IMG/VR virus record: IMGVR_UViG_3300045594_000116
Coordinates: 32,001-96,000 of that record
From: a virus
Taxonomy: Duplodnaviria > Caudoviricetes
Direction: 5' to 3' (one strand)
Length of the DNA stretch: 64,000 bases
The position numbers and the translations under genes are program-made. This document shows positions 1-64,000 of this stretch, one piece after another. Under the pieces are notes generated by a model. That model searched no databases. It was not told the origin of the DNA and worked only from the letters and a program-made list of their open reading frames with translations. Position 1 is the stretch's first letter; the number at the start of each line of letters is the position of its first letter.

Positions 1-230
1 TTTTAGTTGCTGATTGCACATTGTTCATACCACTTAGCACCATACAATTGTATGGCTTTTATTTCAGCATATGGCATCTATAGAGTTTCTTTCTAACTTT
101 CGTCGGCTATCACGCCTAGACTTTTTATCATCTTACGTTGTAGCATCTATAGCTTTAGCACTTCCCAGCAAATTTCAAGGGTGTATGCAGCACTCTGTTA
201 CCAGAATACTGAACTCGGACCTTTCGGTCA
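1..230 (-). other. Group I intron, 5' part only (continues beyond window start), interrupting the RNAP beta' gene
   Basis: The beta' ORF stops abruptly at ...LINRN|TGA, inside the conserved NRxPT motif, and the exon ends in U. The minus strand then shows a GACC-GAAA-GGUC hairpin, a P element AAAUUUGCUGGGAAG (161-175) and a Q element AAUCAGCAAC (6-15). UGCUG/CAGCA can form P4. Confidence 0.85.
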
Positions 231-1433
231 ATTTCTATTTATCAACATTGGTAAACCATCATCATGATCAATCAGGTTCTGAATGATCGCCAATACCCGA
301 TTATCTACAACCAATTGACTTCTGAACCATTGCATATATGCATCGGCATAAGCAATATTATATGTGCTACTAAGAACACGAATAATTGTCTGCTGCAGCA
401 ATTCTACCAAAGAGAAATACGACAGCTTAACCTGATCTGAACGCAATGTCGGATCAGGAACGATAATAAGTCTGGAAGTGAATGCACATCTACCGCCAAT
501 GAGTAGACGAATACTTCCTTTCTTATTTGCAAGAATCAATTCAATCTCACGATACAATTTGTTGTATCTCTCTTGGATATCCCAAAGTAGAGAGTTACAA
601 TACTTTGGTGTCTGAGCCATAGAGGTTGAATCGTCATTGAGTCGTCCAGCAAGCTTTGCCATCATATTGAAAAGAGAATTAGTTTTCTCAAATATGAATC
701 TCTTGCCATCTGTTTTGAATGCTCTAAGAAGAGTCGTATACACCGGGATATTATGGATGAAGATCAATTCTCTATTAGCAATGATATCATCATAATATTC
801 TTGTTTCTTCTTCTTATTCTTGTTATGAAAATACTCAAGAATCTCATCGAACTTCTCTTCGAACTCGATCATTCCGATTCCTTGGTAAGTTGGGTCTACC
901 TTTCTCTTGCGACGAGAATACTTACGCTTAGTCTTAGACTTCTGAAGTCTTTTGTCATATTGGTTTGCTGGCATGCCATCTTTATTAAGATCTACGTTCG
1001 GCTCGATGATCTCTTCTAAAGTTGCCTCGCCAAAATATGTTGCCACTGTCTTATACAGATTTGGATGGATAATAGCATGATGCTTCAGCGGAATCCAGCC
1101 AAAGATTTGAAAGTCATCACCAACGAATGTACACTCCGTATGGCAATGCTCACAATAGATATACCTGTTGTCTCTGCCTTTGAGAAATCCGCATTTACAG
1201 CTATACTTCTCTTCATATGCTTTCGGATCTTGCAAGGTGTGGCTAAAGCGAGTCGAACAAATACTATCAACGTCTTTGATAACTTTGTTGATTGCTTGTG
1301 GTTCTTTGATAAAGAACCCTTTGCCTGTCGCCATATCATGCTCCATCTCTTTATCGAGATTGATACGGGTCAAGCGTGCTTCGTAATCGTATTTAGAATT
1401 TCTTGGATATTCTAAATTTAGATTCAGTTCCAT
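228..1433 (-). CDS. Phage multisubunit RNA polymerase beta'-like subunit, N-terminal part (exon 1, ends at 231); probably non-virion RNAP
   Basis: Zn-binding CKCG...CEHC, GWI, IPV..R, KKGSIR..GGR, R.IIVP and NRN motifs match beta' regions A-C. Preceded by an early-type promoter and a GAGGAGG RBS. Confidence 0.88.
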   Translation of the reverse strand: MELNLNLEYPRNSKYDYEARLTRINLDKEMEHDMATGKGFFIKEPQAINKVIKDVDSICSTRFSHTLQDPKAYEEKYSCKCGFLKGRDNRYIYCEHCHTECTFVGDDFQIFGWIPLKHHAIIHPNLYKTVATYFGEATLEEIIEPNVDLNKDGMPANQYDKRLQKSKTKRKYSRRKRKVDPTYQGIGMIEFEEKFDEILEYFHNKNKKKKQEYYDDIIANRELIFIHNIPVYTTLLRAFKTDGKRFIFEKTNSLFNMMAKLAGRLNDDSTSMAQTPKYCNSLLWDIQERYNKLYREIELILANKKGSIRLLIGGRCAFTSRLIIVPDPTLRSDQVKLSYFSLVELLQQTIIRVLSSTYNIAYADAYMQWFRSQLVVDNRVLAIIQNLIDHDDGLPMLINRN

Positions 1434-1525
1434 TCACGTTCCTCCTCAGTATTCCTACCACTTTATTATGGGTTAATTAAGAAGTTGACATCTATATCAA
1501 ATTCTATATCTCCTTTCTTCATATC

Positions 1526-1536
1526 TATAATATATA
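1526..1536 (-). promoter_or_regulatory. Early-type promoter motif TATATATTATA upstream of the beta' gene
   Basis: The same motif recurs upstream of about 12 genes in the window. Confidence 0.65.
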
Positions 1537-1557
1537 GCTAAAAAATAAATAAGAGAT

Positions 1558-1569
1558 ACATAAGAGTAA
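1558..1569 (+). promoter_or_regulatory. Late-type promoter ACA-TAAGAG-TAA, antisense to cassette A
   Basis: Matches the ACA-N6-TAA consensus found upstream of structural genes. Confidence 0.6.
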
Positions 1570-1624
1570 AAAAGAAAGCGTTACTTCGGATACTTTCTTT
1601 TCTATAATCTTTTAGCGCACTGGC

Positions 1625-1789
1625 TTAAAGACTACACTTTTTATCGAGAGCTATCATAGACTGCTCAAGCAATTCAAGGAAACCTTGTTCGGCGTCCTTC
1701 TTACTGCTAAAGGTCTTAGATGACTCTTTGCGTTGTTCTGCTGTATACTCTACAGCATCGGAAATACTTCCGATTTGACTGAATCTCAT
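1625..1789 (-). CDS. Small cassette-encoded protein A (54 aa, KTFxSxxDA motif)
   Basis: AAGGAG RBS with ATG at 1789. Shares the TFxSxx[DE] motif with the cassette B and C peptides. Confidence 0.7.
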   Translation of the reverse strand: MRFSQIGSISDAVEYTAEQRKESSKTFSSKKDAEQGFLELLEQSMIALDKKCSL

Positions 1790-1918
1790 TTTAGTCATCT
1801 CCTTTCTTAGAAAGGACAAGACCCTCTGCCATTGTGCGGCAGAGGGATATCTTGTGCATTTTCTTTATTCAAGGATATTATATATAACTAAAATATTAGA
1901 CTCCATCAAAAAATAAAA

Positions 1919-1943
1919 CCCACTACTCGCAATGAGTAGTGGG
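1919..1943. terminator. Intrinsic terminator of the CCC(T/A)CTRC...GYAG(A/T)GGG palindrome family
   Basis: cccactactc-gcaat-gagtagtggg, with a T-run on the minus strand after ORF 1950-2162. Confidence 0.75.
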
Positions 1944-1949
1944 ATAATC

Positions 1950-2162
1950 TTACAGCTCGTCTACTTCAGCTTCTACCTTAGTATCAGTCGGCATGTTGAG
2001 TTTCAAGTCAACTTTGCGCGGCCCATAAGATACATAGTTCGTATCAGGCAATTTGTTTCCATCTACAAATACAGCCGTAATACGTACTCCTTCTTTGTCC
2101 ATCTCTTCCGGGACTACATAAATCCCACCAGCATCCAAATTCTTTACAAGCGCTACTCTCAT
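1950..2162 (-). CDS. Small late protein, beta-rich, possibly virion-associated
   Basis: AAGGAGG RBS and late promoter at 2185-2196. VFVDGNKL..Y resembles the repeats of ORF 4425-8519. Confidence 0.7.
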   Translation of the reverse strand: MRVALVKNLDAGGIYVVPEEMDKEGVRITAVFVDGNKLPDTNYVSYGPRKVDLKLNMPTDTKVEAEVDEL

Positions 2163-2213
2163 ATCTAATCTACCTCCTTACATATTACTTAAATGTACTA
2201 AATACCATTAAAA

Positions 2214-2225
2214 ACAGACTATTAA
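2214..2225 (+). promoter_or_regulatory. Late-type promoter ACA-GACTAT-TAA
   Basis: Consensus match upstream of the beta'-C gene. A divergent copy lies at 2185-2196. Confidence 0.6.
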
Positions 2226-2263
2226 AGAAATCTAGATTATAAATTAGAGATGGAGGTAATAAA

Positions 2264-3490
2264 ATGGCTGTAAAGCGTGTAAGCAAAGTCATTACCAATC
2301 CAGAAGATATAAAGTATCTTGTTGGTTTAACGCAGCATGATGTAGAAAAGTTATCCTTTATCATGGATAACTTCGGTGTTTTCAAAGGAAAGAAAAGATT
2401 CAATCCGTATGATGTAGTAACAATCCCAGCAGGTTCTTATGGTCCTGAAGGCAAGAAGAATAAAAATTCTTTCACCACTACAGTCGGAAGATATGTGTTC
2501 AACAAGATGTTTATTGAACAGGACTTATTCGATTTGTTTAAGTACATCAATGAGCCAGTAACAGATGACTTAGTAAGTGATATCAGTGATAGAATTTCTT
2601 TTGCTCTATTAGAAAATCAGGTAGAGCTGCCAGTTCTTAAACGTTTCCTTATGCGTTGTCAGAAATGCCAACCATATTCCAATGTACTTGCTCCATCCTT
2701 TACTCTCAAAATGCTCACCATGAGTAAAGAACTCGATAAGTTTAAGAAGCAATTATTGACCAAGCATGCTAAAGCTATTGAAGCTGGTGATGAAAAGGTA
2801 ACTGCTGATATCGAGAAGGCTCTATTGGATAAAGCTAAAGAGATTCTTAAAGATGATCCATCTATGGATATCTATGGATCTGGAGCTAAAGGCTCATTCA
2901 AAAACAACTTCAAGAATCTGTTCGTCATGCGTGGAGCTGTAAAAGATCCAGAAGTCGGTAAGGGATATGACATCATTACATCTAACTATATCGATGGAAT
3001 TAGCAAAGATGACTATGTAAAAGCAGCTAAGAGCTTAGCAGCTGGACCTTATAGCCGTGCGGTTGCTACACGAGTTGGTGGTTATTGGGAGAAGTTATTT
3101 TTGCGTGCATTCCAGCATATGAAGTTAGGTCCTGCTGGTAGTGACTGTGGAACTAAGAAGACAATTGAGATTACACTCACACCTAAGAATATAGATATGT
3201 GGATGTATAACTACATCGTAGAAGGAAGCAAGCTTGTAGAGCTGACTTATGAGATGCGTAGCAAATATATCGGAAAGACTGTAAGGATGCGGTATAGCTC
3301 TAGATGCGAGAGTGAACAGATTTGCAACAAGTGTGCTGGAAATATGTTCTATAGGCTTGGTCTTACAAATGTAGGTACTGCTACTCCTCAGATTGCTTCT
3401 AGACTTAAGGTTATCTCTCTTAAGGCATTCCATGATTCTCAGGTTAGACTTTATGACATTGATGTAGCTGATGCATTCAGTGATGATTAA
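2264..3490 (+). CDS. RNA polymerase beta'-like subunit, C-terminal part (probably virion RNAP)
   Basis: TTVGR, SGAKG, SNYIDG, T..GGY, DCGT, RC...ICNKCAG and NVG...FH match beta' regions E-G. Late promoter upstream. Confidence 0.88.
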   Translation: MAVKRVSKVITNPEDIKYLVGLTQHDVEKLSFIMDNFGVFKGKKRFNPYDVVTIPAGSYGPEGKKNKNSFTTTVGRYVFNKMFIEQDLFDLFKYINEPVTDDLVSDISDRISFALLENQVELPVLKRFLMRCQKCQPYSNVLAPSFTLKMLTMSKELDKFKKQLLTKHAKAIEAGDEKVTADIEKALLDKAKEILKDDPSMDIYGSGAKGSFKNNFKNLFVMRGAVKDPEVGKGYDIITSNYIDGISKDDYVKAAKSLAAGPYSRAVATRVGGYWEKLFLRAFQHMKLGPAGSDCGTKKTIEITLTPKNIDMWMYNYIVEGSKLVELTYEMRSKYIGKTVRMRYSSRCESEQICNKCAGNMFYRLGLTNVGTATPQIASRLKVISLKAFHDSQVRLYDIDVADAFSDD

Positions 3491-3502
3491 AAGACAAAAT
3501 AT

Positions 3503-3526
3503 TCCCCATAGCATTACGCTATGGGG
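3503..3526. terminator. Bidirectional terminator between convergent genes
   Basis: tccccatagc-attac-gctatgggga. Confidence 0.75.
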
Positions 3527-3539
3527 ATATTATTTTGAT

Positions 3540-4373
3540 TTAGAAGTAAACCGAGTAATCGATATGAATTCCTTTACGAAGGTCAATAAGAGTTTCGTTA
3601 GGGAAGTTGAGTCTCGTCATTGGACGAATATCCTGATAGACTGGATATCCAGAGATGGTCTTTTTCCATCCAAGACATAACGAGATAGAGTTGATTCGTG
3701 CATCATTGATACCAGTTGTAGCAATGAAGTAATCACGAATGTCTGAGGTCGTAATAGACATCTGCATGTTTACTACTGTATATGCTGGGAGCAATGATGT
3801 ACTCTTATAAATGGTTCCATCAATAGGAGTGCCATCTTCAAGATACTGGTTTAACACAGGTGCTGCATCAAACGTCTTGAAGTAGTATGCAAAGAAAGTA
3901 TTTCCAATGGTCTTTCTTCCCATATATGTAGAGTTACGCTCTGAATCGCTCAGATCTTTAGTCTGAGGTCTATATTGAAAAGGAACTATATGATCTTCAT
4001 CGATCCAGTGTTTATAGTCCTCCTCAACAACAGCAGAGTTCTCACGCCCACAACCATCTACACCTACGCAGAACAAGCATGTTTTATAAGTATCTCCAGG
4101 AACCGTCGTATTGATAGTATTATCAAGAGATAATGCATTGTTATATGATGGGGTTACTTCTGTTCCAGGAAGGTCAAACATCGATCTAGCTAAAAAGCCG
4201 GCTCCGGCTAATGTGATTTTATTGTGTATTCCTTCAAAGATAACCTCTCCAAGGTCATTAGTTATATTGACAATTCCGCCTTTTGGTAGGGCATCTTTAT
4301 CAAGACTAATTATTGAGCTTTTTTCATTGAGGCTAAGATTATCTTTCAAAGGAAGCAACTTATAACTGTTCAT
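3540..4373 (-). CDS. Putative virion structural (baseplate/tail) protein
   Basis: 277-aa ORF with RBS and late promoter (4398-4409), next to a baseplate-like gene. The N-terminal HNKITLAG motif is typical of tail/baseplate proteins. Confidence 0.6.
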   Translation of the reverse strand: MNSYKLLPLKDNLSLNEKSSIISLDKDALPKGGIVNITNDLGEVIFEGIHNKITLAGAGFLARSMFDLPGTEVTPSYNNALSLDNTINTTVPGDTYKTCLFCVGVDGCGRENSAVVEEDYKHWIDEDHIVPFQYRPQTKDLSDSERNSTYMGRKTIGNTFFAYYFKTFDAAPVLNQYLEDGTPIDGTIYKSTSLLPAYTVVNMQMSITTSDIRDYFIATTGINDARINSISLCLGWKKTISGYPVYQDIRPMTRLNFPNETLIDLRKGIHIDYSVYF

Positions 4374-4424
4374 TAGTTACTCTCCTCTCTGTTCAAATTA
4401 TTACTATGTTTTCACAATGCCTTA

Positions 4425-7400
4425 TTACGTAAAGGTATACCTAAATGAAGCATTGTCATTGAATCCTACTTTATCATCCTTATGAAGAGTAACCAATGAC
4501 TTTGTAACTTCCCTAGATTTCATATAGTCGAGTTTGCTTAAAGAAACAATTGTATCTTTAGTATCGTTAAACCTGATTGTAGATGTATCTGGATCGTTAC
4601 CTATCGTAAAGTCTACGTTCATCTCATGAAGAATAACCTTATATGACTTAAAGAAATTAATCATAGTGAACAGATACTGGAGGAGATATTCGGCTGACAC
4701 GCCAGGGAACTGATTGTAGATATACTTGAACTCTTTAGAATCCAGATACTGCTCAAGGATATATACGATATCTGAAATAATCGTAACTATCTGGTTCTCT
4801 CTAGATTCTTTATCGTCAATCGATGTAATTGAAATGATAGAAGTATACAGTACATTGTCTTCTTCTTTCAAGAATTCAGTATAGGTAGGGGCTATTGTAC
4901 CATCTGCAAGTTTAAAGAACTCGAGATTATACTTCCATACCATTAGACTATCATACATCTTTTTCCATATGGAATAGATATCATAGTTTGGAGCTTCTCT
5001 CATTCCATGAACAATCGTCTTCCAAACGCTCTTGTTAGTCTTATAGATCTTGACAAACTCTTTCATATCTGGAATCTGTGTTTCTTCTTCCATAAACCCA
5101 AATACATCATAATCTGTCCAGAGCCTTCTATTATCCAAAATATACTGCTTTAGAGCCCCTAAGTCAGATCTAAAGTTAAATCCTTTTACCCACATTGCCT
5201 GAGTAGGAGAATCCATAATTTTATCGGTTATCCCGCTAAAGTTATGAGCCAGAGCCGTCATATACACGAACAGATCAGCTAACTTAAATTTCTTATTAGG
5301 AGAGATGGTGGGGATTTCAAACGTCAACAAGTTCTCTTTGAATACGTCGTCATAGAGCATATTATAGAAATAAGGAATCTGAAAAGCCATCTCAGTAAGA
5401 TCAACCACATAATCTATTGTCATATATTTGGTTCTTGCATAGTTAAATGGTCTCTTAAGTATCTGAGCTTTCAAAGCCTCATGAACATTATCGACATTGT
5501 CATCTCCATCCCAGAATTTATCAGATAGAGTAACGCTATCATATGTACGTACTCCCTTCTGATTCTTTAAGTATTCTAATGGATGCTTACTATCCAAAGG
5601 AATTCTTACGAACTTAAGATCAGCATCTTTACTGAAATCTTCAGTAGATTCAGTATTGATGTATGGTGCATAGTTCTTGTAGATAAAGGTAAACGTCATA
5701 GATGAATATTGCTTTACATCTGTAGGCTTGATAAAAAGCATGGTATTGTTCAGATATTCAAACTTACTTTCATCTATAAGCTGTTTGTTCGAATCGGCGA
5801 ATAACGGCCAATCATTCTCAATGTAATCATCGAAAGGAACCGGAACCTCTATATCAAGATCTGGATTTGGGAGGTTGAAGTTCAATGGAACCGTAAGTTC
5901 TTTTACCGTGAGCAATTTAGTCTGATCGATGAGATACTTATTATTGAATACGAATAATGCAACCAGTACATCACCTTTCTTAACTGTCATTCCTTCAACA
6001 GTTACATTGTACTGATTGATAGTAATTCTATCATATGGTACTAATCTAGATTTATGGAAGAGAAGGAATCCCTGTCCTGTTTCCAGATATGGATAGAATG
6101 GGAAATTCAGATAGAATACTGATTGCCCATCGGATTCAGCAGTCATATACTGCTCTTTTATCTTTACGCTATTCTCAGATTCTGCATTATACATAAACGT
6201 CAGATTTACTCTCTGTCCTTTAAAAGGAAGAATATCTTTGTTCGTTATTGTTACCTTAGACTTATCAGAAGAAAGATAATAGTCTTTTCCTTCTTCCATG
6301 ATGTATCCATTTGAATCTATAAACAGCTGATTTCCTTTAAGGAAATAATTCTCAGTCGGATAAGATATATCGTACGTATCTTGATACTTAGATTGAGCTA
6401 CGCGATAGTCATGTCCAACTACGATATTTTCTTCTGTAGGTCCATAAATATAATGAATCTTCATTACTTCTCCAGGATGTAATCCGATAGCTATATCTCT
6501 GAACTGCAGCTTATTTGTATAAACGTCATAGTATTCATCTGATAAGAACCATCCTCTAAGCTCTACATATACTCTATATCCAAACTTAAGATACTGAGCT
6601 ATTGGAAACTGCAGATCAAATTCGCATTGAAAATAATCTGTAGCCACTATAGTTTGAACCGAATGCATAATATTTACAGGTGTGTAAATAGAGTGCTTAG
6701 AATACAAGAAGTTGAATGTAACAGCTCTTCCAGCAAGCATCTTTATATCAGAGAGGTCAATTGTCCCATCAAGATTTATCGTATATCTTCTAGGGTCAAT
6801 CATGGTATTACCAATAGTAATAAAGAACTGATTACCATTGATAGTATAATTCTTAAATGGTTCAGGTATTGCAAATTTAGTTTGACCACGTACATAGGCG
6901 ACAGAATTTACTTTCTTAAAGTAAGTAACAAACTTGTTGCCATATATGTAAATCAACGTTATCGGTCGACCTTTAAGAACATAGTTGTCAATGACATCAA
7001 TAGTCTTATCATTGATTGTATAGAAGTTAGGATTGAGCGGATGCCCATCCAATACCACTATCACTTGATTTCCATCGATAAAATAGCTTGAATATGGAGC
7101 ATGGAATTCAAGAGAGTTGCTGGTAGCAACTATATCTTCATATACCATATTCACTCCATTATCTTTATCTGGAATGAAGTCTGTAGTCATTGTAGTTTTA
7201 TCATAATAGAATTCATATTCTATTTCAGAATGACCAGCATTAGAGTTATTTAAGAACCTAATCTTGTCATAGTTGTAGATCTCATAGTCTATATTCTCTA
7301 CCAATTTATGTCCATCTAAGAAAATGAATAAGACATTGCCTTTCTGTAAAAACCATGAGAAAGGAAATGGAACCGTATCATTCGTAATAGTGGCTTTAGT

Positions 7401-8519
7401 CTCCTGATGAAGAACGGTAGTATTATCTACAGATGTGATTGTCGTAGCAAGGTTGTATAGATAGTTACCCCATGCATCAGCCTTACGGTCTTTAAGAAGA
7501 TAGTATTTGAATACCTGAATATCTCCACAGCCAAACAGATCTATGAAGTTAAGCATTCCTTGCATGCATGATTTGTTACGTATAAGGTTATTTACCTGCT
7601 TAACCATTCTAGTCTGATACATTAATGGAATAGAATGATAATATGGAATACCATATTGCTGGAAAATAAACTCGATACATCTAGCATCAAGAATATCTCT
7701 TTTCAGAATATCATCCTGAACTTCTGATATCATATCTACCATTGTCATTAGCATTATCATGATTCCCATGAAGTTATCATAATAATCTGATTCCGTAGCA
7801 AAGGCCTCACTGTACATAGAATGAATCATGAACGCCCTATTCAAGGCATACTTAGAGTCGAACTTTTCATCGATTTCAACGATTCCGGTACTAGGCCTAT
7901 ATAATACCTGGTAGTCGAACGCTTTGCGTGCTTTATACGCTGTAATACCACATGTGCAGTATTGTAGATAAGAAGCATTCGGATAGTCAGCTTTAATTTG
8001 ATCAAGGATTCCATAGGAATCGAGCATCCGACATGCCTTATAACCTATATCATGGATATAGGTTCCATCAAATTCATTGCCATCTGGGATAAGATATTCA
8101 TAGTTCTTTATAGGAATACCATAATCTCCGATGTTAGGTAAACCCATAAGTTTTCTATAGTAGTTATTATTTTCGATATAGTTGTCGAGAAACTTTTTCT
8201 GCCCAATAGCAGTAAGTTTATCTCTATACTTATCAGGAATTTTGGAGTTATGCAAAGCATAATCTCTCAGATCTTCTTTCGGTACACCGGCATTTGATAA
8301 ATCAGTTTCGTCGTATTCATAGAGAGGGAATGAACCTCTACCTTCATACGAGATTATATATAGATCTCCTTCCTTAATGCTCTTAGTTGTTTCTGCTTGA
8401 TCTGCATCTCTACTAAGTTTAACGACAGAATTGTACGCCAAATACTTTGTAAAGTACAGCAAAGAATCGATAAAAGGATTCTCTGTATATATTTTCTGTA
8501 TCGATATACTAGATAGCAC
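4425..8519 (-). CDS. Putative baseplate wedge / tail protein with tandem beta-sandwich repeats
   Basis: 1364 aa. The central part has repeated 'V..G..L....Y.I....I.F......I.F.Y' units. Late promoter at 8545-8556. Confidence 0.6.
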   Translation of the reverse strand: MLSSISIQKIYTENPFIDSLLYFTKYLAYNSVVKLSRDADQAETTKSIKEGDLYIISYEGRGSFPLYEYDETDLSNAGVPKEDLRDYALHNSKIPDKYRDKLTAIGQKKFLDNYIENNNYYRKLMGLPNIGDYGIPIKNYEYLIPDGNEFDGTYIHDIGYKACRMLDSYGILDQIKADYPNASYLQYCTCGITAYKARKAFDYQVLYRPSTGIVEIDEKFDSKYALNRAFMIHSMYSEAFATESDYYDNFMGIMIMLMTMVDMISEVQDDILKRDILDARCIEFIFQQYGIPYYHSIPLMYQTRMVKQVNNLIRNKSCMQGMLNFIDLFGCGDIQVFKYYLLKDRKADAWGNYLYNLATTITSVDNTTVLHQETKATITNDTVPFPFSWFLQKGNVLFIFLDGHKLVENIDYEIYNYDKIRFLNNSNAGHSEIEYEFYYDKTTMTTDFIPDKDNGVNMVYEDIVATSNSLEFHAPYSSYFIDGNQVIVVLDGHPLNPNFYTINDKTIDVIDNYVLKGRPITLIYIYGNKFVTYFKKVNSVAYVRGQTKFAIPEPFKNYTINGNQFFITIGNTMIDPRRYTINLDGTIDLSDIKMLAGRAVTFNFLYSKHSIYTPVNIMHSVQTIVATDYFQCEFDLQFPIAQYLKFGYRVYVELRGWFLSDEYYDVYTNKLQFRDIAIGLHPGEVMKIHYIYGPTEENIVVGHDYRVAQSKYQDTYDISYPTENYFLKGNQLFIDSNGYIMEEGKDYYLSSDKSKVTITNKDILPFKGQRVNLTFMYNAESENSVKIKEQYMTAESDGQSVFYLNFPFYPYLETGQGFLLFHKSRLVPYDRITINQYNVTVEGMTVKKGDVLVALFVFNNKYLIDQTKLLTVKELTVPLNFNLPNPDLDIEVPVPFDDYIENDWPLFADSNKQLIDESKFEYLNNTMLFIKPTDVKQYSSMTFTFIYKNYAPYINTESTEDFSKDADLKFVRIPLDSKHPLEYLKNQKGVRTYDSVTLSDKFWDGDDNVDNVHEALKAQILKRPFNYARTKYMTIDYVVDLTEMAFQIPYFYNMLYDDVFKENLLTFEIPTISPNKKFKLADLFVYMTALAHNFSGITDKIMDSPTQAMWVKGFNFRSDLGALKQYILDNRRLWTDYDVFGFMEEETQIPDMKEFVKIYKTNKSVWKTIVHGMREAPNYDIYSIWKKMYDSLMVWKYNLEFFKLADGTIAPTYTEFLKEEDNVLYTSIISITSIDDKESRENQIVTIISDIVYILEQYLDSKEFKYIYNQFPGVSAEYLLQYLFTMINFFKSYKVILHEMNVDFTIGNDPDTSTIRFNDTKDTIVSLSKLDYMKSREVTKSLVTLHKDDKVGFNDNASFRYTFT

Positions 8520-8612
8520 CTTTAATCCCCCTTTTCTTCGATTATTAATAATATGTAACCAGGGTTACTTTAGGCGACATATCAGTAATTAACCATATTG
8601 GAGGTAATTACA

Positions 8613-9332
8613 ATGAATGAAGTTCCTCAGATGAATCCGACAGACTATCCTGACCTGTTTGTCTACAATGATTCTAATCCGACTATGTCCTCTCCTAACG
8701 CTGGTTATGATATCAGTATGGCCCAGACTAGAGAAACTCTTGAAGATATAGAGTTCTATAAAAATTTCATAAAGAATGCCATTTCTCAGTTTAGACACTC
8801 TAAGCTGTATCGGCATTATAAAGCTCATCTCATGTCAGAGATTGGTATCAATTGCTGTCAGTATCACTCTAATATCAAATCAGGTGAGGAGGAAGAGATG
8901 GCAACGATTGAGATGCATCATCATATTCTTACGATATTTGATATCGCCTTTATCATTACAGAGCATGTGATCAACAGTGGTGGTTGTATTACTACATTCG
9001 ATCTTATCAAGATGCTGGGTATCGAACACACAGAGCATAGAGTAGCAACTGTCATGCTTTGCAAAACATGTCATCAGTTGCAGCACCATGACCCAAGTTT
9101 CTTCCTTCCAACTAATATGGTATTTGGAAATTGGGTTGAATTCCTTCAGAGATATCAGCGTGGTGTAAGTAGAGATATCTATTACAAGATTCTCCATACT
9201 TTGAAGAAAGAACTCACTATGTATGATCCGAGTGAAAAACGTGCACTTCAACTATTAAGTATAGCAAATACGTTAGAAGATTGGAGTGCTAAGAATGCAT
9301 ACTTTTTTGGAGAGAGTGGCATCAATATGTAA
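8613..9332 (+). CDS. HNH-like (His-Me finger) protein
   Basis: IEMHH...LCKTCHQLQH; paralogous to 19093-19824. GGAGG RBS favours the ATG at 8613. Late promoter at 8577-8588. Confidence 0.6.
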   Translation: MNEVPQMNPTDYPDLFVYNDSNPTMSSPNAGYDISMAQTRETLEDIEFYKNFIKNAISQFRHSKLYRHYKAHLMSEIGINCCQYHSNIKSGEEEEMATIEMHHHILTIFDIAFIITEHVINSGGCITTFDLIKMLGIEHTEHRVATVMLCKTCHQLQHHDPSFFLPTNMVFGNWVEFLQRYQRGVSRDIYYKILHTLKKELTMYDPSEKRALQLLSIANTLEDWSAKNAYFFGESGINM

Positions 9333-9909
9333 TGCCACAAAACAATTCATGATTGATAAGTTTTTTACAGCGGTGATTAATAAGTACGTCTCGTTGATTG
9401 TGCTTTTTACTATTGGGATTTATCTTGACATTACCCGTATTGCATTATACAGTGCATTCATTTTCATCGCACTGATGATCAAGCAGTTTATCGATGCTAA
9501 GACAGTTGCTTACAGAGTAGAATATTTTGATAAAGAGTCCCCAACACTGTTGAAGAGCCTCATTGCTGATGCGATAAATCAATACTATATTTATCACTTT
9601 AGCAATATGACCGGAGCTATTCCTTATATCAATTCTAAGCAAGAGATAGAGATCAATCATGGAGTGATGGATATTCTTCTTACTAGACTTGAAGGATCGG
9701 CTATGCTTGATAAGTTCAACTTATACTATGGAAAGAATTTCATGGAAGTGCTTGTTGTTCAGGTTAACTTGATAGTGACTGAGTTTGTTGTTAATCTTAA
9801 TGGTATGGAGCCGGCTAGAAAGAAAAAGGCTAGAGTTGGAAATATGATGAATGAAGATAAGAACTTGGGAAGTTTCTTAGCTGATATGGGTTTTGAAAAG
9901 TTGAGATAA
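9286..9909 (+). CDS. Membrane protein with two N-terminal hydrophobic helices; start uncertain
   Basis: Hydrophobic segments YVSLIVLFTIGIYL and IALYSAFIFIALMI. Confidence 0.6.
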   Translation: MLRMHTFLERVASICNATKQFMIDKFFTAVINKYVSLIVLFTIGIYLDITRIALYSAFIFIALMIKQFIDAKTVAYRVEYFDKESPTLLKSLIADAINQYYIYHFSNMTGAIPYINSKQEIEINHGVMDILLTRLEGSAMLDKFNLYYGKNFMEVLVVQVNLIVTEFVVNLNGMEPARKKKARVGNMMNEDKNLGSFLADMGFEKLR

Positions 9910-9921
9910 AAAAAAAATAAA

Positions 9922-9944
9922 AGGGATGGCGTAATGCCATCCCT
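9922..9944. terminator. Bidirectional terminator
   Basis: agggatggc-gtaat-gccatccct between convergent genes, flanked by A/T runs. Confidence 0.75.
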
Positions 9945-9955
9945 GATATTTTGTC

Positions 9956-10744
9956 TCAAATCACCATATTGATGAATGTTGAATACAGTTGCTGCAATAG
10001 ACAATAATTGTATGATGTATCAATGAACTTTTTATACCTTTCGATATCCTCTGGCAACTGCTGAAGATAAGCTCTTCCGCCCTGCAAACGATAGAATGTT
10101 CTAAACAGAGATCTGTTGTTAAACTCCCTAAAGTTATTCGGATCGATTTGCCAGTTAAGATATAAACTAGATATATTTTGAATAATGTCAAGAGCATCTT
10201 TAGCTGAAACCATACTGCATGAGAATATTGTAGCCAGTATATCTGACATATATCCTTCATGTAATTTAAGTGTTTCATCGCCAATCCCTTTGACATCTAA
10301 AAGTTCATCATCAGAGCTTACCGCATAGTAAGCTTCTATTTTGTCAAGCAGTTTGCAGAACACATTATACGTATTCCTACAAGTAAAGTGTAAACAACCA
10401 AAGTCAGTATCTTTTGGAACTTTATTAAGAACGAATATCGCATCCTTTCTAACAGATACGATATCATTCTGTGTTATTCCATTAGCATCATAGAACAATT
10501 GTCGAGCTTCAGCAAATCCAGACAGCAAAGACTTGCTAAGTTCTGGATCTTGCTTCTGCATAAGTCCAACGGTTACCTGTCTCTCCATCCTAGGAGCTAC
10601 GTACAAATAATCATATTGCTCTTTTGAAATCAGATGCTTGTAATACAAGATAGATATGTTAGCTTTAGACATATCATACTCTCGTATATACCCCTTGATA
10701 TAAGGCAAGGGAGTGGTATATCTATCTGGATTAGACTGACCCAT
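9956..10744 (-). CDS. Small DNA-polymerase-palm-like protein (divergent family B-like)
   Basis: REYDMSKANISIL resembles motif A, VRKDAIF resembles motif C, and DVKGI follows. Only 262 aa. Confidence 0.5.
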   Translation of the reverse strand: MGQSNPDRYTTPLPYIKGYIREYDMSKANISILYYKHLISKEQYDYLYVAPRMERQVTVGLMQKQDPELSKSLLSGFAEARQLFYDANGITQNDIVSVRKDAIFVLNKVPKDTDFGCLHFTCRNTYNVFCKLLDKIEAYYAVSSDDELLDVKGIGDETLKLHEGYMSDILATIFSCSMVSAKDALDIIQNISSLYLNWQIDPNNFREFNNRSLFRTFYRLQGGRAYLQQLPEDIERYKKFIDTSYNYCLLQQLYSTFINMVI

Positions 10745-11246
10745 TGTTCATGTCCTCCACCATATCGAGACTTGATTTCAAAGCCTCAATATTAGCTGTT
10801 CTCTGCGTATACCATTCTTTATCTTGCATGAATGCTTGCAGTCCTGCAGGACTCATACAAGTATCTGTGCACTTACCGATGTCTTCAACGTCATATGCAA
10901 TAATCGCCTTGAGTCCATACCTAGAACGGATGAACTTGATAAGGCAATCTACAATAGAATCTATAACGTCGTATCTGAAATCCGTAAAAACTACCGCATT
11001 GCTAGAATAGTAATCTCCCATGATAATTTCCATGAAAGTTATGAACGCATTTTGATCATTCAAAATCCAACCAGTATAAAACTGCTCGAAAAGATTGCTA
11101 TCAAATGACGCTCTGTCCTTAATCTCTTTTGGTGGATATAGTAAATCTACTCTATCCCCAATCATTGCAGGACAGAGTAGATTAAACATATGCCATCCAC
11201 GATCCTTGACATATGGGATCATTGATATATCTGTAAAGACTATCAT
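10731..11246 (-). CDS. Hypothetical protein, probable paralog of 11243-11953
   Basis: Translationally coupled ORF sharing the I.F.D...LL.PP pattern. Confidence 0.7.
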   Translation of the reverse strand: MIVFTDISMIPYVKDRGWHMFNLLCPAMIGDRVDLLYPPKEIKDRASFDSNLFEQFYTGWILNDQNAFITFMEIIMGDYYSSNAVVFTDFRYDVIDSIVDCLIKFIRSRYGLKAIIAYDVEDIGKCTDTCMSPAGLQAFMQDKEWYTQRTANIEALKSSLDMVEDMNNGSV

Positions 11247-11953
11247 TTTATATCAGCTGCCTTCACATCATCCATCAGAAACATCGGGTTTTGCTTTCCG
11301 GCATTCGCCTGAGCTTGTCCCATTGTCTCTGTTTGTAGACGATTCTTTGAATTCGCAATATAAGTCATACAGAACTTAACGCATTCATCCATCCCACCAG
11401 GGAAGTTATAACACATAGCCTTCATCATCTTATCGATAACTACAGGAGCTGGTGGAACCCATGCCGGCATCATCATACAATACTGGCTGAATGGGATGTA
11501 ATCAAATGAGTATAACAGATTAGCGATACAAGCCATATGCTGAGGATCGCCAATCATAGTTGCTGGAACTGCCATGGAGCCAATATTGATACCGAATTGC
11601 TCTGCAAAATACTGAGCAAAGATCTGAATGAAGTTAAATGCCATAGATTCATCTATAGGCAGGTAAATCATTACATTGATTCCAGCCATCAGTGCCAATA
11701 ATACCACGCCGATAGATTCCATTGGATCTTTTGTATTCAGATACTGCCGATAGATAGCTTCTGCAGTAACTTTATCTCCGTCGATCTCCGAAGTAATAGC
11801 TGCCGTTGGAGGCAGCAGATTACTCAATGGAACAATGTCGGAGAACTGTCTATATGGTGTTGGGTCATCAACCAATGCGATGACCTTGTAGTGATTAGCC
11901 ATGGCCCACTGAACATCTTCCATAGAATCACTGAAAATGATGTTTCCCCACAT
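11243..11953 (-). CDS. Hypothetical protein
   Basis: 236-aa ORF with RBS, within an operon. Confidence 0.75.
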   Translation of the reverse strand: MWGNIIFSDSMEDVQWAMANHYKVIALVDDPTPYRQFSDIVPLSNLLPPTAAITSEIDGDKVTAEAIYRQYLNTKDPMESIGVVLLALMAGINVMIYLPIDESMAFNFIQIFAQYFAEQFGINIGSMAVPATMIGDPQHMACIANLLYSFDYIPFSQYCMMMPAWVPPAPVVIDKMMKAMCYNFPGGMDECVKFCMTYIANSKNRLQTETMGQAQANAGKQNPMFLMDDVKAADIK

Positions 11954-11969
11954 TGTGGTTCACTCTCCT

Positions 11970-13580
11970 TTAATAAAGGTCTTTGGCTGTAACCGCATGA
12001 ACCTCAAAGTCATCCTCTTTAGTTGGCGGTGCAGCTTCTTCCTCTTCTTCAGTAGTTTCGTTTTCAACCTCTTCAGGATTATGATTATAACCCATACCGG
12101 TCTCAACGAAATCGTCGACTACCTGTTTAACTACCTTCTCATTGATATTCGGATATTCGATGAGAGTAGCCGTGATCAGATAATCCAACATACGATTCTT
12201 CTGATCATCGTTTGCTTTCTTTTCGGCTTCTTCATCTGTAAGACCTTCAGTATCCTTAGTAAGGAACTCATAAGCCTTATCATTGATGAATTCGCGAATC
12301 ATTACACGAGCAGCCGCTCCGACCTTACCTTCAGCGATAAGTTCGTCTGTTTCAGCAGCAACCTCTCTTTGCTCTTTAAGAGTATCCTCAGCGAAGCTCT
12401 TTACAACGTCGTTCATCTCTTCTTTGGTGAACACACGCTCATGCTCAGTGTTATACTCTTCCTTATGGCATCCACACTGCTCGCATTCACATGCTTCATT
12501 CTTTGGAGCTGCGGATTCCCCTTCGACAATAAGAAGTTCTTCTTTCTTCTTTGGGACTTCAGCCGTAACTGTTTTTGCCGGCTTATGTTCGAACTGCTGT
12601 TTTTCATTTCGATTGTTCTTGTTACGCTTATTCTTGCGCTGACGATATACGATAGAGATTCCATCTCCATAGCTCGGACGAATCTTGATGACATCATCAC
12701 CCATAATATCGTTCTCCGGAGCTTCAGGACTCCACCCATACGTAGTACCATCGGCTCTTGTAATACCTACTTTTCCTGCCATTTTTATATTCCTTCTTTC
12801 TGAATTATACTTGTCTGACAGCGACATAGCTCCATTGTCTTTGCCCAATGATCTTGCGCTATATCTCTTATGACAACACTCACATACTAAGGTGTTATAA
12901 CCGTCATCATAATCTATCAGACCACCACAAACTGTTCCATTAGGTAGCACATTAGTGCATACCAATTTATTTCCATCTACCTCATAGAGATATGGAAAGT
13001 CTAATAATACTGGTCCAAAATTTTCTCTTAATCCCCAATTCTTGAAGAAGTCTGTTCCGATATCCTCAAGCACATACTTTCCAAGTATCTTTCGATTAAG
13101 AAGATCGAAGATATCTCCAGCCACATTAGAAAATTCATGTCTTGAGAGAATTGGCTCAACCCTCTCGAACATTCCAACGGTTCCGCATGGAGTTACATCG
13201 AATACCTTTGGGAAAAATGGTTTCAAGAACTGCTGATTAAAATACTCAGCAGGAGAGTCCCTGATCCCAACATCGTCTATAGCTATCTTAAACAGAAAGG
13301 ACTGATCAAAGTCACAACGATATATGACTCGATTAGTCCCTGCTGTCATTCTTATGAATCCTTTCGGATTCAAGATATTATCCATCATCTTAAACTTTTT
13401 CTTCTTACTTGTACCACCAAGTCTAGGAGATGTAGCTATATACCTAAGATCATCAATATCTTTCTGAGAAAGATATGCTGCGATTGGCGGATGGATTAAA
13501 CCATCCCAATCGAAGTTTTCAATCTTTTTATGCTTACCATAGATGGCAGCCAGAGAGGCTGCTCTCATTTGAATAGCCAT
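11970..13580 (-). CDS. Protein-kinase-like domain + Zn ribbon + acidic C-terminal region
   Basis: GTNRVIY (Gly-loop-like), LFKIA (Lys), D...KNWG (catalytic-loop-like) and VLLDF, followed by C..C/CECC. Confidence 0.6.
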   Translation of the reverse strand: MAIQMRAASLAAIYGKHKKIENFDWDGLIHPPIAAYLSQKDIDDLRYIATSPRLGGTSKKKKFKMMDNILNPKGFIRMTAGTNRVIYRCDFDQSFLFKIAIDDVGIRDSPAEYFNQQFLKPFFPKVFDVTPCGTVGMFERVEPILSRHEFSNVAGDIFDLLNRKILGKYVLEDIGTDFFKNWGLRENFGPVLLDFPYLYEVDGNKLVCTNVLPNGTVCGGLIDYDDGYNTLVCECCHKRYSARSLGKDNGAMSLSDKYNSERRNIKMAGKVGITRADGTTYGWSPEAPENDIMGDDVIKIRPSYGDGISIVYRQRKNKRNKNNRNEKQQFEHKPAKTVTAEVPKKKEELLIVEGESAAPKNEACECEQCGCHKEEYNTEHERVFTKEEMNDVVKSFAEDTLKEQREVAAETDELIAEGKVGAAARVMIREFINDKAYEFLTKDTEGLTDEEAEKKANDDQKNRMLDYLITATLIEYPNINEKVVKQVVDDFVETGMGYNHNPEEVENETTEEEEEAAPPTKEDDFEVHAVTAKDLY

Positions 13581-13592
13581 GTGTCTGCCTCC

Positions 13593-16500
13593 TTAAGCGA
13601 TAGTTCCTCTTGGCGTACTATGGAAGATGGCATCGATGAACTTCTGCCTCTTGTCATTATACTCCTTAGAGTCAGTGAACTTATACTCTTCTCCACGCAT
13701 AGCAGCATCTTGCATTGCGCTCTTAGTCACAAGATCCATATATCCTTTCGGATCATAGAGATTCTTCATACTTCTTATCTGCTCTTCGATACGCTCATCG
13801 GCGCAACGTGCATGTAAGAATGACCAAGCATCCAAGAACTCTGCAGTAGTCATATCATCTCTCATATAGCCCTGATCGAATTCTCTCCAGTTTTTCATGG
13901 TTTCAGATCTAACCTGATACATGATTTGTTCTTTGGTAGGCTGCATAGCGATAGCTCTATTGAGGAAGTCGCTAACCAATCCACTCATATGAGCTTTGTA
14001 GGCTCTCCACTTCTCGATACGCTGCTTCTTAGTGGTAGTCCTAGGTCCATACCACCACTCATCAAACACCTTGTCGAAATCTTGTGGTTTACCATCCCAA
14101 CAGCCGCGTTTCAGCTTCTTCCAAATCATATACTGATTATGTGCATCGATCTGAATCGGTGGGAGTTCATCAAGCTTATTCTTGATAGCCTGATGTCCCT
14201 GATCATCACCATAAGAGATAACCTGAATGTTTCTTAAAGCCTGAAGACGACGCATGATATTCATTACGCTATTCTCATCGCCTTCCATCCCTGCGGATTT
14301 CTTGGCTTCGCTATTAATGATATCAGCCTGACGCTGGTAAGATCTGATAATCTGTTTTTCCTTACCTGCGACACTGCTTTCTTCTGCCTTCTTTTCAAGC
14401 TCATTTGCCATGCGCTTTAATTCATCCATCTTATACTCATGGATAGGTTCATCGATAGTGACATTGTCATTTATAGACATGAATACGTTCTTTGTTGGAG
14501 CTGCTGGATCTTGATTACGATAACGAGTAAGCTGATCAACAGCTTCTCTTCTTACTTCCAGATACTCCTGCAAAGGTTTATTCTTTCTAAACCAAAGAAG
14601 ATTATCGGCCATAGTCTGATTATATCTAGCTAATGCATCAGCCAGTTTATACTCGACATCGTCTTCTTTCTTCATCTGATTCAGTACGCTTGCTTCTTTA
14701 TAGTTAAGAGCCGGCTCCTCTACAGCTTCTTCTGTCTCTCCCGGCGCTCTCCTAACAATAGTAATTCCAGTACCGTCAGTTTCTGGATTGTAGAAGCGAA
14801 TCTTGTTCTTACTTCTATATTTTCTACGAAGTTCTTCTACTTCTTTGAATTCTTTTTCTAATGGATTCTTTCCATCTCTGCTGACGGAAACCAATCCAGA
14901 ATACCCGGCTTCGAGTTCTTCTTCTGTCGGTCTCATCCATGCCTTACCCATTCCTGGATAATACATCTGTGGGAAGAACAAATTATCCACATCATCTGGA
15001 ATATGTCCTATTCCTACCGTTGGATCTATGTTCTGCTGATACCCCATCCCCATCATAAATGGAGACTGTTGAATAGGGGTAGCTCCCATAGCTTTCTCTC
15101 TGGCAATCTGCAACGGCGTCTTATACGCTGCTGATCCGTTACCAGCTAAGGTCTCTGCGGTTTGTTTGAATCCCGTCTGCTTAAGTGCATCTACAGATTC
15201 TTTCGACATGGGCTCTAAACCCATGCTTTTAGCCATCTTTGCTTTCTCTTCTGCAAAGCCTGGCTGTGATTCATGAATACCCTCTGGATGTGCATCAGTA
15301 TAGATCGTCATATTCTGAGGCGTGTAAGCTCCCGGAGTACAGCGTCTCTGCATCTCGGCTCTTACCTTTTCTCTATACTCTTTGATGCTAGCTCTTCCCT
15401 CCGGAGTTGTAGGATCTGCTGGACTTTGATCCAAACCTGCATCTACCGGAATTCCTCCTCTGAGTACATTACCAAAGCTGCTAAGCTTAAGCTCTGAACT
15501 TCCATCTGCTTCATGTTTAGTGCACATTCTGTCGATGTTTATAGCCTGCTGACTTACTGGTGGCTTATCTCCACCAATCTTCTTTACCTTCAGACCCATC
15601 GCAGCTAACTGACTCTTTACCGAGTTTGCTTGTGCCTGCTGCTGAGGACTAAACATGCTGGGAGTTGGTATAGCCATCCCAGGTGGCATTGTTGGGCTCG
15701 CCATAAAACCCATATTCATTGGCATTGCAAATCCAGAATTACCACCAGTGAATCCATTAGAGAAACTCATAGGAGTTTGCATCTGTTGCTGCTGAACTAC
15801 TGGTCTTGGTGCATTCGGATGCTGGGTCTGATCTGCCATTCTGAGAGATACTTCCAACGGAGGAATAACTCCCTTGGCATTCTCATCATAAACAAATGAT
15901 TCTTTCTTCTCCTCTTCTTCAGTCATGATAAGAGAAGACGGATCAACGGACAACTCACTCGGAGTTGCCCCACTATTAGTGTCTACCATGCCATCCATAA
16001 AGCTATTCTGCTTTACCGGCTCTGATGGCTGCTGTTTTTCGTTTGCATGTACGTTAGTAAATCCTGCTAACCCTACCTGCATCGGCTGATTGTTCGGCTG
16101 TCCAAACCATCTCATTGGATTGAACATTTGCAATTCCTGTTGTGCCATTATGTCTCCCATCTGGGCACGGTTGTACAGAAATACGTAGTAGCCATAGCAT
16201 ACTTGATAATCCTGTGCAAACTGATTGCCCATTTGAATTTGGCCTGGATTCATCATAGGTTGCTGCTGCTGCATCTGAGGATTAGTAATCTGCTCGATAT
16301 CCTCGATGCCTCCCTCGACTAATGAATCATATCCGATATCCATTCCTTCAACGATAGAGTCACTGAAAGACTTTTGTTCTTCTGGAACGGACACTGGTTG
16401 TTCTACTTTCTCTTCAGGCGTATTGAAATAGTTGATAGGCCTGGATTTTTTTATTTCGTCCTCCATACCTTTCATATACCTTCTCTGCCCGTCAAGACCT

Positions 16501-16991
16501 TTATACGGATCTTTCTTTCCTTTCTGTGCTTTAAGTTGTTCGGCTAGGCCCTCCATCGTTAACGGCTTCTGCTCAATTGGCGGAAGACCTATAGAGGCCC
16601 TATATTCAGGGTCGAACTTTCTCTTGGCATTTACTACATGCATCATATTGATGACACTCTGCAAGCTCTCATCACTTACCAGCTCATCATCAAATACTAA
16701 TGTATGATGGTCAAAGTCAAGATGCATATACGCATACGGATAGCGATAGCATGCTTCTTGGAGATCACCACCACAAGCCATTACGATCTCGTTGAACTTA
16801 TTAATCTCTTCCTTGGTAAGGTACCGGCTAAACACCTGATACCCGAAATGAACGTGATTATTTTCGAGATCAGAGAGCAACTTACGCTGCTCATCATCAC
16901 TCATATTCTCGAGCTCGAATTCTGCTTTTTCTTTATACCCTTCGTTATAATATCCACCGAAGTGGAGAATCTCGTTTACTAACTTTTCCAT
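13593..16991 (-). CDS. Large hypothetical protein with a Q/M/P-rich low-complexity central region
   Basis: Long ORF. The GGAGG RBS favours the MEKLV start at 16991. Confidence 0.8.
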   Translation of the reverse strand: MEKLVNEILHFGGYYNEGYKEKAEFELENMSDDEQRKLLSDLENNHVHFGYQVFSRYLTKEEINKFNEIVMACGGDLQEACYRYPYAYMHLDFDHHTLVFDDELVSDESLQSVINMMHVVNAKRKFDPEYRASIGLPPIEQKPLTMEGLAEQLKAQKGKKDPYKGLDGQRRYMKGMEDEIKKSRPINYFNTPEEKVEQPVSVPEEQKSFSDSIVEGMDIGYDSLVEGGIEDIEQITNPQMQQQQPMMNPGQIQMGNQFAQDYQVCYGYYVFLYNRAQMGDIMAQQELQMFNPMRWFGQPNNQPMQVGLAGFTNVHANEKQQPSEPVKQNSFMDGMVDTNSGATPSELSVDPSSLIMTEEEEKKESFVYDENAKGVIPPLEVSLRMADQTQHPNAPRPVVQQQQMQTPMSFSNGFTGGNSGFAMPMNMGFMASPTMPPGMAIPTPSMFSPQQQAQANSVKSQLAAMGLKVKKIGGDKPPVSQQAINIDRMCTKHEADGSSELKLSSFGNVLRGGIPVDAGLDQSPADPTTPEGRASIKEYREKVRAEMQRRCTPGAYTPQNMTIYTDAHPEGIHESQPGFAEEKAKMAKSMGLEPMSKESVDALKQTGFKQTAETLAGNGSAAYKTPLQIAREKAMGATPIQQSPFMMGMGYQQNIDPTVGIGHIPDDVDNLFFPQMYYPGMGKAWMRPTEEELEAGYSGLVSVSRDGKNPLEKEFKEVEELRRKYRSKNKIRFYNPETDGTGITIVRRAPGETEEAVEEPALNYKEASVLNQMKKEDDVEYKLADALARYNQTMADNLLWFRKNKPLQEYLEVRREAVDQLTRYRNQDPAAPTKNVFMSINDNVTIDEPIHEYKMDELKRMANELEKKAEESSVAGKEKQIIRSYQRQADIINSEAKKSAGMEGDENSVMNIMRRLQALRNIQVISYGDDQGHQAIKNKLDELPPIQIDAHNQYMIWKKLKRGCWDGKPQDFDKVFDEWWYGPRTTTKKQRIEKWRAYKAHMSGLVSDFLNRAIAMQPTKEQIMYQVRSETMKNWREFDQGYMRDDMTTAEFLDAWSFLHARCADERIEEQIRSMKNLYDPKGYMDLVTKSAMQDAAMRGEEYKFTDSKEYNDKRQKFIDAIFHSTPRGTIA

Positions 16992-17022
16992 TTTATATAC
17001 CTCCATCTAGAAGGCGGTTTGT

Positions 17023-17466
17023 TCAATCTGACGATCGCCCCGATTCTATGATATCTCTAATAGAGTTGAACATGTTCTCGGAAACTTGATTGATGTCAGC
17101 TGAGCAATCCCGCTCGTTTTTGTAGTTACGGACGATATCTCCAATATTGCTTCTAAGCATTTGGAGTACGCCCTCTTTGCTGCGATCATCTGCACATCTA
17201 TAATATATAGATGCATATCTGATACACGTTTCGACGATAAGTCCGAGATCCAGTCCACCTCCATTCTCTGCCGTTATGGTGCACTTACTAAACGAATGGC
17301 GAAGCAATGAATATATCGCATCTCTCAGCATATTATATCCATCCTCGCCAAACTTCGGAACCTCGGGAGATAACTTCTTGAACGTTTCGTATGTCGGTGT
17401 AGCGATCACATCGCTATTGTACCGATTCCCTCTTACGACTGTTACAAATCCGTTATTTTCTCTCAT
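17023..17466 (-). CDS. Hypothetical protein
   Basis: 147-aa ORF with AAGGAG RBS, within an operon. Confidence 0.75.
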   Translation of the reverse strand: MRENNGFVTVVRGNRYNSDVIATPTYETFKKLSPEVPKFGEDGYNMLRDAIYSLLRHSFSKCTITAENGGGLDLGLIVETCIRYASIYYRCADDRSKEGVLQMLRSNIGDIVRNYKNERDCSADINQVSENMFNSIRDIIESGRSSD

Positions 17467-17481
17467 GCTATCGTCTCCTTA

Positions 17482-18168
17482 TCAACCAATGAGCTTGCGA
17501 TAATCCTGCATCATGCCTATATTAAGGACATTGCTAACTACCACCATTGGCTTCTTGTATTGTTCTTTGTTGAATCCTGGGCTTGTGGTTGCTCTTAGTA
17601 ACGTATCTCTGGTTAGATTATCGATGCAATCATTCCAATACGTTATCTCTCTGATTATATCCTCGCCTACCACAGTCCCATTGTCCTTCTCAAAGTCCTC
17701 CATCATGATCCTCATATCTCTTACATTATCAGGATTCATGTGACCTCTTTGATGAAAGATGTTGAGATGAGTTCTGGCATTGCAGATCAAACCTACAATA
17801 GCAGAAAAGATCTCCTGGTTGGCTACCAGTTGGCCAGATGAATTATGCATCATCCTAGTTGAGGGATCTGTATCCCTAATCCAACTGTATATCCATGCTG
17901 TGAGTCCAGATACACTGATCTTACTGTCTGAGAATAGATTCAAGAAGGCATCATATCCAGCCACTCTTATAAGTGCATCTACTCCCATATAGATTGCCAA
18001 GATCTCTCCATAGTTATTCGTTGAATCAGCTATGATCTTGACTTTCTTGTCTATTACATTACCTTCATATGTAAGGATGTAACCTGACCCTGTAACAACT
18101 GTTCCATCTGCCAGTTTGGTTAAACTAGCATCGCAATAGCAATTCACTGCGTTGAAAAAGCTCAACAC
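17482..18168 (-). CDS. rnhA: Ribonuclease H (type 1)
   Basis: YCDAS, TNNYGEILA, FSDS, HQRGH and NDCID supply the D-E-D-H-D catalytic set. Early promoter at 18191-18200. Confidence 0.85.
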   Translation of the reverse strand: MLSFFNAVNCYCDASLTKLADGTVVTGSGYILTYEGNVIDKKVKIIADSTNNYGEILAIYMGVDALIRVAGYDAFLNLFSDSKISVSGLTAWIYSWIRDTDPSTRMMHNSSGQLVANQEIFSAIVGLICNARTHLNIFHQRGHMNPDNVRDMRIMMEDFEKDNGTVVGEDIIREITYWNDCIDNLTRDTLLRATTSPGFNKEQYKKPMVVVSNVLNIGMMQDYRKLIG

Positions 18169-18294
18169 ATAGATCGCCTCCTTTCACTGTTATAATATAT
18201 GACTATTTATCATATTATTGGCTTCATTGCTGTAGGAGGCCTAAAAGACACGGAAACCCCAGATGGCGCAATGCCATCCGGGATCATAGAAAAA

Positions 18295-18795
18295 TTACCG
18301 TGCAGGCTGGAGAATGCAACGAATACCCTGCTTCTGCAGAACATCGTATGCACGCTCGATCATAGCAACTGCTTCGCATTTCTTCGATTTAAGTTTCTTG
18401 TTATCAGTCTTAGATGCTTCTTTAGCATCCTCGATAGCCTCATCACAAGACTTCTCATCGATCAATACAGCAAATTTACCAGCTTCAAGTTTGAAGTTGT
18501 CGGTGCTATTTGCCTCAGCGATGTCAGTAATGGCTTCTTTGAAGTCATGAACTCCCATCTCCTGCATATAGTCACAGAGCTGGCCGAGTTCAACAAAGTA
18601 GCAATCAAGGCGCTTACAGTCGCGAACTATAACAGCCTCAGCCATATGCTTGAGCTCACCCTTCTTCAATGGTTCCATAGAAGACAAAATATTTGTCAAT
18701 TTCATCTTCCCAATCTCTGCATTGAGATTTTCATAGCAATGATTGTTATCATTCTTTGCCATCTCAAGCAGACACTCTATACCTGTTCTAATCAT
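18295..18795 (-). CDS. Late hypothetical protein, possibly a head component
   Basis: GGAGG RBS, late promoter at 18840-18851, terminator hairpin near 18255-18283. Confidence 0.7.
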   Translation of the reverse strand: MIRTGIECLLEMAKNDNNHCYENLNAEIGKMKLTNILSSMEPLKKGELKHMAEAVIVRDCKRLDCYFVELGQLCDYMQEMGVHDFKEAITDIAEANSTDNFKLEAGKFAVLIDEKSCDEAIEDAKEASKTDNKKLKSKKCEAVAMIERAYDVLQKQGIRCILQPAR

Positions 18796-18902
18796 GGTAT
18801 ATACCTCCTGTTTTTTTAATCAACCCCATATGGGTAGGTTTACCTTTATGTTCACCAAGGGGTTTAAAAGAAAAAAAGAACCCGAGGGTTCTTTTACTCT
18901 AA

Positions 18903-19025
18903 TTACCACAGAATGAAAACGTGGCGCTCAAACCAATTTCTGAGCTTCTCCACCATCCAGGGTCTTTCTTTCGGTAGCGTGATACGTCCAGTTGGTTTCT
19001 TGAATCTTTCTACTACAATTCTCAT
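18903..19025 (-). CDS. Small early protein, 40 aa (MRIVVERFKK...HVFILW), not in the ORF track
   Basis: Has its own TATATATTATA promoter (19067-19077), AGGAGG RBS and downstream terminator aagaaccc/gggttctt. Confidence 0.7.
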   Translation of the reverse strand: MRIVVERFKKPTGRITLPKERPWMVEKLRNWFERHVFILW

Positions 19026-19092
19026 TCTTATTCCTCCTAGAAAACTTATTTATTCACTATCATAGCTATAATATATAATTGAGCTAAGCTAG

Positions 19093-19824
19093 TTATACAT
19101 TTTCTGGTTTGGCATTATTTAGACGATCAAGATTGCTCTTAATGTATGCAAGAACATCATCCATATTGCTAGGCATTCCTGCAAGAGATGCATCGATCGT
19201 AAGAATATGAGGAGCAATAAGAGCTCTAACCGAATCAATATCGAATGTCTCTGAAAGCTTCTCGATCTTTTCTATAGTACAAAGAGTCTCAGGATCAATA
19301 AATGGTTTATACATTTCTAAGAACTTTTTGTACTGTCCAAATACTATTGTAGATGGAACGAACAGATACTGATTATGAACCAGATCATGTATCATCTCAC
19401 ATAATGGAACCAATCCAACCCATTTCTGATAATGAATATAAATAACTTCTTTAGCGACCATTTCGATAGAAAGGTCTTCTCTCATAGCAGCTCTCTTATT
19501 GTATACAGCTAATACAATATCATAGAGAGTGAATGGCTCATGATGTATCTCTATACGAATTTTGAATGATTCAGCATTCGTTACATTTGGAAGATATGCG
19601 CAGTGATCCATTCCTGCATTCTCCCTAAGGTAGTTGATACATCTTTGATACTCTATAGAACTACGTATTTCACGCTCTACATCTTTGATATACATCTTGA
19701 AATCTTTTGGATCATTTAGATCATAATCTTCCCTTGTATAATTAGGGATAGAATTGATGCTCATTTGGTTTTTAGCAGTTGTATCGTAATGACCTTTGTT
19801 AAGGTTGTTAGGATCTCTAGCCAT
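19093..19824 (-). CDS. HNH-like protein, paralog of 8613-9332
   Basis: IEIHH...LCEMIHDLVH; late promoter at 19838-19849. Confidence 0.6.
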   Translation of the reverse strand: MARDPNNLNKGHYDTTAKNQMSINSIPNYTREDYDLNDPKDFKMYIKDVEREIRSSIEYQRCINYLRENAGMDHCAYLPNVTNAESFKIRIEIHHEPFTLYDIVLAVYNKRAAMREDLSIEMVAKEVIYIHYQKWVGLVPLCEMIHDLVHNQYLFVPSTIVFGQYKKFLEMYKPFIDPETLCTIEKIEKLSETFDIDSVRALIAPHILTIDASLAGMPSNMDDVLAYIKSNLDRLNNAKPENV

Positions 19825-19907
19825 TATAATCACCTCTTTAATCGTATGTCAAAAGGCACAATAAGACTCTAGGATCATAGACCCTAGAGTTTATTGAATA
19901 TGATTAT

Positions 19908-20450
19908 TTACTTTTCAGCCGTGATCTTTTCGACCTTCGGTACGCTCTTCTCGTAGACCTTGGCTTCAGTGATGACGTCAGCCTTTTTCGGAGCTACCTC
20001 CTTGGTTTCGTTGATGACCTCGAGCTTCTCTGGAGCCGTCTTTTTTGGAGCTGCTTCCTTAGCGCGATATTTCATAATAGTCCAGCCGTTCTCTTCAAGT
20101 TTCTTGAAATTAGCCAGGTGATTACGACCGTCGCGAAGAGAGATGCGGAACGAATAATGAACCTTACCCTTCTTATTGCGATTGATCTTCCATCCAAAAG
20201 AGCAGAAGCCGCTCGTCTTGAATCCTACTTCATAAGCCGAAATGCTGAAAGCAGGAACAGTAGGAAATTCCGGATTCTGAATAGACGGATAGTGGCGTTT
20301 AACCTCATCCATCATACTGTAAACAACGTCTTTTTCTACGTTAGATTCCCCGAGGATACCGCTTACGAAAGGAATCATCTTACGAAGCTCAATGATACCG
20401 TCTTCAAAAGTATCGAATTCTTTAATATAGTTACTCATGTTCATGGCCAT
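19908..20450 (-). CDS. Hypothetical protein with a K/E/A/P-rich tail
   Basis: 180-aa ORF with RBS, followed by a terminator hairpin near 19864-19892. Confidence 0.75.
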   Translation of the reverse strand: MAMNMSNYIKEFDTFEDGIIELRKMIPFVSGILGESNVEKDVVYSMMDEVKRHYPSIQNPEFPTVPAFSISAYEVGFKTSGFCSFGWKINRNKKGKVHYSFRISLRDGRNHLANFKKLEENGWTIMKYRAKEAAPKKTAPEKLEVINETKEVAPKKADVITEAKVYEKSVPKVEKITAEK

Positions 20451-20511
20451 TAGTAATCTCTCCCTTATGTTTTAGATAGTCACATTTTAGTATTCTGATG
20501 TAATATCAGAA

Positions 20512-21873
20512 TTATTTATTTACATATTCCACTTCTTCTTTGACAGATATCACTTCATCGATTTCACTGTCAAGCTTCTGAAGATCTTTCTCCATATCTT
20601 TATATCTAGGACGTTCTTCATCCTCGATAAGAGACTTCATGGAATTCATAGAGAATAAGGCTGTAGTTTCAGTATGCTGGGCAAGAAGCTGCTCAAGTTC
20701 TCTAGTCATGACCTGTACTTCTGGCTGTGCTGCTTTATTATCCCGCTCTTTGATAAAGTGGATAAGATCTGCAAAGGTGAATGTCATAAGAACCTTAGTA
20801 GCTACGTTAAACGGAAGATATGCACGAGCATCCTGCTTAAGCATCCCCTGTTGAACAAGCTGTCCGTATACCATTGCTAATTCGTTACCAAGCTCTTCTC
20901 CAGTCTTAGAAACTTCTTTGTCGAAAAGCGTGATAAGATAATGCTTCTTAAGATCATAATCTCCAAATGGTAATGGAGAAATGAACTGAGATTTAGAATA
21001 ATCTACATATCTCTGACTCTCCTGAGAGATACCAGCAAAATGCCTGGTAATCTGTTGGGAAGTGGATCTCGAGAAGTCATGGAAGAAAATCGTACATGCT
21101 GTTACACGAAGGACATCGGTCATATCAAATCCGAATCCTTTTACAAAATCGAATATGGTATATGGATTATCTGAATGGATAATATCCACATACTTACCTT
21201 TTGTCTGAGGCTGCATATACACTCCTGTATCTACAGCTACCTCTTCGTCATAAGCATCCCCGTTTTCATCGAACTTATGCTCATACTGCCCTTTAATTCC
21301 AGATAATGGAGCAAATCCAAACTTATCTGCTACCATGATTCCATCATCAATAAAGTCCTCAAAGAATTCTCTTTCAGCAGCACCGTACAGAGAATTTATG
21401 ATCTTGATACAGAATGGGTTAGACAGATCTCTCACATGGCGAATGAAATACTTATAAGCTCTAATAGAGCCACCGATCAAAAGATAGTTTCTTCCGTCAT
21501 GAATACGATCTGAAATGTTCAGGAATTTGAATGCATCTGAGCACTGAGCAAAATCAGAAAGATATGTATTATCATATGAAATCATCATGACAATATTACT
21601 CTGAGCAATAGTAGATTCATGCCCTCTGCCTACTACCCTCTTGATATGCTCAAGGCGTTTTTCATAATTTTCATCAGCATGTTTACCAATACATACTCGT
21701 GCGGCTTCAGCACAAGTATATGAAGCATTAGAGAAAGAAATGAGCTGTGAGGCCATAAAACGGTTAGTGCCTACCTCTTTATCCTCCTCCTCGAGTAAAC
21801 GCGCTTCTTTGTCAAACTTGCCTTCTGGTTGGTGCCTGAATAAGCCTTTCAGCCACGTAAAAATCTTAACCAT
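20512..21873 (-). CDS. thyX: FAD-dependent thymidylate synthase ThyX (long, two-domain form)
   Basis: GHES motif, RHFAGISQESQRY signature and DARAYLP. Confidence 0.88.
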   Translation of the reverse strand: MVKIFTWLKGLFRHQPEGKFDKEARLLEEEDKEVGTNRFMASQLISFSNASYTCAEAARVCIGKHADENYEKRLEHIKRVVGRGHESTIAQSNIVMMISYDNTYLSDFAQCSDAFKFLNISDRIHDGRNYLLIGGSIRAYKYFIRHVRDLSNPFCIKIINSLYGAAEREFFEDFIDDGIMVADKFGFAPLSGIKGQYEHKFDENGDAYDEEVAVDTGVYMQPQTKGKYVDIIHSDNPYTIFDFVKGFGFDMTDVLRVTACTIFFHDFSRSTSQQITRHFAGISQESQRYVDYSKSQFISPLPFGDYDLKKHYLITLFDKEVSKTGEELGNELAMVYGQLVQQGMLKQDARAYLPFNVATKVLMTFTFADLIHFIKERDNKAAQPEVQVMTRELEQLLAQHTETTALFSMNSMKSLIEDEERPRYKDMEKDLQKLDSEIDEVISVKEEVEYVNK

Positions 21874-21891
21874 CTATCCTATCGTCTCCTT

Positions 21892-22446
21892 TTAGTTTCG
21901 TAGTTTACCAAGCTTAAGGCTAACTACCTTGCTTGGAAATAGGAATTCAACTTCTTGCGTAGTAATTTTAAAATTCCTTACAAGAAATTCATAATCCAAA
22001 TCCTTACACTGAAGATTAGAATCTTTATTGAGCATGAAGCTTAAATGCTTCAAGGCTCTTTTACCTTTCTTAGAAAGCTTTACACACCCATCTGCAAGAT
22101 CAAAATACTTAGGGTGGAGATCCATAGACTGAACCCAATTGGCAAAGAAACTTTTCTGCAATTTAGAAACAGTAATACCTTTATTATTATCATTCCAAAA
22201 TTTCAAATGCATGTAGGAGATGCTCAATCTTCTGTAGTACCAAAAGAGTTCTTCTCCTCTTTTAGTAAGCTCTCCATGGCTTATCAACCCAGTTCTCCAT
22301 AAACGTTCAAACTTCTGATCTACCATCTTTACTGGAAAGATAGTATGAAGAATTGTCATAGATTCTTGAGCGCCTCTGTGCGATATAAGGTTCAGCAAAC
22401 CAACCCAGTTGATGTCTTTTGCCTGTAATCGAAAGTTACTGCTCAT
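21892..22446 (-). CDS. Hypothetical basic protein, possibly winged-helix-like
   Basis: Coupled ORF with LTKRGEE and LSKKGKR segments. Confidence 0.65.
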   Translation of the reverse strand: MSSNFRLQAKDINWVGLLNLISHRGAQESMTILHTIFPVKMVDQKFERLWRTGLISHGELTKRGEELFWYYRRLSISYMHLKFWNDNNKGITVSKLQKSFFANWVQSMDLHPKYFDLADGCVKLSKKGKRALKHLSFMLNKDSNLQCKDLDYEFLVRNFKITTQEVEFLFPSKVVSLKLGKLRN

Positions 22447-22952
22447 CTTCTGTATTCTCCTCCACCTACATCTGCCCAGTGATGATCATGCGGATTCTCT
22501 CTGTAATAGTAGTTAGCACGTTCTCTTTTAGTTTCTGAATTCAGAAACTTAGTATTGCCATAACTATCGATATCAACTACTGTCAATCCAGCAGCGATAC
22601 AACGATCAACAAGTTCACCAGCAATATCAGAAACATTGTTATCTCTGAATACAATAACCTTATATGGTTCTGTATGGATAAGATCTCCGATAGCTCTAGA
22701 GATGAATCTCTTATCAGTATCAGGTTTGAATCTGATATTACGGAGATTAGCTAATGGAACTTTATATTCCTTAGCATAATTGAATACATGCCAGTCTAAT
22801 CTCTCTACAATTCCAAAGATAAACTGTCTGTTAGAATTATCTCTAACAGTCTCGAATATCTTATCCATTGCAAGCTGTAATCCTGACGACGTATTGAATG
22901 AAGGATCTGAAATGATAATGATAGGATGGACAAATCTTGTCTTATCTTCCAT
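22443..22952 (-). CDS. Hypothetical protein, possibly SLOG/DUF2493-like fold
   Basis: Alpha/beta pattern IIISD...VIVF...AAGLTV, within a nucleotide-metabolism operon. Confidence 0.5.
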   Translation of the reverse strand: MEDKTRFVHPIIIISDPSFNTSSGLQLAMDKIFETVRDNSNRQFIFGIVERLDWHVFNYAKEYKVPLANLRNIRFKPDTDKRFISRAIGDLIHTEPYKVIVFRDNNVSDIAGELVDRCIAAGLTVVDIDSYGNTKFLNSETKRERANYYYRENPHDHHWADVGGGEYRR

Positions 22953-22954
22953 TG

Positions 22955-23707
22955 TTATTTCCTCCCTTTTCTAAACTCTTCATAAGCATCAATAACTTCT
23001 TTAGCTACATCTGCTCTTTCTTTTACATCATACCCATTCTCGACTGCAGCTGTATTAAATGATACAGTGATATTCACTTGCTTTACTTCTTTAGCCGGAT
23101 AGCAGAGGTGTGCGAAATCAAAGGCGTCAAATTCCTCTTTTACGTACATCAGATACTTTAGATCAGATTCGTGAATATCATTCTGAGAATGCTTAGCAGT
23201 AACTTTGTCTTTAATGGCATTACTAGAGCTAATCATCTTGTATACCAGATCAGGCGTTGGAAGTTCAAATGCATAAGCAAGTTTGCTTATTTCATTAGGC
23301 AATTCAGAATGAATGATACCATTCGCATAGAACGGAGAATCTTCATCGTCAGATGCATTTTCTTTCATCCATCCAAGACGATAATAGAGATTGGAAAACC
23401 AATATCTATCCATGATGAGAATTCCACCATTGTCTAAATGCCTCTGCCCGATCTTTTTCATATAGTCGAACATATCAACCATATAAAGACTGCTGATAGC
23501 ATTACTGGTAAGATCTTCCTGAACACCATATCTACCAGAAAGATACTCAGTTACAAAATATGATGCCTTACTCTGATAACGTGGGAATGATACAAGTTTT
23601 ACATCATGCCCATATTTCTGCTCGATGTGATTTAATAAAACTTTACTGTTCGTTTCTTTAAAGGAGCAATCAAGCCCCTCAAATACGATAAGTTGTCCTT
23701 TACGCAT
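22955..23707 (-). CDS. tmk: Thymidylate / deoxynucleoside monophosphate kinase
   Basis: LIVFEGLDCSFKET (variant P-loop), SFPRY, DRY..S..Y, PDL and IHE. The GGAGG RBS supports the start at 23707. Confidence 0.8.
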   Translation of the reverse strand: MRKGQLIVFEGLDCSFKETNSKVLLNHIEQKYGHDVKLVSFPRYQSKASYFVTEYLSGRYGVQEDLTSNAISSLYMVDMFDYMKKIGQRHLDNGGILIMDRYWFSNLYYRLGWMKENASDDEDSPFYANGIIHSELPNEISKLAYAFELPTPDLVYKMISSSNAIKDKVTAKHSQNDIHESDLKYLMYVKEEFDAFDFAHLCYPAKEVKQVNITVSFNTAAVENGYDVKERADVAKEVIDAYEEFRKGRK

Positions 23708-23767
23708 ATTCTTATTACCTCCTATTGGTTTACTTAATTGTAACGCGTATAATAATTTTGCACAGAT

Positions 23768-23795
23768 AACCCCTATCCAATTAAGGATAGGGGTT
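23768..23795. terminator. Terminator-like hairpin ending the putative ncRNA
   Basis: aacccctatcc-aattaa-ggataggggtt. Confidence 0.65.
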
Positions 23796-23799
23796 AAAC

Positions 23800-24364
23800 T
23801 GTGTAAGATAGCATAATTCATTTAGGGTGGGATGTTTGCACCGTCTCGAACTCAATCGATTATAAGCGGTACTTCTAAAAAGTTATCTACGTTTGCTAAC
23901 GCTAGTCATCATGAATTTCAAATATTTGATCTGGTATGTGCATTATCGGGATCAATCGAAATCCGGAAAGTCAGGTGATTCACAAGAGATAACTAGAGCT
24001 ATGATAATAGCTCTATAAAAAATAAATCAGCGTGCGCTGATTGAAAGACATAAAGAAGCCGGCCGGCGCCAATATGGCCGGCCTCTTATATAATCCGAGT
24101 TTTAGATTCGAAGATCTCGGAACTTCATTTAGCCGCACACAGCAGCCTTTTGTCGGCAAGTACGCCGACTGATCGGCTACGATCACTCGTAGCCCGTACA
24201 TAATACCACCCGAATCATCACGAGTGGGATTTTGAATCATACAGCGCCGATTTCCCGCTATCAATGCCTAGTACCTTAGGGTGGCTTCATGGACGGATCA
24301 ATTTCCAAAGCACACAAACCGTATGATAACTATTGGCTATGCGGATGCGGATCTTTGTATGATT
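23800..24364 (-). ncRNA. Candidate large structured noncoding RNA (about 350-600 nt), family unassigned
   Basis: GC-enriched gap with no credible ORF and many hairpins. A GUGA (GNRA) loop and G-U pairs favour the minus strand. Late promoter ACA-TAGATG-TAA at 24363-24374. Confidence 0.65.
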
Positions 24365-24402
24365 ACATCTATGTTTGATACAAATTATTTTTTACAAAAG
24401 TT

Positions 24403-24431
24403 ATCCCTCTACCAGCCGAAGGTAGAGGGAT
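24403..24431. terminator. Palindrome-family terminator
   Basis: atccctctacc-agccgaa-ggtagagggat. Confidence 0.7.
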
Positions 24432-24546
24432 GTTGTGAAGGAATACTTGCAAAGACTGAACTTTCATATCATATTTCCGAAACAGTAATAGACAAGAATT
24501 GAGCCGATTCTTTTCTATTACATATATGTCAGTATCATATATATTT

Positions 24547-25356
24547 TTACAAATCCGACATCGTGGTTGTTTCGCATTCTCCGATAAAGATATCATTAGT
24601 TCCATCATCGTTAGGCTGACGTTCTATGGTTGATTTATCAGAGAACTGAATCTCATATCTATAATCGTCAATATCATACATGAATATCTCAGTTGCTGGA
24701 GCTACGAATGGTTTAGTACCATCGTCTTTCGGCAGAATAACTTTGCTCAATAACTCCAAGAAGTCTTCTATATCTTTTGGAGTATTCAGCATATTGTCAC
24801 GGAACCGTACAGCGATAATATCTTCTCTGTTTAAATCACCATGCTTCATGATAGCAGATACTGCATCAAGATCTGTACGAATTACAACAGAGTCATTCGT
24901 TTCTACTCGACTCTCTTTAATGAAGTCTTCCATATCTTTAGATATAGAACCATCGATATTCTCGAGATAGCATCCCTGATGCCATTGAATGAATGCAGAT
25001 GCAATCTTCATTCTAGGCCCAATTCCATATTTCTTGATATCTGTAGTGGTTACTTCTTTAACAGCTTTCTTGTAGATCAATCCTGTACAAGAATCATCCG
25101 GTTCTCTGCTTAATACTTCTCCATTTGGTATGATGGTATAGATATTACAAGCCGGTATCGAATTGTCGTTGTCCATATCTTCCAGTATATGAGATGTAAT
25201 AAGAACGTATGTCGGAATGATCTGATCTTCCAATGAATCTTTATGGCATTCTATTGCATACAACAGCTCTGCAAGATTCTTAGAGATAGTCCTTCCCGAT
25301 AAAGGGCACTTGTCGTTAGTCTGCCCAGATGTATATACGTATATATTGATTACCAT
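24547..25356 (-). CDS. Hypothetical protein
   Basis: 269-aa ORF with a GGGGG RBS-like element. Confidence 0.75.
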   Translation of the reverse strand: MVINIYVYTSGQTNDKCPLSGRTISKNLAELLYAIECHKDSLEDQIIPTYVLITSHILEDMDNDNSIPACNIYTIIPNGEVLSREPDDSCTGLIYKKAVKEVTTTDIKKYGIGPRMKIASAFIQWHQGCYLENIDGSISKDMEDFIKESRVETNDSVVIRTDLDAVSAIMKHGDLNREDIIAVRFRDNMLNTPKDIEDFLELLSKVILPKDDGTKPFVAPATEIFMYDIDDYRYEIQFSDKSTIERQPNDDGTNDIFIGECETTTMSDL

Positions 25357-25381
25357 TTTCTATTCCCCCGTTTAATTATAT

Positions 25382-25927
25382 TTATCCCCAAATCTTCTTG
25401 GTTACTTTGTCTACTAGTCTATACGTATCTGGATGAAAGATATGCGTATAGTATTGCTGGTTCTTTTCGAACCATGCTCTAGGAGATCCAAATGCAGCCC
25501 AGTCGCACAGCATCTCTGCGATATCAAGTTTAGGCATTGCTAAGTAAGTAATCTTAGCGTATGCTTCTGTCTTACCATCTACTTCATGAGTGCTATCGTC
25601 TATCAACGTCCAGTATTCTGGATGGTGGCTATTGGTATTCTGGTGATGTAACCATGCTCTTGCATAAAGAGCATCAGCCTCGTCTTTATCCTCACCTGGT
25701 TTAGGATCGAAATGCTTACGGTATCCAATGAACTCCTCTTCGCTGTACTTGCTCTTGTCATGAGCAATTACTCTGTGAAACAGATCATCGTTAAGATCTG
25801 GTGCACCGAGTTCTTTAAGAATCTGAGTACCGTACTTCTTGAATGCTTGAGATACCTTCTGGATATGTGAGTCTGTATAATCAAGCATCTTTTTATCTTT
25901 GGATTCGAATTTAATCTTTTCAGCCAT
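25382..25927 (-). CDS. DUF5662-like HD-type metal-binding protein
   Basis: H...HDKSK...AWLHH..N.HHPEYW...EMLCDW; late promoter at 25959-25970. Confidence 0.75.
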   Translation of the reverse strand: MAEKIKFESKDKKMLDYTDSHIQKVSQAFKKYGTQILKELGAPDLNDDLFHRVIAHDKSKYSEEEFIGYRKHFDPKPGEDKDEADALYARAWLHHQNTNSHHPEYWTLIDDSTHEVDGKTEAYAKITYLAMPKLDIAEMLCDWAAFGSPRAWFEKNQQYYTHIFHPDTYRLVDKVTKKIWG

Positions 25928-26231
25928 TGTGCTTATCCTCCTATAGAATTACTTTAGTTTACTTAGGTGTCATCTGTTAAGTAACAAATAGATTTCTATA
26001 TAGGATATGAAGAGAGCTAGCGTACCTAGTGAGAATCCTATAGGAGATATGGTATTTATGCGTGACACGTACCTCGATCGTCAATGTATTATGAATAGAC
26101 TTACTTTGACTACATATACAGGTATAAGTAAGATATGTATCTAGTTATTTGAAATATATTAGATAGGTAGATTATATATCAAATTAACAAAAAATATAAA
26201 ATTATTATGTAAAAAAATATATTATGATAAC

Positions 26232-26278
26232 TATATAATAGGGGGCTGCGAATAAGTAATAAAGCAGCCCCCTAATAT
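26232..26278. other. Isolated GC-rich inverted repeat in a very AT-rich noncoding region
   Basis: tagggggctgc-N14-gcagcccccta. Confidence 0.7.
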
Positions 26279-26460
26279 AAAGATATGATAAAATACTTAT
26301 TTTAGATAACAATATTTTTATATATCTTTTATTAACCTGAAATACAATTTAGTTATCCAACATACTTCCAATATCTAAATAGGTATGTTAGTTTTACTTG
26401 CATACGCAGTTAAGTAAATCCATTGATAAAACATTAACGAAATAGCAATTCATCATCTTA

Positions 26461-27320
26461 AAATACATGATAACTCCTAAGTGAGTTATCATGATTACTT
26501 GTGTCAAATATCCTAAATCTCTTATATCAAACTTTAAGTCTATAAAGAAAGTAGACTAGATACAAGAGAAAATAGTAATTCTAAATGTAAAAAATTAAAA
26601 CTTACACGACAGATAGATAGGGGGAGCATATACAACCAGCAGCAAACAACCCGCACTCTGTTTCTATTTCCAGGATAAAGAAGCGTAAATACATGATAAC
26701 TCAGTAGGAGTTATCATATCTCTTGTGTCAAATATCCTAAATCTCTTATATCAAACTTTAAGTCTATAAGAGTAAGTAATCTGGAATAGTAAGAGAAAAT
26801 ATAAAAAATTAAAAGTTACAGTACAAATAGATATTGGGGAGATGGATAGACACCAGGTAGCAACAACAGCCGCAGCCAATTATCCAACCTAGGAGAGGGT
26901 ATCGAGATATAGGAGAAGAAATGATAAGATATGATGATAACTCATAGTGAGTTATCATCTATCATATTTCTCTTATATCAAACTTTAAGTCTATAAAGAA
27001 AGTAGACTAGATACAAGAGAGAAATACCAATCCTAAATGTAAAAAATTAAAACTTACACGACAGATAGATAGGGGGAAGCATATAGAGCCAGCAGCAAAC
27101 AACCCGCACTCCGTTTTCAATCCAGGATAAAGAAGAACCAAATACACGATAACTCCTAAGTGAGTTATCGTATCTCTTTTGTCCTAAATCTCTTATATCA
27201 AACTTTAAGTCTATAAGAAGTAAGATATCCTGATATAAGAAAAAATGTAAAAAATTAAAACTTACACGACAGATAGATATGGGGGAGGCATATACAACCA
27301 GCAGCAAACAACCCGTGTCC
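26461..27320. repeat. Four imperfect tandem repeats of about 210-245 bp; candidate replication origin or structured RNA array
   Basis: Units start near 26461, 26687, 26931 and 27140. Each has GATAACTC-N5/6-GAGTTATC, TCTCTTATATCAAACTTTAAGTCTATAA, AAAAAATTAAAA(C/G)TTACA, a G-run and CCAG(C/GT)AGCAA. Confidence 0.92.
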
Positions 27321-27355
27321 AAATATTTTTTTTTGTAAAGAAGGATGATATCCAG

Positions 27356-27700
27356 ATGTCAGATAATAAGATATATGAACCAAATAAAGAATATCCATTA
27401 GATTTAACTGTATCTTGGGATGAATTAAGAGAATTATATTTTAAGGATGAATACCAGATAGATACAATTAGAGATGCTATGCTTCAGCATCTCTATAAAC
27501 CTATCATGTATCGTAATAGAAAGATCGGAGAGATCAAAAGCGTATCAGAGGAAGATGGACAATTCGCATTGAAGTCTATTATAGATATCCCATCATATGT
27601 ATTCATGAATATGAGTGGCAAGATCAACTTCAGACTTGTTAGGGATATCGATACAGATAAATTATCTATTACAGCTTATAGCAAAAAGGAGACATGGTAA
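27356..27700 (+). CDS. Hypothetical protein, tandem paralog of the next gene
   Basis: EYPLDL...INFRLVRD compared with NYPIEI...IDYKLVRE. Confidence 0.75.
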   Translation: MSDNKIYEPNKEYPLDLTVSWDELRELYFKDEYQIDTIRDAMLQHLYKPIMYRNRKIGEIKSVSEEDGQFALKSIIDIPSYVFMNMSGKINFRLVRDIDTDKLSITAYSKKETW

Positions 27701-28050
27701 TGGAAGAAGAAAGAATCCCATCAGGCGTAGAGAATTATCCTATAGAGATTAAGTTGTATTACAAAAAGCTATATGGAATGGAAGACTTGAATCTAAAGGA
27801 CAAAGTAGACGTAATAGATAGCGTATACAATATGGACAAGATTATCAGATTTGAAGATGGTACTCAATTCGCAAAAGTAGAGAAGACATTCAAAGATGAT
27901 AACTATATCCTGGTGAAGACTAGATTCTATATACCATCCGGTTTCTATGGAGCAATAGACTACAAACTAGTTAGAGAGGAAGATGGACGATTAGCTATAC
28001 GTCTATCCAAAACCAAAGATCATAAAGAAGGGTTTCTATTTGCCTATTAA
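27694..28050 (+). CDS. Hypothetical protein, tandem paralog of the previous gene
   Basis: AAGGAG RBS; coupled to the previous gene. Confidence 0.75.
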   Translation: MVMEEERIPSGVENYPIEIKLYYKKLYGMEDLNLKDKVDVIDSVYNMDKIIRFEDGTQFAKVEKTFKDDNYILVKTRFYIPSGFYGAIDYKLVREEDGRLAIRLSKTKDHKEGFLFAY

Positions 28051-28111
28051 AAGCTAATGGCATTAGAACCTATTACTAATTTCTAACTGTATATAAAAAG
28101 GAGATAAGATA

Positions 28112-28687
28112 ATGATTACACTTACAAAAGAAAATGAACAGAATGACGTACTGAAACCTATGGAGAAATTCCTGAATATCATTCTGGAAGATCCAGCGAT
28201 GGAAACGAGCAAGTTCGCAAAGCGCGAATTCAATATGACTCTGTATATCAAGTCGATTGCTCCAGGTAAACCTGGTCAGCCATTGATTATTCTGAAGCCG
28301 ACGATTGTTACTGGTGAGAAAGAACAGATTGGAGTTCCGTTCAATCCTAACTTCATTCACAGTGTAATGCAGATCATCAGCATCTTCTATGCTGATGCAG
28401 AGAATTCTAAGACCATCAAGAAAGTATATCTTGATGATACGTACAGATTGCTTAAGAAGCATGTAAGTGATCTGACTAATATCATTGCTCAGAACGTACC
28501 AGCTGATGAGATCACCAAGGCTCTTGGCGTGACTTACGTGATGAACACTCTGTCAACTGGTAAAGTTGTAGATGAGGTTGTAAACTTCATTCTCAATACC
28601 AAAGAAGAAGAGCCAAAAGAAAAGTCCAAGATTATCCTTCCGGGTCCTAAAGTAGGACTGAGCTTCAGCGACGTTCATAAAGGATAA
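28112..28687 (+). CDS. Hypothetical protein
   Basis: 191-aa ORF with AAGGAG RBS. Confidence 0.78.
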   Translation: MITLTKENEQNDVLKPMEKFLNIILEDPAMETSKFAKREFNMTLYIKSIAPGKPGQPLIILKPTIVTGEKEQIGVPFNPNFIHSVMQIISIFYADAENSKTIKKVYLDDTYRLLKKHVSDLTNIIAQNVPADEITKALGVTYVMNTLSTGKVVDEVVNFILNTKEEEPKEKSKIILPGPKVGLSFSDVHKG

Positions 28688-28768
28688 CATTTGTTAAAGT
28701 CATAAATTTCAAGTATATATAATATCAGTGAAAGAGAATAAAGTATATTTGAAAGGATATGATTTTAA

Positions 28769-28963
28769 ATGTTAAAAGGTAAAAAGTTCAGAAGCGGATC
28801 TATCGGAGAGAAATTGATGATAGGTATCTATGTTCCTTGGTATTTTATCCATGACGTAGCCTTCGAAGAAGTTCTTGAAGGATCGTGGGCAAACGTAGCA
28901 AAAATGGTAGGGGCTATGGTTGGCTTCTATCTGATCATGGTTGGCCTTGCAGTGATAGCTTAA
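28769..28963 (+). CDS. Small early membrane protein
   Basis: Early promoter at 28714-28724, hydrophobic C-terminus, terminator at 28968-28996. Confidence 0.7.
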   Translation: MLKGKKFRSGSIGEKLMIGIYVPWYFIHDVAFEEVLEGSWANVAKMVGAMVGFYLIMVGLAVIA

Positions 28964-29029
28964 AGAATATCCCACTACCTTGCTGGTAGTGGGATAAATT
29001 TTGTAAAATTGAAAAGGAGATTGATTAAG

Positions 29030-29473
29030 ATGAAAAAAGACATTGAAAATGGATTTAAAATTGCTATACCTACAGATGATAAAGAGGAGGAAATCTTAGT
29101 AGATTACAAATATACTTCTATTGACGATAGTGGCAATGTCATTGCCAACCCGGTAATGCTGCTTGCGATCCTGCAACGCATGGATGAAAAAAAGATAATT
29201 GAGGTAGAGTTGAATTTATATTACAAAGAGCTTCAAGTCGGGTATGCCGATGACTATGAAAGTATGACCCATGCTTGGATTCCAAGCAATAGAGAGATTA
29301 TACAATCATACTACGCCTTGAAAGGTTTGAAAAGAGCTTTAAAAGAAGTTGTAATCCCTAAAAATATAAACCTCACTGTACGAACTAACGAAGATGGTAT
29401 GATATTCAATACCCAAGGAAAGAGTGAGTGCGATACATTGAACATATGCAGATTGATTGGAGATTTTTGCTGA
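29030..29473 (+). CDS. Hypothetical protein
   Basis: AAGGAG RBS before the ATG at 29030; terminator near 29478-29510. Confidence 0.75.
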   Translation: MKKDIENGFKIAIPTDDKEEEILVDYKYTSIDDSGNVIANPVMLLAILQRMDEKKIIEVELNLYYKELQVGYADDYESMTHAWIPSNREIIQSYYALKGLKRALKEVVIPKNINLTVRTNEDGMIFNTQGKSECDTLNICRLIGDFC

Positions 29474-29566
29474 CATATACCCGCTACAATAGTAGCGGGT
29501 TTATTTTTTGACGGTACATTTTTTCAGTGATATATTATAATAATGAAAGAAAAGGAGGTAAGTTTA

Positions 29567-30040
29567 ATGAGTAAGTTTATAAATGCTATTGGTATGGATA
29601 TTGATACCGCAACTGCAAGTAAGATTAGTAGATCATTCTTTGGTTGTTTCAAGATGTTTGTAGTGAAAGAATCGAAGGTTGAATCTACTAATATCATGGT
29701 GTATGAAATCTCGTCGTATAATCATGATATCATCTTTAAGAAGAATAAAATCTCCGTACAGGTAGATTATACTTCTAAAGAATCATTCTGCAGATCATTA
29801 GAGAAAATTGCTGAGTTCTTATTCTCTATCTCAGAATGGAGATCTGAAATAGAAATGTTCGATGAATTATCTACTATATTGAAATGGCTCACTAGTATCT
29901 TTGAAATCAATTCCAAGAGACAACCTGTATTTCTGAAGGAAGCAAAATTCAGATTGGAAATGAAATTTATGGATCTTATGAAACCTTCAATTTCTAAAGA
30001 AATGATCAAATTATCGTGCAAAAAGCGTAAGGCAGTGTAA
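29567..30040 (+). CDS. Early hypothetical protein
   Basis: Early promoter at 29530-29539 and AAGGAGG RBS before the ATG at 29567. Confidence 0.75.
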   Translation: MSKFINAIGMDIDTATASKISRSFFGCFKMFVVKESKVESTNIMVYEISSYNHDIIFKKNKISVQVDYTSKESFCRSLEKIAEFLFSISEWRSEIEMFDELSTILKWLTSIFEINSKRQPVFLKEAKFRLEMKFMDLMKPSISKEMIKLSCKKRKAV

Positions 30041-30157
30041 GTATACCCATAACGCTTCTAAACGCACAAACTAATAAAAAGACCTATCTTAATTATATCC
30101 TAATCAATACGATTAGGATAGGTCTTTTGTCTAACTAAACAAAAAGGAGATTAAAAA

Positions 30158-30739
30158 ATGTTTGAAAAAATTATTAGAGCTATGCTTAGAGATCCATTAG
30201 GGAGATTGATACTTAGCAGTAAGTCTGTACAGAAAGCTATAATTTGGGGTGTAAAATTCTATACAGATTTCATTGTAGAATTCCGTCTTCAAAGATCTAA
30301 ATGGTTAGGATCTGCAAGAGCATATGTTGCTGTAGATGTTTCATATGACAACTGCGACATAGCAGGTAAAAAAGTTCTCATTAGCAATACTGAGTTGCGT
30401 AGTAACAGATACTTGACTTGGGCAGATGCTAATGAGATAAATGATTCTAATAAGTTTCGCAACGTAAAATTTAGCCCGTTGCTTAATGAAGAGAAAGATA
30501 TAGCTACAACAGTAGTATTCTCAAAGGGTTATCCAAATGAATCCAAACTTATCAATGATAACCTAATATTAACCCCTATAGATCCAGAGAAGAAATTCAA
30601 TATCGATGTATTCGATGGCAATGACCCAGACTATGGGGATAGAATGGTTGATGCCATACTAGACTTGAAAGAACGTCTTGATGGACATTTCGGAGATGAT
30701 CTCCGTAAAGCTTTGGCAGTGTTAAAGCAGGTATCCTAA
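30158..30739 (+). CDS. Hypothetical protein
   Basis: 193-aa ORF with RBS. Confidence 0.75.
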   Translation: MFEKIIRAMLRDPLGRLILSSKSVQKAIIWGVKFYTDFIVEFRLQRSKWLGSARAYVAVDVSYDNCDIAGKKVLISNTELRSNRYLTWADANEINDSNKFRNVKFSPLLNEEKDIATTVVFSKGYPNESKLINDNLILTPIDPEKKFNIDVFDGNDPDYGDRMVDAILDLKERLDGHFGDDLRKALAVLKQVS

Positions 30740-30755
30740 GAAAGGGAGTTAGAAT

Positions 30756-31070
30756 ATGATAGATCTTAATAAACCTACGATTTACAAAAACATCCATGAA
30801 GGAATGATAGAGTTCCTTACAAAACTGCAAGGAGTAAATGACAAATTGATCTTTGTCGATCAGAGTCTGTATCCAGATCTGAACATTCTTGTTCAGTTCG
30901 AAGAGCCTCCTAAGAAGGTTTGTGATACGATAGTAATCAAGAACGCTGTTATCGAAATGGATAATGGTGTAGAGAACCTTGTAGACGTTATAAAGAAAAT
31001 GTTTACGGAGAAGTTTAAGGTAGAGAATCTTGATGAGAAACTCAAGTTCAATTACTTCTTTGAATCATAA
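30756..31070 (+). CDS. Hypothetical protein
   Basis: 104-aa ORF with RBS, followed by a palindrome terminator at 31082-31108. Confidence 0.75.
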   Translation: MIDLNKPTIYKNIHEGMIEFLTKLQGVNDKLIFVDQSLYPDLNILVQFEEPPKKVCDTIVIKNAVIEMDNGVENLVDVIKKMFTEKFKVENLDEKLKFNYFFES

Positions 31071-31122
31071 GACACAAAATATCCCTCTGCCCATTACGAG
31101 CAGAGGGGTATTTTTTTTTTGA

Positions 31123-31518
31123 TTACTGAGCGATTTCGCCCTCAGCAGCCTGAGAAGCTTCGGCTACCGGAGTAGCCGTCGTCTCTTCCGTTGCAGCAGC
31201 TTCCGCAACAGCCGGAGCAGCAGCCTCTACGGCAGCGGCCTCAGCCGGGGATGCTTCGAGCATCTTACCAAGAACCTTATCCAGAGCGTACATAGCGATC
31301 TGAACAAGACCCGGAAGGAAATACTTATCGCGGAAAGAGCACCAGCCCTTTTCATCAACAGCCTGTTTCTTTACTTCATCAACGAACGTGTCGACAACAG
31401 CTTTAAGATCCGTATCAACAAGATCCTTCAGGAACTTGACGACTTCGTTCTTAGCTTTCTCATCGAGAGCTGAAGTGATAGCATCAACAGCAGCCTTTTT
31501 GATTTCTTCAAAAGTCAT
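31123..31518 (-). CDS. Small late helical protein with an Ala/Glu-rich tail
   Basis: AAGGAGG RBS and GWCSFRDKYFLP motif, which recalls small proteins of Negativicutes phages (from memory, unverified). Confidence 0.7.
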   Translation of the reverse strand: MTFEEIKKAAVDAITSALDEKAKNEVVKFLKDLVDTDLKAVVDTFVDEVKKQAVDEKGWCSFRDKYFLPGLVQIAMYALDKVLGKMLEASPAEAAAVEAAAPAVAEAAATEETTATPVAEASQAAEGEIAQ

Positions 31519-31558
31519 GTTAAACACCTCCTTCAATAATATAATGTTAAGCCTCTAG

Positions 31559-31916
31559 ATTTCAGTTATATATAATATAAGTGAATAAAGAATACGTAGC
31601 ACAGAAAAACCCCTCTACCATAGCAGTGGTAGAGGGATATCTGCTGTCACGATTCTAGAAAGAGAGGTGACAATTGTGAAAGTTAGTGAAGTTAAGAACT
31701 TCGACGACGCCATCGTACTCGCCCTTAAAGAGTCTGGCATTCGTACTGATACTACATTCAACTCAGATGCTGAATGTATATCAAGCATGAATAAGGTCGT
31801 TGGCCGTGCCCATAAAATATGGGTAATGGCAGCTCCACTTATACATTGATTAGCATACGCTAATACAATGGAAAAAGAAAGTATCCGAAGTAACGCTTTC
31901 TTTTTTATCATTTTGT
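31559..31916 (+). repeat. Mini-gene cassette copy B
   Basis: 31559-31608 is identical (50 bp) to 39483-39532. AAAAGAAAGTATCCGAAGTAACGCTTTCTTTTTTA (31873-31907) is shared with copies A and C. Antisense late promoter at 31905-31916. Confidence 0.85.
31676..31849 (+). CDS. Small cassette-encoded protein B (57 aa)
   Basis: GAGGTG RBS and GTG start. TTFNSDAE and W...PLIH are shared with protein C. Confidence 0.7.
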   Translation: MKVSEVKNFDDAIVLALKESGIRTDTTFNSDAECISSMNKVVGRAHKIWVMAAPLIH

Positions 31917-31934
31917 TCATCTGTAATTATTTAC

Positions 31935-34900
31935 TTACATCTGATCAAGATTCTTCCACTTAATCCCAAGCATTTCTTTACACTTACGATCAAGTTCAAC
32001 CAGTGCCTTATTAATTGCTCCAGTGATGATAATAGAACTTACCATACGAGCATTAACTGCTGATGTAGTAAGAAGAGCATCTACTGGTTCATCTGGTCTG
32101 AACTCTGTTCTAGGCTCATCACCCTTAGGCATTATATCTTTGACGACACCCTTGATAGAGTTATTATAGATAAGCTTATCGCCTACACCCATTTTATCTT
32201 CGCACTTAAGATAGAACTCGATAAGAACGCTATCTTGTGCTTTCTTGAGTTTGCCGTTTGCTTCAAGTTTATAGTCAGGCTCTAAGAGATATTTAGCACC
32301 CTCAATTTTATTTTTTGCAAACATGGCTTTATCTTTCTTGATCTGTGCTTCATAAGCTTTACAAATCTTTCTAAGAGAAGGAGAAAGATCCTCTAACTCA
32401 CAAGTTCTGTAAATCTTGATATCCTGAACCCAACCAGAAAGTTTACTTCTAAGATGTATACGTCCGAGATCAGATACAGCTTCTACGTCATCATCGGTGA
32501 TAGAGCGAAGCAATGCGTTAGCATCTTCTTCTTCAAATGCATTCTGGAATACCATAAGAGGATCTCCCTCATTGATAGCAGAACCTTTCTGTACCAGATT
32601 ATATACATTAGCATCCTTAGACAGAATCTTTTCCTTCTTGACTACATACGTACTGCTCATAGCATCTGACAAGTATTCATCAATGATAGATGAATCCTCG
32701 TATCCTTCATCTGTCGGAAGGATAGCAAGCTTACACATAGCTCCAATGGCATATGCCATATTCTTCGTATTCTTTTCAAGACCTACTGGTTTCTTATAAC
32801 AAGTAGAATCATAAGCAAGAATATCATTGTTATGAAGAATCTGCCCCTTCTTAACTTTTGGATCGAGCTTAAGAGTTACATAGAATCCACCATCTGAATT
32901 CTTCATTGTCTGCTCAGAAAGATTGATGAACTTACGTTCTTTGGTATCGCTATCTTCATAGATAAGATATCTATCAGTAACGTCAAGAACCTTACCTTTC
33001 TTTCCTTTGAAAGTAGCACAGAACAAATCTGATGTCATGTATGGAATAGCTTCATCCATGCCGGTAGTTATAAGATTAGGCATAGCCTTCTTGATACGCA
33101 TTGGATGTTTCGTGGACTGAATAAATCCCATTGCTACACGAATAGGATCATCATGTACAGTACAACCAGGATTCAAAGCCTCATGGATGCTAAGTGCATT
33201 AAGTGTATTTACATCCTTAGGAGTTTTGATCATTCCACGTACACCCTCTACAGATGCATTTATCGTAGCCTGACGAGTAATACCAACATTAGCGGCAAAA
33301 CCAGTAGACGATGCAACCACACCGAACATACTAGGATTGTATATACGCTTATCAAGACTGTAAGATCTATCAGAGTTCATACCAGATAGGCCTTTGAATG
33401 AAAGCGTATTAGCTTCCTCTGCTTCAAGCTGAGGATTCAATACAGATAGATCAGAGCATGTGCTATCCATAAGTACAGCATCAATTACTGCTGACTGTTT
33501 GACAGACATAGTCGCATCCTTCTTATTTCTCTTAAGCATAATGCGATATTCTCCATATGCTTTAGAAATAACTTTATCGAAGTACGCAGCAATGATTTCA
33601 TTGGTGCGGATTCTATTGCCAGAGATATCTGTATGAAGATTATACTTCGTATCTCCCAATAATGCACTAGCATAACCAAGAGCCGTTACATAATCATCTG
33701 GAAGATTATACGTATTACAAATCTCTTTAGTGATAGGATCAAACATGCAGTCATAGAAGTTATCCAAACCATCTGCTTTAATTCTTCCTCCAAAGTTATC
33801 TAAGAAGTCCAACCACATATTTTTGTTGTTGATATCTTTGATAGAGTAATCTTCTGTGTTACAGGTATACAAGCCGCTCATAAGAAGTGAGTTAGCTGTA
33901 GTATCCGGATATACTATATAGCCATCAGAGAACTTGATATAAGATTCATTAGCCTTAGGTCTTGTTTCACGGAATTCCGACTCTACTCCGGCTTTAGCCA
34001 TAGCCTGCTGTAATCCTTCACTGTATGCCATGACAACAATAACAGGAATTCCAGTAGCAAGAATAGAAGCTTCAGAATATGAAAGTCGTTTATCCGCCTT
34101 TATACCATCAAAGCAATCTAATCCCATATGAGATATGATTATAGACATGATGTCTGCACCGAAGTTTCCTGCATTACTACAAACGACCTTGCCCTTATCA
34201 TTTACATAGTAAGGGGTCATAGTAGGATCATCCTTGTCTTTAGGATTCATATAAGGCAGGCTAGTAAGTTCATCCATATTGAAACAGAGATATGATCCAT
34301 CTTTGAATATAACTTTGTTATAGTTAGAAGCTATATCTCTCATCTCGATAGGAATATCGTATTTCGAACATACAATGCTATTATCGCCTTCGATGATCTT
34401 CATTTTGTTTCCATCATACTTCTTGAGATACTTATTAATCACAGACATGGATTTCGTGGTTTTAGTACCATTTGAAGGATTGACACGACGAACAAAGATC
34501 TTATTATATGAACTTGATACTATCTGACAAGTATCTTCATCTGTTTTGATGATAGGAAGCAGTAATAACTGCCCATTCAAAACTTTTAGGTTACCACGCA
34601 ATTTCATAAAGCGATCATTTATGAATTTAGGAATGTCGAGTTTCAACGTGAATCTCTTACCATTGATATCTTCACACTTGATAGTCCATGTCTCAATATA
34701 ATCTTCGGTAGTAGATGTATCTTCCTTAATTATATCTAAGATTACGATAGGATTGGTCTTATTGTTAAGAGCCGCGAGACTATTGACAATATCTGATTCT
34801 AAGTTATACGACTTTGAGAATGTAGAGAACTGTATGTCTTTCCATTCTTCATTTATAGATTCAATAGGAATATTGTCTTTTGGCAAAGCCTGATTTGTTC

Positions 34901-36566
34901 CATTTACTTTGATCAGATCTTCGATCTTAGAGTTGTTAATCTTCTTTCCAAGGAAAGAGTTATATGCTTTTTCCATGCGTTGAGATCTAGCTTTATTGAT
35001 AGCAGGACCATCTTCAGATTGTAAATCCACAATAAGATTTTTCATCCATGCAGAGTCTACATCATTATTCAGATTGGTCATTGCGTCATCTTCATTTCCT
35101 GATTTCTCAGCAGCTGTTTGTACCTTCTGAACTAAAAGGGCTTTATCTACGTCTTCTTTAGAGGTATTTGCTTTCTTAGCATATGTAGCAGAATTGAAAT
35201 CATTACTATTCTTTTCCTTTGCTATATCCTCTTTAGTAGAACCAGATCCTGCACCACCGCTAAGATTATCTATTACGATACCACTCTTTTCAATCTTATC
35301 TACGATCTTATGAGTGATAACTTTAGACGAGTCTTTAGCAACGAACTCAGCGTCCTGCACACTATTCAAGCAAAGCTTGTTGATAAGCATATTGAAGTTA
35401 GATAACTTAGCCATAGTGAAGTCATCGAACTTCATCTTGAAGTATACTCCATTAGAGAAGAATACGAATTCAATATCTTTCCATGCGGATTTGATTTCAT
35501 CGTCTCTCTTGGTACGGAAGATACGATAGATAAGAGAGATAGGATTGATAGACTTGGTATAATCCCATACTGCATCCTTACCATTATACCATGCATCTAC
35601 TGGAATGAAGACTGTTTTTCTCTTATAGAACTCATTAAGTCTTGTATCTTGCAAGAACTTATTCAGGAAGTTGAAATAAAGGTCTATACCTTTATCCAAT
35701 TTATATACGTTATTCTTGAAGAATGATTCAGTATAGTAAGCCCAGTCAACGAAGAGATTGCGACTCTTATACTTCTTATAGTTCAAGTAGGTATATTTGA
35801 TGAATGGGCATCCTTCTTTGATTCTATCATAAATGATAGAGCATTCTTTTTGGTTCTTGATACGCTCATTGTACAGAAGTCTTCTAAGAGTACCGCCAAA
35901 ACCAGATGCTTCAGTAACATAATTCTCTACGAAATCTGGGAAGAACTGTTTGAAGTTATGACCTGATTCTGTATAAATAAGAGCTTCTTCCGTGATACGC
36001 TCTTCATCATAGTTATCATAATCAAGAACCTGCTCTGATAATGGAGTTGATTCTTTCTTTACATCTTCATGTGCATACTTATAGACTTCAGTATTCTCAG
36101 CTACTTCGATATTGAATCTCTTAGCTGCGACCATAATCCTTTTAGCGAGCTTAGACTTCTTGCCTTCTTCACAATGGCCGAATAGCTTTATAGCAGACTT
36201 TACATGCTCTGCTGTATCTAATGGGTACTTCCGATCTTCCGGCAATCCAAATGCTGAATCTGGTAACGCATTACGTTCTTTAGCAGTCATTTCCATAATA
36301 CATGATTCAAGTATCGAACTTGAATCTGTTGGAACCATGACCTTGGATTCGTTTATGATAAAATTGATGTCCTTCTCAAGATAATAAGACGTAAACAGAT
36401 TCTTATTGATAGTGAGGGGATGATTCATCATAGCGATAGAACTCTTGACATCTGGGGTCAAGAGGAAAATAGCACTTGATCTTCTTTTATCTTCTACATT
36501 AATGGGCAAGTAGAATGGAGTCTTATTCAACTTCATCTCTCTTACATCATCGAGATATATTGCCAC
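31935..36566 (-). CDS. Virion RNA polymerase beta-like subunit with an N-terminal DUF6582-like extension
   Basis: Beta motifs HDDPIRVAMG, GYEDS, GDKL, KGVV and NARM. N-terminal ERNALPDSAFGLPEDRKYPL domain. Late promoter at 36593-36604. Confidence 0.88.
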   Translation of the reverse strand: MAIYLDDVREMKLNKTPFYLPINVEDKRRSSAIFLLTPDVKSSIAMMNHPLTINKNLFTSYYLEKDINFIINESKVMVPTDSSSILESCIMEMTAKERNALPDSAFGLPEDRKYPLDTAEHVKSAIKLFGHCEEGKKSKLAKRIMVAAKRFNIEVAENTEVYKYAHEDVKKESTPLSEQVLDYDNYDEERITEEALIYTESGHNFKQFFPDFVENYVTEASGFGGTLRRLLYNERIKNQKECSIIYDRIKEGCPFIKYTYLNYKKYKSRNLFVDWAYYTESFFKNNVYKLDKGIDLYFNFLNKFLQDTRLNEFYKRKTVFIPVDAWYNGKDAVWDYTKSINPISLIYRIFRTKRDDEIKSAWKDIEFVFFSNGVYFKMKFDDFTMAKLSNFNMLINKLCLNSVQDAEFVAKDSSKVITHKIVDKIEKSGIVIDNLSGGAGSGSTKEDIAKEKNSNDFNSATYAKKANTSKEDVDKALLVQKVQTAAEKSGNEDDAMTNLNNDVDSAWMKNLIVDLQSEDGPAINKARSQRMEKAYNSFLGKKINNSKIEDLIKVNGTNQALPKDNIPIESINEEWKDIQFSTFSKSYNLESDIVNSLAALNNKTNPIVILDIIKEDTSTTEDYIETWTIKCEDINGKRFTLKLDIPKFINDRFMKLRGNLKVLNGQLLLLPIIKTDEDTCQIVSSSYNKIFVRRVNPSNGTKTTKSMSVINKYLKKYDGNKMKIIEGDNSIVCSKYDIPIEMRDIASNYNKVIFKDGSYLCFNMDELTSLPYMNPKDKDDPTMTPYYVNDKGKVVCSNAGNFGADIMSIIISHMGLDCFDGIKADKRLSYSEASILATGIPVIVVMAYSEGLQQAMAKAGVESEFRETRPKANESYIKFSDGYIVYPDTTANSLLMSGLYTCNTEDYSIKDINNKNMWLDFLDNFGGRIKADGLDNFYDCMFDPITKEICNTYNLPDDYVTALGYASALLGDTKYNLHTDISGNRIRTNEIIAAYFDKVISKAYGEYRIMLKRNKKDATMSVKQSAVIDAVLMDSTCSDLSVLNPQLEAEEANTLSFKGLSGMNSDRSYSLDKRIYNPSMFGVVASSTGFAANVGITRQATINASVEGVRGMIKTPKDVNTLNALSIHEALNPGCTVHDDPIRVAMGFIQSTKHPMRIKKAMPNLITTGMDEAIPYMTSDLFCATFKGKKGKVLDVTDRYLIYEDSDTKERKFINLSEQTMKNSDGGFYVTLKLDPKVKKGQILHNNDILAYDSTCYKKPVGLEKNTKNMAYAIGAMCKLAILPTDEGYEDSSIIDEYLSDAMSSTYVVKKEKILSKDANVYNLVQKGSAINEGDPLMVFQNAFEEEDANALLRSITDDDVEAVSDLGRIHLRSKLSGWVQDIKIYRTCELEDLSPSLRKICKAYEAQIKKDKAMFAKNKIEGAKYLLEPDYKLEANGKLKKAQDSVLIEFYLKCEDKMGVGDKLIYNNSIKGVVKDIMPKGDEPRTEFRPDEPVDALLTTSAVNARMVSSIIITGAINKALVELDRKCKEMLGIKWKNLDQM

Positions 36567-36700
36567 TTAAACTCACGCACCTTTCTTATAAATTACTCTA
36601 GTGTTTTCCTAATACAATGATACGTAATGTGATTAGCTAAATTATATTCTAATTGCTTGACGACTTTACATTAATTTTTATATGATTATTTGGAGGTATT

Positions 36701-36925
36701 ATGATAGATAAAGAGATTAAAGACGAGTTAACTAGTAAGGTTGACTCTAATAGATTTAATGAGCATCTATTGCTTCAGATGAATATCAATAACGCCATAT
36801 ATGGCGCGTTATTAAAGCAGCAAGCATTGATTACTAGGCTGATGGTGGTAGTTATTATCTTTATGATCATCACCATCCCAGTGGTAGTTGCTACAATAGG
36901 AGGTTGGATTAATGAAGCTCGATAA
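36701..36925 (+). CDS. Small membrane protein
   Basis: GGAGG RBS and one TM helix (LMVVVIIFMIITIPVVVATIG). Confidence 0.75.
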   Translation: MIDKEIKDELTSKVDSNRFNEHLLLQMNINNAIYGALLKQQALITRLMVVVIIFMIITIPVVVATIGGWINEAR

Positions 36926-37400
36926 TGATACCTATAGAAATTCTCCACTTCTTGCTAAGCTGGTACGTAGTATCATAACAGCTACAGCAGATGGGGATAA
37001 TATGGAAAGTGTATTTGAGGAATTGACCTCGATATGCAAATATATTGCTACCAGTAAAGAGCCTGATCAAACTTATGCACCTTTGCATAGTAAATCTGAA
37101 ATATGCAGCTATTTAGCAAAGTCTAAATCCGAAGGACTATTTGTTGGACTGTGCAGAAGTAGAGGAACAGAAGGTATTCTGGTGCAGATGATTGAGCAAG
37201 ATGAGAATAAGCCAATATTTCATTACACCACTACTTATATTCCCGTATCTACTATTATGATAGATGCAATGAATTATAAGACGGTAAAAGTTAGAGCAGC
37301 TCTAAAGATGGTTTTTGACGATCTTAACAAGCTATTCTTTTATGGGAAAATAACAGGAAAGAACTGTGGGGGTTATATTCATGGCAATGAGCGTTATTGA
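36912..37400 (+). CDS. Hypothetical protein
   Basis: Coupled ORF with RBS. Confidence 0.72.
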   Translation: MKLDNDTYRNSPLLAKLVRSIITATADGDNMESVFEELTSICKYIATSKEPDQTYAPLHSKSEICSYLAKSKSEGLFVGLCRSRGTEGILVQMIEQDENKPIFHYTTTYIPVSTIMIDAMNYKTVKVRAALKMVFDDLNKLFFYGKITGKNCGGYIHGNERY

Positions 37401-37785
37401 TTTAAATAGCGGAATACAGGGTGTACTGGAGTATATGACAGATAATCGGGAAGAGTATGCCTACTCCGTTCTTACCACGATTTGCGAGGTACTTTGTGGC
37501 GGTAAAGAGATTACTCTAAATGATAAGGACGTAGATGACTTTATCAAATGTAGTGATAAAGGTATTCTCACTCCGGTAGATATAGCATTTCTCTATAACG
37601 ATGAATCTAATGAATTCCTGTTCGTATATATCAATGGCGATATAATGGTATATAATATGGGATTCACAATGAGTTCTATAGCAGCTGGAGATGTGTATGA
37701 TAAAGTAGATGCAATCATATCTTTGTGTAAATTCAAAGAGAGATTGCAGAATATGCTAATAAAGCATAAGAAGGCGCTGGAATGA
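37381..37785 (+). CDS. Hypothetical protein
   Basis: Coupled ORF; start uncertain. Confidence 0.7.
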   Translation: MAMSVIDLNSGIQGVLEYMTDNREEYAYSVLTTICEVLCGGKEITLNDKDVDDFIKCSDKGILTPVDIAFLYNDESNEFLFVYINGDIMVYNMGFTMSSIAAGDVYDKVDAIISLCKFKERLQNMLIKHKKALE

Positions 37786-37907
37786 CGGATTATTTGTGCG
37801 TTGAATGCACATTTGATCTTTTGAATAAAGCTAGAATAGAGATAGGATATGGTGAGAATGGAAGCAAATGCTTCTTATTAGATCAAAGCATGTTTAGATC
37901 TACGTAA
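37782..37907 (+). CDS. Possible small protein (41 aa)
   Basis: ATGA overlap with the previous stop codon. Confidence 0.4.
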   Translation: MTDYLCVECTFDLLNKARIEIGYGENGSKCFLLDQSMFRST

Positions 37908-37951
37908 ATGTATATGAGTTATATATTATAGATATGAAAGGAGGAATATGA

Positions 37952-38104
37952 TTGGATAAAGTAAAAGCTAAATCCGAATTCTTAGAGAAGATTAGTAAGC
38001 TCGATCGTGGAGCTATTAATGATATCCTTCATAAGAATTCCAAACCAGTAAAGAAGCTGATTGTACTCAGCTTGATAAAGAATGTAGGACCACAAGAAGA
38101 ATAG
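37952..38104 (+). CDS. Small early protein (50 aa, MDKVKAKSEF...), not in the ORF track
   Basis: Early promoter at 37920-37930, AAAGGAGG RBS and TTG start. Confidence 0.65.
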   Translation: MDKVKAKSEFLEKISKLDRGAINDILHKNSKPVKKLIVLSLIKNVGPQEE

Positions 38105-38279
38105 AAAGGATGATATACTAGCATACTTGGTATCATTTTATCAAGGCCGATTACTGCTGATAAACTTATCTAATTAACGCAAATAAGTTGAATTAGATAA
38201 GTAATTATTTAATACAGCCATAACTAAATAGTAAATCCATAGCGAATATATGGAGTAGAAATGAAAGGTGGAATACCAA

Positions 38280-38819
38280 ATGGAAGAAACAGTAAAGAAA
38301 TTGGTTGCCGACATCAAGAGCAATATTACTCAGACTACAGGCAGCCGCAAAGACGAAATTCAGGTTGCACGGGCAATGCTGAATGACACGACGTACAAGG
38401 TTGGTGTCTATAACAAGAGTGGCAAAATCGGAACGGTTTGCCCATCGGAGATCGCTCGTGAGATGAGTGCTATCACTATCTCTCAGGCTGCTCGCATTCC
38501 GAAACCGGAAGCTCAGAATCTGATGTCTACGTATGAGTACGGCAAAGCAGAGGCCGAGGCATTCGTTGATCTGTCGAAGGAATTCGTTCAGACTTATATC
38601 CATACTGGCCGCAAACTTCCGCTCGGCGGCCGTGAGATGAGCGATGTATCTCTCTCGTTGAAGCATGTCGAGGGTGGTAATCGTCGTTATCCGATGCCGA
38701 GTGGTATTGGAGATAATGGCAAGCGTACGGCCACTTCCGGAGAAGTCTATGTTCCGGAATACGAGACCATCAAAGCTGTTGGTCCGTGCCCTGCTTGGAG
38801 AAAGCACAACAAAAAATAA
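38280..38819 (+). CDS. Hypothetical protein, possibly abundant or nucleic-acid binding
   Basis: The RBS favours the ATG at 38280. Basic C-terminus; terminator at 38843-38870. Confidence 0.75.
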   Translation: MEETVKKLVADIKSNITQTTGSRKDEIQVARAMLNDTTYKVGVYNKSGKIGTVCPSEIAREMSAITISQAARIPKPEAQNLMSTYEYGKAEAEAFVDLSKEFVQTYIHTGRKLPLGGREMSDVSLSLKHVEGGNRRYPMPSGIGDNGKRTATSGEVYVPEYETIKAVGPCPAWRKHNKK

Positions 38820-38978
38820 TTTGTCATATTGGCAGCATAAGACCCCTCTACTCAATGCGAGTAGAGGGATCTTTTTTTTTTGTTATTCTAGATCATAATA
38901 ATCATATATTATATCTGTGATAGTTAGTACGTAATAGCAATTCCGCTATTACAATTAAAAAATTAGGAGGAACTAATT

Positions 38979-39422
38979 ATGAAAAACGTAAAAGTAAGTA
39001 TTGAGATTTCCGATGCTCAGCAGCCTATCATACATGCAAGTTCATCTTGCTTCGAGTTGAATACGAAGTGGAACTTTATTAAAAGCTTCACTAAAAATGA
39101 ACTTGAGGTATTTGCCTCACGCCATATCAGCCCTTGTGCAATTCCTGCGCTTGGCGTTAGGAGCGCTGATGCATCTCTCAACTATAAGGAGTTCTATCTT
39201 GAACTCATTCCGAAGTTGCAGAAGATCGGGATGAGCGCATACGATGATGCTCCAGAGAAGGACGATAAGAAGGATCGAATCAAGAAAGAAGCTGAAAACA
39301 TCTCAGATCATATCGAAGAGTTCAAGGGTATCTCTATTCCGAAAAGAAGAGTCAACCTCGGCGATCGTGAGCAGGCTATTGCCTTTGCTCTGATGCTTGC
39401 ATCAGAGTTCGGCAAAGAGTAA
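38979..39422 (+). CDS. Early hypothetical protein
   Basis: Early promoter at 38904-38913, AGGAGG RBS and terminator near 39433-39470. Confidence 0.75.
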   Translation: MKNVKVSIEISDAQQPIIHASSSCFELNTKWNFIKSFTKNELEVFASRHISPCAIPALGVRSADASLNYKEFYLELIPKLQKIGMSAYDDAPEKDDKKDRIKKEAENISDHIEEFKGISIPKRRVNLGDREQAIAFALMLASEFGKE

Positions 39423-39482
39423 TCTAACAGAAGGGGACTAGCTTAGATGCTAGTCCTTTCTTTTTTTTTGTCATTATCTCAT

Positions 39483-39844
39483 ATTTCAGTTATATATAAT
39501 ATAAGTGAATAAAGAATACGTAGCACAGAAAATCCCTCTACCACCGCCATGGTAGAGGGGATATCTGCTGTCACTATTCTAGGAAAGAGAGGTGACAATT
39601 GTGAACAAACCAGAATTTTGTTCTGACTTCCTTGTTGAGGAAGCCAAGGATAAAACGTTTGCTTCTCAAGAAGAAGCGATGGACCACTTGTTTAACGCGC
39701 TTACCATAGCCAACAACAAGTGGGCTCATGAAGAAACTCCACTAGTACATACGGCATAAGCCTTATCTCTAATAAGAGTTGGAAAAGAAAGTATCCGAAG
39801 TAACGCTTTCTTTTTTACTCTTATGTATCTCTTATTTATTTTTT
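39483..39844 (+). repeat. Mini-gene cassette copy C (5' end matches B, 3' end matches A)
   Basis: 50-bp identity with B and 63-bp identity with A (inverted). Antisense late promoter at 39815-39826. Confidence 0.85.
39601..39759 (+). CDS. Small cassette-encoded protein C (52 aa, MNKPEFCSDFLVEEAKDKTFASQEEA...PLVHTA), not in the ORF track
   Basis: Same RBS/GTG context as cassette B; KTFASQEEA motif. Confidence 0.72.
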   Translation: MNKPEFCSDFLVEEAKDKTFASQEEAMDHLFNALTIANNKWAHEETPLVHTA

Positions 39845-39881
39845 CTAATTGTACTATTTTAGGCAGGTTCAGATCCTCTCG

Positions 39882-39893
39882 ACATAGAATTAA
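39882..39893 (+). promoter_or_regulatory. Late-type promoter ACA-TAGAAT-TAA
   Basis: Consensus match just upstream of the RBS of the giant tail gene. Confidence 0.6.
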
Positions 39894-39915
39894 TAATCCG
39901 AAAGGAGGATAAATA

Positions 39916-42900
39916 ATGCTTGCAATAGTAAAGAACTATATGAAGAATATTCCTAAATCTATTGCATATGCTACAGTAGATACTATAACTTCTAAGTCGG
40001 CTACATTACACGATTTTAGTGAACGTAACCAAGATCTGTATAAGAGCACTTATCACGCTATAAGAGATTATAGAACAACGATTGATAAGACTAAGAAGGC
40101 CATTCAGTCGTCTCCGATCTATAGGGCCGGAGACTTAGCGTTTAACAATGCTATGGAAGATATCCGTACGGGTAATTTCTATAACAAAGAACGCGAAAAC
40201 AAAATGGAAGAGGAAGCTGTAGGAGACTTTGGATTAGATGAGTTTGGCGAAGGTATAAACCTTGGTAACGAGGAGGGAAAACCTGAGGGTGATAAATCCC
40301 AGGTAGCACCTCCTTCACTTGGCGATAAGATGGTATGCTCCTCAATTGGAGATGCCGCAAAAGCTAATGCAACAGCAGTAGCAACTGCTGTTGGTAAAAC
40401 CGGTAAATACATAGCCGATACTCAGAAGTCTATAGCCAATATGCAGTATGTCCAGAATGCCCAAATGATGGGTGTTATGCAGACAGGATTCGGAAATATT
40501 TCTTCTGGATTACAAACTATATATACTACTACGGCAGGTTTGCTTAAAACTCAAGCTGATAACTCTAAGACATTCTATGAGACTACTACCAGAGCCCTTA
40601 ATGAACAGAATGCCATGATCAAAGAAATGCTTGAGATGCAAAGAGAGCGTTATAAGAAAGAGCAGGAGAAAGAAAAGCCTCATTCTAATAACTACTCGGA
40701 TATCATCTCAGCATCTGGCGCACCTGATCTTAAGATGTATGGTAAAGTTGTTCTTGAGAATGTAAAGAAGTTAGCTAATGAGAAGAGTATGGGTATCGCA
40801 TCGATGCTCGATGAAAATACTCTTAAAGCAATGGCTGCTAATCCATTAGGTGGTATCATTTCCCTTGGAATTAATGCTGCTATGGGTAATCATCTTAGCA
40901 AAGCAATGGAAAGATTTGACAAGACTCTTAGCGGAGTTTTCGGCAATTTCATTTCTAGAATGAATGCTGAAGCTAAGAAAGGAGACGGGCTAGCCGGTAT
41001 ACTCGGTAAGATCTTCGGGATCAAATCAACAGTAAAGACCACGTTGGATACGTCTAAATACGAAAAAGGAAATATGTCTTGGAATGGTAAGGCTAATAAA
41101 GCTCTTACCGAAGTAATTCCTGGATATCTTGCTAGAATTGAATCGGCTCTTACCGGTAAGGAAGAGAGACGTTATGATTTAGATAGTGGTAAATGGAAAT
41201 CTGTTCGGGCTATTAGAACCGAATGGAAAGCTAACCAGAAAAAGTATGTCACTGATTCTACCAGTGATGTACGTGAAGAAATGAAGAAGCTCATGAAAGG
41301 TATGCGTTTTAAGACGCTTGATAAGAAGAAAGGATTCGATGAGGATCTTGATAACTTCTTTGAAGCGTTGTATAACAATTACGGCGAATTCAATGAGCAC
41401 AATAATAAGGCTAATAAGAGCGATTATGGAGTATCCAGTAGCCAGAATTTCAAGATGATTCGGGAGATGTTCAAGAAGCTTCCGAAAAATGTGAGATCTC
41501 AGATTGCTGGTAACACTCTTAATGCAAGAGCATCGCAAGATACTACTAATAGAGCACATGAGAAGGCTGGTAATGCTGCATACAACGTTGTTTTCGATGA
41601 ATCTAATATGGGTTCTATCAATGAATTCAATGAGAAAACAGGTGAGCTTAAAAAGAATCTCGGATTGCTGAGTTCAATGAACTTGAACGTCATGAAGGAT
41701 TCTTATAAGCATACGGTATTTGATTATCTTAGAGATATCTCTGAGACATTGAAGAATATTCGTACCTTGTCTGAACGTGGTGGATTCGGTGGAGGCGGAG
41801 GAAATGGCCACGGTCATGGACGTAATCGTCGTCCTCGTTATAATTGGGATGAGATTAATAAGAATAATCGAGGTCCTAGAGAAGAGTCTAGAACTGAGAG
41901 AGATCAGGATAGAGAGGCTAGAAAACGTCAGCACTATTTAGATAGTGCAAAGGAAGGCGAATTTCAGTTTGATGATGATTCTTCCATGGGAAGATTCAAT
42001 ACAATTATCACTGCTAATGCATCTGCTAGAGATGCTAAACAGGCAGAGGATGATAGGACTAAAGGTAATTTTATCGATAGAGCTTTAGGCAGAAGAGCTA
42101 GGAATGCTAATGGCGATAAGAAAAGCTTATCGGCAAGATTGGCTGCTGCTGGATCTATATTTGATAAAGTTGATGTAATTGCTGATCAGCTTGCAGACTT
42201 TGCTAAGAAACCAACAGAGATGTTGGCAGGCGTGGTAGAGGCAGCAGATCAGCATGTTTATGATCTCTTCTTCTCCAAGGATTCTAATGAGGTTGATCCT
42301 GAAACAGGTGAACGTGCTCATGGTATGTTCGGCTATATGAAGATTCAGCTTAAGAAGACTTTCTCGGATGCAAATAAGTGGATCAAAGAAAAGATTACTG
42401 ATAAACTTAAAGAAAAGTATGGAGCAGATTCCATGCTTGGCGTTGCGAATAATGCCTTTAAGAAATATACCGGCATAGATGTCGGAGAAAAAATGAAGTC
42501 CCTTAAGACTAGCATTGTCGGAGATGGACAGGGCCAGAAAGGCTTACTCTCTCCTGTACTTGATGGAATCACTGATTCCCTTAAGAAAGCTTTAGTCGAG
42601 ATGAAAGAGGATGTAAAATCTACTGCAGAAGAAGCTAGACAAGCTGCAATGGATGCTATGAACGATGATGTAACCGTAGGCCAGAGGGCAAATGGTGGTT
42701 TCGTTCCTAGAACTGGTTTGTACATGCTGTCTAAGGGTGAGGCTGTTGTCAACTCTGAAGATAATCCGTATAATCCTAATAAAAATGCTAATGTAAATGC
42801 TGATGCTAAACGCGAACAGTCTATGATGGTTAAATTGCGTAAGCAATTTCCTAACGTAGATATCGTTGATGGTAATTACGCTAAAGGCACAAATCCTTTT

Positions 42901-45900
42901 AAGGATAAATATAAGAAAGAACAGCATAAGATAAGAAAGGCTAAGTTTAATCTTGACAGGGTAAATGGCCTACGAGATAAATACAAAGATCAACTTTCTG
43001 CATTTATGGGCTCCTTTATGGGCGAAGGTAAATCAGAAGATTCTGGTAAGATGAATCTTAAGGATGCTAAGTCCATTCTTCGTAGTGCAGCTAAAGGTGC
43101 TGGAAATTTCTCTGCAGAGACTATCGCTAAAGCAAAAGCTTTAGTAGATGCTGAGCAGAGTGAAAGAATCAATACCAGATCGGTTCAGTTTGCTGACTCT
43201 ATCTTAGGTAATGGAGACTTTAAGAAAACAAGACTGCAGATGGACAAAGCTAAATCTGCAATCATGAAACTCACCCCTAAAGTAGCAGGTGGAGCAGCTG
43301 TCGGTACGGCTGCTGGATTTGTACTTGGTGGTCCTCTTGTCGGTGCTGTATTAGGTTCTGCTACCGCTATTGCTATGAATAGCAAAACGGTAAATGAATT
43401 CTTATTCGGTAAAGTTGGGCAGGATGGAAAGAACGATAATAAAGGTATCTTCTCTGGTAAAACTCAGGAGTCTATCAAAAAATGGTTCCCAGATGCTAAG
43501 AAATACGGCATCACAGGAGGTGTCCTTGGGCTGATTGGGCCGTTTGGACCACTTACTGGTGTAATGTTAGGGTCAGCCATTGGATTCGCTAAACACAACG
43601 ATACTATCAAGAATGCTCTCTTTGGAGAGACCGGCCTTATTAATAAAGGAACTAAACAGAAACTCAAGAAAGCTCTTCCTGCAATGGGAATGGGTGCTGC
43701 TGCTGGTAATGTAGCAGGCTTATTACTTGGTGGGCCTTTCGGTTTATTAGGTAACTCTGTTATCGGCGCTGGCGTTGGAATGCTTGCATCTACTGACCAG
43801 TTCAAAGACACGGTATTCGGTAAAGACGATGGACACGGTCATAGAACTGGCGGCCTCGTTGGTGAGTTTAGAAATGCAGTTTTGAATCCATTTAAGGGCG
43901 GAGTAAAACGCGTTGTAGATAGATTTGGAAGATATCTTTCAGAAGATATCGTTAAGCCTGTAACTAGTGCTATGGCTCCTCTTGGTAAGGTTCTTGAACT
44001 TTCTATCAAGAAAATGGCTAGTGGAATTTCTAGTGTTGTAGGCGGAACTATAAAGAAAGTCCTCTCTCCTGTAACTGATGCAGCCACTCACTATTTCAAG
44101 AAGTTCTTCCTGAATAGCTGGGTAGGTAAGAAAGTAACAGAGGGAGCTAAACTTATTGGCGGTGGATTACTCAAAGTTGCATCTGCACCATCTTGGCTTA
44201 TCGGTAAAGTTGGAGATAAGGCTCGTGGATCTCTTATTAAGTCTGGTAATGCTGATTTCATGTCTGCAGAACAAAGACTTGCATTCGCCGATAAACATGG
44301 CATCAAAGACTATTCATTCTCTGGTCTTGATCAGTCTCTTGCTAATACTGATGCAAAGGGTGCAGAATCCTTAGCAGAACAGTTAAAGCTTATGCGTAAT
44401 AATGGTGAAGGGCTTGAGGATTCTCTTGCTACTTCTAGAGCTAACATGCGTAAAGATGTTCAAAGCAATGGTTCAATAGATAACTTTACTTACCGTAAGA
44501 TTGAGAAGCTTATGGAAGCTGGTAAGTATAAAGAAGCTATAGACTACGTTCAGTCTATGAAAAATATTACTTCTACAGAGAAAATGCGTATTATCAATGC
44601 GCTCAAATCTGGTCAGAAAGAAGTAGCTAAGAAGAGAAATGCAGCTGAAGCTGGTCGTACCAATATTCAAGCTGGCTATGAGAAATTATCTAAGCAGTAT
44701 GGCTTAGATATTACTGGCGATAATGCTAAGAAAATAGAAGCCCTTGCTCGTAAAGAAGCAGAGGCTAAGAGAAAAGATGAAGGTAATGGAAACACCGTAG
44801 AAGGTGAAGCAGCTGATGGTAGCGGTAGCTTAGTTACGGCTATGAATACTAATACTATAGAAACTGTGAATATCCTTACTGAGATTAATAAGAATCTTCA
44901 GGCATTCCTTAATGGAACCAAACCTGGAAATGCTGGTGCTGCATCTGAAAACAGAGCAGCTGCAAATGCTGATAAGACATTTGACCATGGCAATGATAAG
45001 ATAAATCAAAGAGCAGCATCATTAAATGGTGCACTTGAAGATAAGATGTTTGCATTGAATCAGAAGAATGGTTCAATGGTTAGAGCTAATATCTCTGATG
45101 AAAACATCTATAAACTTGCCGATAGCCGTTCTAGAGATGGCAAGAAGAAAGATAGAATGTCTAAACTCAATAAGATTATTGACAGAGGAATCAATCTTAC
45201 TGATACTATCAATATGATTCTTGGTCTTGATGACCCAGAATTTAAAATCATAACGGATTTCTTCGATACCGGTATGAATATGAATGCAACTGAACTTGCT
45301 GAATTCATTGGTGTATGCCATGATGATCGCATCATCGGTTGCGTAAAAGATTTCATTAAAGAAGGTATTCCATTTGAGCATCTTGCTTGGATGAAGAACT
45401 GTGATAATGAAATGAGACGTATGATTATTCAGTTGCATAAAGAGGCTTTGCCTAATGCTACTGCTGATCAGTTATATGCTGTATCTGGTAAATATGGCAC
45501 TATCATCAGTAATGCTAGAAATGGCATGAATGAAGATGAGATCACTAGATCCATCGGTAAGAAGCGTGGTGCCGATCTCAAGCGTGATACCAAAGCATTT
45601 GGTAATCAGGAAGCTTCTGATGTCTCTAAACGCAATAAAATGAATGTAGCATCTGATGCTATGAATAAAGCTGGTAAAGCTACAAATGGTGCTATTGATT
45701 CTATTGGTAATGCCACTATGGCTCCAATTAATCAAGCTAGAGGATTTTTACATACTTCAGCTGCAACTCAGGATGCTAGAAATAGTAGAGCTGCTTCTGA
45801 ACGTGCTGCAAATATAGATAAAGGAAATAATGCTTCTCTTAAAGAAGAGCAGAAAATGATAGAGCAGGCTAATAAGGGCCGTGCCGAAATAGAAAAGAAT

Positions 45901-48900
45901 AGCAAGGAAGCAGTTCCCGTTGGAGCGCATGCTTTTGGCCTTGCTAATTTGATTAGCGGAGGAATGAGTGTTCTCTCTAAAGGTGAGCAGATTCTTTCTC
46001 CTGTTACTAAGGTTCTTAAGAAAGGCTATAATGGCTATCAGAAAGCTAAGAGTATAGCTAATAAGTTTGCTCATCCGATTGACACAGCAATGGGATATGG
46101 CAAGAAGAAATGGAATAAAGCCTATAATGAAGCTAAAGCTATGCAGGCTGCTAAGAACGGTGGAGCCAGTGCTGGTTCTGCTGGTGGAGCTTCTACAGAA
46201 ACTGTAAGTACAGAGTTCGGACCTCAAACTTACACTAGGACTACTGACGGGTCGATGTCATTAGCCAATACGAAAGAGAATAAAGATATCCAGGATAAGA
46301 TGGCTCATAAAGAGGAAATGCAAGAAGAGATTGTTGCTAAACTCGAAGAGATTGCTGATAATACTGGAAATCCTCAGGGTGGTGGAGAACCACAGGGAAA
46401 GAAAAGCGGTGGATTCCTTTCTACGCTTCTTGCTTTACTTGGCGGGTTGCTCTCTATGCTGAATCCATTATCACTTGCTAAGAAACTTTTCTCGATCTTG
46501 AGATCGGTTGGCGGTAAGTTATTTGGAACTATTCTCAAAGATATCCTTCCGGCTATTCTTAAGAGATTCCCTATGCTTGGAAAACTCTTAGGTGGTTTAT
46601 TCTCTGGTGGCGGTGCTGGTGGATTATTCAGCGGCATTAAAGGCCTTGGCGGAAAAGCCCTTGGATGGCTTTCTGACAAAGCTATGATAGCTAAAGACGT
46701 AGCTGGAGGTACACTTAAAGCTATGGGTGGTCTTGCCCTTGACGCAGGCGGTAAAGCATTGAGCTGGGGTAAAGATAAGTTAGGTGGAATACTTGGAGGA
46801 GCAGGCAGAGGCCTAAGTAAACTCGGCGGAAAGATCGGTGGTATCTTTGGCGGAGGATCTTCTTCTGGCGGTGGATTCCTTGGAAAGTTAAAAGGAAAAG
46901 CTGGATCATTGCTTGGAGCTGCTAAAGGAATTGGCGGCAAAGCACTAGGTATGGCTCCTGGACTTGCTAAAGGAGCTGCTGGCCTTATGGTCGGTGGCGG
47001 AATGATAGATGGTATTAAATCTCTTACGTGTACTGCTTTGGATTGGGTTAAGAGCCAGATCTTTGGCGGTGATAGTGGAGATGGTAGCTCAGACGGCAAT
47101 GAGTCTAATGGTGGTGGCGGAGGTTTATTCAATACTGCTATGGATTATGGTGGTAAAGCCGTAGATTGGGCTAGAGATAAAGCTGGTAAAGCTGCTGGTT
47201 GGGTTGGAGATAAAGCTAGTGGCCTCTGGAATGGAGCTAAATCTGTAGCTGGTAAAGCTGCTGGTTGGGTTGGAGATAAAGCATCCGCAATCAAGAATGC
47301 TGGTTCTAAAGCAGTAGATTGGGGACTTAGCCATATAGAGGGTGCTAAAGGCGCAGCTCTTAAAGGATGGCAAGGTATAAAAGGCGTCGCTAGTAGTGCT
47401 ATGGATGCTGGTAGCTCTTTCATGAGCAAAGCAGCTGATGCTGGAAGCGGTGTAATAGAGGCAGTTAAGAATAGAGTAAGTGGCTTACTTAAGACTATTG
47501 GTAACTATGCTGCTAAGATGATTCCTAAGAATATTGCCGGTAAGTTGAGCACTGTTCTTGATAAGATCATGGAAAAGGTTACTAATCCTCAGAACGCTGC
47601 TAAGCTGGCTGAGAAGATTGGTATCAAACAAGGATTTACTGCGGCTGAAGCCGGAGCAGGTCCAGAAACTCTTGGGGTTGGTACGCTTGTTGTAGGTGCT
47701 GCCGAAATTGGTTTCTGGTTCACTAAAGGTTATAACAATGCATCTGAAGATTTCGATCTGAAAGATGGTGTAGAACCAACTACAGGAATGAAGTTCGCAT
47801 CTGGTTTGGCTGAGGCTGTAACAGGCGCTACTCCTATTGGCTACGTTCTTGATGGTAAAGATGTTATCGATATCGTCCAAGACATAATGGGTTCTGATAT
47901 TGGAGCCAGCAATAAAGATGTCAACAGTGCTAACCAAAGCAATGATGGCGCTCAGCAACAGATGAGCGGCGGTAATGATAGCAATGGGGGCGACGGTGGA
48001 GATGATGATAACAAGTCTTGGTTCGATAAAGCGAAAGACTTTGCAGCTAATGCAGCTAGTTCTGCTAAGAATGCGGTCGTAGGTGCTTATGATTGGGCTA
48101 AAGATAAAGTATCTGGTATCGCTTCCGTTATAAAGAATAGATTCGGTAGTGGTAAATGGGGTAGAGGTGCTGGAGATTTCTACTCTCAGTTAGATCCATC
48201 CGTAGCAGGAATGCGTTTCAACGCTCCTGGTGATACTGTAACCCAGACCATTGGTGATTCTGCTTGTGGTCCTGCTTCTATGCTTAATATGGCCTCTGCT
48301 CTTGGTAAAGGCAAATGGGGTAGAAGCAAGTGGGGTAGAGGTGCTTCAGATCTTGTAGCTGCCGCTAAAGATGCCCTTCCTTTCAAAGAAAAAGATGGCG
48401 GTGTCCATCCTGATTACTTTAGAAAAGAAGGAGAAAAGTTAGGTATTCATACTGAGAATATCGGAGTTTCTAATATGGATGCTGCCGTAGATGCAGGTAA
48501 ACCTGTCATCTTAATGGGTAGAGATTCTAATAATAATGGTACTGGTAACACTCCTGGTGTATATGGCCCTTACAACCATTATATCACCGTTACTGGTAAA
48601 GATAAGAAAGGTAATTACATTACACAAGATCCTGAGGGTAACCCGAATCAGAGTGTATCTAAGAATTATCTTAAAGCTCATAGCTCACTTGCTATTGCTG
48701 GTTCTACTGGTAGAGGCAAATGGGGTAGAGCTAAAGCCATGATCGCTAGTGCTGCTAGAAGAGCTAAACTTGGATTTGGCCGTAGCAAATGGGGTCGTGG
48801 TACCGATAATGCTGAAACTATCTGGAACTTGCTTACTACGCAGTATGGCTTGTCTAATCAGGCAGCTGCTGGTATCATGGGTAATATGCAGCAGGAATCA

Positions 48901-51900
48901 GGATTTGATCCGCATGCCGTTCAGGATGGAGGATCTGCTGATGAACCCCCAGATTCTTGCTTGAATGCGGCAGATGGTTCAAATGCATACGGATTGTGCC
49001 AGTGGACTGGATCTAGACTTAGAGCAATGAACGATTTTGCTAAGAGTCAAGGTAAGTCTGCCGGAGATATAGAAGTTCAGTTAGCATTCATGAAGCAGGA
49101 AGCAGGAGATACCTGGAATACGATATCTAATGCTGGAACTGCTGAAGAAGCTGCTACTATTTGGGCTAGAGAATTCGAGCGTTGCGGAATAGATGGTAGT
49201 CGTGTAGCGTATGCTACAGATATCTTCGCTAAGCAGGGCAAAGGAATTACAAATAAGAGCACCCCTTCTGGTAATCAGAATGGTAATAGTAGCGGTGGTA
49301 ATCAGAAGGACTATTCTGGTCTTTATGGTAAAATCGCTAAGATACAGGATGCTTTGTCATCAGCATTCGACTTTGGAGAGAAGAAGCCGGATAACAAAAA
49401 TGGCAATAAGCCTGGTGGTCTGAACGTAACAGGAGACGTTAAGTACGCTGTTCTTAAAGATCTTTCTAAATTCATCAATGGTGGAGATCCTAAAATTGCA
49501 GCTGGTGCACAGGTAGCTATGAAGACTTCACAGCTTACTGGACTGCCGGCAGATCTGATATTCGCACAGATGGTCAATGAATCAGGTTGGTTCAAGAGCG
49601 CGGTTGCAGAAGCAGATCATAACTATGGTGGTATTAAAGCGTATGGTGATGCTAAACGTGGTAGTGCCGCTGATGATGGTGAATACTATCGTCACTTTGA
49701 TAGCGATGAAGAGTATGCACAATACTATGCAACCACCCTTAAGAAATATGAAGAGGATGGTATAGGGCAAGCAGATACTCCAGAAAAATTCGCTCATGCA
49801 TTGAAGGCTGGTGGATATTATGCTGGAGATGAAACTGATTATGCTAATACAATGCGTGGCATTCTTAATGGCGGTGGTGGCAAATGGGGAAGAGGCAGAC
49901 GCTCACTTCCTATAGGTACTACAGCTAAGTATGGCAGAGGATTCTTTAGCAGTATTGCAGATTTCATCAATAATCGTAAGCCTGCGGCAGCTGATGATAG
50001 CGAGCAGGGCTCTGAATATACAGATACCAAGCCAAATCCTAACGGAGATAGTGGCGGGGATGATAGTTCATCTTCTAGCGACGACAGTAGCAGTAGTGAT
50101 GATAGTAGCAAAGACAAAGATGGAAAAGATAAAGATAAGAAAAAGGACGATAAGAACAAAAAGCCTGATTCGAACTCTGAGGATATTGGCGATGGTGGTA
50201 TGCTTGATAAAATCGGCACTACTGCAGAAACCATGGCAAAGAGCCTTCACGATACAATAGCCCCAATAATTAAATCTATTGGCGGATTGGCCACTAAAAT
50301 ATTTGGTAGTAACATTACCAAGATCTTTGGTAAGACTAATCCATTTGAAAAACAATTTAGTTCTGGTAGTGAGAGTAGCAACAAAGATGGAGATAACAAA
50401 TCCGGCAACAAGGATTCTAAAGGAAAGCAGCTGCCTGGTGTTAAAGTAGCTGGAAATCCGGTAGAAATGTTGACCAGTAATCTGCATGCTCCTGTTACCT
50501 CTGACTATGGAGCCACCGATGGGCGTCCTGATGCAGGAGCACATGGTGGTGTAGATATAGGAGCTGAGCAAGGCACTCCGGTTCCATCCACTGTATCTGG
50601 TACTGCTACATGGGTACCGCCAGCGGGTTCCGGTGGTGGCGGATATGGTAATGCCGTCCAGGTAAAGGATTCTAAAGGAAACTTCCATATGTTTGCTCAT
50701 ATGGATTCACAGGCTGTATCACAAGGACAAACAGTCGCTAAAGGAGATATTCTTGGATATGTAGGAAGTACAGGCATATCTACAGGACCGCATCTTCACT
50801 ATGAGATAGACCCTCCAGAAAATGAAAATGCTGTTAAGAGGGGTGAACACATTGATCCTAATAGTTATTCAGTAGAAGGATTGGGGAAGTGGGGTTTAGG
50901 TGCAAGACCTAAGCATAGTGGATATGCGGATGTCGACAGCAAGCATCCTATGTCTAAAAAAATAATGCAGATTTCTGATGCCGCAAGTATACTCTCTCAC
51001 AAACAAGTTCATGAAGCTGCTAAAAGCGCTGGATTGGCTGCTAGTGGTAAATGGGGTAGAGGCATTGGCAGTTGGCTGAAGCGCGTAGGCGGAAGTGTAA
51101 GAGACTTTGCAGTTCATAGCGTTAGAAGTATCGGAGGATTCTTATCTGGCGATGCTAACGACGATACAGCTAAAACAGATGTTCCGACGGAGAAAGAAGT
51201 AGCTCCAAATGGAAAGAATTACGAAACTAATGATGTCAAATATCTGACTGATAAAGGATATACTAGAGAGGATGCTCTCAAGTTCCTCGCTACAGATCCT
51301 AAATATGCTGGCAAGGCTGGCGATGATATAGCTCCAAATGGTACTAAATATTCTGAGAATGATATTAAGTATTTGCTGAGCAAAGGATACACTAGAGCGG
51401 ATGCTCTCAAGTTCCTCGCTACAGATCCTAAGTATGCTAAAGCAGCAGGCAAGGGTAAGTGGGGTCGTGGTGGAATCGGAAGTTGGTTCCATCGTATTAC
51501 TACGAGCGTTGGAGACTTTGTGTCTCATGGCGTAAAGAGTATAGGTGGTTTCTTATCTGGTGATGCTAAAGCCGATACAACTAAAACAGATGTTCCAACT
51601 GAGAAAGAAGTAGCTCCAAATGGAAAGAACTACGAAACTAATGATGTCAAATATTTGACTGATAAAGGATATAGTAGAGAAGATGCTCTCAAGTTCCTCG
51701 CTACAGATCCTAAATATGCTGGTAAAGCCGGCGATGATACAGCTCCAAATGGTACTAAGTATTCTGAGAATGATATTAAGTATCTTTTGAGTAAAGGATA
51801 CACTAGAGCGGATGCTCTTAAGTTCCTCGCTACAGATCCTAAATATGCTAAAGCTTCTGGTAAGGGTAAGTGGGGTCGTGGTGGAATCGGAAGTTGGTTC

Positions 51901-54498
51901 CATCGTATTACTACGAGCGTTGGAGACTTTGTGTCTCATGGCGTAAAGAGTATAGGTGGTTTCTTATCTGGTGATGCCAACGCAGATACAACCAAAGCAT
52001 CCAATGTTCCTACGGAAAAGGAAGTAGCTCCAAATGGAAAGAACTACGAAACTAACGATGTTAAATATCTGACTGATAAAGGATATAGTAGAGAAGATGC
52101 TCTCAAGTTCCTCGCTACAGATCCTAAATATGCTAAGTCTGATGACACAGCACCTAATGGTACTAAATATTCTGAGAATGATATTAAGTATTTGCTGAGC
52201 AAAGGATACACTAGAGCGGATGCTCTTAAGTTCCTCGCTACAGATCCTAAATATGCTAAAGCTTCTGGTAAAGGCAAATGGGGTCGTGGTGGAATCGGAA
52301 GTTGGTTCCATCGTATTACTACAAGCATTGGTGATTTCTTTAGCGGAAAATCTAGCTCCACTCCTGCAGCTAACGTTCCAACAGAAAAGGAAGTAGCTCC
52401 AAACGGAAAGAACTACGAGACCAATGATGTCAAATATCTTTTAGATAAAGGGTATAAGAGAGAGGATGCTCTTAAGCTTCTTTCTACAGATCCTAAGTAT
52501 GCTAAGTCTGATGACACAGCACCTAATGGCAAGAAATATTCTGAGAATGATATTAAGTATTTGCTGAGCAAAGGATACACGAGAACTGATGCTCTCAACT
52601 TCCTTGCTACAGATCCTAAATATGCAAAGACGAATGCTAGCTCCACTCCTGCTCCAGCAAGTATAGCTCCAGCTAAATCTGCTACTGAGCAGGCTAGCTC
52701 TGTACTGTCAACTAAAGGAACTGTAACGCTTCCTACAGCTCCAAAGGCCGCCGCTCCTATAACGGCTCCTGCACCTAATCCGAATTCTATTGAAGGAATA
52801 AGAGCTACCATAGCCGATATTCCTATTGATCAGATTGCGGAATATAACCGTATACTTGATACTGATAGCATTGCTGTTGCTAAGGCTAAAGCTGAGAAGG
52901 CTAGATCCGAATATCAGAAAGCTACTGGTACTGGTAAATGGGGTAGAGGTAATGGAATAGATGCTATTAGGGCTTCTATCTCCGACATTCCAGAATCTAG
53001 CATTCCGTCGTATAATCGTATCAACGATGATGACGACTTATTCGTTGCTAGAGCTAAAGCCCGTAGAATCCGCGCTATGTATGGAGGAAGCAATTCTTCT
53101 ACTATGGCAGCACCTACAAGCTTAGCATCTGTTGCAGCATCGGCTCCATCGGTCGGCATTAGCAGCACTCCTGCTATGAGCTCTGGAGCTTCAGGTAATA
53201 TAGATGCAGCTAAAACTATAGCTGAGATTCGCGCATGTATCTCAGATATCCCAGAATCTAGTATTCCGTCATATAATCGTATCAGCGATGATGATGACTT
53301 ATTTGTTGCTAGAGCTAAAGCTAAGAGAATTCGTGCCATGTATGGTAGCGGCTCTGGTAAATGGGGTAGAGGTGGAATCGGTAGTTGGTTCCATCGTATT
53401 ACTACAAGCATTGGAGACTTCTTCACTGGTGGCAGTAGTAGTAAATCTACATCTGCTGCAGTGGCAGTTGAAAAAGAAGTAGCACCTAATGGTAAACATT
53501 ATGAAACCAATGATGTAAATTACCTTACTAAGAATGGGTTCACAAGAGATGCTGCAATAAAGTATCTTGCAAACGATCCTAAATATTCTTCAAAGGATCT
53601 TGCTCCTAATGGACAGGAATACTCTGAGAATGATATTAAGTATTTGCTGAGTAAAGGATACACTAGAGCGGACGCTATTAAGTTCCTCGCTACCGATCCT
53701 AAGTATGCTAAGAAGAAGGAAGAAGAGAAGAAAGCCGCAACTGCACCAGCTACGACCACTCCTATTACTAACACCACTCTTAGCACTACGAATACTTCAG
53801 TTCCTACACCTCCAAAGACTGCAGCACCTATAACTGCAGCTGCTCCAAATCCGAATTCTATTGAAGGGATTAGAGCATCTATTGCTGATATTCCGCAGGA
53901 TCAGATTGCTGATTACAATAAGATTCTTGATACTGATAGCCTTGACGTTGCTAGAGCAAAAGCAGAAAAGGCTAGATCTGAATATCAGAAAGCTACTGGT
54001 ACTGGTAAATGGGGTAGAGGTAATGGCCTTGATGCATTGCGTCAGTCCATATCTGATATTCCACAGGATCAGATTGCTGATTACAATAAGATTCTTGATA
54101 CTGATAGCCTTGATGTTGCTCATGCCAAAGCTACTCAGATAAGAGCAAACTATAGAAGATCTCTTCCATCCGCTCCGGGTAGTGTTAGCCAGTCTAACAA
54201 TATACCTCCAGCTCCTGGAACTGTAACTGCCAATGGTATGGCTCCTGGTATGCCTGATCATGGTGATAAATTCGATACGATGATTGAACTTCTTAAAGGT
54301 ATGGCTAAAACTCTTATTGTTATCGCTCAGAATGGCAATGGCGGTGGGTCTGCTCAGCAGAAGCAAATCGACGATATGAAGACGCAGCTTGGCTCCGTTG
54401 TATCTGGATTCAACCAGACTACTGGAGTTAGTGATGTATTCGGAGGAAAGGATACCTCTAGTATCATAAACTCCTTGAATGTATTAGCTACTAGATAA
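39916..54498 (+). CDS. Giant tape-measure / tail-associated lysin (4860 aa) with C39-like peptidase, phage tail lysozyme, glucosaminidase and M23 peptidase domains plus C-terminal repeats
   Basis: Long helical and Gly/Ala-rich hydrophobic N-terminal region. C39-like: YSQLD..SACGP..H..D. Tail lysozyme: AAAGIMGNMQQES..YGLCQW. GH73-like: AQMVNESGW..NYGGIK..GGYY. M23: HGGVD..HMD..GPHLHYE. Confidence 0.85.
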   Translation: MLAIVKNYMKNIPKSIAYATVDTITSKSATLHDFSERNQDLYKSTYHAIRDYRTTIDKTKKAIQSSPIYRAGDLAFNNAMEDIRTGNFYNKERENKMEEEAVGDFGLDEFGEGINLGNEEGKPEGDKSQVAPPSLGDKMVCSSIGDAAKANATAVATAVGKTGKYIADTQKSIANMQYVQNAQMMGVMQTGFGNISSGLQTIYTTTAGLLKTQADNSKTFYETTTRALNEQNAMIKEMLEMQRERYKKEQEKEKPHSNNYSDIISASGAPDLKMYGKVVLENVKKLANEKSMGIASMLDENTLKAMAANPLGGIISLGINAAMGNHLSKAMERFDKTLSGVFGNFISRMNAEAKKGDGLAGILGKIFGIKSTVKTTLDTSKYEKGNMSWNGKANKALTEVIPGYLARIESALTGKEERRYDLDSGKWKSVRAIRTEWKANQKKYVTDSTSDVREEMKKLMKGMRFKTLDKKKGFDEDLDNFFEALYNNYGEFNEHNNKANKSDYGVSSSQNFKMIREMFKKLPKNVRSQIAGNTLNARASQDTTNRAHEKAGNAAYNVVFDESNMGSINEFNEKTGELKKNLGLLSSMNLNVMKDSYKHTVFDYLRDISETLKNIRTLSERGGFGGGGGNGHGHGRNRRPRYNWDEINKNNRGPREESRTERDQDREARKRQHYLDSAKEGEFQFDDDSSMGRFNTIITANASARDAKQAEDDRTKGNFIDRALGRRARNANGDKKSLSARLAAAGSIFDKVDVIADQLADFAKKPTEMLAGVVEAADQHVYDLFFSKDSNEVDPETGERAHGMFGYMKIQLKKTFSDANKWIKEKITDKLKEKYGADSMLGVANNAFKKYTGIDVGEKMKSLKTSIVGDGQGQKGLLSPVLDGITDSLKKALVEMKEDVKSTAEEARQAAMDAMNDDVTVGQRANGGFVPRTGLYMLSKGEAVVNSEDNPYNPNKNANVNADAKREQSMMVKLRKQFPNVDIVDGNYAKGTNPFKDKYKKEQHKIRKAKFNLDRVNGLRDKYKDQLSAFMGSFMGEGKSEDSGKMNLKDAKSILRSAAKGAGNFSAETIAKAKALVDAEQSERINTRSVQFADSILGNGDFKKTRLQMDKAKSAIMKLTPKVAGGAAVGTAAGFVLGGPLVGAVLGSATAIAMNSKTVNEFLFGKVGQDGKNDNKGIFSGKTQESIKKWFPDAKKYGITGGVLGLIGPFGPLTGVMLGSAIGFAKHNDTIKNALFGETGLINKGTKQKLKKALPAMGMGAAAGNVAGLLLGGPFGLLGNSVIGAGVGMLASTDQFKDTVFGKDDGHGHRTGGLVGEFRNAVLNPFKGGVKRVVDRFGRYLSEDIVKPVTSAMAPLGKVLELSIKKMASGISSVVGGTIKKVLSPVTDAATHYFKKFFLNSWVGKKVTEGAKLIGGGLLKVASAPSWLIGKVGDKARGSLIKSGNADFMSAEQRLAFADKHGIKDYSFSGLDQSLANTDAKGAESLAEQLKLMRNNGEGLEDSLATSRANMRKDVQSNGSIDNFTYRKIEKLMEAGKYKEAIDYVQSMKNITSTEKMRIINALKSGQKEVAKKRNAAEAGRTNIQAGYEKLSKQYGLDITGDNAKKIEALARKEAEAKRKDEGNGNTVEGEAADGSGSLVTAMNTNTIETVNILTEINKNLQAFLNGTKPGNAGAASENRAAANADKTFDHGNDKINQRAASLNGALEDKMFALNQKNGSMVRANISDENIYKLADSRSRDGKKKDRMSKLNKIIDRGINLTDTINMILGLDDPEFKIITDFFDTGMNMNATELAEFIGVCHDDRIIGCVKDFIKEGIPFEHLAWMKNCDNEMRRMIIQLHKEALPNATADQLYAVSGKYGTIISNARNGMNEDEITRSIGKKRGADLKRDTKAFGNQEASDVSKRNKMNVASDAMNKAGKATNGAIDSIGNATMAPINQARGFLHTSAATQDARNSRAASERAANIDKGNNASLKEEQKMIEQANKGRAEIEKNSKEAVPVGAHAFGLANLISGGMSVLSKGEQILSPVTKVLKKGYNGYQKAKSIANKFAHPIDTAMGYGKKKWNKAYNEAKAMQAAKNGGASAGSAGGASTETVSTEFGPQTYTRTTDGSMSLANTKENKDIQDKMAHKEEMQEEIVAKLEEIADNTGNPQGGGEPQGKKSGGFLSTLLALLGGLLSMLNPLSLAKKLFSILRSVGGKLFGTILKDILPAILKRFPMLGKLLGGLFSGGGAGGLFSGIKGLGGKALGWLSDKAMIAKDVAGGTLKAMGGLALDAGGKALSWGKDKLGGILGGAGRGLSKLGGKIGGIFGGGSSSGGGFLGKLKGKAGSLLGAAKGIGGKALGMAPGLAKGAAGLMVGGGMIDGIKSLTCTALDWVKSQIFGGDSGDGSSDGNESNGGGGGLFNTAMDYGGKAVDWARDKAGKAAGWVGDKASGLWNGAKSVAGKAAGWVGDKASAIKNAGSKAVDWGLSHIEGAKGAALKGWQGIKGVASSAMDAGSSFMSKAADAGSGVIEAVKNRVSGLLKTIGNYAAKMIPKNIAGKLSTVLDKIMEKVTNPQNAAKLAEKIGIKQGFTAAEAGAGPETLGVGTLVVGAAEIGFWFTKGYNNASEDFDLKDGVEPTTGMKFASGLAEAVTGATPIGYVLDGKDVIDIVQDIMGSDIGASNKDVNSANQSNDGAQQQMSGGNDSNGGDGGDDDNKSWFDKAKDFAANAASSAKNAVVGAYDWAKDKVSGIASVIKNRFGSGKWGRGAGDFYSQLDPSVAGMRFNAPGDTVTQTIGDSACGPASMLNMASALGKGKWGRSKWGRGASDLVAAAKDALPFKEKDGGVHPDYFRKEGEKLGIHTENIGVSNMDAAVDAGKPVILMGRDSNNNGTGNTPGVYGPYNHYITVTGKDKKGNYITQDPEGNPNQSVSKNYLKAHSSLAIAGSTGRGKWGRAKAMIASAARRAKLGFGRSKWGRGTDNAETIWNLLTTQYGLSNQAAAGIMGNMQQESGFDPHAVQDGGSADEPPDSCLNAADGSNAYGLCQWTGSRLRAMNDFAKSQGKSAGDIEVQLAFMKQEAGDTWNTISNAGTAEEAATIWAREFERCGIDGSRVAYATDIFAKQGKGITNKSTPSGNQNGNSSGGNQKDYSGLYGKIAKIQDALSSAFDFGEKKPDNKNGNKPGGLNVTGDVKYAVLKDLSKFINGGDPKIAAGAQVAMKTSQLTGLPADLIFAQMVNESGWFKSAVAEADHNYGGIKAYGDAKRGSAADDGEYYRHFDSDEEYAQYYATTLKKYEEDGIGQADTPEKFAHALKAGGYYAGDETDYANTMRGILNGGGGKWGRGRRSLPIGTTAKYGRGFFSSIADFINNRKPAAADDSEQGSEYTDTKPNPNGDSGGDDSSSSSDDSSSSDDSSKDKDGKDKDKKKDDKNKKPDSNSEDIGDGGMLDKIGTTAETMAKSLHDTIAPIIKSIGGLATKIFGSNITKIFGKTNPFEKQFSSGSESSNKDGDNKSGNKDSKGKQLPGVKVAGNPVEMLTSNLHAPVTSDYGATDGRPDAGAHGGVDIGAEQGTPVPSTVSGTATWVPPAGSGGGGYGNAVQVKDSKGNFHMFAHMDSQAVSQGQTVAKGDILGYVGSTGISTGPHLHYEIDPPENENAVKRGEHIDPNSYSVEGLGKWGLGARPKHSGYADVDSKHPMSKKIMQISDAASILSHKQVHEAAKSAGLAASGKWGRGIGSWLKRVGGSVRDFAVHSVRSIGGFLSGDANDDTAKTDVPTEKEVAPNGKNYETNDVKYLTDKGYTREDALKFLATDPKYAGKAGDDIAPNGTKYSENDIKYLLSKGYTRADALKFLATDPKYAKAAGKGKWGRGGIGSWFHRITTSVGDFVSHGVKSIGGFLSGDAKADTTKTDVPTEKEVAPNGKNYETNDVKYLTDKGYSREDALKFLATDPKYAGKAGDDTAPNGTKYSENDIKYLLSKGYTRADALKFLATDPKYAKASGKGKWGRGGIGSWFHRITTSVGDFVSHGVKSIGGFLSGDANADTTKASNVPTEKEVAPNGKNYETNDVKYLTDKGYSREDALKFLATDPKYAKSDDTAPNGTKYSENDIKYLLSKGYTRADALKFLATDPKYAKASGKGKWGRGGIGSWFHRITTSIGDFFSGKSSSTPAANVPTEKEVAPNGKNYETNDVKYLLDKGYKREDALKLLSTDPKYAKSDDTAPNGKKYSENDIKYLLSKGYTRTDALNFLATDPKYAKTNASSTPAPASIAPAKSATEQASSVLSTKGTVTLPTAPKAAAPITAPAPNPNSIEGIRATIADIPIDQIAEYNRILDTDSIAVAKAKAEKARSEYQKATGTGKWGRGNGIDAIRASISDIPESSIPSYNRINDDDDLFVARAKARRIRAMYGGSNSSTMAAPTSLASVAASAPSVGISSTPAMSSGASGNIDAAKTIAEIRACISDIPESSIPSYNRISDDDDLFVARAKAKRIRAMYGSGSGKWGRGGIGSWFHRITTSIGDFFTGGSSSKSTSAAVAVEKEVAPNGKHYETNDVNYLTKNGFTRDAAIKYLANDPKYSSKDLAPNGQEYSENDIKYLLSKGYTRADAIKFLATDPKYAKKKEEEKKAATAPATTTPITNTTLSTTNTSVPTPPKTAAPITAAAPNPNSIEGIRASIADIPQDQIADYNKILDTDSLDVARAKAEKARSEYQKATGTGKWGRGNGLDALRQSISDIPQDQIADYNKILDTDSLDVAHAKATQIRANYRRSLPSAPGSVSQSNNIPPAPGTVTANGMAPGMPDHGDKFDTMIELLKGMAKTLIVIAQNGNGGGSAQQKQIDDMKTQLGSVVSGFNQTTGVSDVFGGKDTSSIINSLNVLATR
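51190..54150 (+). repeat. Intragenic repeats: ten ~38-aa APNG..Y..ND.KYL..KGY.R.DAL.FLATDPKY units and five IRA.I.DIP....YN.I...D....A.AKA units
   Basis: Directly visible in both protein and DNA. Confidence 0.92.
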
Positions 54499-54504
54499 TA
54501 AAAA

Positions 54505-54532
54505 GTCCCAGAAGGTATTATCCTTCTGGGAT
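54505..54532 (+). terminator. Intrinsic terminator
   Basis: tcccagaagg-tattat-ccttctggga followed by a T-run. Confidence 0.8.
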
Positions 54533-54636
54533 TTCTTTTGTAAAATTAGATGTAATGAGCTATATATTATATCAATGATAGATAAATAGACAAGTCTACT
54601 AGATAGGCCTCTGTCATATAAGGAGGTTGATCTATC

Positions 54637-54852
54637 ATGAGTAATTCCAAAATTGTTTCAGTCGAGTTCAAGAAGAATAGTAAATTCGATCCTACAGATG
54701 TCATCGTGACATTCGACGATGGCCGAGTAACTAAGATCTTCGACTACTTTGAAGATGAAATTACCTTCTTCGCTAATGAGCTCATTGGGCTCACAGAGAA
54801 AGAGGCTGGAGATCTCTATATGAAAAAAGATATGCATTATCTTCGTTCATAA
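54637..54852 (+). CDS. Small early conserved hypothetical protein
   Basis: Early promoter at 54561-54571, AAGGAGG RBS, own terminator, and an antisense late-type promoter at 54899-54910. Confidence 0.78.
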   Translation: MSNSKIVSVEFKKNSKFDPTDVIVTFDDGRVTKIFDYFEDEITFFANELIGLTEKEAGDLYMKKDMHYLRS

Positions 54853-54960
54853 AGAGATAAGAGAAACGAAGCATGGATGCGACGTTTCTTTTTTTTTCTT
54901 AAACGGCTGTTATTGCTGTCTTCAACAATATGATAAACGAAGATAGGAGTGAATGTGATA

Positions 54961-56904
54961 ATGGGATATGCATATACTATAACACAAGATACAGTTGCCA
55001 GAGCTGATTGCGCTGATGATGCTGCCGTAACTGCTAATATTGCAGCTGGCACAACTCTTGGCGTAGATGAAGTATCTGGTGGTTGGTATCATACCGGTAA
55101 AGGCTGGATATACATGATGTATTCTCCAGGTGGTGGTAAGAATGATATTTGTATTCTTAATAAGGCAGATACTAGTACGGCTTCCCTTGATAAAGGAAGT
55201 TCCGTAACCTTTAAACAAGGTGATGATTTCTACGACATAGGTGGAAATCTTATGAAAAGCGCTACTAATTATATCATAAGTGATTATAATTCTAGCACCG
55301 GTATAGTAACGCTTACTGATGGAACAAATACGTATCATGTAAATAAAGATCTTATATCTACTATAGATAAGGATGGAACTGTTGTCATTCCAGGAAATAT
55401 AGCAGAGGCTAGTACAGGAGTTTTGACTGATGATGGTACGTACACTACAGTTACTAAGGAATCGGTTCTAGATCAGGCTAAGAATGCATTAAAGTCTGCT
55501 AAGGATTCTTTTTTCTCTAGCGGTGATAGCGCTACTAGTAATGGTAAAAATCTAGATTTACGAGTAAGTACGGCACATGGTATATTTGGTATGCCGTATC
55601 AGTATATGCCGATAGCAGATCCTAGGGAAGATGAGTCGAATCAGGATGCATTTGGTTTGACATACTCAGATCGTATAGCTGCTAGAATGCCTCTTATGGT
55701 TATGATACCTGGAGTACCTGAATTTTTAGCCGGTAAGAGCGATAAGGAAAAGAAAAGTTTCGCCGAGAAATTATTAAATCTTAATGCTGGAGACTTATCT
55801 GATGATCTTACCAACCTCATTAGTACACCTGGTAAGTATTATGGAATGAAGCAAGATTGGGCTTCATACTACAAGTACGTAGATGTAATGTGTGATACGG
55901 CTGCTCATCTTCTCAATGTCGATGATGTAGATTACTTTAATGGAAAACTCGGAGACTATAACTGGTATAAAGCTAGTAATGATGATCTTAGAAAGAAGTT
56001 AAACTACAAAGGCGGAGTTGCATTCTATGTAAATGCTGAGAACACAGTATCTGAGTCGTTCTCGAATGCGACTACGCAATCAGCATTACTTAGTAAAATT
56101 AATGGTCTTTCTGATATCGGCCGTGAAATTAACTTTATCACTGGTGCCAAGAATGATACACTTGGTAAAGACTCTGATAAGGTATCCAATGGCGATAATG
56201 CAATGAAGGCCAATGAAAAAGCTCAACAGGCAGAAAAGATCGCAGGCCATGGTGGTACTGTACAGAATCTTATTGGCGCATTAGGATCGGGTTTAACCAC
56301 TGTTATCTCTGGTGGTAAACTCATGTTTCCTGAGATATGGCAGGATTCACAGTTCTCTAGAGATTATAATGTAAGTATCAAACTCACCTCTCCAGATTGT
56401 GATAACCTTTCTATATTTTTAAATATTATTGTTCCATATTTACATCTCGTTGCATTTGTAGCACCTCATAACGTCAACGTTAATGGATATATATCTCCAT
56501 TCTTGGCTCGTGTATACTACAAAGGCATGTTTAACTGTGATATGGGAATGGTAACTTCTATGTCTGTATCTAAAGGCGGAGATGGAAACTGGACACCATC
56601 TGGCATTCCTACAGTTATAGAGGTACAGCTTTCTATAAAAGAACTATATGGAACTATGTCAATCAATAATAGTCAGCAGGCTAATGGAACTGGTATCCTT
56701 TCTAATTTGATTCTTATGGATTATATTGGTAATCTTTGCGGAATTAATATTCAGGATATGGATCTTCCACGTATGGCTGCATTCTATTACGCAATGTACG
56801 TCCATAATAGATTCACCTCATACTTCTACGAGAATATCGAATCTGAGTTAAACAACTGGATTGATAATCGTAGGTTGGGCTTCTCTCGGCTATTTGGCAG
56901 TTAA
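54961..56904 (+). CDS. Putative baseplate / tail-tube-initiator-like virion protein with an N-terminal SH3-like segment
   Basis: Late promoter at 54925-54936; lies downstream of the tape measure. Contains GWYHTGKGWI and a C-terminal FPEIW..S.FSR...W...G.PT pattern. Confidence 0.6.
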   Translation: MGYAYTITQDTVARADCADDAAVTANIAAGTTLGVDEVSGGWYHTGKGWIYMMYSPGGGKNDICILNKADTSTASLDKGSSVTFKQGDDFYDIGGNLMKSATNYIISDYNSSTGIVTLTDGTNTYHVNKDLISTIDKDGTVVIPGNIAEASTGVLTDDGTYTTVTKESVLDQAKNALKSAKDSFFSSGDSATSNGKNLDLRVSTAHGIFGMPYQYMPIADPREDESNQDAFGLTYSDRIAARMPLMVMIPGVPEFLAGKSDKEKKSFAEKLLNLNAGDLSDDLTNLISTPGKYYGMKQDWASYYKYVDVMCDTAAHLLNVDDVDYFNGKLGDYNWYKASNDDLRKKLNYKGGVAFYVNAENTVSESFSNATTQSALLSKINGLSDIGREINFITGAKNDTLGKDSDKVSNGDNAMKANEKAQQAEKIAGHGGTVQNLIGALGSGLTTVISGGKLMFPEIWQDSQFSRDYNVSIKLTSPDCDNLSIFLNIIVPYLHLVAFVAPHNVNVNGYISPFLARVYYKGMFNCDMGMVTSMSVSKGGDGNWTPSGIPTVIEVQLSIKELYGTMSINNSQQANGTGILSNLILMDYIGNLCGINIQDMDLPRMAAFYYAMYVHNRFTSYFYENIESELNNWIDNRRLGFSRLFGS

Positions 56905-56986
56905 TTTTTTATATGCTAGGTTACAATAGACTAAAGGCCATTATGTGCCTTTAGTCTAACCTTTGCTAAAAATTCGAGGTGATACT

Positions 56987-57703
56987 TTGGCGGGCAAAAA
57001 GAAAAAATATAAAACTCGTGAAGATAAAGCGGAAGAGTATGAAGCTAAGTTTAGCGACATACCGAAGGATTATAATACTAGATTAGATTGGCTATACGAT
57101 AAGCTACATCTTACTCCTAAAAAGAGTCAAGAGATAATAGAGAAATACCAGCGTATGCAATCTACTATTTGTTATAACGGAATATTTATAGTCTTATATG
57201 AGGTTCCAGAAGGATCTCCAAGACCAAGATTTAGACTAGTTAATAGAAAGAACTTAAGCGATATGGCTAAAGCTAACTCTAGCTTTGTTCATGTCTATTC
57301 ATTAACTGGTGAAAGCGATAATAGATTTATGAGAAGATTGATGTCCGATGAGGACTTTATCGATCTTGACCATATTATATATACACCATGCAACTTAGTA
57401 TATACTACATATTTTAAGACTCCTGGTTACTACAACTCAGTTGATACATATCTAGCTGAGCTTGGAATGCACAGGCCTATAACTAAACCAGATTGGGATA
57501 ATCTGGGTAAAAAATACAGTGATATGAGTAATAGCAACCTATGGTTAGATGATAATCTAGTTATAGATGGAACGGTAAGGAAGTTCTATTCGGTTCTTCC
57601 ACGAGTAGAAATAGAACTACAGTATACCAATATGCTATTTAATAAATATCAGTATGAATCTATTAGAAAAAGGTATGATGGAGATGTGCAATATTTTAAG
57701 TAG
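56987..57703 (+). CDS. RusA-like Holliday junction resolvase
   Basis: PRPRF, KPDWDNLGK..SD and LWLDDNLV signature; TTG start after GAGGTG. Confidence 0.82.
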   Translation: MAGKKKKYKTREDKAEEYEAKFSDIPKDYNTRLDWLYDKLHLTPKKSQEIIEKYQRMQSTICYNGIFIVLYEVPEGSPRPRFRLVNRKNLSDMAKANSSFVHVYSLTGESDNRFMRRLMSDEDFIDLDHIIYTPCNLVYTTYFKTPGYYNSVDTYLAELGMHRPITKPDWDNLGKKYSDMSNSNLWLDDNLVIDGTVRKFYSVLPRVEIELQYTNMLFNKYQYESIRKRYDGDVQYFK

Positions 57704-57717
57704 GGGAGTTTTTAGAA

Positions 57718-58077
57718 ATGATTGATACTGACAATACGTTACTTTTTATTGGAAAGGTGCGTTGTAAGCTGGCGCAGAACAACTTCTATGATCCGTATAT
57801 TATAGACGATATCGCTTCTGCACTCAAAGCTAAGGAATATGATTACGATAATACTAGAGGATTGCTGATCCTCAAGATGGAGAAAAGTATTCTTTGTTCA
57901 AAAGGTAAAGATGCGTATTCTGTAATAGAACCTATGCTTCAGAGATTCTATGAAAGCAGATCATTGAGATTGCTTCAGATCCTTGGGAGAGATGATACAG
58001 AGCGTATGCTGAGTCTCCCATCGAAATTATTTTATACAGTTATGGAAATGGACAATTCAATTGTTGTTCAGTTTTAA
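57718..58077 (+). CDS. Hypothetical protein
   Basis: 119-aa ORF with RBS; palindrome terminator at 58091-58118. Confidence 0.72.
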   Translation: MIDTDNTLLFIGKVRCKLAQNNFYDPYIIDDIASALKAKEYDYDNTRGLLILKMEKSILCSKGKDAYSVIEPMLQRFYESRSLRLLQILGRDDTERMLSLPSKLFYTVMEMDNSIVVQF

Positions 58078-58123
58078 AACACAAAATATACCCCTCTACT
58101 CATTGCGAGTAGAGGGATATATT

Positions 58124-59119
58124 TTATTTCATATCAAGTACATGCTCTACGACATAGTCACGATCTACATCGATAAGGCCCATGGTGTTTACCATTTCAA
58201 GAACAGTATACATTACACGAGTATCATTGAGCACTTTACCTACATTCAAGCTTCCACTTTCATTTACATATCCAGCTTCCTTGAACTTAGGATCTTTGAT
58301 CATCGACTCACTGAACTGACGTACCATTGCGCCATAAAGATTAGTGCTCTCACCATATACAGATGCAACCTTTTTCTTAGCTGCTACTGTATAATCTTTA
58401 ATGACAGCCTCATTAGTAGTTTTACCAATTTTAGCTTTGGCCGCAGTATAGATATCTTTGATCTGCTGTTTTGCCTCGGAGTTCTGGTCTACGAAATGCG
58501 TAACTGCATCTTCAACCCTCTTCGAGATCACTCCAGCGAGTTTGTTAGGAGTGCATCCCTGAATTGTATGAATGAACTTATCTGCATAATCTTTATCAAG
58601 AGTATAGCAGATGTCAGTTTCATCATCAGGGCATTCCTTGCATTTCTTTTTGCTGCTTTCCATGACGACTTTAACAAGGTCATTGATCTCATTAGCGTAT
58701 TCACAAAGATATACGTTCTTATCCTGCATTGAGAATAAGAGATCCCCGATCCCGTTCTCTGCAATGATGCTTTCAATGATACCATGGCCGAGACTGGTCT
58801 GATGCTCATTATAACCATCAAGCGCAGCGATCTGGTCGAATGGAACAGCAAGGGCTTCAGCAAGAAGACTTCCTCTGAGAATTTCACCGAATTCCTTAAT
58901 CTTTTTCAGATTCTTTTCTTTCTTGTCGAGCTGTGCCTTACTCTTCTTGAATTTTTCGTCTTTAGCCTGAATAGCCATTTTGGATGCATGTTCACGAAGA
59001 ATGCTATCCTTCTCCGCCTGAGAAGCCTGGCTAGGGCCAAACACGGATTCTCTAAGGCGAGCCGCCTCACGTTGTCTACGAGCTGATCTGAATTTAGCAT
59101 AGTTATCTACGAGTTCCAC
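58124..59119 (-). CDS. Putative virion (head/internal) protein
   Basis: Late operon with LRES, VMES and VNES processing-like motifs; GTG start after GGAGG. Confidence 0.65.
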   Translation of the reverse strand: MELVDNYAKFRSARRQREAARLRESVFGPSQASQAEKDSILREHASKMAIQAKDEKFKKSKAQLDKKEKNLKKIKEFGEILRGSLLAEALAVPFDQIAALDGYNEHQTSLGHGIIESIIAENGIGDLLFSMQDKNVYLCEYANEINDLVKVVMESSKKKCKECPDDETDICYTLDKDYADKFIHTIQGCTPNKLAGVISKRVEDAVTHFVDQNSEAKQQIKDIYTAAKAKIGKTTNEAVIKDYTVAAKKKVASVYGESTNLYGAMVRQFSESMIKDPKFKEAGYVNESGSLNVGKVLNDTRVMYTVLEMVNTMGLIDVDRDYVVEHVLDMK

Positions 59120-59134
59120 GTTTGTCACCTCCAA

Positions 59135-60190
59135 TTAAAATATAGAATCACCCTGCGGAACACTGTTACCACCTTTCGGAACGGTAGGATTAGTATCCAC
59201 AACGTCATCGTATTTCATCTTTTTGCTTGTACGTTCAATTTCCTTAGGAGCAGCTTTCTCCCCATAGGTCTGATCGATACAAATCTTGTTAGAGATGGCT
59301 TTGAAGAACTTTGCAATAGCCTTCTGCTTCTTAACAACATCATCGCGCTTACCGACCGTAGCACTGTTGTTCATCTCAATATCCCGAGCATTCATTTCCA
59401 GAAGATCTGCCTGAATATCGAAATACTGACTTACTCTCGTGCGAAGCGAGAAGAAGAAGAATGTCAGCTCACGAAGAATCGGGAGGATGTTCATCAGAAT
59501 ACCAGCGATAGCTGCTACACCGGCAATGACAGCAAGATCATCTACACCAGTGATTTTCTTTACACGGCCCTTGATAAGAGGCTCGAATGCTTTATTGATC
59601 TGATCTTTCTCGCAAGCTTTATTGAAGCCGCAGAGAGAATGATATACCATTGATTGACGAGTACGAGCAATACCAGCTTTATCCAGAGCAATCTGGAATC
59701 CATCGGAATTTGGTACTTTTACATATTCAATCGTTGCAGCGATCATGTAAGACAGACTCTCAACAACCGAAAGAACCATCTCGCAATACGTTACCTCAAT
59801 GATCTCTACATCAGCCATATAGCCACGAGTAAAGATCTGCTTATGCTTTTCGATGTTAGCAAGGCATCTAGAAATCTGGTCAATCGGTTCTGTGTCCTGG
59901 TTATACTGCTTGATCAAATCATGCAGAATGCCGATACACTCAACCATATCATCATATTTACTAAGCTTGCGAACATCGCCTTTAGTATCAGGAATCTCGC
60001 CAAAGTCGATCTCATCGACCTTACTTACAATCATCTGATACAGCTTGGACGTAAGAGCAAGAATAATACTATTCTGCTCTGCTTCTACTACAGGGGTCTG
60101 ATCCGCTTCGATAAGAGAGCAGACTTTGTTTCTCGTAGTAGGATCTTGTAAATCAAGCATTAAACTTGATTCTCTAAACAAAGTTCTCAT
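59135..60190 (-). CDS. Putative virion structural protein
   Basis: Late operon; FRES and VVEA motifs. Confidence 0.65.
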   Translation of the reverse strand: MRTLFRESSLMLDLQDPTTRNKVCSLIEADQTPVVEAEQNSIILALTSKLYQMIVSKVDEIDFGEIPDTKGDVRKLSKYDDMVECIGILHDLIKQYNQDTEPIDQISRCLANIEKHKQIFTRGYMADVEIIEVTYCEMVLSVVESLSYMIAATIEYVKVPNSDGFQIALDKAGIARTRQSMVYHSLCGFNKACEKDQINKAFEPLIKGRVKKITGVDDLAVIAGVAAIAGILMNILPILRELTFFFFSLRTRVSQYFDIQADLLEMNARDIEMNNSATVGKRDDVVKKQKAIAKFFKAISNKICIDQTYGEKAAPKEIERTSKKMKYDDVVDTNPTVPKGGNSVPQGDSIF

Positions 60191-60207
60191 TGATATCCAC
60201 CCTCCAA

Positions 60208-61464
60208 TTATCGATTCGTTGCAAGGAGATTGATAATCTTCTTGTAGTTTCCGCTCTCTTCACGTTCCAGATGAGCATAAGACATAACTTCATACTGACC
60301 AGAACCATCATCAAAGAGGAAGCTTACTTTCTCAAGCACTTCATCGACAACAACGAATGCCATCACATTATATGCATCCATGATAGGAAGGATATTGCTA
60401 CCTTTCAAAACACGAATACGCTCTTCTTTTTCAAGAGTATCTGCAGTATCTTTAGAGATAAGCAGAGTGGTGATAGCGGATGCATCATTCATCATGCCGG
60501 TGAACCGTTTAATACGACTCTTGATGGCACGACGCTCAAGCAACTTCCAAACACGGTCAGAAGAACCACGCCCAGATGTAGAGAGAGCATCAAGCTTAGC
60601 CCGATCAATAGCAAAGACAAAATCTTTCCAGAAAGAAATTTCACGGGTAGAAGCACGCAGGAAATTGAACAGACCATTGCGATCCTTGTTTTTGATAACA
60701 AGACGATTGATCATATCCTGGCGAGATACATACTGCAGCTTAGCCTTTACGCCAACTACAGCCGTCTGAGGAACACACGCACCATCGACATTTGCATAGA
60801 ATTTGATAGTAATGAGTGTCGGAACAAGTTCATTTGCTTTCTTTACGTCAGTTGCAATCTGCTGCTTAGCAACAAAATCCTGCTCTGCCGCAAACTGGTC
60901 ATCTTCATTGGAACGAGCTTCAGTGATAGGAACACCATAAGAATTCTGGTTTACACCAAAACGAGAAAGTGAAGGATTCATAACTCCTTCATTCATATGG
61001 TAGTCAATGTTTTTCATATCTTCCATTACAGCTTTAAACTGAGATGGATCAGTGATCTCGATACCCGTAACAGAACTAGACTCATTAGAAATCTTGTCCA
61101 TGATACCGATGAACTCGTTTACATCGAGCTCGTCATCAAGCTCAATATTCTTATGAAGCTGACCGATATACTCGATAGCATTACGGCTATCTGAGATATT
61201 GATTGCTGAGAAGAGCATCTGTAACATTACAACTGCTTTTCTCTCTATAGCTTTGCAGCACATTCTTGCAGCATCCACCGTCACACTTTCTTCCGCAATG
61301 ACAGGGAAGACAAGAGTAAGATTAGATGCACCCTTTGCGATGCTTCTATATGACGTATTGGTGAAGATACCCTTTAACGGTTCAGTTTCTGAATTAATTC
61401 CGCTAATTACATCCACGATGTCACGAAGAACAGTCTCATGGATCTGTCTAGGATTTTTATTCAT
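60208..61464 (-). CDS. Putative virion structural protein
   Basis: Late promoter at 61486-61497, AAGGAGG RBS, 418 aa. Confidence 0.65.
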   Translation of the reverse strand: MNKNPRQIHETVLRDIVDVISGINSETEPLKGIFTNTSYRSIAKGASNLTLVFPVIAEESVTVDAARMCCKAIERKAVVMLQMLFSAINISDSRNAIEYIGQLHKNIELDDELDVNEFIGIMDKISNESSSVTGIEITDPSQFKAVMEDMKNIDYHMNEGVMNPSLSRFGVNQNSYGVPITEARSNEDDQFAAEQDFVAKQQIATDVKKANELVPTLITIKFYANVDGACVPQTAVVGVKAKLQYVSRQDMINRLVIKNKDRNGLFNFLRASTREISFWKDFVFAIDRAKLDALSTSGRGSSDRVWKLLERRAIKSRIKRFTGMMNDASAITTLLISKDTADTLEKEERIRVLKGSNILPIMDAYNVMAFVVVDEVLEKVSFLFDDGSGQYEVMSYAHLEREESGNYKKIINLLATNR

Positions 61465-61560
61465 CTGTGATTACCTCCTTTAAGTTTACTGATATGTCAG
61501 AAAAAATAAAAAGGCCACGCCAGCCAATTCAATGGAATCAAGACGATTTAAGATAGAATC

Positions 61561-61767
61561 TTAATCGAACTCAAATTCAATTATCGGTGGTTTCTGCGGT
61601 GTAACTTTTACCTCCCTCCTTTCTGCTTTAGATTCAGATACTTGCTTCGGAGAATCATCAACGTAATGGTGATACACATGCTGTGTATTGTCACCTCCAA
61701 ATCTATTGATGTTATTCTTCTTACAGTATCTCAAGTAGCTAGCATTTGGTGGTTCGAGTCTTATCAC
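61561..61767 (-). CDS. Small hypothetical protein
   Basis: RBS-like AGGGG and a variant early promoter at 61876-61886. Confidence 0.55.
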   Translation of the reverse strand: MIRLEPPNASYLRYCKKNNINRFGGDNTQHVYHHYVDDSPKQVSESKAERREVKVTPQKPPIIEFEFD

Positions 61768-61952
61768 AATATCATACCCCTATCTTATTGAATTTCTGTT
61801 CGGATGCGAATCTCTACCGAAAAACTATAACGTGGGATAGGATATGTATTGGACAATGCTATGACCTTTCATTATTATGATATATAAGTCAATCCGATAT
61901 TAACCTACCGTGGAAACATTTGAATAATTTAACGAGATTGGAGGGAATTAGC

Positions 61953-63077
61953 TTGGCTGAAAATGTAGGTAGCACTGGCGATTATTACGATAATAATACT
62001 GATAGTGATGGTAATGTGTATGACCAGGGCTCAGTACAAAAAGGAATGAACAAAGGAGCTACAAAAGACTCTGCTTATCAGAGTATAATTGATAAAACCA
62101 ATGCTGATGGAAATCTGATAAAAGTTATGCATGCTAATGGCATTTATGATAGATCAGATTTCAATGACTGGGGTACATTTTATCGGTTCCAGCGAATGGA
62201 CCCGTATAGATTAGCACCTAATTCAAAGGAGTATATATTCATCACCAAACCTGATTTGCATATTTTTGAGGGATCTGCTGATACACTCAATCCAGAAATT
62301 GCTGGTAATGCTTTCTTCGTGGATCTTATGACTAGGGGATATGGTACCGTTCTTAAGAATCTTCAGTATTCTGTAGATACGTCTTGTCCTTTTATTAGAG
62401 CTTTTACTAATCTGAAGAGATCTAATGTAGACTTGACTGCTATTACAGCTGGAGATCAGGATACCGCATCCAACATGTTCAACACCAAAATGACATATCG
62501 AAAGAGTTCATTCTCTTCCGATGAAGATGCTGATTTCAATATAGAGTTCGAAGACTCTAAGTATCTTGAAGTTTATCTTTGGTTTAGGGCATTTGATGAA
62601 TATGAGAGAAAGAAGTTTGAAGGGAGAGTAACACCTCCTTCACAGAGTTATACCTTCAACAAGATTCTTCATGACCAGATGACCTTGTTTAAGTTCATCG
62701 TCGGAGAGAATGGAGAAGATATTATTCACTACTCTCGAATCACTGGTTGCTATCCTAAGAATGTAAACCGAGATGCTTTTGGCGATATGCCTGATGATGG
62801 TCATATCAAATTAACCACATCATGGAAGGGAACATTCGTAAAGGATATGGACCCAGAGATTATTGCCCACTTCAATAAACTCGTATCTGCCAATGGTGTA
62901 TCCGGCACTGGATATGTGGATGTATGGGACGACTCTATTCAGGCTATTAGTGGTGAAGATGTAACTATGCCATATATCTCTGTCGACTATGTGCCTAACT
63001 CAGATTATCTTCAGTATAGACTCAAATGGAGAGGTTATACTGATACTAGTACAACTACAGATACTACTTCAAAATAA
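61953..63077 (+). CDS. Putative baseplate / tail-tube-fold virion protein
   Basis: Late promoter at 61916-61927. YIFITKPDL...F.IEF.D...GCYP pattern is tube-like; precedes the wedge gene. Confidence 0.55.
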   Translation: MAENVGSTGDYYDNNTDSDGNVYDQGSVQKGMNKGATKDSAYQSIIDKTNADGNLIKVMHANGIYDRSDFNDWGTFYRFQRMDPYRLAPNSKEYIFITKPDLHIFEGSADTLNPEIAGNAFFVDLMTRGYGTVLKNLQYSVDTSCPFIRAFTNLKRSNVDLTAITAGDQDTASNMFNTKMTYRKSSFSSDEDADFNIEFEDSKYLEVYLWFRAFDEYERKKFEGRVTPPSQSYTFNKILHDQMTLFKFIVGENGEDIIHYSRITGCYPKNVNRDAFGDMPDDGHIKLTTSWKGTFVKDMDPEIIAHFNKLVSANGVSGTGYVDVWDDSIQAISGEDVTMPYISVDYVPNSDYLQYRLKWRGYTDTSTTTDTTSK

Positions 63078-63095
63078 GGATGGTGATATAAGCAA

Positions 63096-64000
63096 ATGGC
63101 TACAACAACGACAACCAAACTATCTACAGATGTATATGATATAGCTAAGATAGTAGAAGCTATAAAACAGAAGTACACTGAGATTTCTGAAGATACATTA
63201 GCATTGGGTATCTATGGATACTTCAATGAAATGCATACTAATATCCTTGAGAATACAACCGTTATGGCTGCAAACTACGCAAATGAGGCTGTTCCTACGA
63301 AAGCTAAATTTGAACGTAATGTAATTTGCCATGCAGTTTCATTAGGGATTAACAATATCCGTGCAACTCCGGCTGCTATACAGGTTCTTTATGCTATTCC
63401 TGAGAAGGAGCTAATAGCAAATATGCAGGATGATACATTCATTCTGGATAAAGAGATTACTGTTACATTTGGATCTGATCCAGCATTGCAGTATGATTAT
63501 ATACTGGACTATGATATCGTTATAAAGCGTAATCTGCTTCCAACTGGTAAGTACGTTTATACTGCATACTATAACATGAATAAATGGAATGAAGTATCAG
63601 ATATCGATACTCCATACCTTCCAGCTATCGCTGTTATAAACTACGGGCCTGATAACTTTATTGCTCTGAGTACAATTCTTAGAGAAGTCACCCATAGCCA
63701 GGTTTATAAGAAGATCACTGTAACTAACCCATTAGAGACTATGACAGTTAATTTTGGGTTTGAAAATCAGTTAGCTTATTTCTACGTAGAAGCAGTAGAA
63801 GACGGTGTTACTCATACCCTTGAGTGCTGCTACGATGGCTTATACTCTACAAAGGGAAATGAATACTGCAACTACATGTATATCGACGATAAGAATATTC
63901 GTATCAAGTTCAATCGTGATTCTTATCAGCCTAGAACCAATGCAGATGTAACGGTTCATGTATTTACTACTCATGGCTCTGCTTGTAACTTCTCTTACAA
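63096..64000 (+). CDS. Baseplate wedge protein (T4 gp6-like), truncated by the window end
   Basis: Frame starts at the ATG at 63096 (MATTTTTKLS...). NEAVPTKAKFERNVICHA..LG resembles the gp6 N-terminal motif. Confidence 0.65.
   Translation, partial: MATTTTTKLSTDVYDIAKIVEAIKQKYTEISEDTLALGIYGYFNEMHTNILENTTVMAANYANEAVPTKAKFERNVICHAVSLGINNIRATPAAIQVLYAIPEKELIANMQDDTFILDKEITVTFGSDPALQYDYILDYDIVIKRNLLPTGKYVYTAYYNMNKWNEVSDIDTPYLPAIAVINYGPDNFIALSTILREVTHSQVYKKITVTNPLETMTVNFGFENQLAYFYVEAVEDGVTHTLECCYDGLYSTKGNEYCNYMYIDDKNIRIKFNRDSYQPRTNADVTVHVFTTHGSACNFSY

Follow-up and report, generated by a model that had tools for sequence, protein, structure and literature searches.

Dispersed early peptide cassettes of an AR9/PBS1-like jumbo phage and their predicted late antisense transcription units

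The stretch of DNA analyzed here (the window; 64,000 nucleotides) comprises bases 32001 to 96000 of a 229.5-kb virus record and encodes split RNA polymerase (RNAP) subunits. The best isolate matches of these subunits were to Bacillus, Listeria, and Staphylococcus jumbo phages, at approximately 30% identity; thus, by sequence, the phage is an AR9/PBS1-like two-polymerase jumbo phage. The runs that hold it came from bioreactor sludge and wastewater, its GGAGG/GAGGTG ribosome sites suggest a Firmicute host, and a megablast search against GenBank phages returned 0 matches. The phage is uncultured.

Three loci in the window, which we refer to as cassettes A, B, and C, have one common layout, and every element that a first-pass annotation had named in them is present (Table 1). 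Genome-wide, we counted six such cassettes, with D, E, and F lying outside the window. All six combine an early promoter of the AR9 type with a hairpin in the leader, an occluded ribosome-binding site (RBS), and an open reading frame (ORF) for a non-hydrophobic peptide of 49 to 59 amino acids. The 3' ends of A to C share an invariant element, which a search of the 229.5-kb genome confirmed to be identical over 34 bp in the three; even when up to 6 mismatches were allowed, the search found no further copies. A and C have 63 identical 3' bases and are therefore not independent.

Table 1. Coordinates of cassette features (window positions unless genome is stated; SD, Shine-Dalgarno sequence; PWM, late-promoter matrix score; nvRNAP, non-virion RNAP)
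Feature	Position	Strand	Remark
A early (virion RNAP-type) promoter, TATATATAAT-N6-G	1877..1886	-	predicted +1 at 1870; AR9 consensus, PMC5312081
A leader hairpin	1822..1846	+	terminator-like on antisense (+) strand, also on sense strand
A RBS-occluding hairpin	1800..1816	-	covers AAGGA of SD
ORF A, 54 aa, non-hydrophobic, family member	1625..1789	-	
A invariant 34-bp 3' element	1568..1601	-	weak sense terminator; 5' end of predicted antisense RNA
A antisense late (nvRNAP-type) promoter, ACA-N6-TAA	1558..1569	+	PWM 15.6; predicted +1 at 1568
Predicted antisense RNA A, ~287 nt	1568..1854	+	inferred
B early promoter	31567..31576	+	predicted +1 at 31583
B leader hairpin	31609..31638	-	terminator-like, antisense strand only
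B RBS-occluding hairpin	31645..31672	+	TGTCAC/GTGACA around GAGGTG
ORF B, 57 aa (60 aa from upstream in-frame GTG)	31676..31849	+	
B invariant 34-bp 3' element	31873..31906	+	also faces convergent RNAP-subunit gene ending at 31935
B antisense late promoter, different spacer	31905..31916	-	PWM 11.2; predicted +1 at 31906
Predicted antisense RNA B, ~304 nt	31603..31906	-	inferred
C early promoter	39491..39500	+	predicted +1 at 39507
C leader hairpin	39534..39559	-	terminator-like, antisense strand only
C RBS-occluding hairpin	39569..39597	+	
ORF C, 52 aa (55 aa from upstream GTG)	39601..39759	+	two-helix model, pLDDT 85
C invariant 34-bp 3' element	39783..39816	+	63 bp identical to A
C antisense late promoter	39815..39826	-	PWM 15.6; predicted +1 at 39816
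Predicted antisense RNA C, ~291 nt	39526..39816	-	inferred
Cassette D	genome 150811-150966	+	outside window
Cassette E	genome 172693-172842	-	outside window
Cassette F	genome 216234-216413	-	outside window

The ORFs had been described as diverged. They are indeed divergent, but they are not simply diverged, since all peptides except that of E (A, B, C, D, and F) resemble members of a single paralogous family. Pairwise comparison gave a z score of 7.1 for C and D and 2.7 to 4.5 for most other pairs; A and F were not significantly similar, and homology of peptide E to any of the other five was undetectable by this approach. Third-position and synonymous bias relative to strain and sister orthologues provides a coding signal (third-position differences, 16 of 25 in E and 30 of 56 in D), and most database members, from dozens of contigs, are full length. 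Two AlphaFold runs produced a helix-loop-helix (pLDDT, 85 to 87). The peptides have GRAVY values of -0.56 to +0.08 and a maximum 19-residue hydropathy of 0.67, with no transmembrane stretch. No family, and no toxin family, was matched in Pfam, PHROG, or NCBIfam, and a fold search of the two-helix model against PDB, BFVD, and the Atlas gave no significant match. Searches of 5.8 billion proteins, 1.84 billion representatives, and the ESM Atlas recovered members only in strains of this phage and in a single sister phage (ERZ27284607 / SRR3053189); at the sequence level, the family is restricted to one species and its sister phage. A peptide profile had 0 matches in 16 related IMG/VR records, the cassette layout was absent from four fetched relatives, and pattern scans with the leader and 3' end across viral, metagenome, and genome collections yielded chance matches or one close strain. 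Hairpin-loop matches in unrelated phages were discounted, since the motif itself had selected them.

Natural alleles vary at the start codon and in frame. In some C strain alleles, the proposed GTG start is replaced by GCG together with a change of GAGAGG to GAAAGG, with the ORF intact (contigs L078 to L083; approximately 2001 to 2012 in L078), which suggests either use of the upstream GTG or near-silencing. Since these alleles keep the frame, the upstream in-frame GTG may serve in B to E. Separately, A and D alleles are frameshifted at A-runs (contigs L326/L327, 3001 to 3138, and L323, 1501 to 1695), the L323 allele also having a changed 3' hairpin loop; these may be natural inactivations or homopolymer errors.

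In the AR9 transcription study (PMC5312081), the mapped early motif is AAATATATATTAT-N6-G and the mapped late motif is AACA-N6-TA/G. In the present phage, 22 of 24 occurrences of TATATATTAT-N6 have a G next to them, and the early motif TATATATTAT-N6-G and the late motif ACA-N6-TA, which match the AR9 consensus, are both enriched upstream of genes. The minority early variant TATATATAAT-N6-G is used by five cassettes, the exception being D, with TATGTATAAT-N6-G. The early promoter assignment of the first-pass annotation is supported, with the motif refined to TATATATAAT-N6-G and the predicted starts to those in Table 1. Outside the cassettes, TATATATAAT-N6-G was found at only two genes, both small early ORFs of 64 and 101 amino acids (window 28714 to 28963, plus strand, and genome 217358, minus strand). 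Elsewhere (genome 214226 to 214428, minus strand), an early promoter and a 293-amino-acid gene are separated by a leader of 202 nt, in which there is a strong, GC-rich hairpin.

Predicted folds of the cassette mRNAs point to poor ribosome access, in support of the suggestion that the message is translationally damped. The opening energy of the initiation region is 8.8 to 15.0 kcal/mol in the cassettes, compared to a median of 6.1 kcal/mol for other genes and a range of 1.6 to 9.2 kcal/mol for other early genes. The RBS hairpin of A differs from that of B to F, and both occlude the RBS. Folding z scores of the ORFs were -3.6 to -5.8 in A, B, E, and F and -1.3 ± 1.1 in controls. Two longer-range structures were rejected: kissing of the leader loop with the region past the stop codon was top-ranked in only 5 of 18 variants (those of type A or F and a single E window that was over-long) and failed in B, C, and D, and conserved pairing of the 5' and 3' mRNA ends appeared only in the folds of C and of sister-phage contig L324, with no covariation.

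On the opposite strand of A, B, and C, ACA-N6-TAA is present as annotated, and its distribution supports the late promoter assignment: upstream of genes, it occurs 41 times in the sense and 7 times in the antisense orientation, while other spacers give 2 to 10. Four relatives have a similar sense bias, and, judging from these sequences, ACA-N6-TAA is the late promoter motif of the clade. A matrix built from the 41 sense sites (score range, 7.3 to 16.2) places the antisense sites of A and C near the top of the range (Table 1). The combination of element and motif occurs 3 times against 0.02 expected. A site abutting the T-run of a gene end was found in 3 of 6 cassettes, compared with 1 of the 87 gene ends elsewhere (P = 6e-4); when A and C were counted once and five genomes were pooled (relatives, 2 of 266), P was 1.5e-3, and both values overstate independence, as the common features descend from one ancestor. 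The best sequence evidence of selection on the motif is comparative. The D orthologue of the sister phage (61% amino acid identity) combines an A-to-C-like hairpin with the exact motif, here scoring 14.1 and built on a third spacer, so that ACA and TAA are retained in register across three different spacers; among strain variants, the spacer or the bases just upstream of ACA have changed, but ACA and TAA never have.

The remaining cassettes of the phage itself are less uniform. The first-pass annotation had held that copies lacking ACA-N6-TAA would speak against its reading, and D, E, and F do so in part, in weakened form: the invariant 34-bp element is itself absent from all three. D and F have ACA-N7-TAA, a form with no enrichment upstream of genes here (15 sense versus 14 antisense), and AR9 has a mapped late start with a 7-nt spacer (g074; PMC5312081). 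E has no match; its site appears decayed, the sister phage retaining ACA-N6-CAA as a relic. The ORFs and leaders of D, E, and F are all intact, so a switch based on the exact motif would be dispensable for half the family. In addition, much of the TAA is supplied free by the A-run of the hairpin, which counts against reading the motif as part of an off-switch.

In a 71-amino-acid early gene (window 54637 to 54852, plus strand), an antisense ACA-N6-TAA abuts the terminator tail; its flanks are non-consensus, and it is probably due to chance. At three other strong late-promoter sites (window 24374 and 24529, minus strand; genome 159579, minus strand), the sequence shortly downstream contains no called gene, which makes them candidate starts of non-coding RNAs. 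A sigma-70-type match, TTCACA-17/18-TAGAAT (10 of 12 positions), overlaps, on the antisense strand of B, C, and D, both the RBS hairpin and the start codon (window 31652 to 31680 and 39576 to 39605 and contig L004 1609 to 1637, all minus strand); it may produce an RNA of approximately 45 nt by host RNAP, ending at the leader terminator, or be inherited chance.

The leaders of B to F are 80 to 97% identical to one another and that of A is approximately 75% identical; judging from sequence, the cassette ends (leaders and 3' ends) are mosaic. In relatives with approximately 55 to 60% RNAP identity, there is no room for a cassette between the genes flanking A, D, and E, and the cassettes are therefore insertions specific to this lineage, placed between core genes in either orientation. 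Two contigs have swapped junctions: contig L318 (878 to 1680) joins the genes upstream of C via a leader to ORF F and the gene that follows it, and RNA contig X16 joins window position 38902, in the upstream flank of C, to 31567, a leader with the start of ORF B. These may reflect leader recombination or inversion, or misassembly at a repeat. A distant relative, G006, has its own family of early promoter-leader-RBS repeats (e.g., 55464 to 55577 and 217915 to 218027), whose identity reaches 94% over 114 nt and which have neither hairpins nor an antisense site, a PeSL-like background in the clade. Another distant relative (59% RNAP identity) has an IS605-type TnpB gene at the site equivalent to that of cassette A (contig L018 8740 to 9858, minus strand); in a comparison with IS200/IS605-derived palindromic elements, no cassette-like ends were seen beside it. 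Lastly, a group I intron (RF00028; 67 and 64 bits) lies just upstream of the neighbor of cassette D (contig L004 626 to 980, minus strand; genome ~149804 to 150158) and, in the sister phage, in or beside a DNA polymerase gene (contig L324 2009 to 2349, minus strand).

This pattern raises an explanation in which the units are PeSL-like early cassettes spread by duplication and recombination, ACA-N6-TAA is an inherited by-product of the terminator tail, and any antisense RNA is noise. It accounts for the mosaic leaders and 3' ends (96.5% identity of the B and F leaders; identical 3' ends of A and C), for the missing cassettes in relatives that own repeated early leaders, for the two contigs in which a leader is connected to a different flank or ORF, and for the absence of the exact motif from half of the copies. 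It does not predict that motif and register would be kept across three spacers when the background rate is approximately 1% and true late sites are otherwise nearly all upstream of genes. Moreover, the PeSL stem-loop stops upstream sense transcription (PMC2839356), whereas the cassette hairpin lies downstream of the +1 and is antisense. We consider this explanation unlikely.

The position of the terminators indicates how far an antisense RNA might extend. The leader hairpin and its U-rich tail belong to a genome-wide family, members of which lie 25 to 35 nt past the stop codons of four ordinary genes, on the strand of the gene in each case. In six of six cassettes, the tail is instead on the antisense strand, 50 to 60 nt upstream of the start codon, and an independent scan called the hairpin terminator-like on that strand in every cassette; A was the only copy in which the sense strand was called as well. 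In 5 of 6 cassettes, the next gene downstream runs in the same direction, so no neighbor supplies a transcript needing that terminator. Of the two antisense RNA lengths originally proposed, approximately 300 and approximately 35 nt, the first is favored by this terminator; the predicted RNA of 287 to 304 nt would start where the mRNA ends, cover the ORF and RBS, and stop approximately 20 nt before the early start. A to C thus contain, as sequence signals, a cis antisense unit that spans RBS and ORF and has a promoter and a terminator of its own, and we think it probable that the RNA exists; the RNA runs are unstranded contigs of low depth that give neither strand nor ends. A protein encoded on the antisense strand was rejected, as there is no common ORF and no RBS. 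No Rfam covariance model reached its gathering score over the cassettes, the only hits being sub-threshold ones to SpF66.

The shorter product is the basis of a second alternative, in which the late promoter yields only a hairpin RNA of approximately 35 nt from the invariant element, acting for example as a protein decoy, while the leader hairpin stabilizes the mRNA. The conservation of the element fits this well: its 34 bp are identical in A to C and nearly so in the D orthologue of the sister phage, exceeding the usual terminator conservation here, and the loop sequence is retained without consistent pairing. There is also a U-rich run after the antisense hairpin, and the D hairpin was called terminator-like on that strand. 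However, the hairpin of A to C has a predicted energy of only -8 to -9 kcal/mol and was called a terminator on neither strand, the loop has point changes among strains, and no Rfam family matched. The first-pass annotation read C-UUCG-G in this hairpin on the antisense strand; the best structure from the folding program does not use C(UUCG)G as a tetraloop. The alternative would leave the antisense-oriented terminators of all six leaders unexplained, and we regard a 35-nt product as quite improbable. A stabilizing role of the leader hairpin is nonetheless an alternative to its terminator role and counts against an off-switch.

Taken together, the best reading, to which we assign a probability of roughly 0.55 from sequence, is that the cassettes are self-contained timing modules of two polymerases, in which a late antisense RNA made in cis switches off early peptides that are only weakly translated. 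From the early motif, the virion RNAP would produce a monocistronic mRNA of approximately 300 to 325 nt right after injection. With the SD locked in a predicted hairpin and the message densely folded, little peptide would be made. Once present, the non-virion RNAP would start on the other strand at the 3' end of the unit, as the supported late motif suggests, pass the weak 3' hairpin, the ORF, and the RBS, and stop at the antisense terminator in the leader. By analogy to ibs/Sib, the resulting RNA of approximately 290 to 305 nt would pair with its own mRNA, leading to a translation block and RNase III cleavage, and head-on polymerase traffic could add to silencing. Because the ORFs have diverged, the antisense RNAs would be mostly copy-specific. 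The net result would be an early pulse of small amphipathic two-helix proteins, which, in the least supported step, are most likely host-binding effectors that help early and are costly later. The switch would be intact in A to C and weaker in D and F, while E has probably lost it. AR9 early transcripts can still be present at 40 min, and seven of the late promoters of that phage give rise to antisense RNA (PMC5312081), which makes a late antisense off-switch for briefly needed genes coherent.

The earlier proposal of a module that is either type I toxin-antitoxin-like or a timer holds better in its second form. A true type I toxin-antitoxin or immunity system, in which the antisense RNA protects in a carrier state or silences the genes of a superinfecting sibling, would share several hallmarks with the cassettes, namely, dispersed multicopy loci, full overlap of RBS and ORF, a sequestered SD, and a structured mRNA. 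Divergent ORFs would allow copy-specific neutralization, and non-hydrophobic type I toxins exist (SymE). Yet the peptides have neither a transmembrane stretch nor a match to a toxin family, and the ORFs are intact in copies lacking a good antisense promoter. The antitoxin would also follow the toxin in time, the reverse of an addiction module. We consider such a system very improbable.

The Ibs peptides of the ibs/Sib system are short (~18 to 19 amino acids) and hydrophobic; the present peptides, at 49 to 59 amino acids, are neither hydrophobic nor related to them in sequence. In Escherichia coli, ibs/Sib has five dispersed paralogous copies with an antisense RNA that spans the whole coding region and RBS (PMC4147584), and the cassettes resemble it in their dispersed paralogues, full overlap, sequestered SD, and predicted cis-antisense control of a small protein. 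The difference is that ibs/Sib is chromosomal with both strands transcribed by host RNAP, whereas here the two strands are assigned to two temporally separate RNAPs of a jumbo phage. By this analogy, the cassettes would work like ibs/Sib, yet we do not class them as a type I system because the peptides are neither hydrophobic nor known toxins and toxicity is only putative. The txpA/RatA and Fst/RNAII systems of Firmicutes likewise have convergent transcripts and silence by duplex formation and RNase III (PMC4147584), but their transcripts overlap only at the 3' ends and their toxins are hydrophobic, while the overlap predicted here is nearly the whole mRNA.

Among phages, antisense RNAs are known in AR9, phiR1-37, and PAK_P3, although not as a repeated module wired to two polymerases. 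AR9 has the same two-polymerase system, near-identical motifs, and antisense RNA from late promoters mostly late in infection; in the available part of that study, its antisense cases are single starts, with no repeated cassette, dedicated antisense terminator, or paralogous peptides described (PMC5312081). The PeSLs of T4-type phages are similar in their repeated early promoter, stem-loop, and SD before ORFans and in the mosaic make-up of the copies, but they use host sigma-70 promoters, their stem-loop acts on upstream sense transcription (PMC2839356), and they lack the convergent late promoter, antisense unit, and paralogous ORFs of the present cassettes. In the lytic phage PAK_P3, antisense RNA was also proposed for temporal control (PMC4933390), but there the polarity is reversed, the antisense RNA being early and directed at late structural genes, and the arrangement lacks a modular cassette. 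The first-pass annotation knew of no description of this arrangement, and our literature searches, which covered few subscription papers, found no published account. Cis-antisense control of small proteins is known already; what would be new is a repeated antisense module of this kind.

A tentative extension, which we think rather less likely to hold than to fail, is that the cassette is a portable timer of approximately 350 bp, placed at six unrelated core-gene junctions, that controls diversifying host-targeting or anti-defense proteins, and that its late RNAs might silence the genes of an incoming sibling. In AR9, early transcription needs no protein synthesis (PMC5312081). If the off-switch reading is true, coupling shutoff to the arrival of the second polymerase would provide a concrete mechanism for turning off individual early genes, an RNA-level answer to early-gene shutdown in phages with a self-sufficient virion polymerase. 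The small unannotated proteins, restrained at two levels, would then be candidate host-takeover or anti-defense factors.

Follow-up and report, generated by a model that had tools for sequence, protein, structure and literature searches.

A probable large structured RNA gene upstream of tmk in an AR9-like jumbo phage

The locus and its setting

The window, the 64,000-nucleotide stretch of DNA analysed here, is part of a 229.5-kb virus record that is 91% complete. Among the encoded proteins are split RNA-polymerase beta subunits; their best matches among isolates are in the Bacillus phages AR9 and PBS1 at 37%, and the phage is an AR9-like jumbo phage. Close strains come from wastewater-type samples. 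No tRNA genes were found in the source record. On the minus strand, a gap flanked by an ORF of 269 aa (25356-24547) and the thymidylate kinase gene tmk (start 23707) contains two stand-alone units, which we call RNA A (~120 nt) and RNA B (~600 nt). Two relatives, L005 and L006, carry comparable units at the same place. The features of the gap are as follows.

24547-25356, minus strand: gene of the 269-aa protein, which lies upstream of the RNA slot in every relative
24403-24529, minus strand: unit A, with late promoter (24529-24518), predicted RNA (24519-24403, ~120 nt) and terminator (24431-24403)
24364-24375, minus strand: AR9-type late promoter AACA-N6-TA of RNA B, by motif; the same motif is found in L005
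23797-24364, minus strand: body of RNA B, a predicted large structured non-coding RNA (~565 nt; ~600 nt including the terminator)
23767-23796, minus strand: closing 12-bp hairpin, the putative terminator of RNA B, of the gene-end hairpin type of this phage
23730-23741, minus strand: separate late promoter of tmk (ACA-N6-TAA), 3' of the RNA B terminator
22955-23707, minus strand: thymidylate kinase gene tmk, the downstream neighbour (Pfam PF02223; homologues of ~250 aa)

Both flanking genes deserve a brief description. A mechanical tmk ORF (22955-23821, minus strand) starts at 23821 and crosses the terminator, and the JGI gene calls take tmk in this long form of 288 aa; the true start is at 23707, behind AGGAGG. 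The 269-aa protein belongs to a small phage-only family with 19 representatives and gives a confident multi-domain model (pLDDT 83), with neither a family nor a fold match (best fold Z 4.7). A tie between this protein and RNA B was considered and dropped, as the protein is present without RNA B in the relative L053.

Boundaries of the predicted transcription unit

An exact AR9-type motif lies at 24375 (ACA-N6-TAA from 24374). The AR9 late consensus is AACA-N6-TA/G, with the final base serving as +1 (PMC5312081). The predicted +1 of RNA B is 24364 and the RNA would start with AAUCAU, a start also seen in L005 behind the same promoter motif and in L006 behind a variant of it. Across the genome, 51 of the 92 copies of ACA-N6-TAA are intergenic, compared with only 7-14% for spacers of 4, 5, 7 or 8 and with 9% of the genome being intergenic. 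ACA-N6-TAA is a genuine promoter motif in this phage. Both components of an AR9-type late transcription unit, the AACA-N6-TA/G promoter and a phage multisubunit RNA polymerase, are found here. At the other end, hairpins of the closing type have 55 gene-end placements across the genome, and the hairpin closing RNA B is retained in L005 and L006 though its sequence differs. The loop of this terminator (window 23784-23779) is inverted in strain L029, a micro-inversion.

A sequence-only reading of the window had proposed this promoter, the closing hairpin (23796-23767) and an upstream terminator (24431-24403), all of which are present. The same reading took late timing as a hint of a morphogenesis or virion role. 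The late motif does not point to morphogenesis, because AR9 relies on this motif for all of its non-early transcription (PMC5312081) and here it also precedes tmk. The separate promoter of tmk, identical in L006, lies downstream of RNA B and thus argues against RNA B being a tmk leader. Since RNA B has its own promoter and terminator and tmk is served separately, RNA B likely acts in trans.

Folding and anatomy

The RNA B region has a folding energy of -190.7 kcal/mol and beats all shuffles on both strands, with z -6.2 on the minus and -4.5 on the plus strand (-5.1 vs -4.0 without the terminator). The minus strand is the better-folding one in all three homologues (window, L005 and L006). The gap had been described as GC-enriched, which is accurate to a modest extent (47% vs 39% for the genome) but only for the 5' 345 nt of RNA B, the 3' part having 36%. 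No conserved ORF was found in RNA B on either strand. A small ORF at 24264-24013 was rejected as a gene; it has no ribosome-binding site, is frameshifted in strains and is not retained in L005. RNA B would adopt an architecture of hairpins on a string, with A/U-rich linkers and three conserved T-loop-like heptamers. The predicted elements are listed from 5' to 3'.

24235-24364, minus strand: 5' domain with P1 (5' end paired with 24243-24235), P2, conserved internal loops and a variable insert
24228-24237, minus strand: T-loop-like heptamer 1, UUCAAAA (UUCAAGA in L005), by pattern only
24025-24228, minus strand: local hairpins P3-P10 with A/U-rich linkers
23881-24015, minus strand: core module with hairpin P11, helix P12, the RAAUCACC internal loop and a variable inner stem
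23838-23872, minus strand: stem P15/P16, the most conserved element, with 2 changes in L005

In the 5' domain, P1 pairs nucleotides 1-9 of RNA B with nucleotides 122-130. L005 changes P1 once from A-U to G-C and P2 once from U-G to U-A, and the loops are conserved. Heptamer 1 has an A-U closing pair and overlaps the end of P1, heptamer 2 is borne by the loop of P8 (24112-24106), and the GC hairpin P9 (24085-24053) is followed by U-rich sequence in the window and L005 alike. The core module consists of P11 (24015-23994) and P12 (23994-23987 with 23888-23881), which encloses an internal loop with RAAUCACC (23981-23974) opposite GUUAG (23900-23896). In P12, L005 differs by four two-sided changes, and L006 has yet another pair of complementary sequences, the third. 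The P15/P16 stem combines a self-complementary loop RAUCGAUU (23861-23854), conserved with no covariation, and a T-loop-like bulge G-UUCGAGA-C (23851-23843), and is followed by an unconserved tail and the terminator. A search for pseudoknots returned no loop-loop complementarity of at least 6 bp common to the window and L005, the only two alignable lineages.

The minus-strand stems named in the sequence-only reading all occur at the places given, namely a hairpin at 24194 and stems at 24227/24212, 24169/24157, 24120/24099, 24083/24067, 24042/24031, 24015/24002 and 23994/23888. A proposed switch fared less well. The repeat CCACCCUAA is present at 24284 and 23830, but at chance level, a repeated 9-mer arising in 50% of shuffles. 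In the window the three pairings of the CCACCCUAA switch are isoenergetic, but the alternative pairing with GGGUGG finds no backing, the repeat being missing in both divergent homologues.

A division of the locus at a hairpin and U-run (24042-24016) had also been suggested. L005 has no U-run there, and the downstream half is without a promoter yet carries the best-conserved motifs, so that this split is not upheld. P9 is the better candidate for an internal partial terminator, if there is any. RNA B could then represent a precursor or read-through product yielding two pieces, a 5' RNA of ~315 nt that stops at P9 and a 3' module of ~240 nt. Each piece would work on its own, as a small regulator or by binding protein. 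The U-rich tail of P9 in both genomes would fit such a division, as would the GC contents of the two halves (47% and 36%), the finding that no conserved covarying pairing joins them and the 3' module alone being common to L006. However, a second promoter is absent, P9 has a loop of 8-11 nt and G-U pairs where the terminators of this phage are perfect and short-looped, and both halves keep their order and spacing in L005. We consider two separate RNAs unlikely.

Conservation in strains and divergent homologues

Among 11 near-identical strains, 3.9% of RNA B sites are variable vs 10-24% of third codon positions. Strain variation also bears on whether the region might be a cis-acting leader or attenuator of tmk-thyX, or a DNA-level hairpin array without functional RNA. 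Among low-frequency variants, G-U and A-C changes on the minus strand are about equally common, which would be compatible with either, as would the good folding on both strands and the position directly 5' of nucleotide-metabolism genes. Yet at the two sites where a variant is fixed in all 11 strains, the pair is preserved as G-U on the minus strand. The promoter and terminator are oriented, there is no conserved antiterminator, the late promoter of tmk behind the RNA B terminator is itself conserved, and relatives express tmk without such a leader. A leader or DNA element is thus improbable.

L005 carries a syntenic homologue of 674 nt with 62% identity in aligned columns; its tmk is 53% identical. 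Independent folds of the window and L005 have 62 base pairs in common, compared with 29±8 for same-column mutants (maximum 45 in 60 simulations) and 3 for random columns. In hand-registered helices, 14 two-sided, 4 one-sided and 0 broken changes were counted among 84 pairs, a count biased by the helices being author-chosen. Projecting the window structure on a plain MAFFT alignment kept 24 of 77 changed pairs vs 28 expected, which is not above chance, and the well-aligned blocks kept 5 of 8 (p 0.22). The test fails to reach significance because variable stems misalign. As the alignment gave no excess, covariation rests on the fold comparison and the hand registers; within these two lineages it is supportive of the predicted fold.

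In L006, a 699-nt unit with z -11.8 and the AAUCAU start occupies the same slot. Its common part with the window is a 45-nt module comprising P11, P12 and AAUCACC opposite GUUAG, which is the best local match between the two and was equalled in 0 of 500 shuffles under blastn scoring. The P15/P16 element is missing. A profile HMM and a covariance model of the RNA B 3' half both missed the L006 RNA, and homology is therefore tentative.

The promoter motif, terminator type, folding, constraint among strains, fold conservation and the lack of a conserved ORF together suggest that RNA B is very probably a real stand-alone non-coding RNA gene. The claim of such a gene in the sequence-only reading is borne out by a late promoter, a bounding terminator and a structure conserved in the syntenic homologue L005. 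We infer its transcription and strand from these signals. Contigs from wastewater RNA libraries cover the locus as scattered fragments, which fall on coding and non-coding DNA equally, and are probably DNA carry-over. Because of this even coverage, they neither support nor exclude RNA B expression.

Distribution and contents of the slot

RNA B is accessory and clade-restricted. It was found only in giant phages of one small, wastewater-associated group, and its three carriers form one well-supported clade in the tmk tree. A blastn search with the window and L005 RNAs gave no match in 50,697 phage records. Scanning viral, metagenome and genome collections for its motifs gave nothing, or chance matches in ORFs and unrelated contexts, and no convincing match to the covariance model of the 3' half emerged from 12 other phage records. 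Behind the homologue of the 269-aa gene, relatives carry other contents. One to three small late-promoter units are present in L007, L011, L013, L045 and L067; L008 (6249-6325, minus strand) and L010 (1362-1438, minus strand) have a tRNA-Met(CAU) gene there, with a late promoter to itself. L051 has a GC-richer folded stretch of ~400 nt (2804-3200, plus strand) directly behind a 144-aa ORF, with no Rfam match and z -2.5 over the wider region. The slot is empty in L053 and L054. Such an accessory, fast-turning slot, holding a tRNA, other RNAs or nothing, is as expected of a host-conflict locus.

Comparison with known RNA families

Rfam searches of the window and homologues, at gathering and permissive E-value thresholds, returned nothing except the tRNA in L008, in agreement with the earlier statement that no family could be assigned to RNA B. 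The ROOL model (RF03087) had no match at E<=10, and control genomes likewise gave none. The GOLLD model (RF02032), covering the conserved 3' domain, found no match at E<=10 in the genome that encodes RNA B, nor in the window, L005 or L006. A resemblance to these RNAs had been suggested from size and phage context, and these hold. RNA B shares with ROOL and GOLLD (PMC12286853) the size of ~600 nt, a phage-encoded stand-alone gene, a self-complementary loop and the lack of a known function. A tRNA gene occupies the RNA B slot in relatives (tRNA-Met in L008 and L010), though the record with RNA B has none itself. The likeness does not extend to sequence models or pseudoknots, neither of which was detected, and RNA B differs further in its jumbo-phage late promoter and very narrow distribution. 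Its hairpins on a string contrast with the closed ornate fold of ROOL and GOLLD.

RNA B might nevertheless work like ROOL, GOLLD or OLE as an RNA-only multimer or nanocage assembled via kissing loops. Besides the similar size, phage context and RNA-island slot, the loop RAUCGAUU is conserved, and the P1 3' strand has two possible partners, the 5' end and an internal AAUCA, whose pairings lie within 2-6 kcal/mol in both the window and L005. The internal AAUCA could thus strand-swap with the P1 5' end between monomers. Against assembly of this kind stand the missing ROOL and GOLLD matches, the lack of conserved loop-loop complementarity or pseudoknots, the long variable single-stranded linkers and the loss of the palindromic stem in L006. 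A multimer therefore seems rather doubtful.

Other families of structured RNA were searched with similar outcomes. RNase P type B RNA (RF00011) gave no match with positive controls, and the 5' end of RNA B pairs with nucleotides 122-130 rather than with the 3' end. For tmRNA, ARAGORN and RF00023 were negative with positive controls, and neither a CCA end nor a tag reading frame was found. A Y RNA would be accompanied by Ro60; the 91%-complete record has no TROVE gene (PF05731) and Rfam returned no match. Reverse-transcriptase-associated RNAs (retron, DRT, group II intron) would sit beside a reverse transcriptase gene; the record has no PF00078, and the adjoining genes are tmk and that of the 269-aa protein. 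Likenesses by eye to group II intron domain V, RNase P CR-I/CR-V and the tmRNA 5' part were discarded, as the required partner strands are missing. RNA B does share T-loop-like heptamers with closing pairs with the T-loop RNAs that imitate the tRNA elbow or bind to it (RNase P S-domain, T-box, Y RNA and the tRNA-like domain of tmRNA), but differs by having no RNase P or tmRNA match, CCA end, tag frame or TROVE gene. A looser parallel is provided by lnc001 and lnc002 of Staphylococcus phage K, which are 0.6-1.1 kb long and lie beside tRNA genes (PMC9241854). These are also intergenic RNAs of a large lytic phage with no known function (PMC9241854). Their transcription was shown, one from an early promoter (PMC9241854), whereas that of RNA B is predicted. 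RNA B had no sequence match to them in the phage collection searched. By the tests run, RNA B would belong to an uncatalogued family of large phage non-coding RNA; it is not GOLLD, RNase P, tmRNA or Y RNA, and probably not ROOL.

T-loop-like heptamers and possible roles

The heptamer pattern UUCRARW occurs three times in RNA B vs 0.44 expected (P about 0.009, for a pattern chosen post hoc). All three have counterparts at the corresponding positions of L005, and two of them are flanked by a closing pair; heptamer 2 has none, and L006 has one heptamer only. Neither a D-loop partner nor a protein partner was identified. T-loops build and recognise the tRNA elbow (PMC4810234, PMC4919913). We tentatively favour RNA B as a trans-acting accessory scaffold or decoy, made late and presenting tRNA-elbow-like T-loops, because the heptamers are conserved and a tRNA gene can take the place of RNA B in the slot. 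This reading is plausible, if well short of probable. Transcription by the non-virion RNA polymerase of the phage would begin at 24364 and stop at the terminator near 23765, for an RNA of ~600 nt. The product would fold into a closed 5' domain, about ten local hairpins, the helix-enclosed AAUCACC/GUUAG module and a terminal T-loop-like stem. The T-loop-like elements may present tRNA-elbow-like surfaces or clamp onto them, and RNA B might tie up host proteins binding tRNA or structured RNA, such as translation or anti-phage factors, in middle to late infection. It may dimerise via the self-complementary loop. Taken further, a linear hairpin array with several T-loops could act as a tRNA clamp or as a multivalent decoy of the tRNA elbow, and would then define a functional class not yet described among phage RNAs. 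Such an RNA would shield phage translation from tRNA-targeting host defence and be interchangeable at the locus with a real tRNA gene. We regard this extension as quite unlikely.

The conserved core module invites another reading, in which RNA B is an antisense regulator whose AUCACC loop imitates the tail of 16S rRNA, thereby blocking ribosome-binding sites of GGUGAU type. AUCACC is present in all three homologues, and GGTGAT occurs in the ribosome-binding region of 11 of 196 phage genes. Against phage start regions, however, the best duplexes do not surpass those formed with shuffled segments, and the motif is enclosed in a helix-bounded internal loop. We give antisense regulation very little weight, the least among the readings considered.

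RNA B adds an uncatalogued large structured RNA to the AR9-like jumbo phages; within the literature searched, almost no non-coding RNAs are described for AR9-like isolates. The locus marks a swapping of RNA genes among relatives (tRNA-Met, small RNAs, RNA B or none), which is the pattern of a host-conflict gene. If the T-loop decoy or clamp were true, it would provide a testable function for one large phage RNA, in a class without known function. The immediate impact is limited by the narrow distribution, the uncultured host and transcription inferred from sequence.

Tandem units and other elements of the region

Four imperfect tandem units of ~230 nt lie in an AT-rich gap of the window (26469-27330, plus strand) and nowhere else in the genome. 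Each has a hairpin, a 27-nt identical core and a late-type promoter followed by a G-run. The units sit where transcription diverges and GC skew turns, and are a candidate for a transcription-primed replication origin or a small-RNA array. Similar promoter/G-run starts are found in L008, L011, L012 and L013. With RNA B only 2.1 kb from this array at the GC-skew turn, and an RNase H gene within the same conserved block, RNA B could be a replication-associated RNA, a pre-primer or origin regulator comparable to ColE1 RNA II, with the phage RNase H as its processing enzyme. RNA B is, however, transcribed away from the array and stops at its terminator. It has no conserved G-tract and no sequence in common with the array, and it is absent from most relatives, which retain the G-run units. 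A replication role is very unlikely.

Further non-coding elements were seen in relatives. L014 has a 1.06-kb gap upstream of tmk (4867-5928, plus strand) with late promoters and a different structured region, which had no Rfam match at gathering score. A second apparently structured non-coding element is common to L005 (1-300, minus strand) and L006 (1-330, minus strand), upstream of DUF5662 and divergent from it; it was not seen at the matching place of the window. RNA A has 0 variable sites in the 11 strains, among which its 5' hairpin is invariant. In the window, L005 and L006 the stem of this hairpin differs around an invariant AUCGGCUCAAU loop region, and a UUCCUC/UUCCUU tract resembling an anti-SD sequence lies 3' of it. 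An RNA A-like layout recurs in the small units of L007, L008, L011, L013 and L045.

Follow-up and report, generated by a model that had tools for sequence, protein, structure and literature searches.

The longest gene-free gap of a jumbo phage genome contains an array of four diverged repeats, most likely small non-coding transcription units placed in series ahead of an accessory operon. With a probability of about 50%, we propose that the repeats are composite terminator-promoter cassettes, transcribed rightward by the phage's own late RNA polymerase, a non-virion enzyme of the AR9 type. Motif activity, the ends of the transcripts and any function of the short RNAs are inferred from the sequence; they may be sponges, regulators or by-products. 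An earlier note on this DNA had favored a replication origin or a segregation or packaging site acting through hairpins, with an array of structured RNAs as the alternative. The alternative is nearer to the evidence than the origin or hairpin-acting site, since the hairpins carry terminator tails.

The phage genome and the gene-free gap

The source record is a virus of 229,508 bp from IMG/VR, a linear contig estimated to be 91% complete. The window, which is the whole stretch of 64,000 nucleotides analyzed here, corresponds to positions 32001-96000 of this record, and coordinates are those of the window unless the genome is named. Multisubunit RNA polymerase genes are present in the phage genome, and the polymerase beta subunit is about 30% identical to its nearest isolates, the Staphylococcus, Listeria and Yersinia relatives of AR9/PBS1. 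Based on these two observations, the phage is a distant AR9-like jumbo phage. The gap and two of its features outside the repeats are as follows.

25928..27355, no strand: entire gap without genes, flanked by the divergent genes 25382-25927 (-) and 27356-27700 (+)
25960..25971, - strand: late-type promoter motif GACACCTAAGTA(A), 44 nt ahead of the start of the leftward DUF5662 gene; PWM score 11.7 bits
26211..26302, no strand: large imperfect palindrome with 39-nt arms, 82% complementary

The gap is the longest non-coding stretch genome-wide and falls inside the lowest-GC 2-kb window of the genome, in agreement with the AT-rich DNA and diverging flanking genes described in the earlier note. 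The core of the palindrome is a G+C hairpin, GGGGGCTGC-N14-GCAGCCCCC, at 26241-26272. A coding-potential check of the gap found no ORF conserved across the array units in any frame, a tRNA search of the gap returned nothing, and no Rfam family matched the gap at gathering thresholds, the sole match at E up to 1 being a chance miRNA. Sigma-70-like sites are fewer than expected from shuffles (15 versus 21.6), and host-type promoters were dropped on this count. DnaA boxes were also dropped, with only look-alikes carrying two mismatches (TTATCCAAC).

Repeat units and their uneven conservation

The array was detected by repeat search and BLAST; Tandem Repeats Finder made no call. The four tandem repeats of about 220 bp reported before are confirmed as four diverged units of 208-244 bp, pairwise 74-92% alike and spaced at 208-241 bp. 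U1 and U3 are the closest pair (91.7% alike), and the array may have grown by tandem duplication, as suggested by their 92% likeness. U2 and U4 are only 74.4% alike. The ABAB pattern that had been described is found in the central segment, but it extends neither to whole units nor to their 3' part, in which U1, U3 and U4 cluster and U2 stands apart.

Three dyad-symmetric elements and one copy of the A-tract AAAAAATTAAAASTTACA are present in each unit. Each unit also possesses one copy of a 28-mer, TCTCTTATATCAAACTTTAAGTCTATAA, which is identical in all four units, as the claim of an invariant sequence had it, and is unique to the array in the whole genome. Its 28 consecutive invariant columns were reproduced in 2 of 20,000 column shuffles of the unit alignment. 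Even the most diverged unit, U2, retains the hairpin arms, the tail, the 28-mer box, the A-tract and the NACA-N6-TA core. The repeats are genuine, and the constraint on them is uneven.

Hairpins of the array resemble the terminators of the phage

The phage's own promoter and terminator signals were derived before the repeats were interpreted. Terminators of this phage are perfect hairpins, usually G+C-rich (typically 50% or more), followed by a tail with the consensus tAT.TTTTGTgt, which was obtained from two hairpin sets, intergenic (n=58) and downstream of genes (n=73). TGTGT is enriched 23-fold in the 16 nt behind the 58 intergenic hairpins, and TGT occurs at offset 3-13 behind 25 of the 73 hairpins downstream of genes, compared with a background of 11.7%. 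A relative of the phage, the contig G001, shares this terminator tail, e.g. GGTTAGAGAGATATATTGTGTTT.

The hairpin pattern GATAACTC-N3-8-GAGTTATC was found at 26469-90, 26695-715, 26936-56 and 27148-69, and neither elsewhere in the window (shuffles expect 0) nor in the rest of the 229.5-kb genome. The hairpins with their tails are listed below.

26466..26505, + strand: terminator-like hairpin 1, 11-bp stem, loop CTAAGT, tail ATTACTTGTGTC
26693..26729, + strand: terminator-like hairpin 2, 10-bp stem, loop AGTAG, tail ATCTCTTGTGTC
26933..26971, + strand: terminator-like hairpin 3, 12-bp stem, 3-nt loop TAG, tail TATCATATTTCT, T-rich and without the TGTG element
27146..27183, + strand: terminator-like hairpin 4, 10-bp stem including a compensatory C-G pair, loop CTAAGT, tail ATCTCTTTTGTC

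The typical tail (AT.TCTTGTGTC), with a TGTG/TTGTC element at the modal offset, is seen behind three of the four hairpins (ATTACTTGTGTC, ATCTCTTGTGTC, ATCTCTTTTGTC). A generic terminator scan flagged all four on the + strand, with 11 sites against 1.5 expected. The four array hairpins therefore look like the ordinary transcription stop signals of the phage, as judged from these signals. However, some properties count against this reading. The array stems contain 30-40% G+C and thus differ from the G+C-rich stems of most phage terminators, a few A+T-rich terminator stems being found elsewhere in the genome, e.g. at 30096 of the window, and the array tails are less T-rich than usual for the phage, the one in unit 3 also being devoid of TGTG. 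With such stems the hairpins would be weak terminators or attenuators. Hairpin promoters of the N4 type were rejected, since the stems of 10-12 bp and loops of 3-6 nt do not fit the required 5-7-bp stem and 3-nt loop; they are also excluded by the multisubunit polymerases, in place of a single-subunit virion polymerase, and by a clear linear early motif.

One hairpin per unit with differing loops had been described in the earlier note, and this holds, except that the loop of unit 3 has 3 nt and the range of 5-6 nt does not apply throughout. The compensatory flank change in unit 4 is present as a double change from T-A to C-G. It is the sole double change in the consensus fold of either strand, so that "covarying" applies to one pair among four paralogous copies. 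The covariation is thin, since a symmetric change in the hairpin is equally expected from a palindromic protein site or from gene conversion.

Promoter-like modules

Two classes of promoter were recognized in the phage. The early class, TATATTATA-N4-TG, has 33 copies, mostly directly upstream of ribosome-binding sites. The late class is [AG]ACA-N6-TAA, with T also seen at the first position. They match the two motif classes of AR9, whose early motif is AAATATATATTAT-N6-G and whose late motif is AACA-N6-TA/G (Lavysh et al. 2017, PMC5312081). No early motif of at least 8 bits was found within 57.0-60.5 kb of the genome, and a near-match at 26218 is without the A and the TG. The motif ahead of the DUF5662 gene, at 11.7 bits, scores no differently from the training promoters.

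Each hairpin is followed, some 100 nt downstream, by a module TGTAAAAAATTAAAACTTACAC-GACAGATAGATA-GGGGGAGCATATACAACCAGCAGCAAACAA, with TACAAATAGATA in U2. In general form, this 3' module is TGTAAAAAA-N13-NACA-N6-TA-GGGGG followed by a conserved 34-nt leader, and NACA-N6-TA followed by a G run is kept in every unit. A further module, which we call unit 0, precedes the array.

26206..26240, + strand: unit 0 promoter-like module, (A)TGTAAAAAAA-N12-AACTATATAATA with GGGGG directly after, in the AT-rich tract; 6.7 bits
26586..26619, + strand: unit 1 promoter-like module, TGTAAAAAATTAAAACTTACAC and GACAGATAGATA, predicted start A26619; 7.7 bits
26800..26833, + strand: unit 2 promoter-like module, the most diverged, TATAAAAAATTAAAAGTTACAG and TACAAATAGATA, predicted start A26833
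27038..27071, + strand: unit 3 promoter-like module, predicted start A27071; 7.7 bits
27246..27279, + strand: unit 4 promoter-like module, predicted start A27279, 77 nt before the ATG at 27356; 5.9 bits

Unit 0, which spans 26208-26245 when its G run is included, differs from the unit core GACAGATAGATA at 7 of 12 positions, all of them non-consensus or permitted, while all four strictly conserved positions (AC, TA) are kept and two semi-conserved positions have permitted bases. The unit modules score 5.9-7.7 bits on the late profile, compared with 11-17 bits for most training or gene-proximal late promoters, and about 283 sites in the genome reach at least 6 bits. Moreover, the base after the start point in the unit modules is G or T rather than A, which counts against the late-promoter reading. 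Taken alone, a unit module would be a weak late-type site.

ACA-N6-TA is retained in all six module copies, two of which are gene-proximal. The unit 4 module is the sole promoter candidate for the rightward operon. A distant 60-nt copy at 119696-119755 of the genome, 60 kb away, is 95% identical to the unit 1 module; it starts eight bases after a typical terminator and lies 46 nt before the start of a 136-aa gene, a position in the sequence which is that of a promoter and leader. In addition, TGTAAAAA-N12/13 is found ahead of strong late motifs at 24396 (-) and 24551 (-) of the window. Note that TTTTGTAAAA is also a common terminator tail in the phage, and the upstream half of the module may thus descend from a terminator tail.

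Proposed transcription units and operon

In the proposed cassettes, each unit would start with an A+T-rich intrinsic terminator, composed of the GATAACTC hairpin and a T-rich/TGTG tail, and would close with the promoter module TGTAAAAAA-N13-NACA-N6-TA, from which a transcript would begin AGGGGGAGCAUAUACAACCAGCAGCAAACAA. Five rightward late-type promoters, including unit 0, would alternate with four weak terminators and give rise to four short non-coding RNAs, with lengths of about 265, 110, 140 and 115 nt. The hairpins are read as transcription stops, not as origin hairpins, on account of their phage-type terminator tails and the late-promoter-like modules that precede them.

26240..26505, + strand: putative transcript 0, about 265 nt, A+T-rich, from the unit 0 start to the first array terminator; predicted ends
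26619..26729, + strand: putative transcript 1, about 110 nt, with C/A-rich 34-nt leader, variable part and unit 2 terminator; predicted ends
26833..26971, + strand: putative transcript 2, about 140 nt, z = -2.1; predicted ends
27071..27183, + strand: putative transcript 3, about 115 nt, sibling of transcript 1; predicted ends
27356..28687, + strand: three small ORFan genes of 114, 118 and 191 aa, downstream of the array

Transcript 0 would open from A26240 with the G+C hairpin 26241-26272 and stop at the first array hairpin, which explains why the array starts with a terminator. Its stretch of 266 nt is predicted to be well folded (MFE -58.4 kcal/mol, z = -5.4, a value reached by 0 of 200 shuffles). 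The other predicted RNAs are, outside their terminators, not unusually folded (z = -0.4 to -2.1); their 5' part is C/A-rich and unstructured, and they show little structure besides the terminator. Transcript 2 contains a mini-ORF of 8 codons with a good ribosome-binding site, AGGAGA-N5-ATG at 26920, and its stop codon lies in the loop of hairpin 3. A target search over all translation-start regions of the phage found no small-RNA target above shuffled controls, and the top match was the array's own antisense.

The fifth promoter would supply the 77-nt leader of the three-gene ORFan operon. Because the stems are weak, the terminators are probably attenuators, and part of the upstream transcription may add to the expression of the operon. 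A typical G+C-rich terminator at 28968-28996 lies between the ORFan operon and the next gene. Searches of Pfam, PHROG and Atlas gave no lead on the function of the ORFan genes.

The 28-mer box and the second stem

The four copies of the 28-mer box lie between the hairpins and the promoter-like modules, at about -100 to -74 relative to each predicted start.

26518..26545, no strand: 28-mer box copy 1, its left part forming the left arm of stem 2, with the right arm at 26559-26569
26742..26769, no strand: 28-mer box copy 2, identical
26969..26996, no strand: 28-mer box copy 3, identical
27189..27216, no strand: 28-mer box copy 4, identical

The box holds a 9-nt palindrome, ACTTTAAGT, between TTATA and TATAA. 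It is not accounted for by the cassettes, and our guess is that a regulator of the array promoters binds to it. Conservation is highest in the box, which is not part of the predicted short RNAs, and this suggests a function at the DNA level as much as RNA genes.

In another explanation, a DNA-binding protein recognizes the units of the array, which would be a sponge for a regulator, a centromere-like partition site or a site for packaging recognition, with transcription secondary. The contacts would be the invariant 28-mer, the palindrome with 10-bp arms and TGTAA-N11-TTACA. Conservation that is strongest in the box, outside the predicted RNAs, the three dyad-symmetric elements per unit, and the symmetric T-A to C-G change in unit 4, which suits a dimer site as well as a hairpin, all speak for such sites. 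However, the arms of the palindrome are 3, 5 or 6 nt apart, and a dimer on duplex DNA would not easily tolerate such variable spacing. The box is found nowhere else in the genome, and no DNA-binding, ParB-like or small-terminase gene was recognized nearby. AR9-type phages are not known to have a site of this kind. We consider protein sites as the primary function quite unlikely, but they are compatible with the cassettes if the box is an upstream regulatory site.

The second stem claimed for the units exists, as TCTCTTATATC paired with GATAYAAGAGA; it is partial in unit 2, and its two mismatches become G.U on the minus strand, as had been pointed out. A structured RNA from the minus strand as the functional product would agree with this, with the better consensus fold of that strand (-29.8 versus -18.6 kcal/mol), and with a minus-strand terminator scan that three of the four array hairpins passed. 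The G.U evidence is weak, since two transitions fall on the same strand in about 1 of 2 cases. Furthermore, no early or late motif of at least 5 bits points leftward into the array, and the TGTG tails are found only on the + side. We consider a minus-strand product very improbable.

Relatives and conservation of the locus

The relative G001 is a 128.8-kb contig, 52% complete according to CheckV, with 56 proteins in common with the phage at 23-67% identity. In G001, the nucleotide-metabolism genes neighboring the locus and the polymerase gene adjoin each other, and this syntenic place has no DUF5662 gene, no array and no ORFan operon. Conservation in related phages, to which the earlier note had looked, therefore did not hold in the one relative compared, and the array together with the ORFan block is accessory in the lineage.

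BLAST of the gap against three large contigs including G001 detected only noise, and against 50,697 phage records it gave no match. In IMG/VR, an exact scan for a 26-mer had 0 matches, a scan for the hairpin pattern had 98, all single and due to chance, and a promoter/G-run scan had 19 chance matches. A metagenome scan with a 20-mer of the box found five unrelated contexts, and searches with flanking proteins found distant, non-syntenic loci only. The DUF5662 protein has relatives of 99% and 67% in public data. No analogue of the array was found in AR9. Non-coding local repeats of AR9 were rejected as analogues, because they belong to group I introns that interrupt its terminase and RNA polymerase genes.

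The array could also be a neutral or near-neutral tandem expansion of the operon's promoter region, with functionless copy number and short transcripts. An accessory block missing from G001, the recent duplication of U1 and U3, and the failure to find an RNA target or a known RNA family would be expected from such an expansion. However, the divergence is strongly uneven, as seen from the rarity of the 28-column invariant run among shuffles, and even U2, the most diverged unit, retains the elements named above. We regard neutral expansion as improbable.

Replication origin as an alternative

The gap may alternatively be a replication origin, in which the A+T-rich tract with its large palindrome melts. 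The repeats would then be initiator-binding sites, with the 28-mer box and the palindromes, or would make short primer or activating transcripts, and the gap would receive negative supercoils from divergent transcription, comparable to the promoter-dependent origins used by T7 and T4. A candidate unwinding region is present, as the gap is the largest and most A+T-rich in the genome, and the invariant box is confined to the array.

Genome-wide GC skew, the check proposed in the earlier note, gave a mixed result. The detrended cumulative skew has its minimum at 58.0 kb of the genome, at the locus, and its maximum at 170 kb, 112 kb apart or 49% of the 229.5-kb record; this circular detrending is approximate, since the record is a linear contig estimated to be 91% complete. 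Forks departing from 56-58 kb would move in the same direction as transcription over 72% of the coding bases. On the coding strand, "leading" genes have a GC3 skew of +0.107 and "lagging" genes one of -0.048 (p = 2e-5), and a GC3 regression that includes strand and replichore puts the switch within 52-68 kb. Four-fold degenerate sites, however, give a weak signal (best -log10 p about 2.6-2.8), which is flat over 44-108 kb in a gene-level rank test. The pooled optimum of these sites, at 88-98 kb, is marginally better and dominated by a giant gene of 14.6 kb (GC4 skew -0.38). The weak and flat signal at four-fold sites implies that the minimum of the cumulative skew is largely an effect of gene orientation. 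An origin near the array is compatible with the skew, which has no localizing power.

Other properties of the locus also argue against an origin. The spacing of the repeats is neither iteron-like nor helically phased, the array hairpins bear terminator tails, and no initiator-like gene was recognized beside the gap, the neighboring genes being without recognizable family. The locus is missing at the syntenic place in G001, and the skew minimum of AR9 lies between two back-to-back early promoters with no array there. We know of no defined or mapped origin in the AR9-type jumbo phage group. An origin at the gap is possible but unlikely. We likewise give a low probability to a more specific pair of roles, in which the array is either a dosage-amplified set of late non-coding RNAs that have a common 5' leader mimicking two mRNA leaders and serve as sponge or decoy for an RNA-binding factor, or a transcription-driven origin, in a jumbo phage with multisubunit RNA polymerases, with the 28-mer as initiator or regulator site.

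Implications

If the proposed cassettes are real, terminator-promoter cassettes arise also in jumbo phages with their own polymerases, beyond the T4-type phages that depend on the host polymerase. The locus would then be a natural test bed for little-studied polymerases, offering a graded series of five promoter variants together with four weak terminators in 1.2 kb, and the clade-specific terminator tail (tAT.TTTTGTGT) would be useful in annotating such genomes. The 28-mer and its coincidence with the main strand switch point to a possible link to replication control, which would matter more.

Comparison with known systems

The primary origin of T7 consists of tandem phage promoters beside an A+T-rich tract, and oriF and oriG of T4 are also promoter-dependent. 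The array is similar in that tandem promoter candidates for a phage polymerase adjoin the DNA richest in A+T, where the main strand switch occurs. However, its A+T-rich tract is upstream of most promoters, its transcripts would meet terminators after about 100 nt, and the skew evidence at the array is non-localizing.

Tandem sibling genes of small RNAs, each with its own promoter and terminator, are known as LhrC1-4 in Listeria and PrrF1/2 in Pseudomonas. The array shares with them head-to-tail short units of about 100-140 nt that have been duplicated and would consist of an unstructured 5' part and a terminator hairpin. In contrast to these siblings, its best-conserved element lies between the predicted RNAs and not within them, and the 5' part of its RNAs is common to two mRNA leaders.

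With AR9 the phage shares a two-class promoter code, in which the early motif is extended and A+T-rich and the late motif is short. The ACA-N6-TA of the AR9 late unit is kept, with the predicted start at the last A, and operon ends coincide with hairpin terminators in both. The array motif differs in that G or T is its first base and also takes the place of A after the start. Moreover, AR9 has no comparable array, and its closest RNA polymerase match to the phage is only about 30% identical.

As far as the sequence can tell, the array most closely resembles, among described systems, the promoter-early stem-loop (PeSL) regulatory cassettes of T4-type phages (Arbiol et al. 2010, PMC2839356; Comeau et al. 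2014, PMC4122927). Differences are evident in several respects. PeSLs contain a sigma-70-type early promoter for the host polymerase, which the array does not have, its motif being of the late type for the phage polymerase. The stems of PeSLs have G/C runs, whereas those of the array are A+T-rich. PeSLs flank single genes, whereas the four cassettes of the array are head to tail with no gene between them, and the invariant 28-mer in each of them has no PeSL counterpart. Nevertheless, both are small composite units of terminator stem-loop and promoter in intergenic DNA, a composite that the array displays at the level of its sequence, and the ORFan-rich surroundings of the array are probably a variable region like those of PeSLs. 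Both are present in several copies per genome that are similar over about 60-100 bp, and the stem-loops of both are thought to attenuate transcription from upstream cassettes. Finally, PeSL copies can serve as recombination linkers, and the array, with a 95%-identical module 60 kb off, may swap sequence with this distant promoter/leader copy in a PeSL-like manner.

A tract with a strong predicted fold to the left of the array

The A+T-rich tract left of the four-unit repeat array (window 26240-26505, plus strand) was predicted to fold far more strongly than its shuffled versions (z = -5.4), with the following hairpins.

Hairpins in the predicted fold of the A+T-rich tract
Within window 26240-26505, plus strand: 5' G+C hairpin
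Window about 26273-26333, plus strand: long A-U hairpin
Window about 26359-26390, plus strand: third hairpin

The tract 26240-26505(+) could represent an independent non-coding RNA, about 265 nt long and expressed from 'unit 0', a degenerate copy of the promoter-like module found in each array unit. At window 26216-26233, AAAAATATATTATGATAACT nearly matches the early promoter, except that the A and the N4-TG are missing and the score is below 8 bits; the array palindrome's left arm, ATGATAACT, also falls within it.

Terminator tails, a possible joint and a mini-ORF

Terminator hairpins throughout the genome of this phage, and in its relative G001 (a 128.8-kb contig), are followed by a common sequence-specific tail, tAT.TTTTGTGT, which often includes TTTTGTAAAA and is not a plain T run. 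Many of these terminators are bidirectional, with CACAGAAAA on the opposite side.

Example terminators with the specific tail
Window 1822
Window 9922
Window 28968
Window 31611
G001 64790-64826

In unit 4, GTGTCCAAATATTTTTTTTTGTAAAG is joined to the leader at window 27313-27340. It resembles a terminator tail whose hairpin is absent, and 27313-27340 may be a recombination joint at which the module has replaced a hairpin. The 8-codon mini-ORF ATGATAAGATATGATGATAACTCATAG, which has a good ribosome-binding site, was found at window 26906-26947 and terminates within the hairpin 3 loop. An ATG likewise opens hairpins 1 and 2, each with a stop codon in the same frame inside the loop or just beyond. 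This arrangement in hairpins 1-3 could be coincidence or could denote translation-sensitive attenuation.

A fifth copy of the module and a gene of deviant skew

A fifth promoter/leader module copy was found outside the window at genome 119662-119800 (L115:3663-3801), flanked by a CCCTCTACC terminator on one side and a 136-aa ORFan on the other. The ORFan may possess two late start points, since a separate AACA-N6-TG motif is located 47 nt upstream of its ATG.

The 4860-aa gene at window 39916-54498(+) displays a strongly negative GC skew (-0.38) at four-fold degenerate sites, unlike its neighbours, and by itself displaces origin estimates drawn from pooled skew by some 30 kb.

Comparison with related phages

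Window 17482-36566 was compared with 64552-69507 of G001 (IMGVR_UViG_3300028048_000077). There, the thymidylate-synthase/kinase block adjoins the polymerase beta gene, and both are inverted with respect to the genes upstream. About 8 kb of this phage is missing from that place in G001, comprising the non-coding RNA gap, the DUF5662 gene, the array, the ORFan operon and the mini-gene cassettes. The largest 'non-coding' local repeats of the jumbo phage AR9 (NC_031039; 95408-96788 and 150095-152821) consist of group I introns, in families of similar members, that lie inside the genes for terminase (five exons) and virion polymerase beta (six exons).
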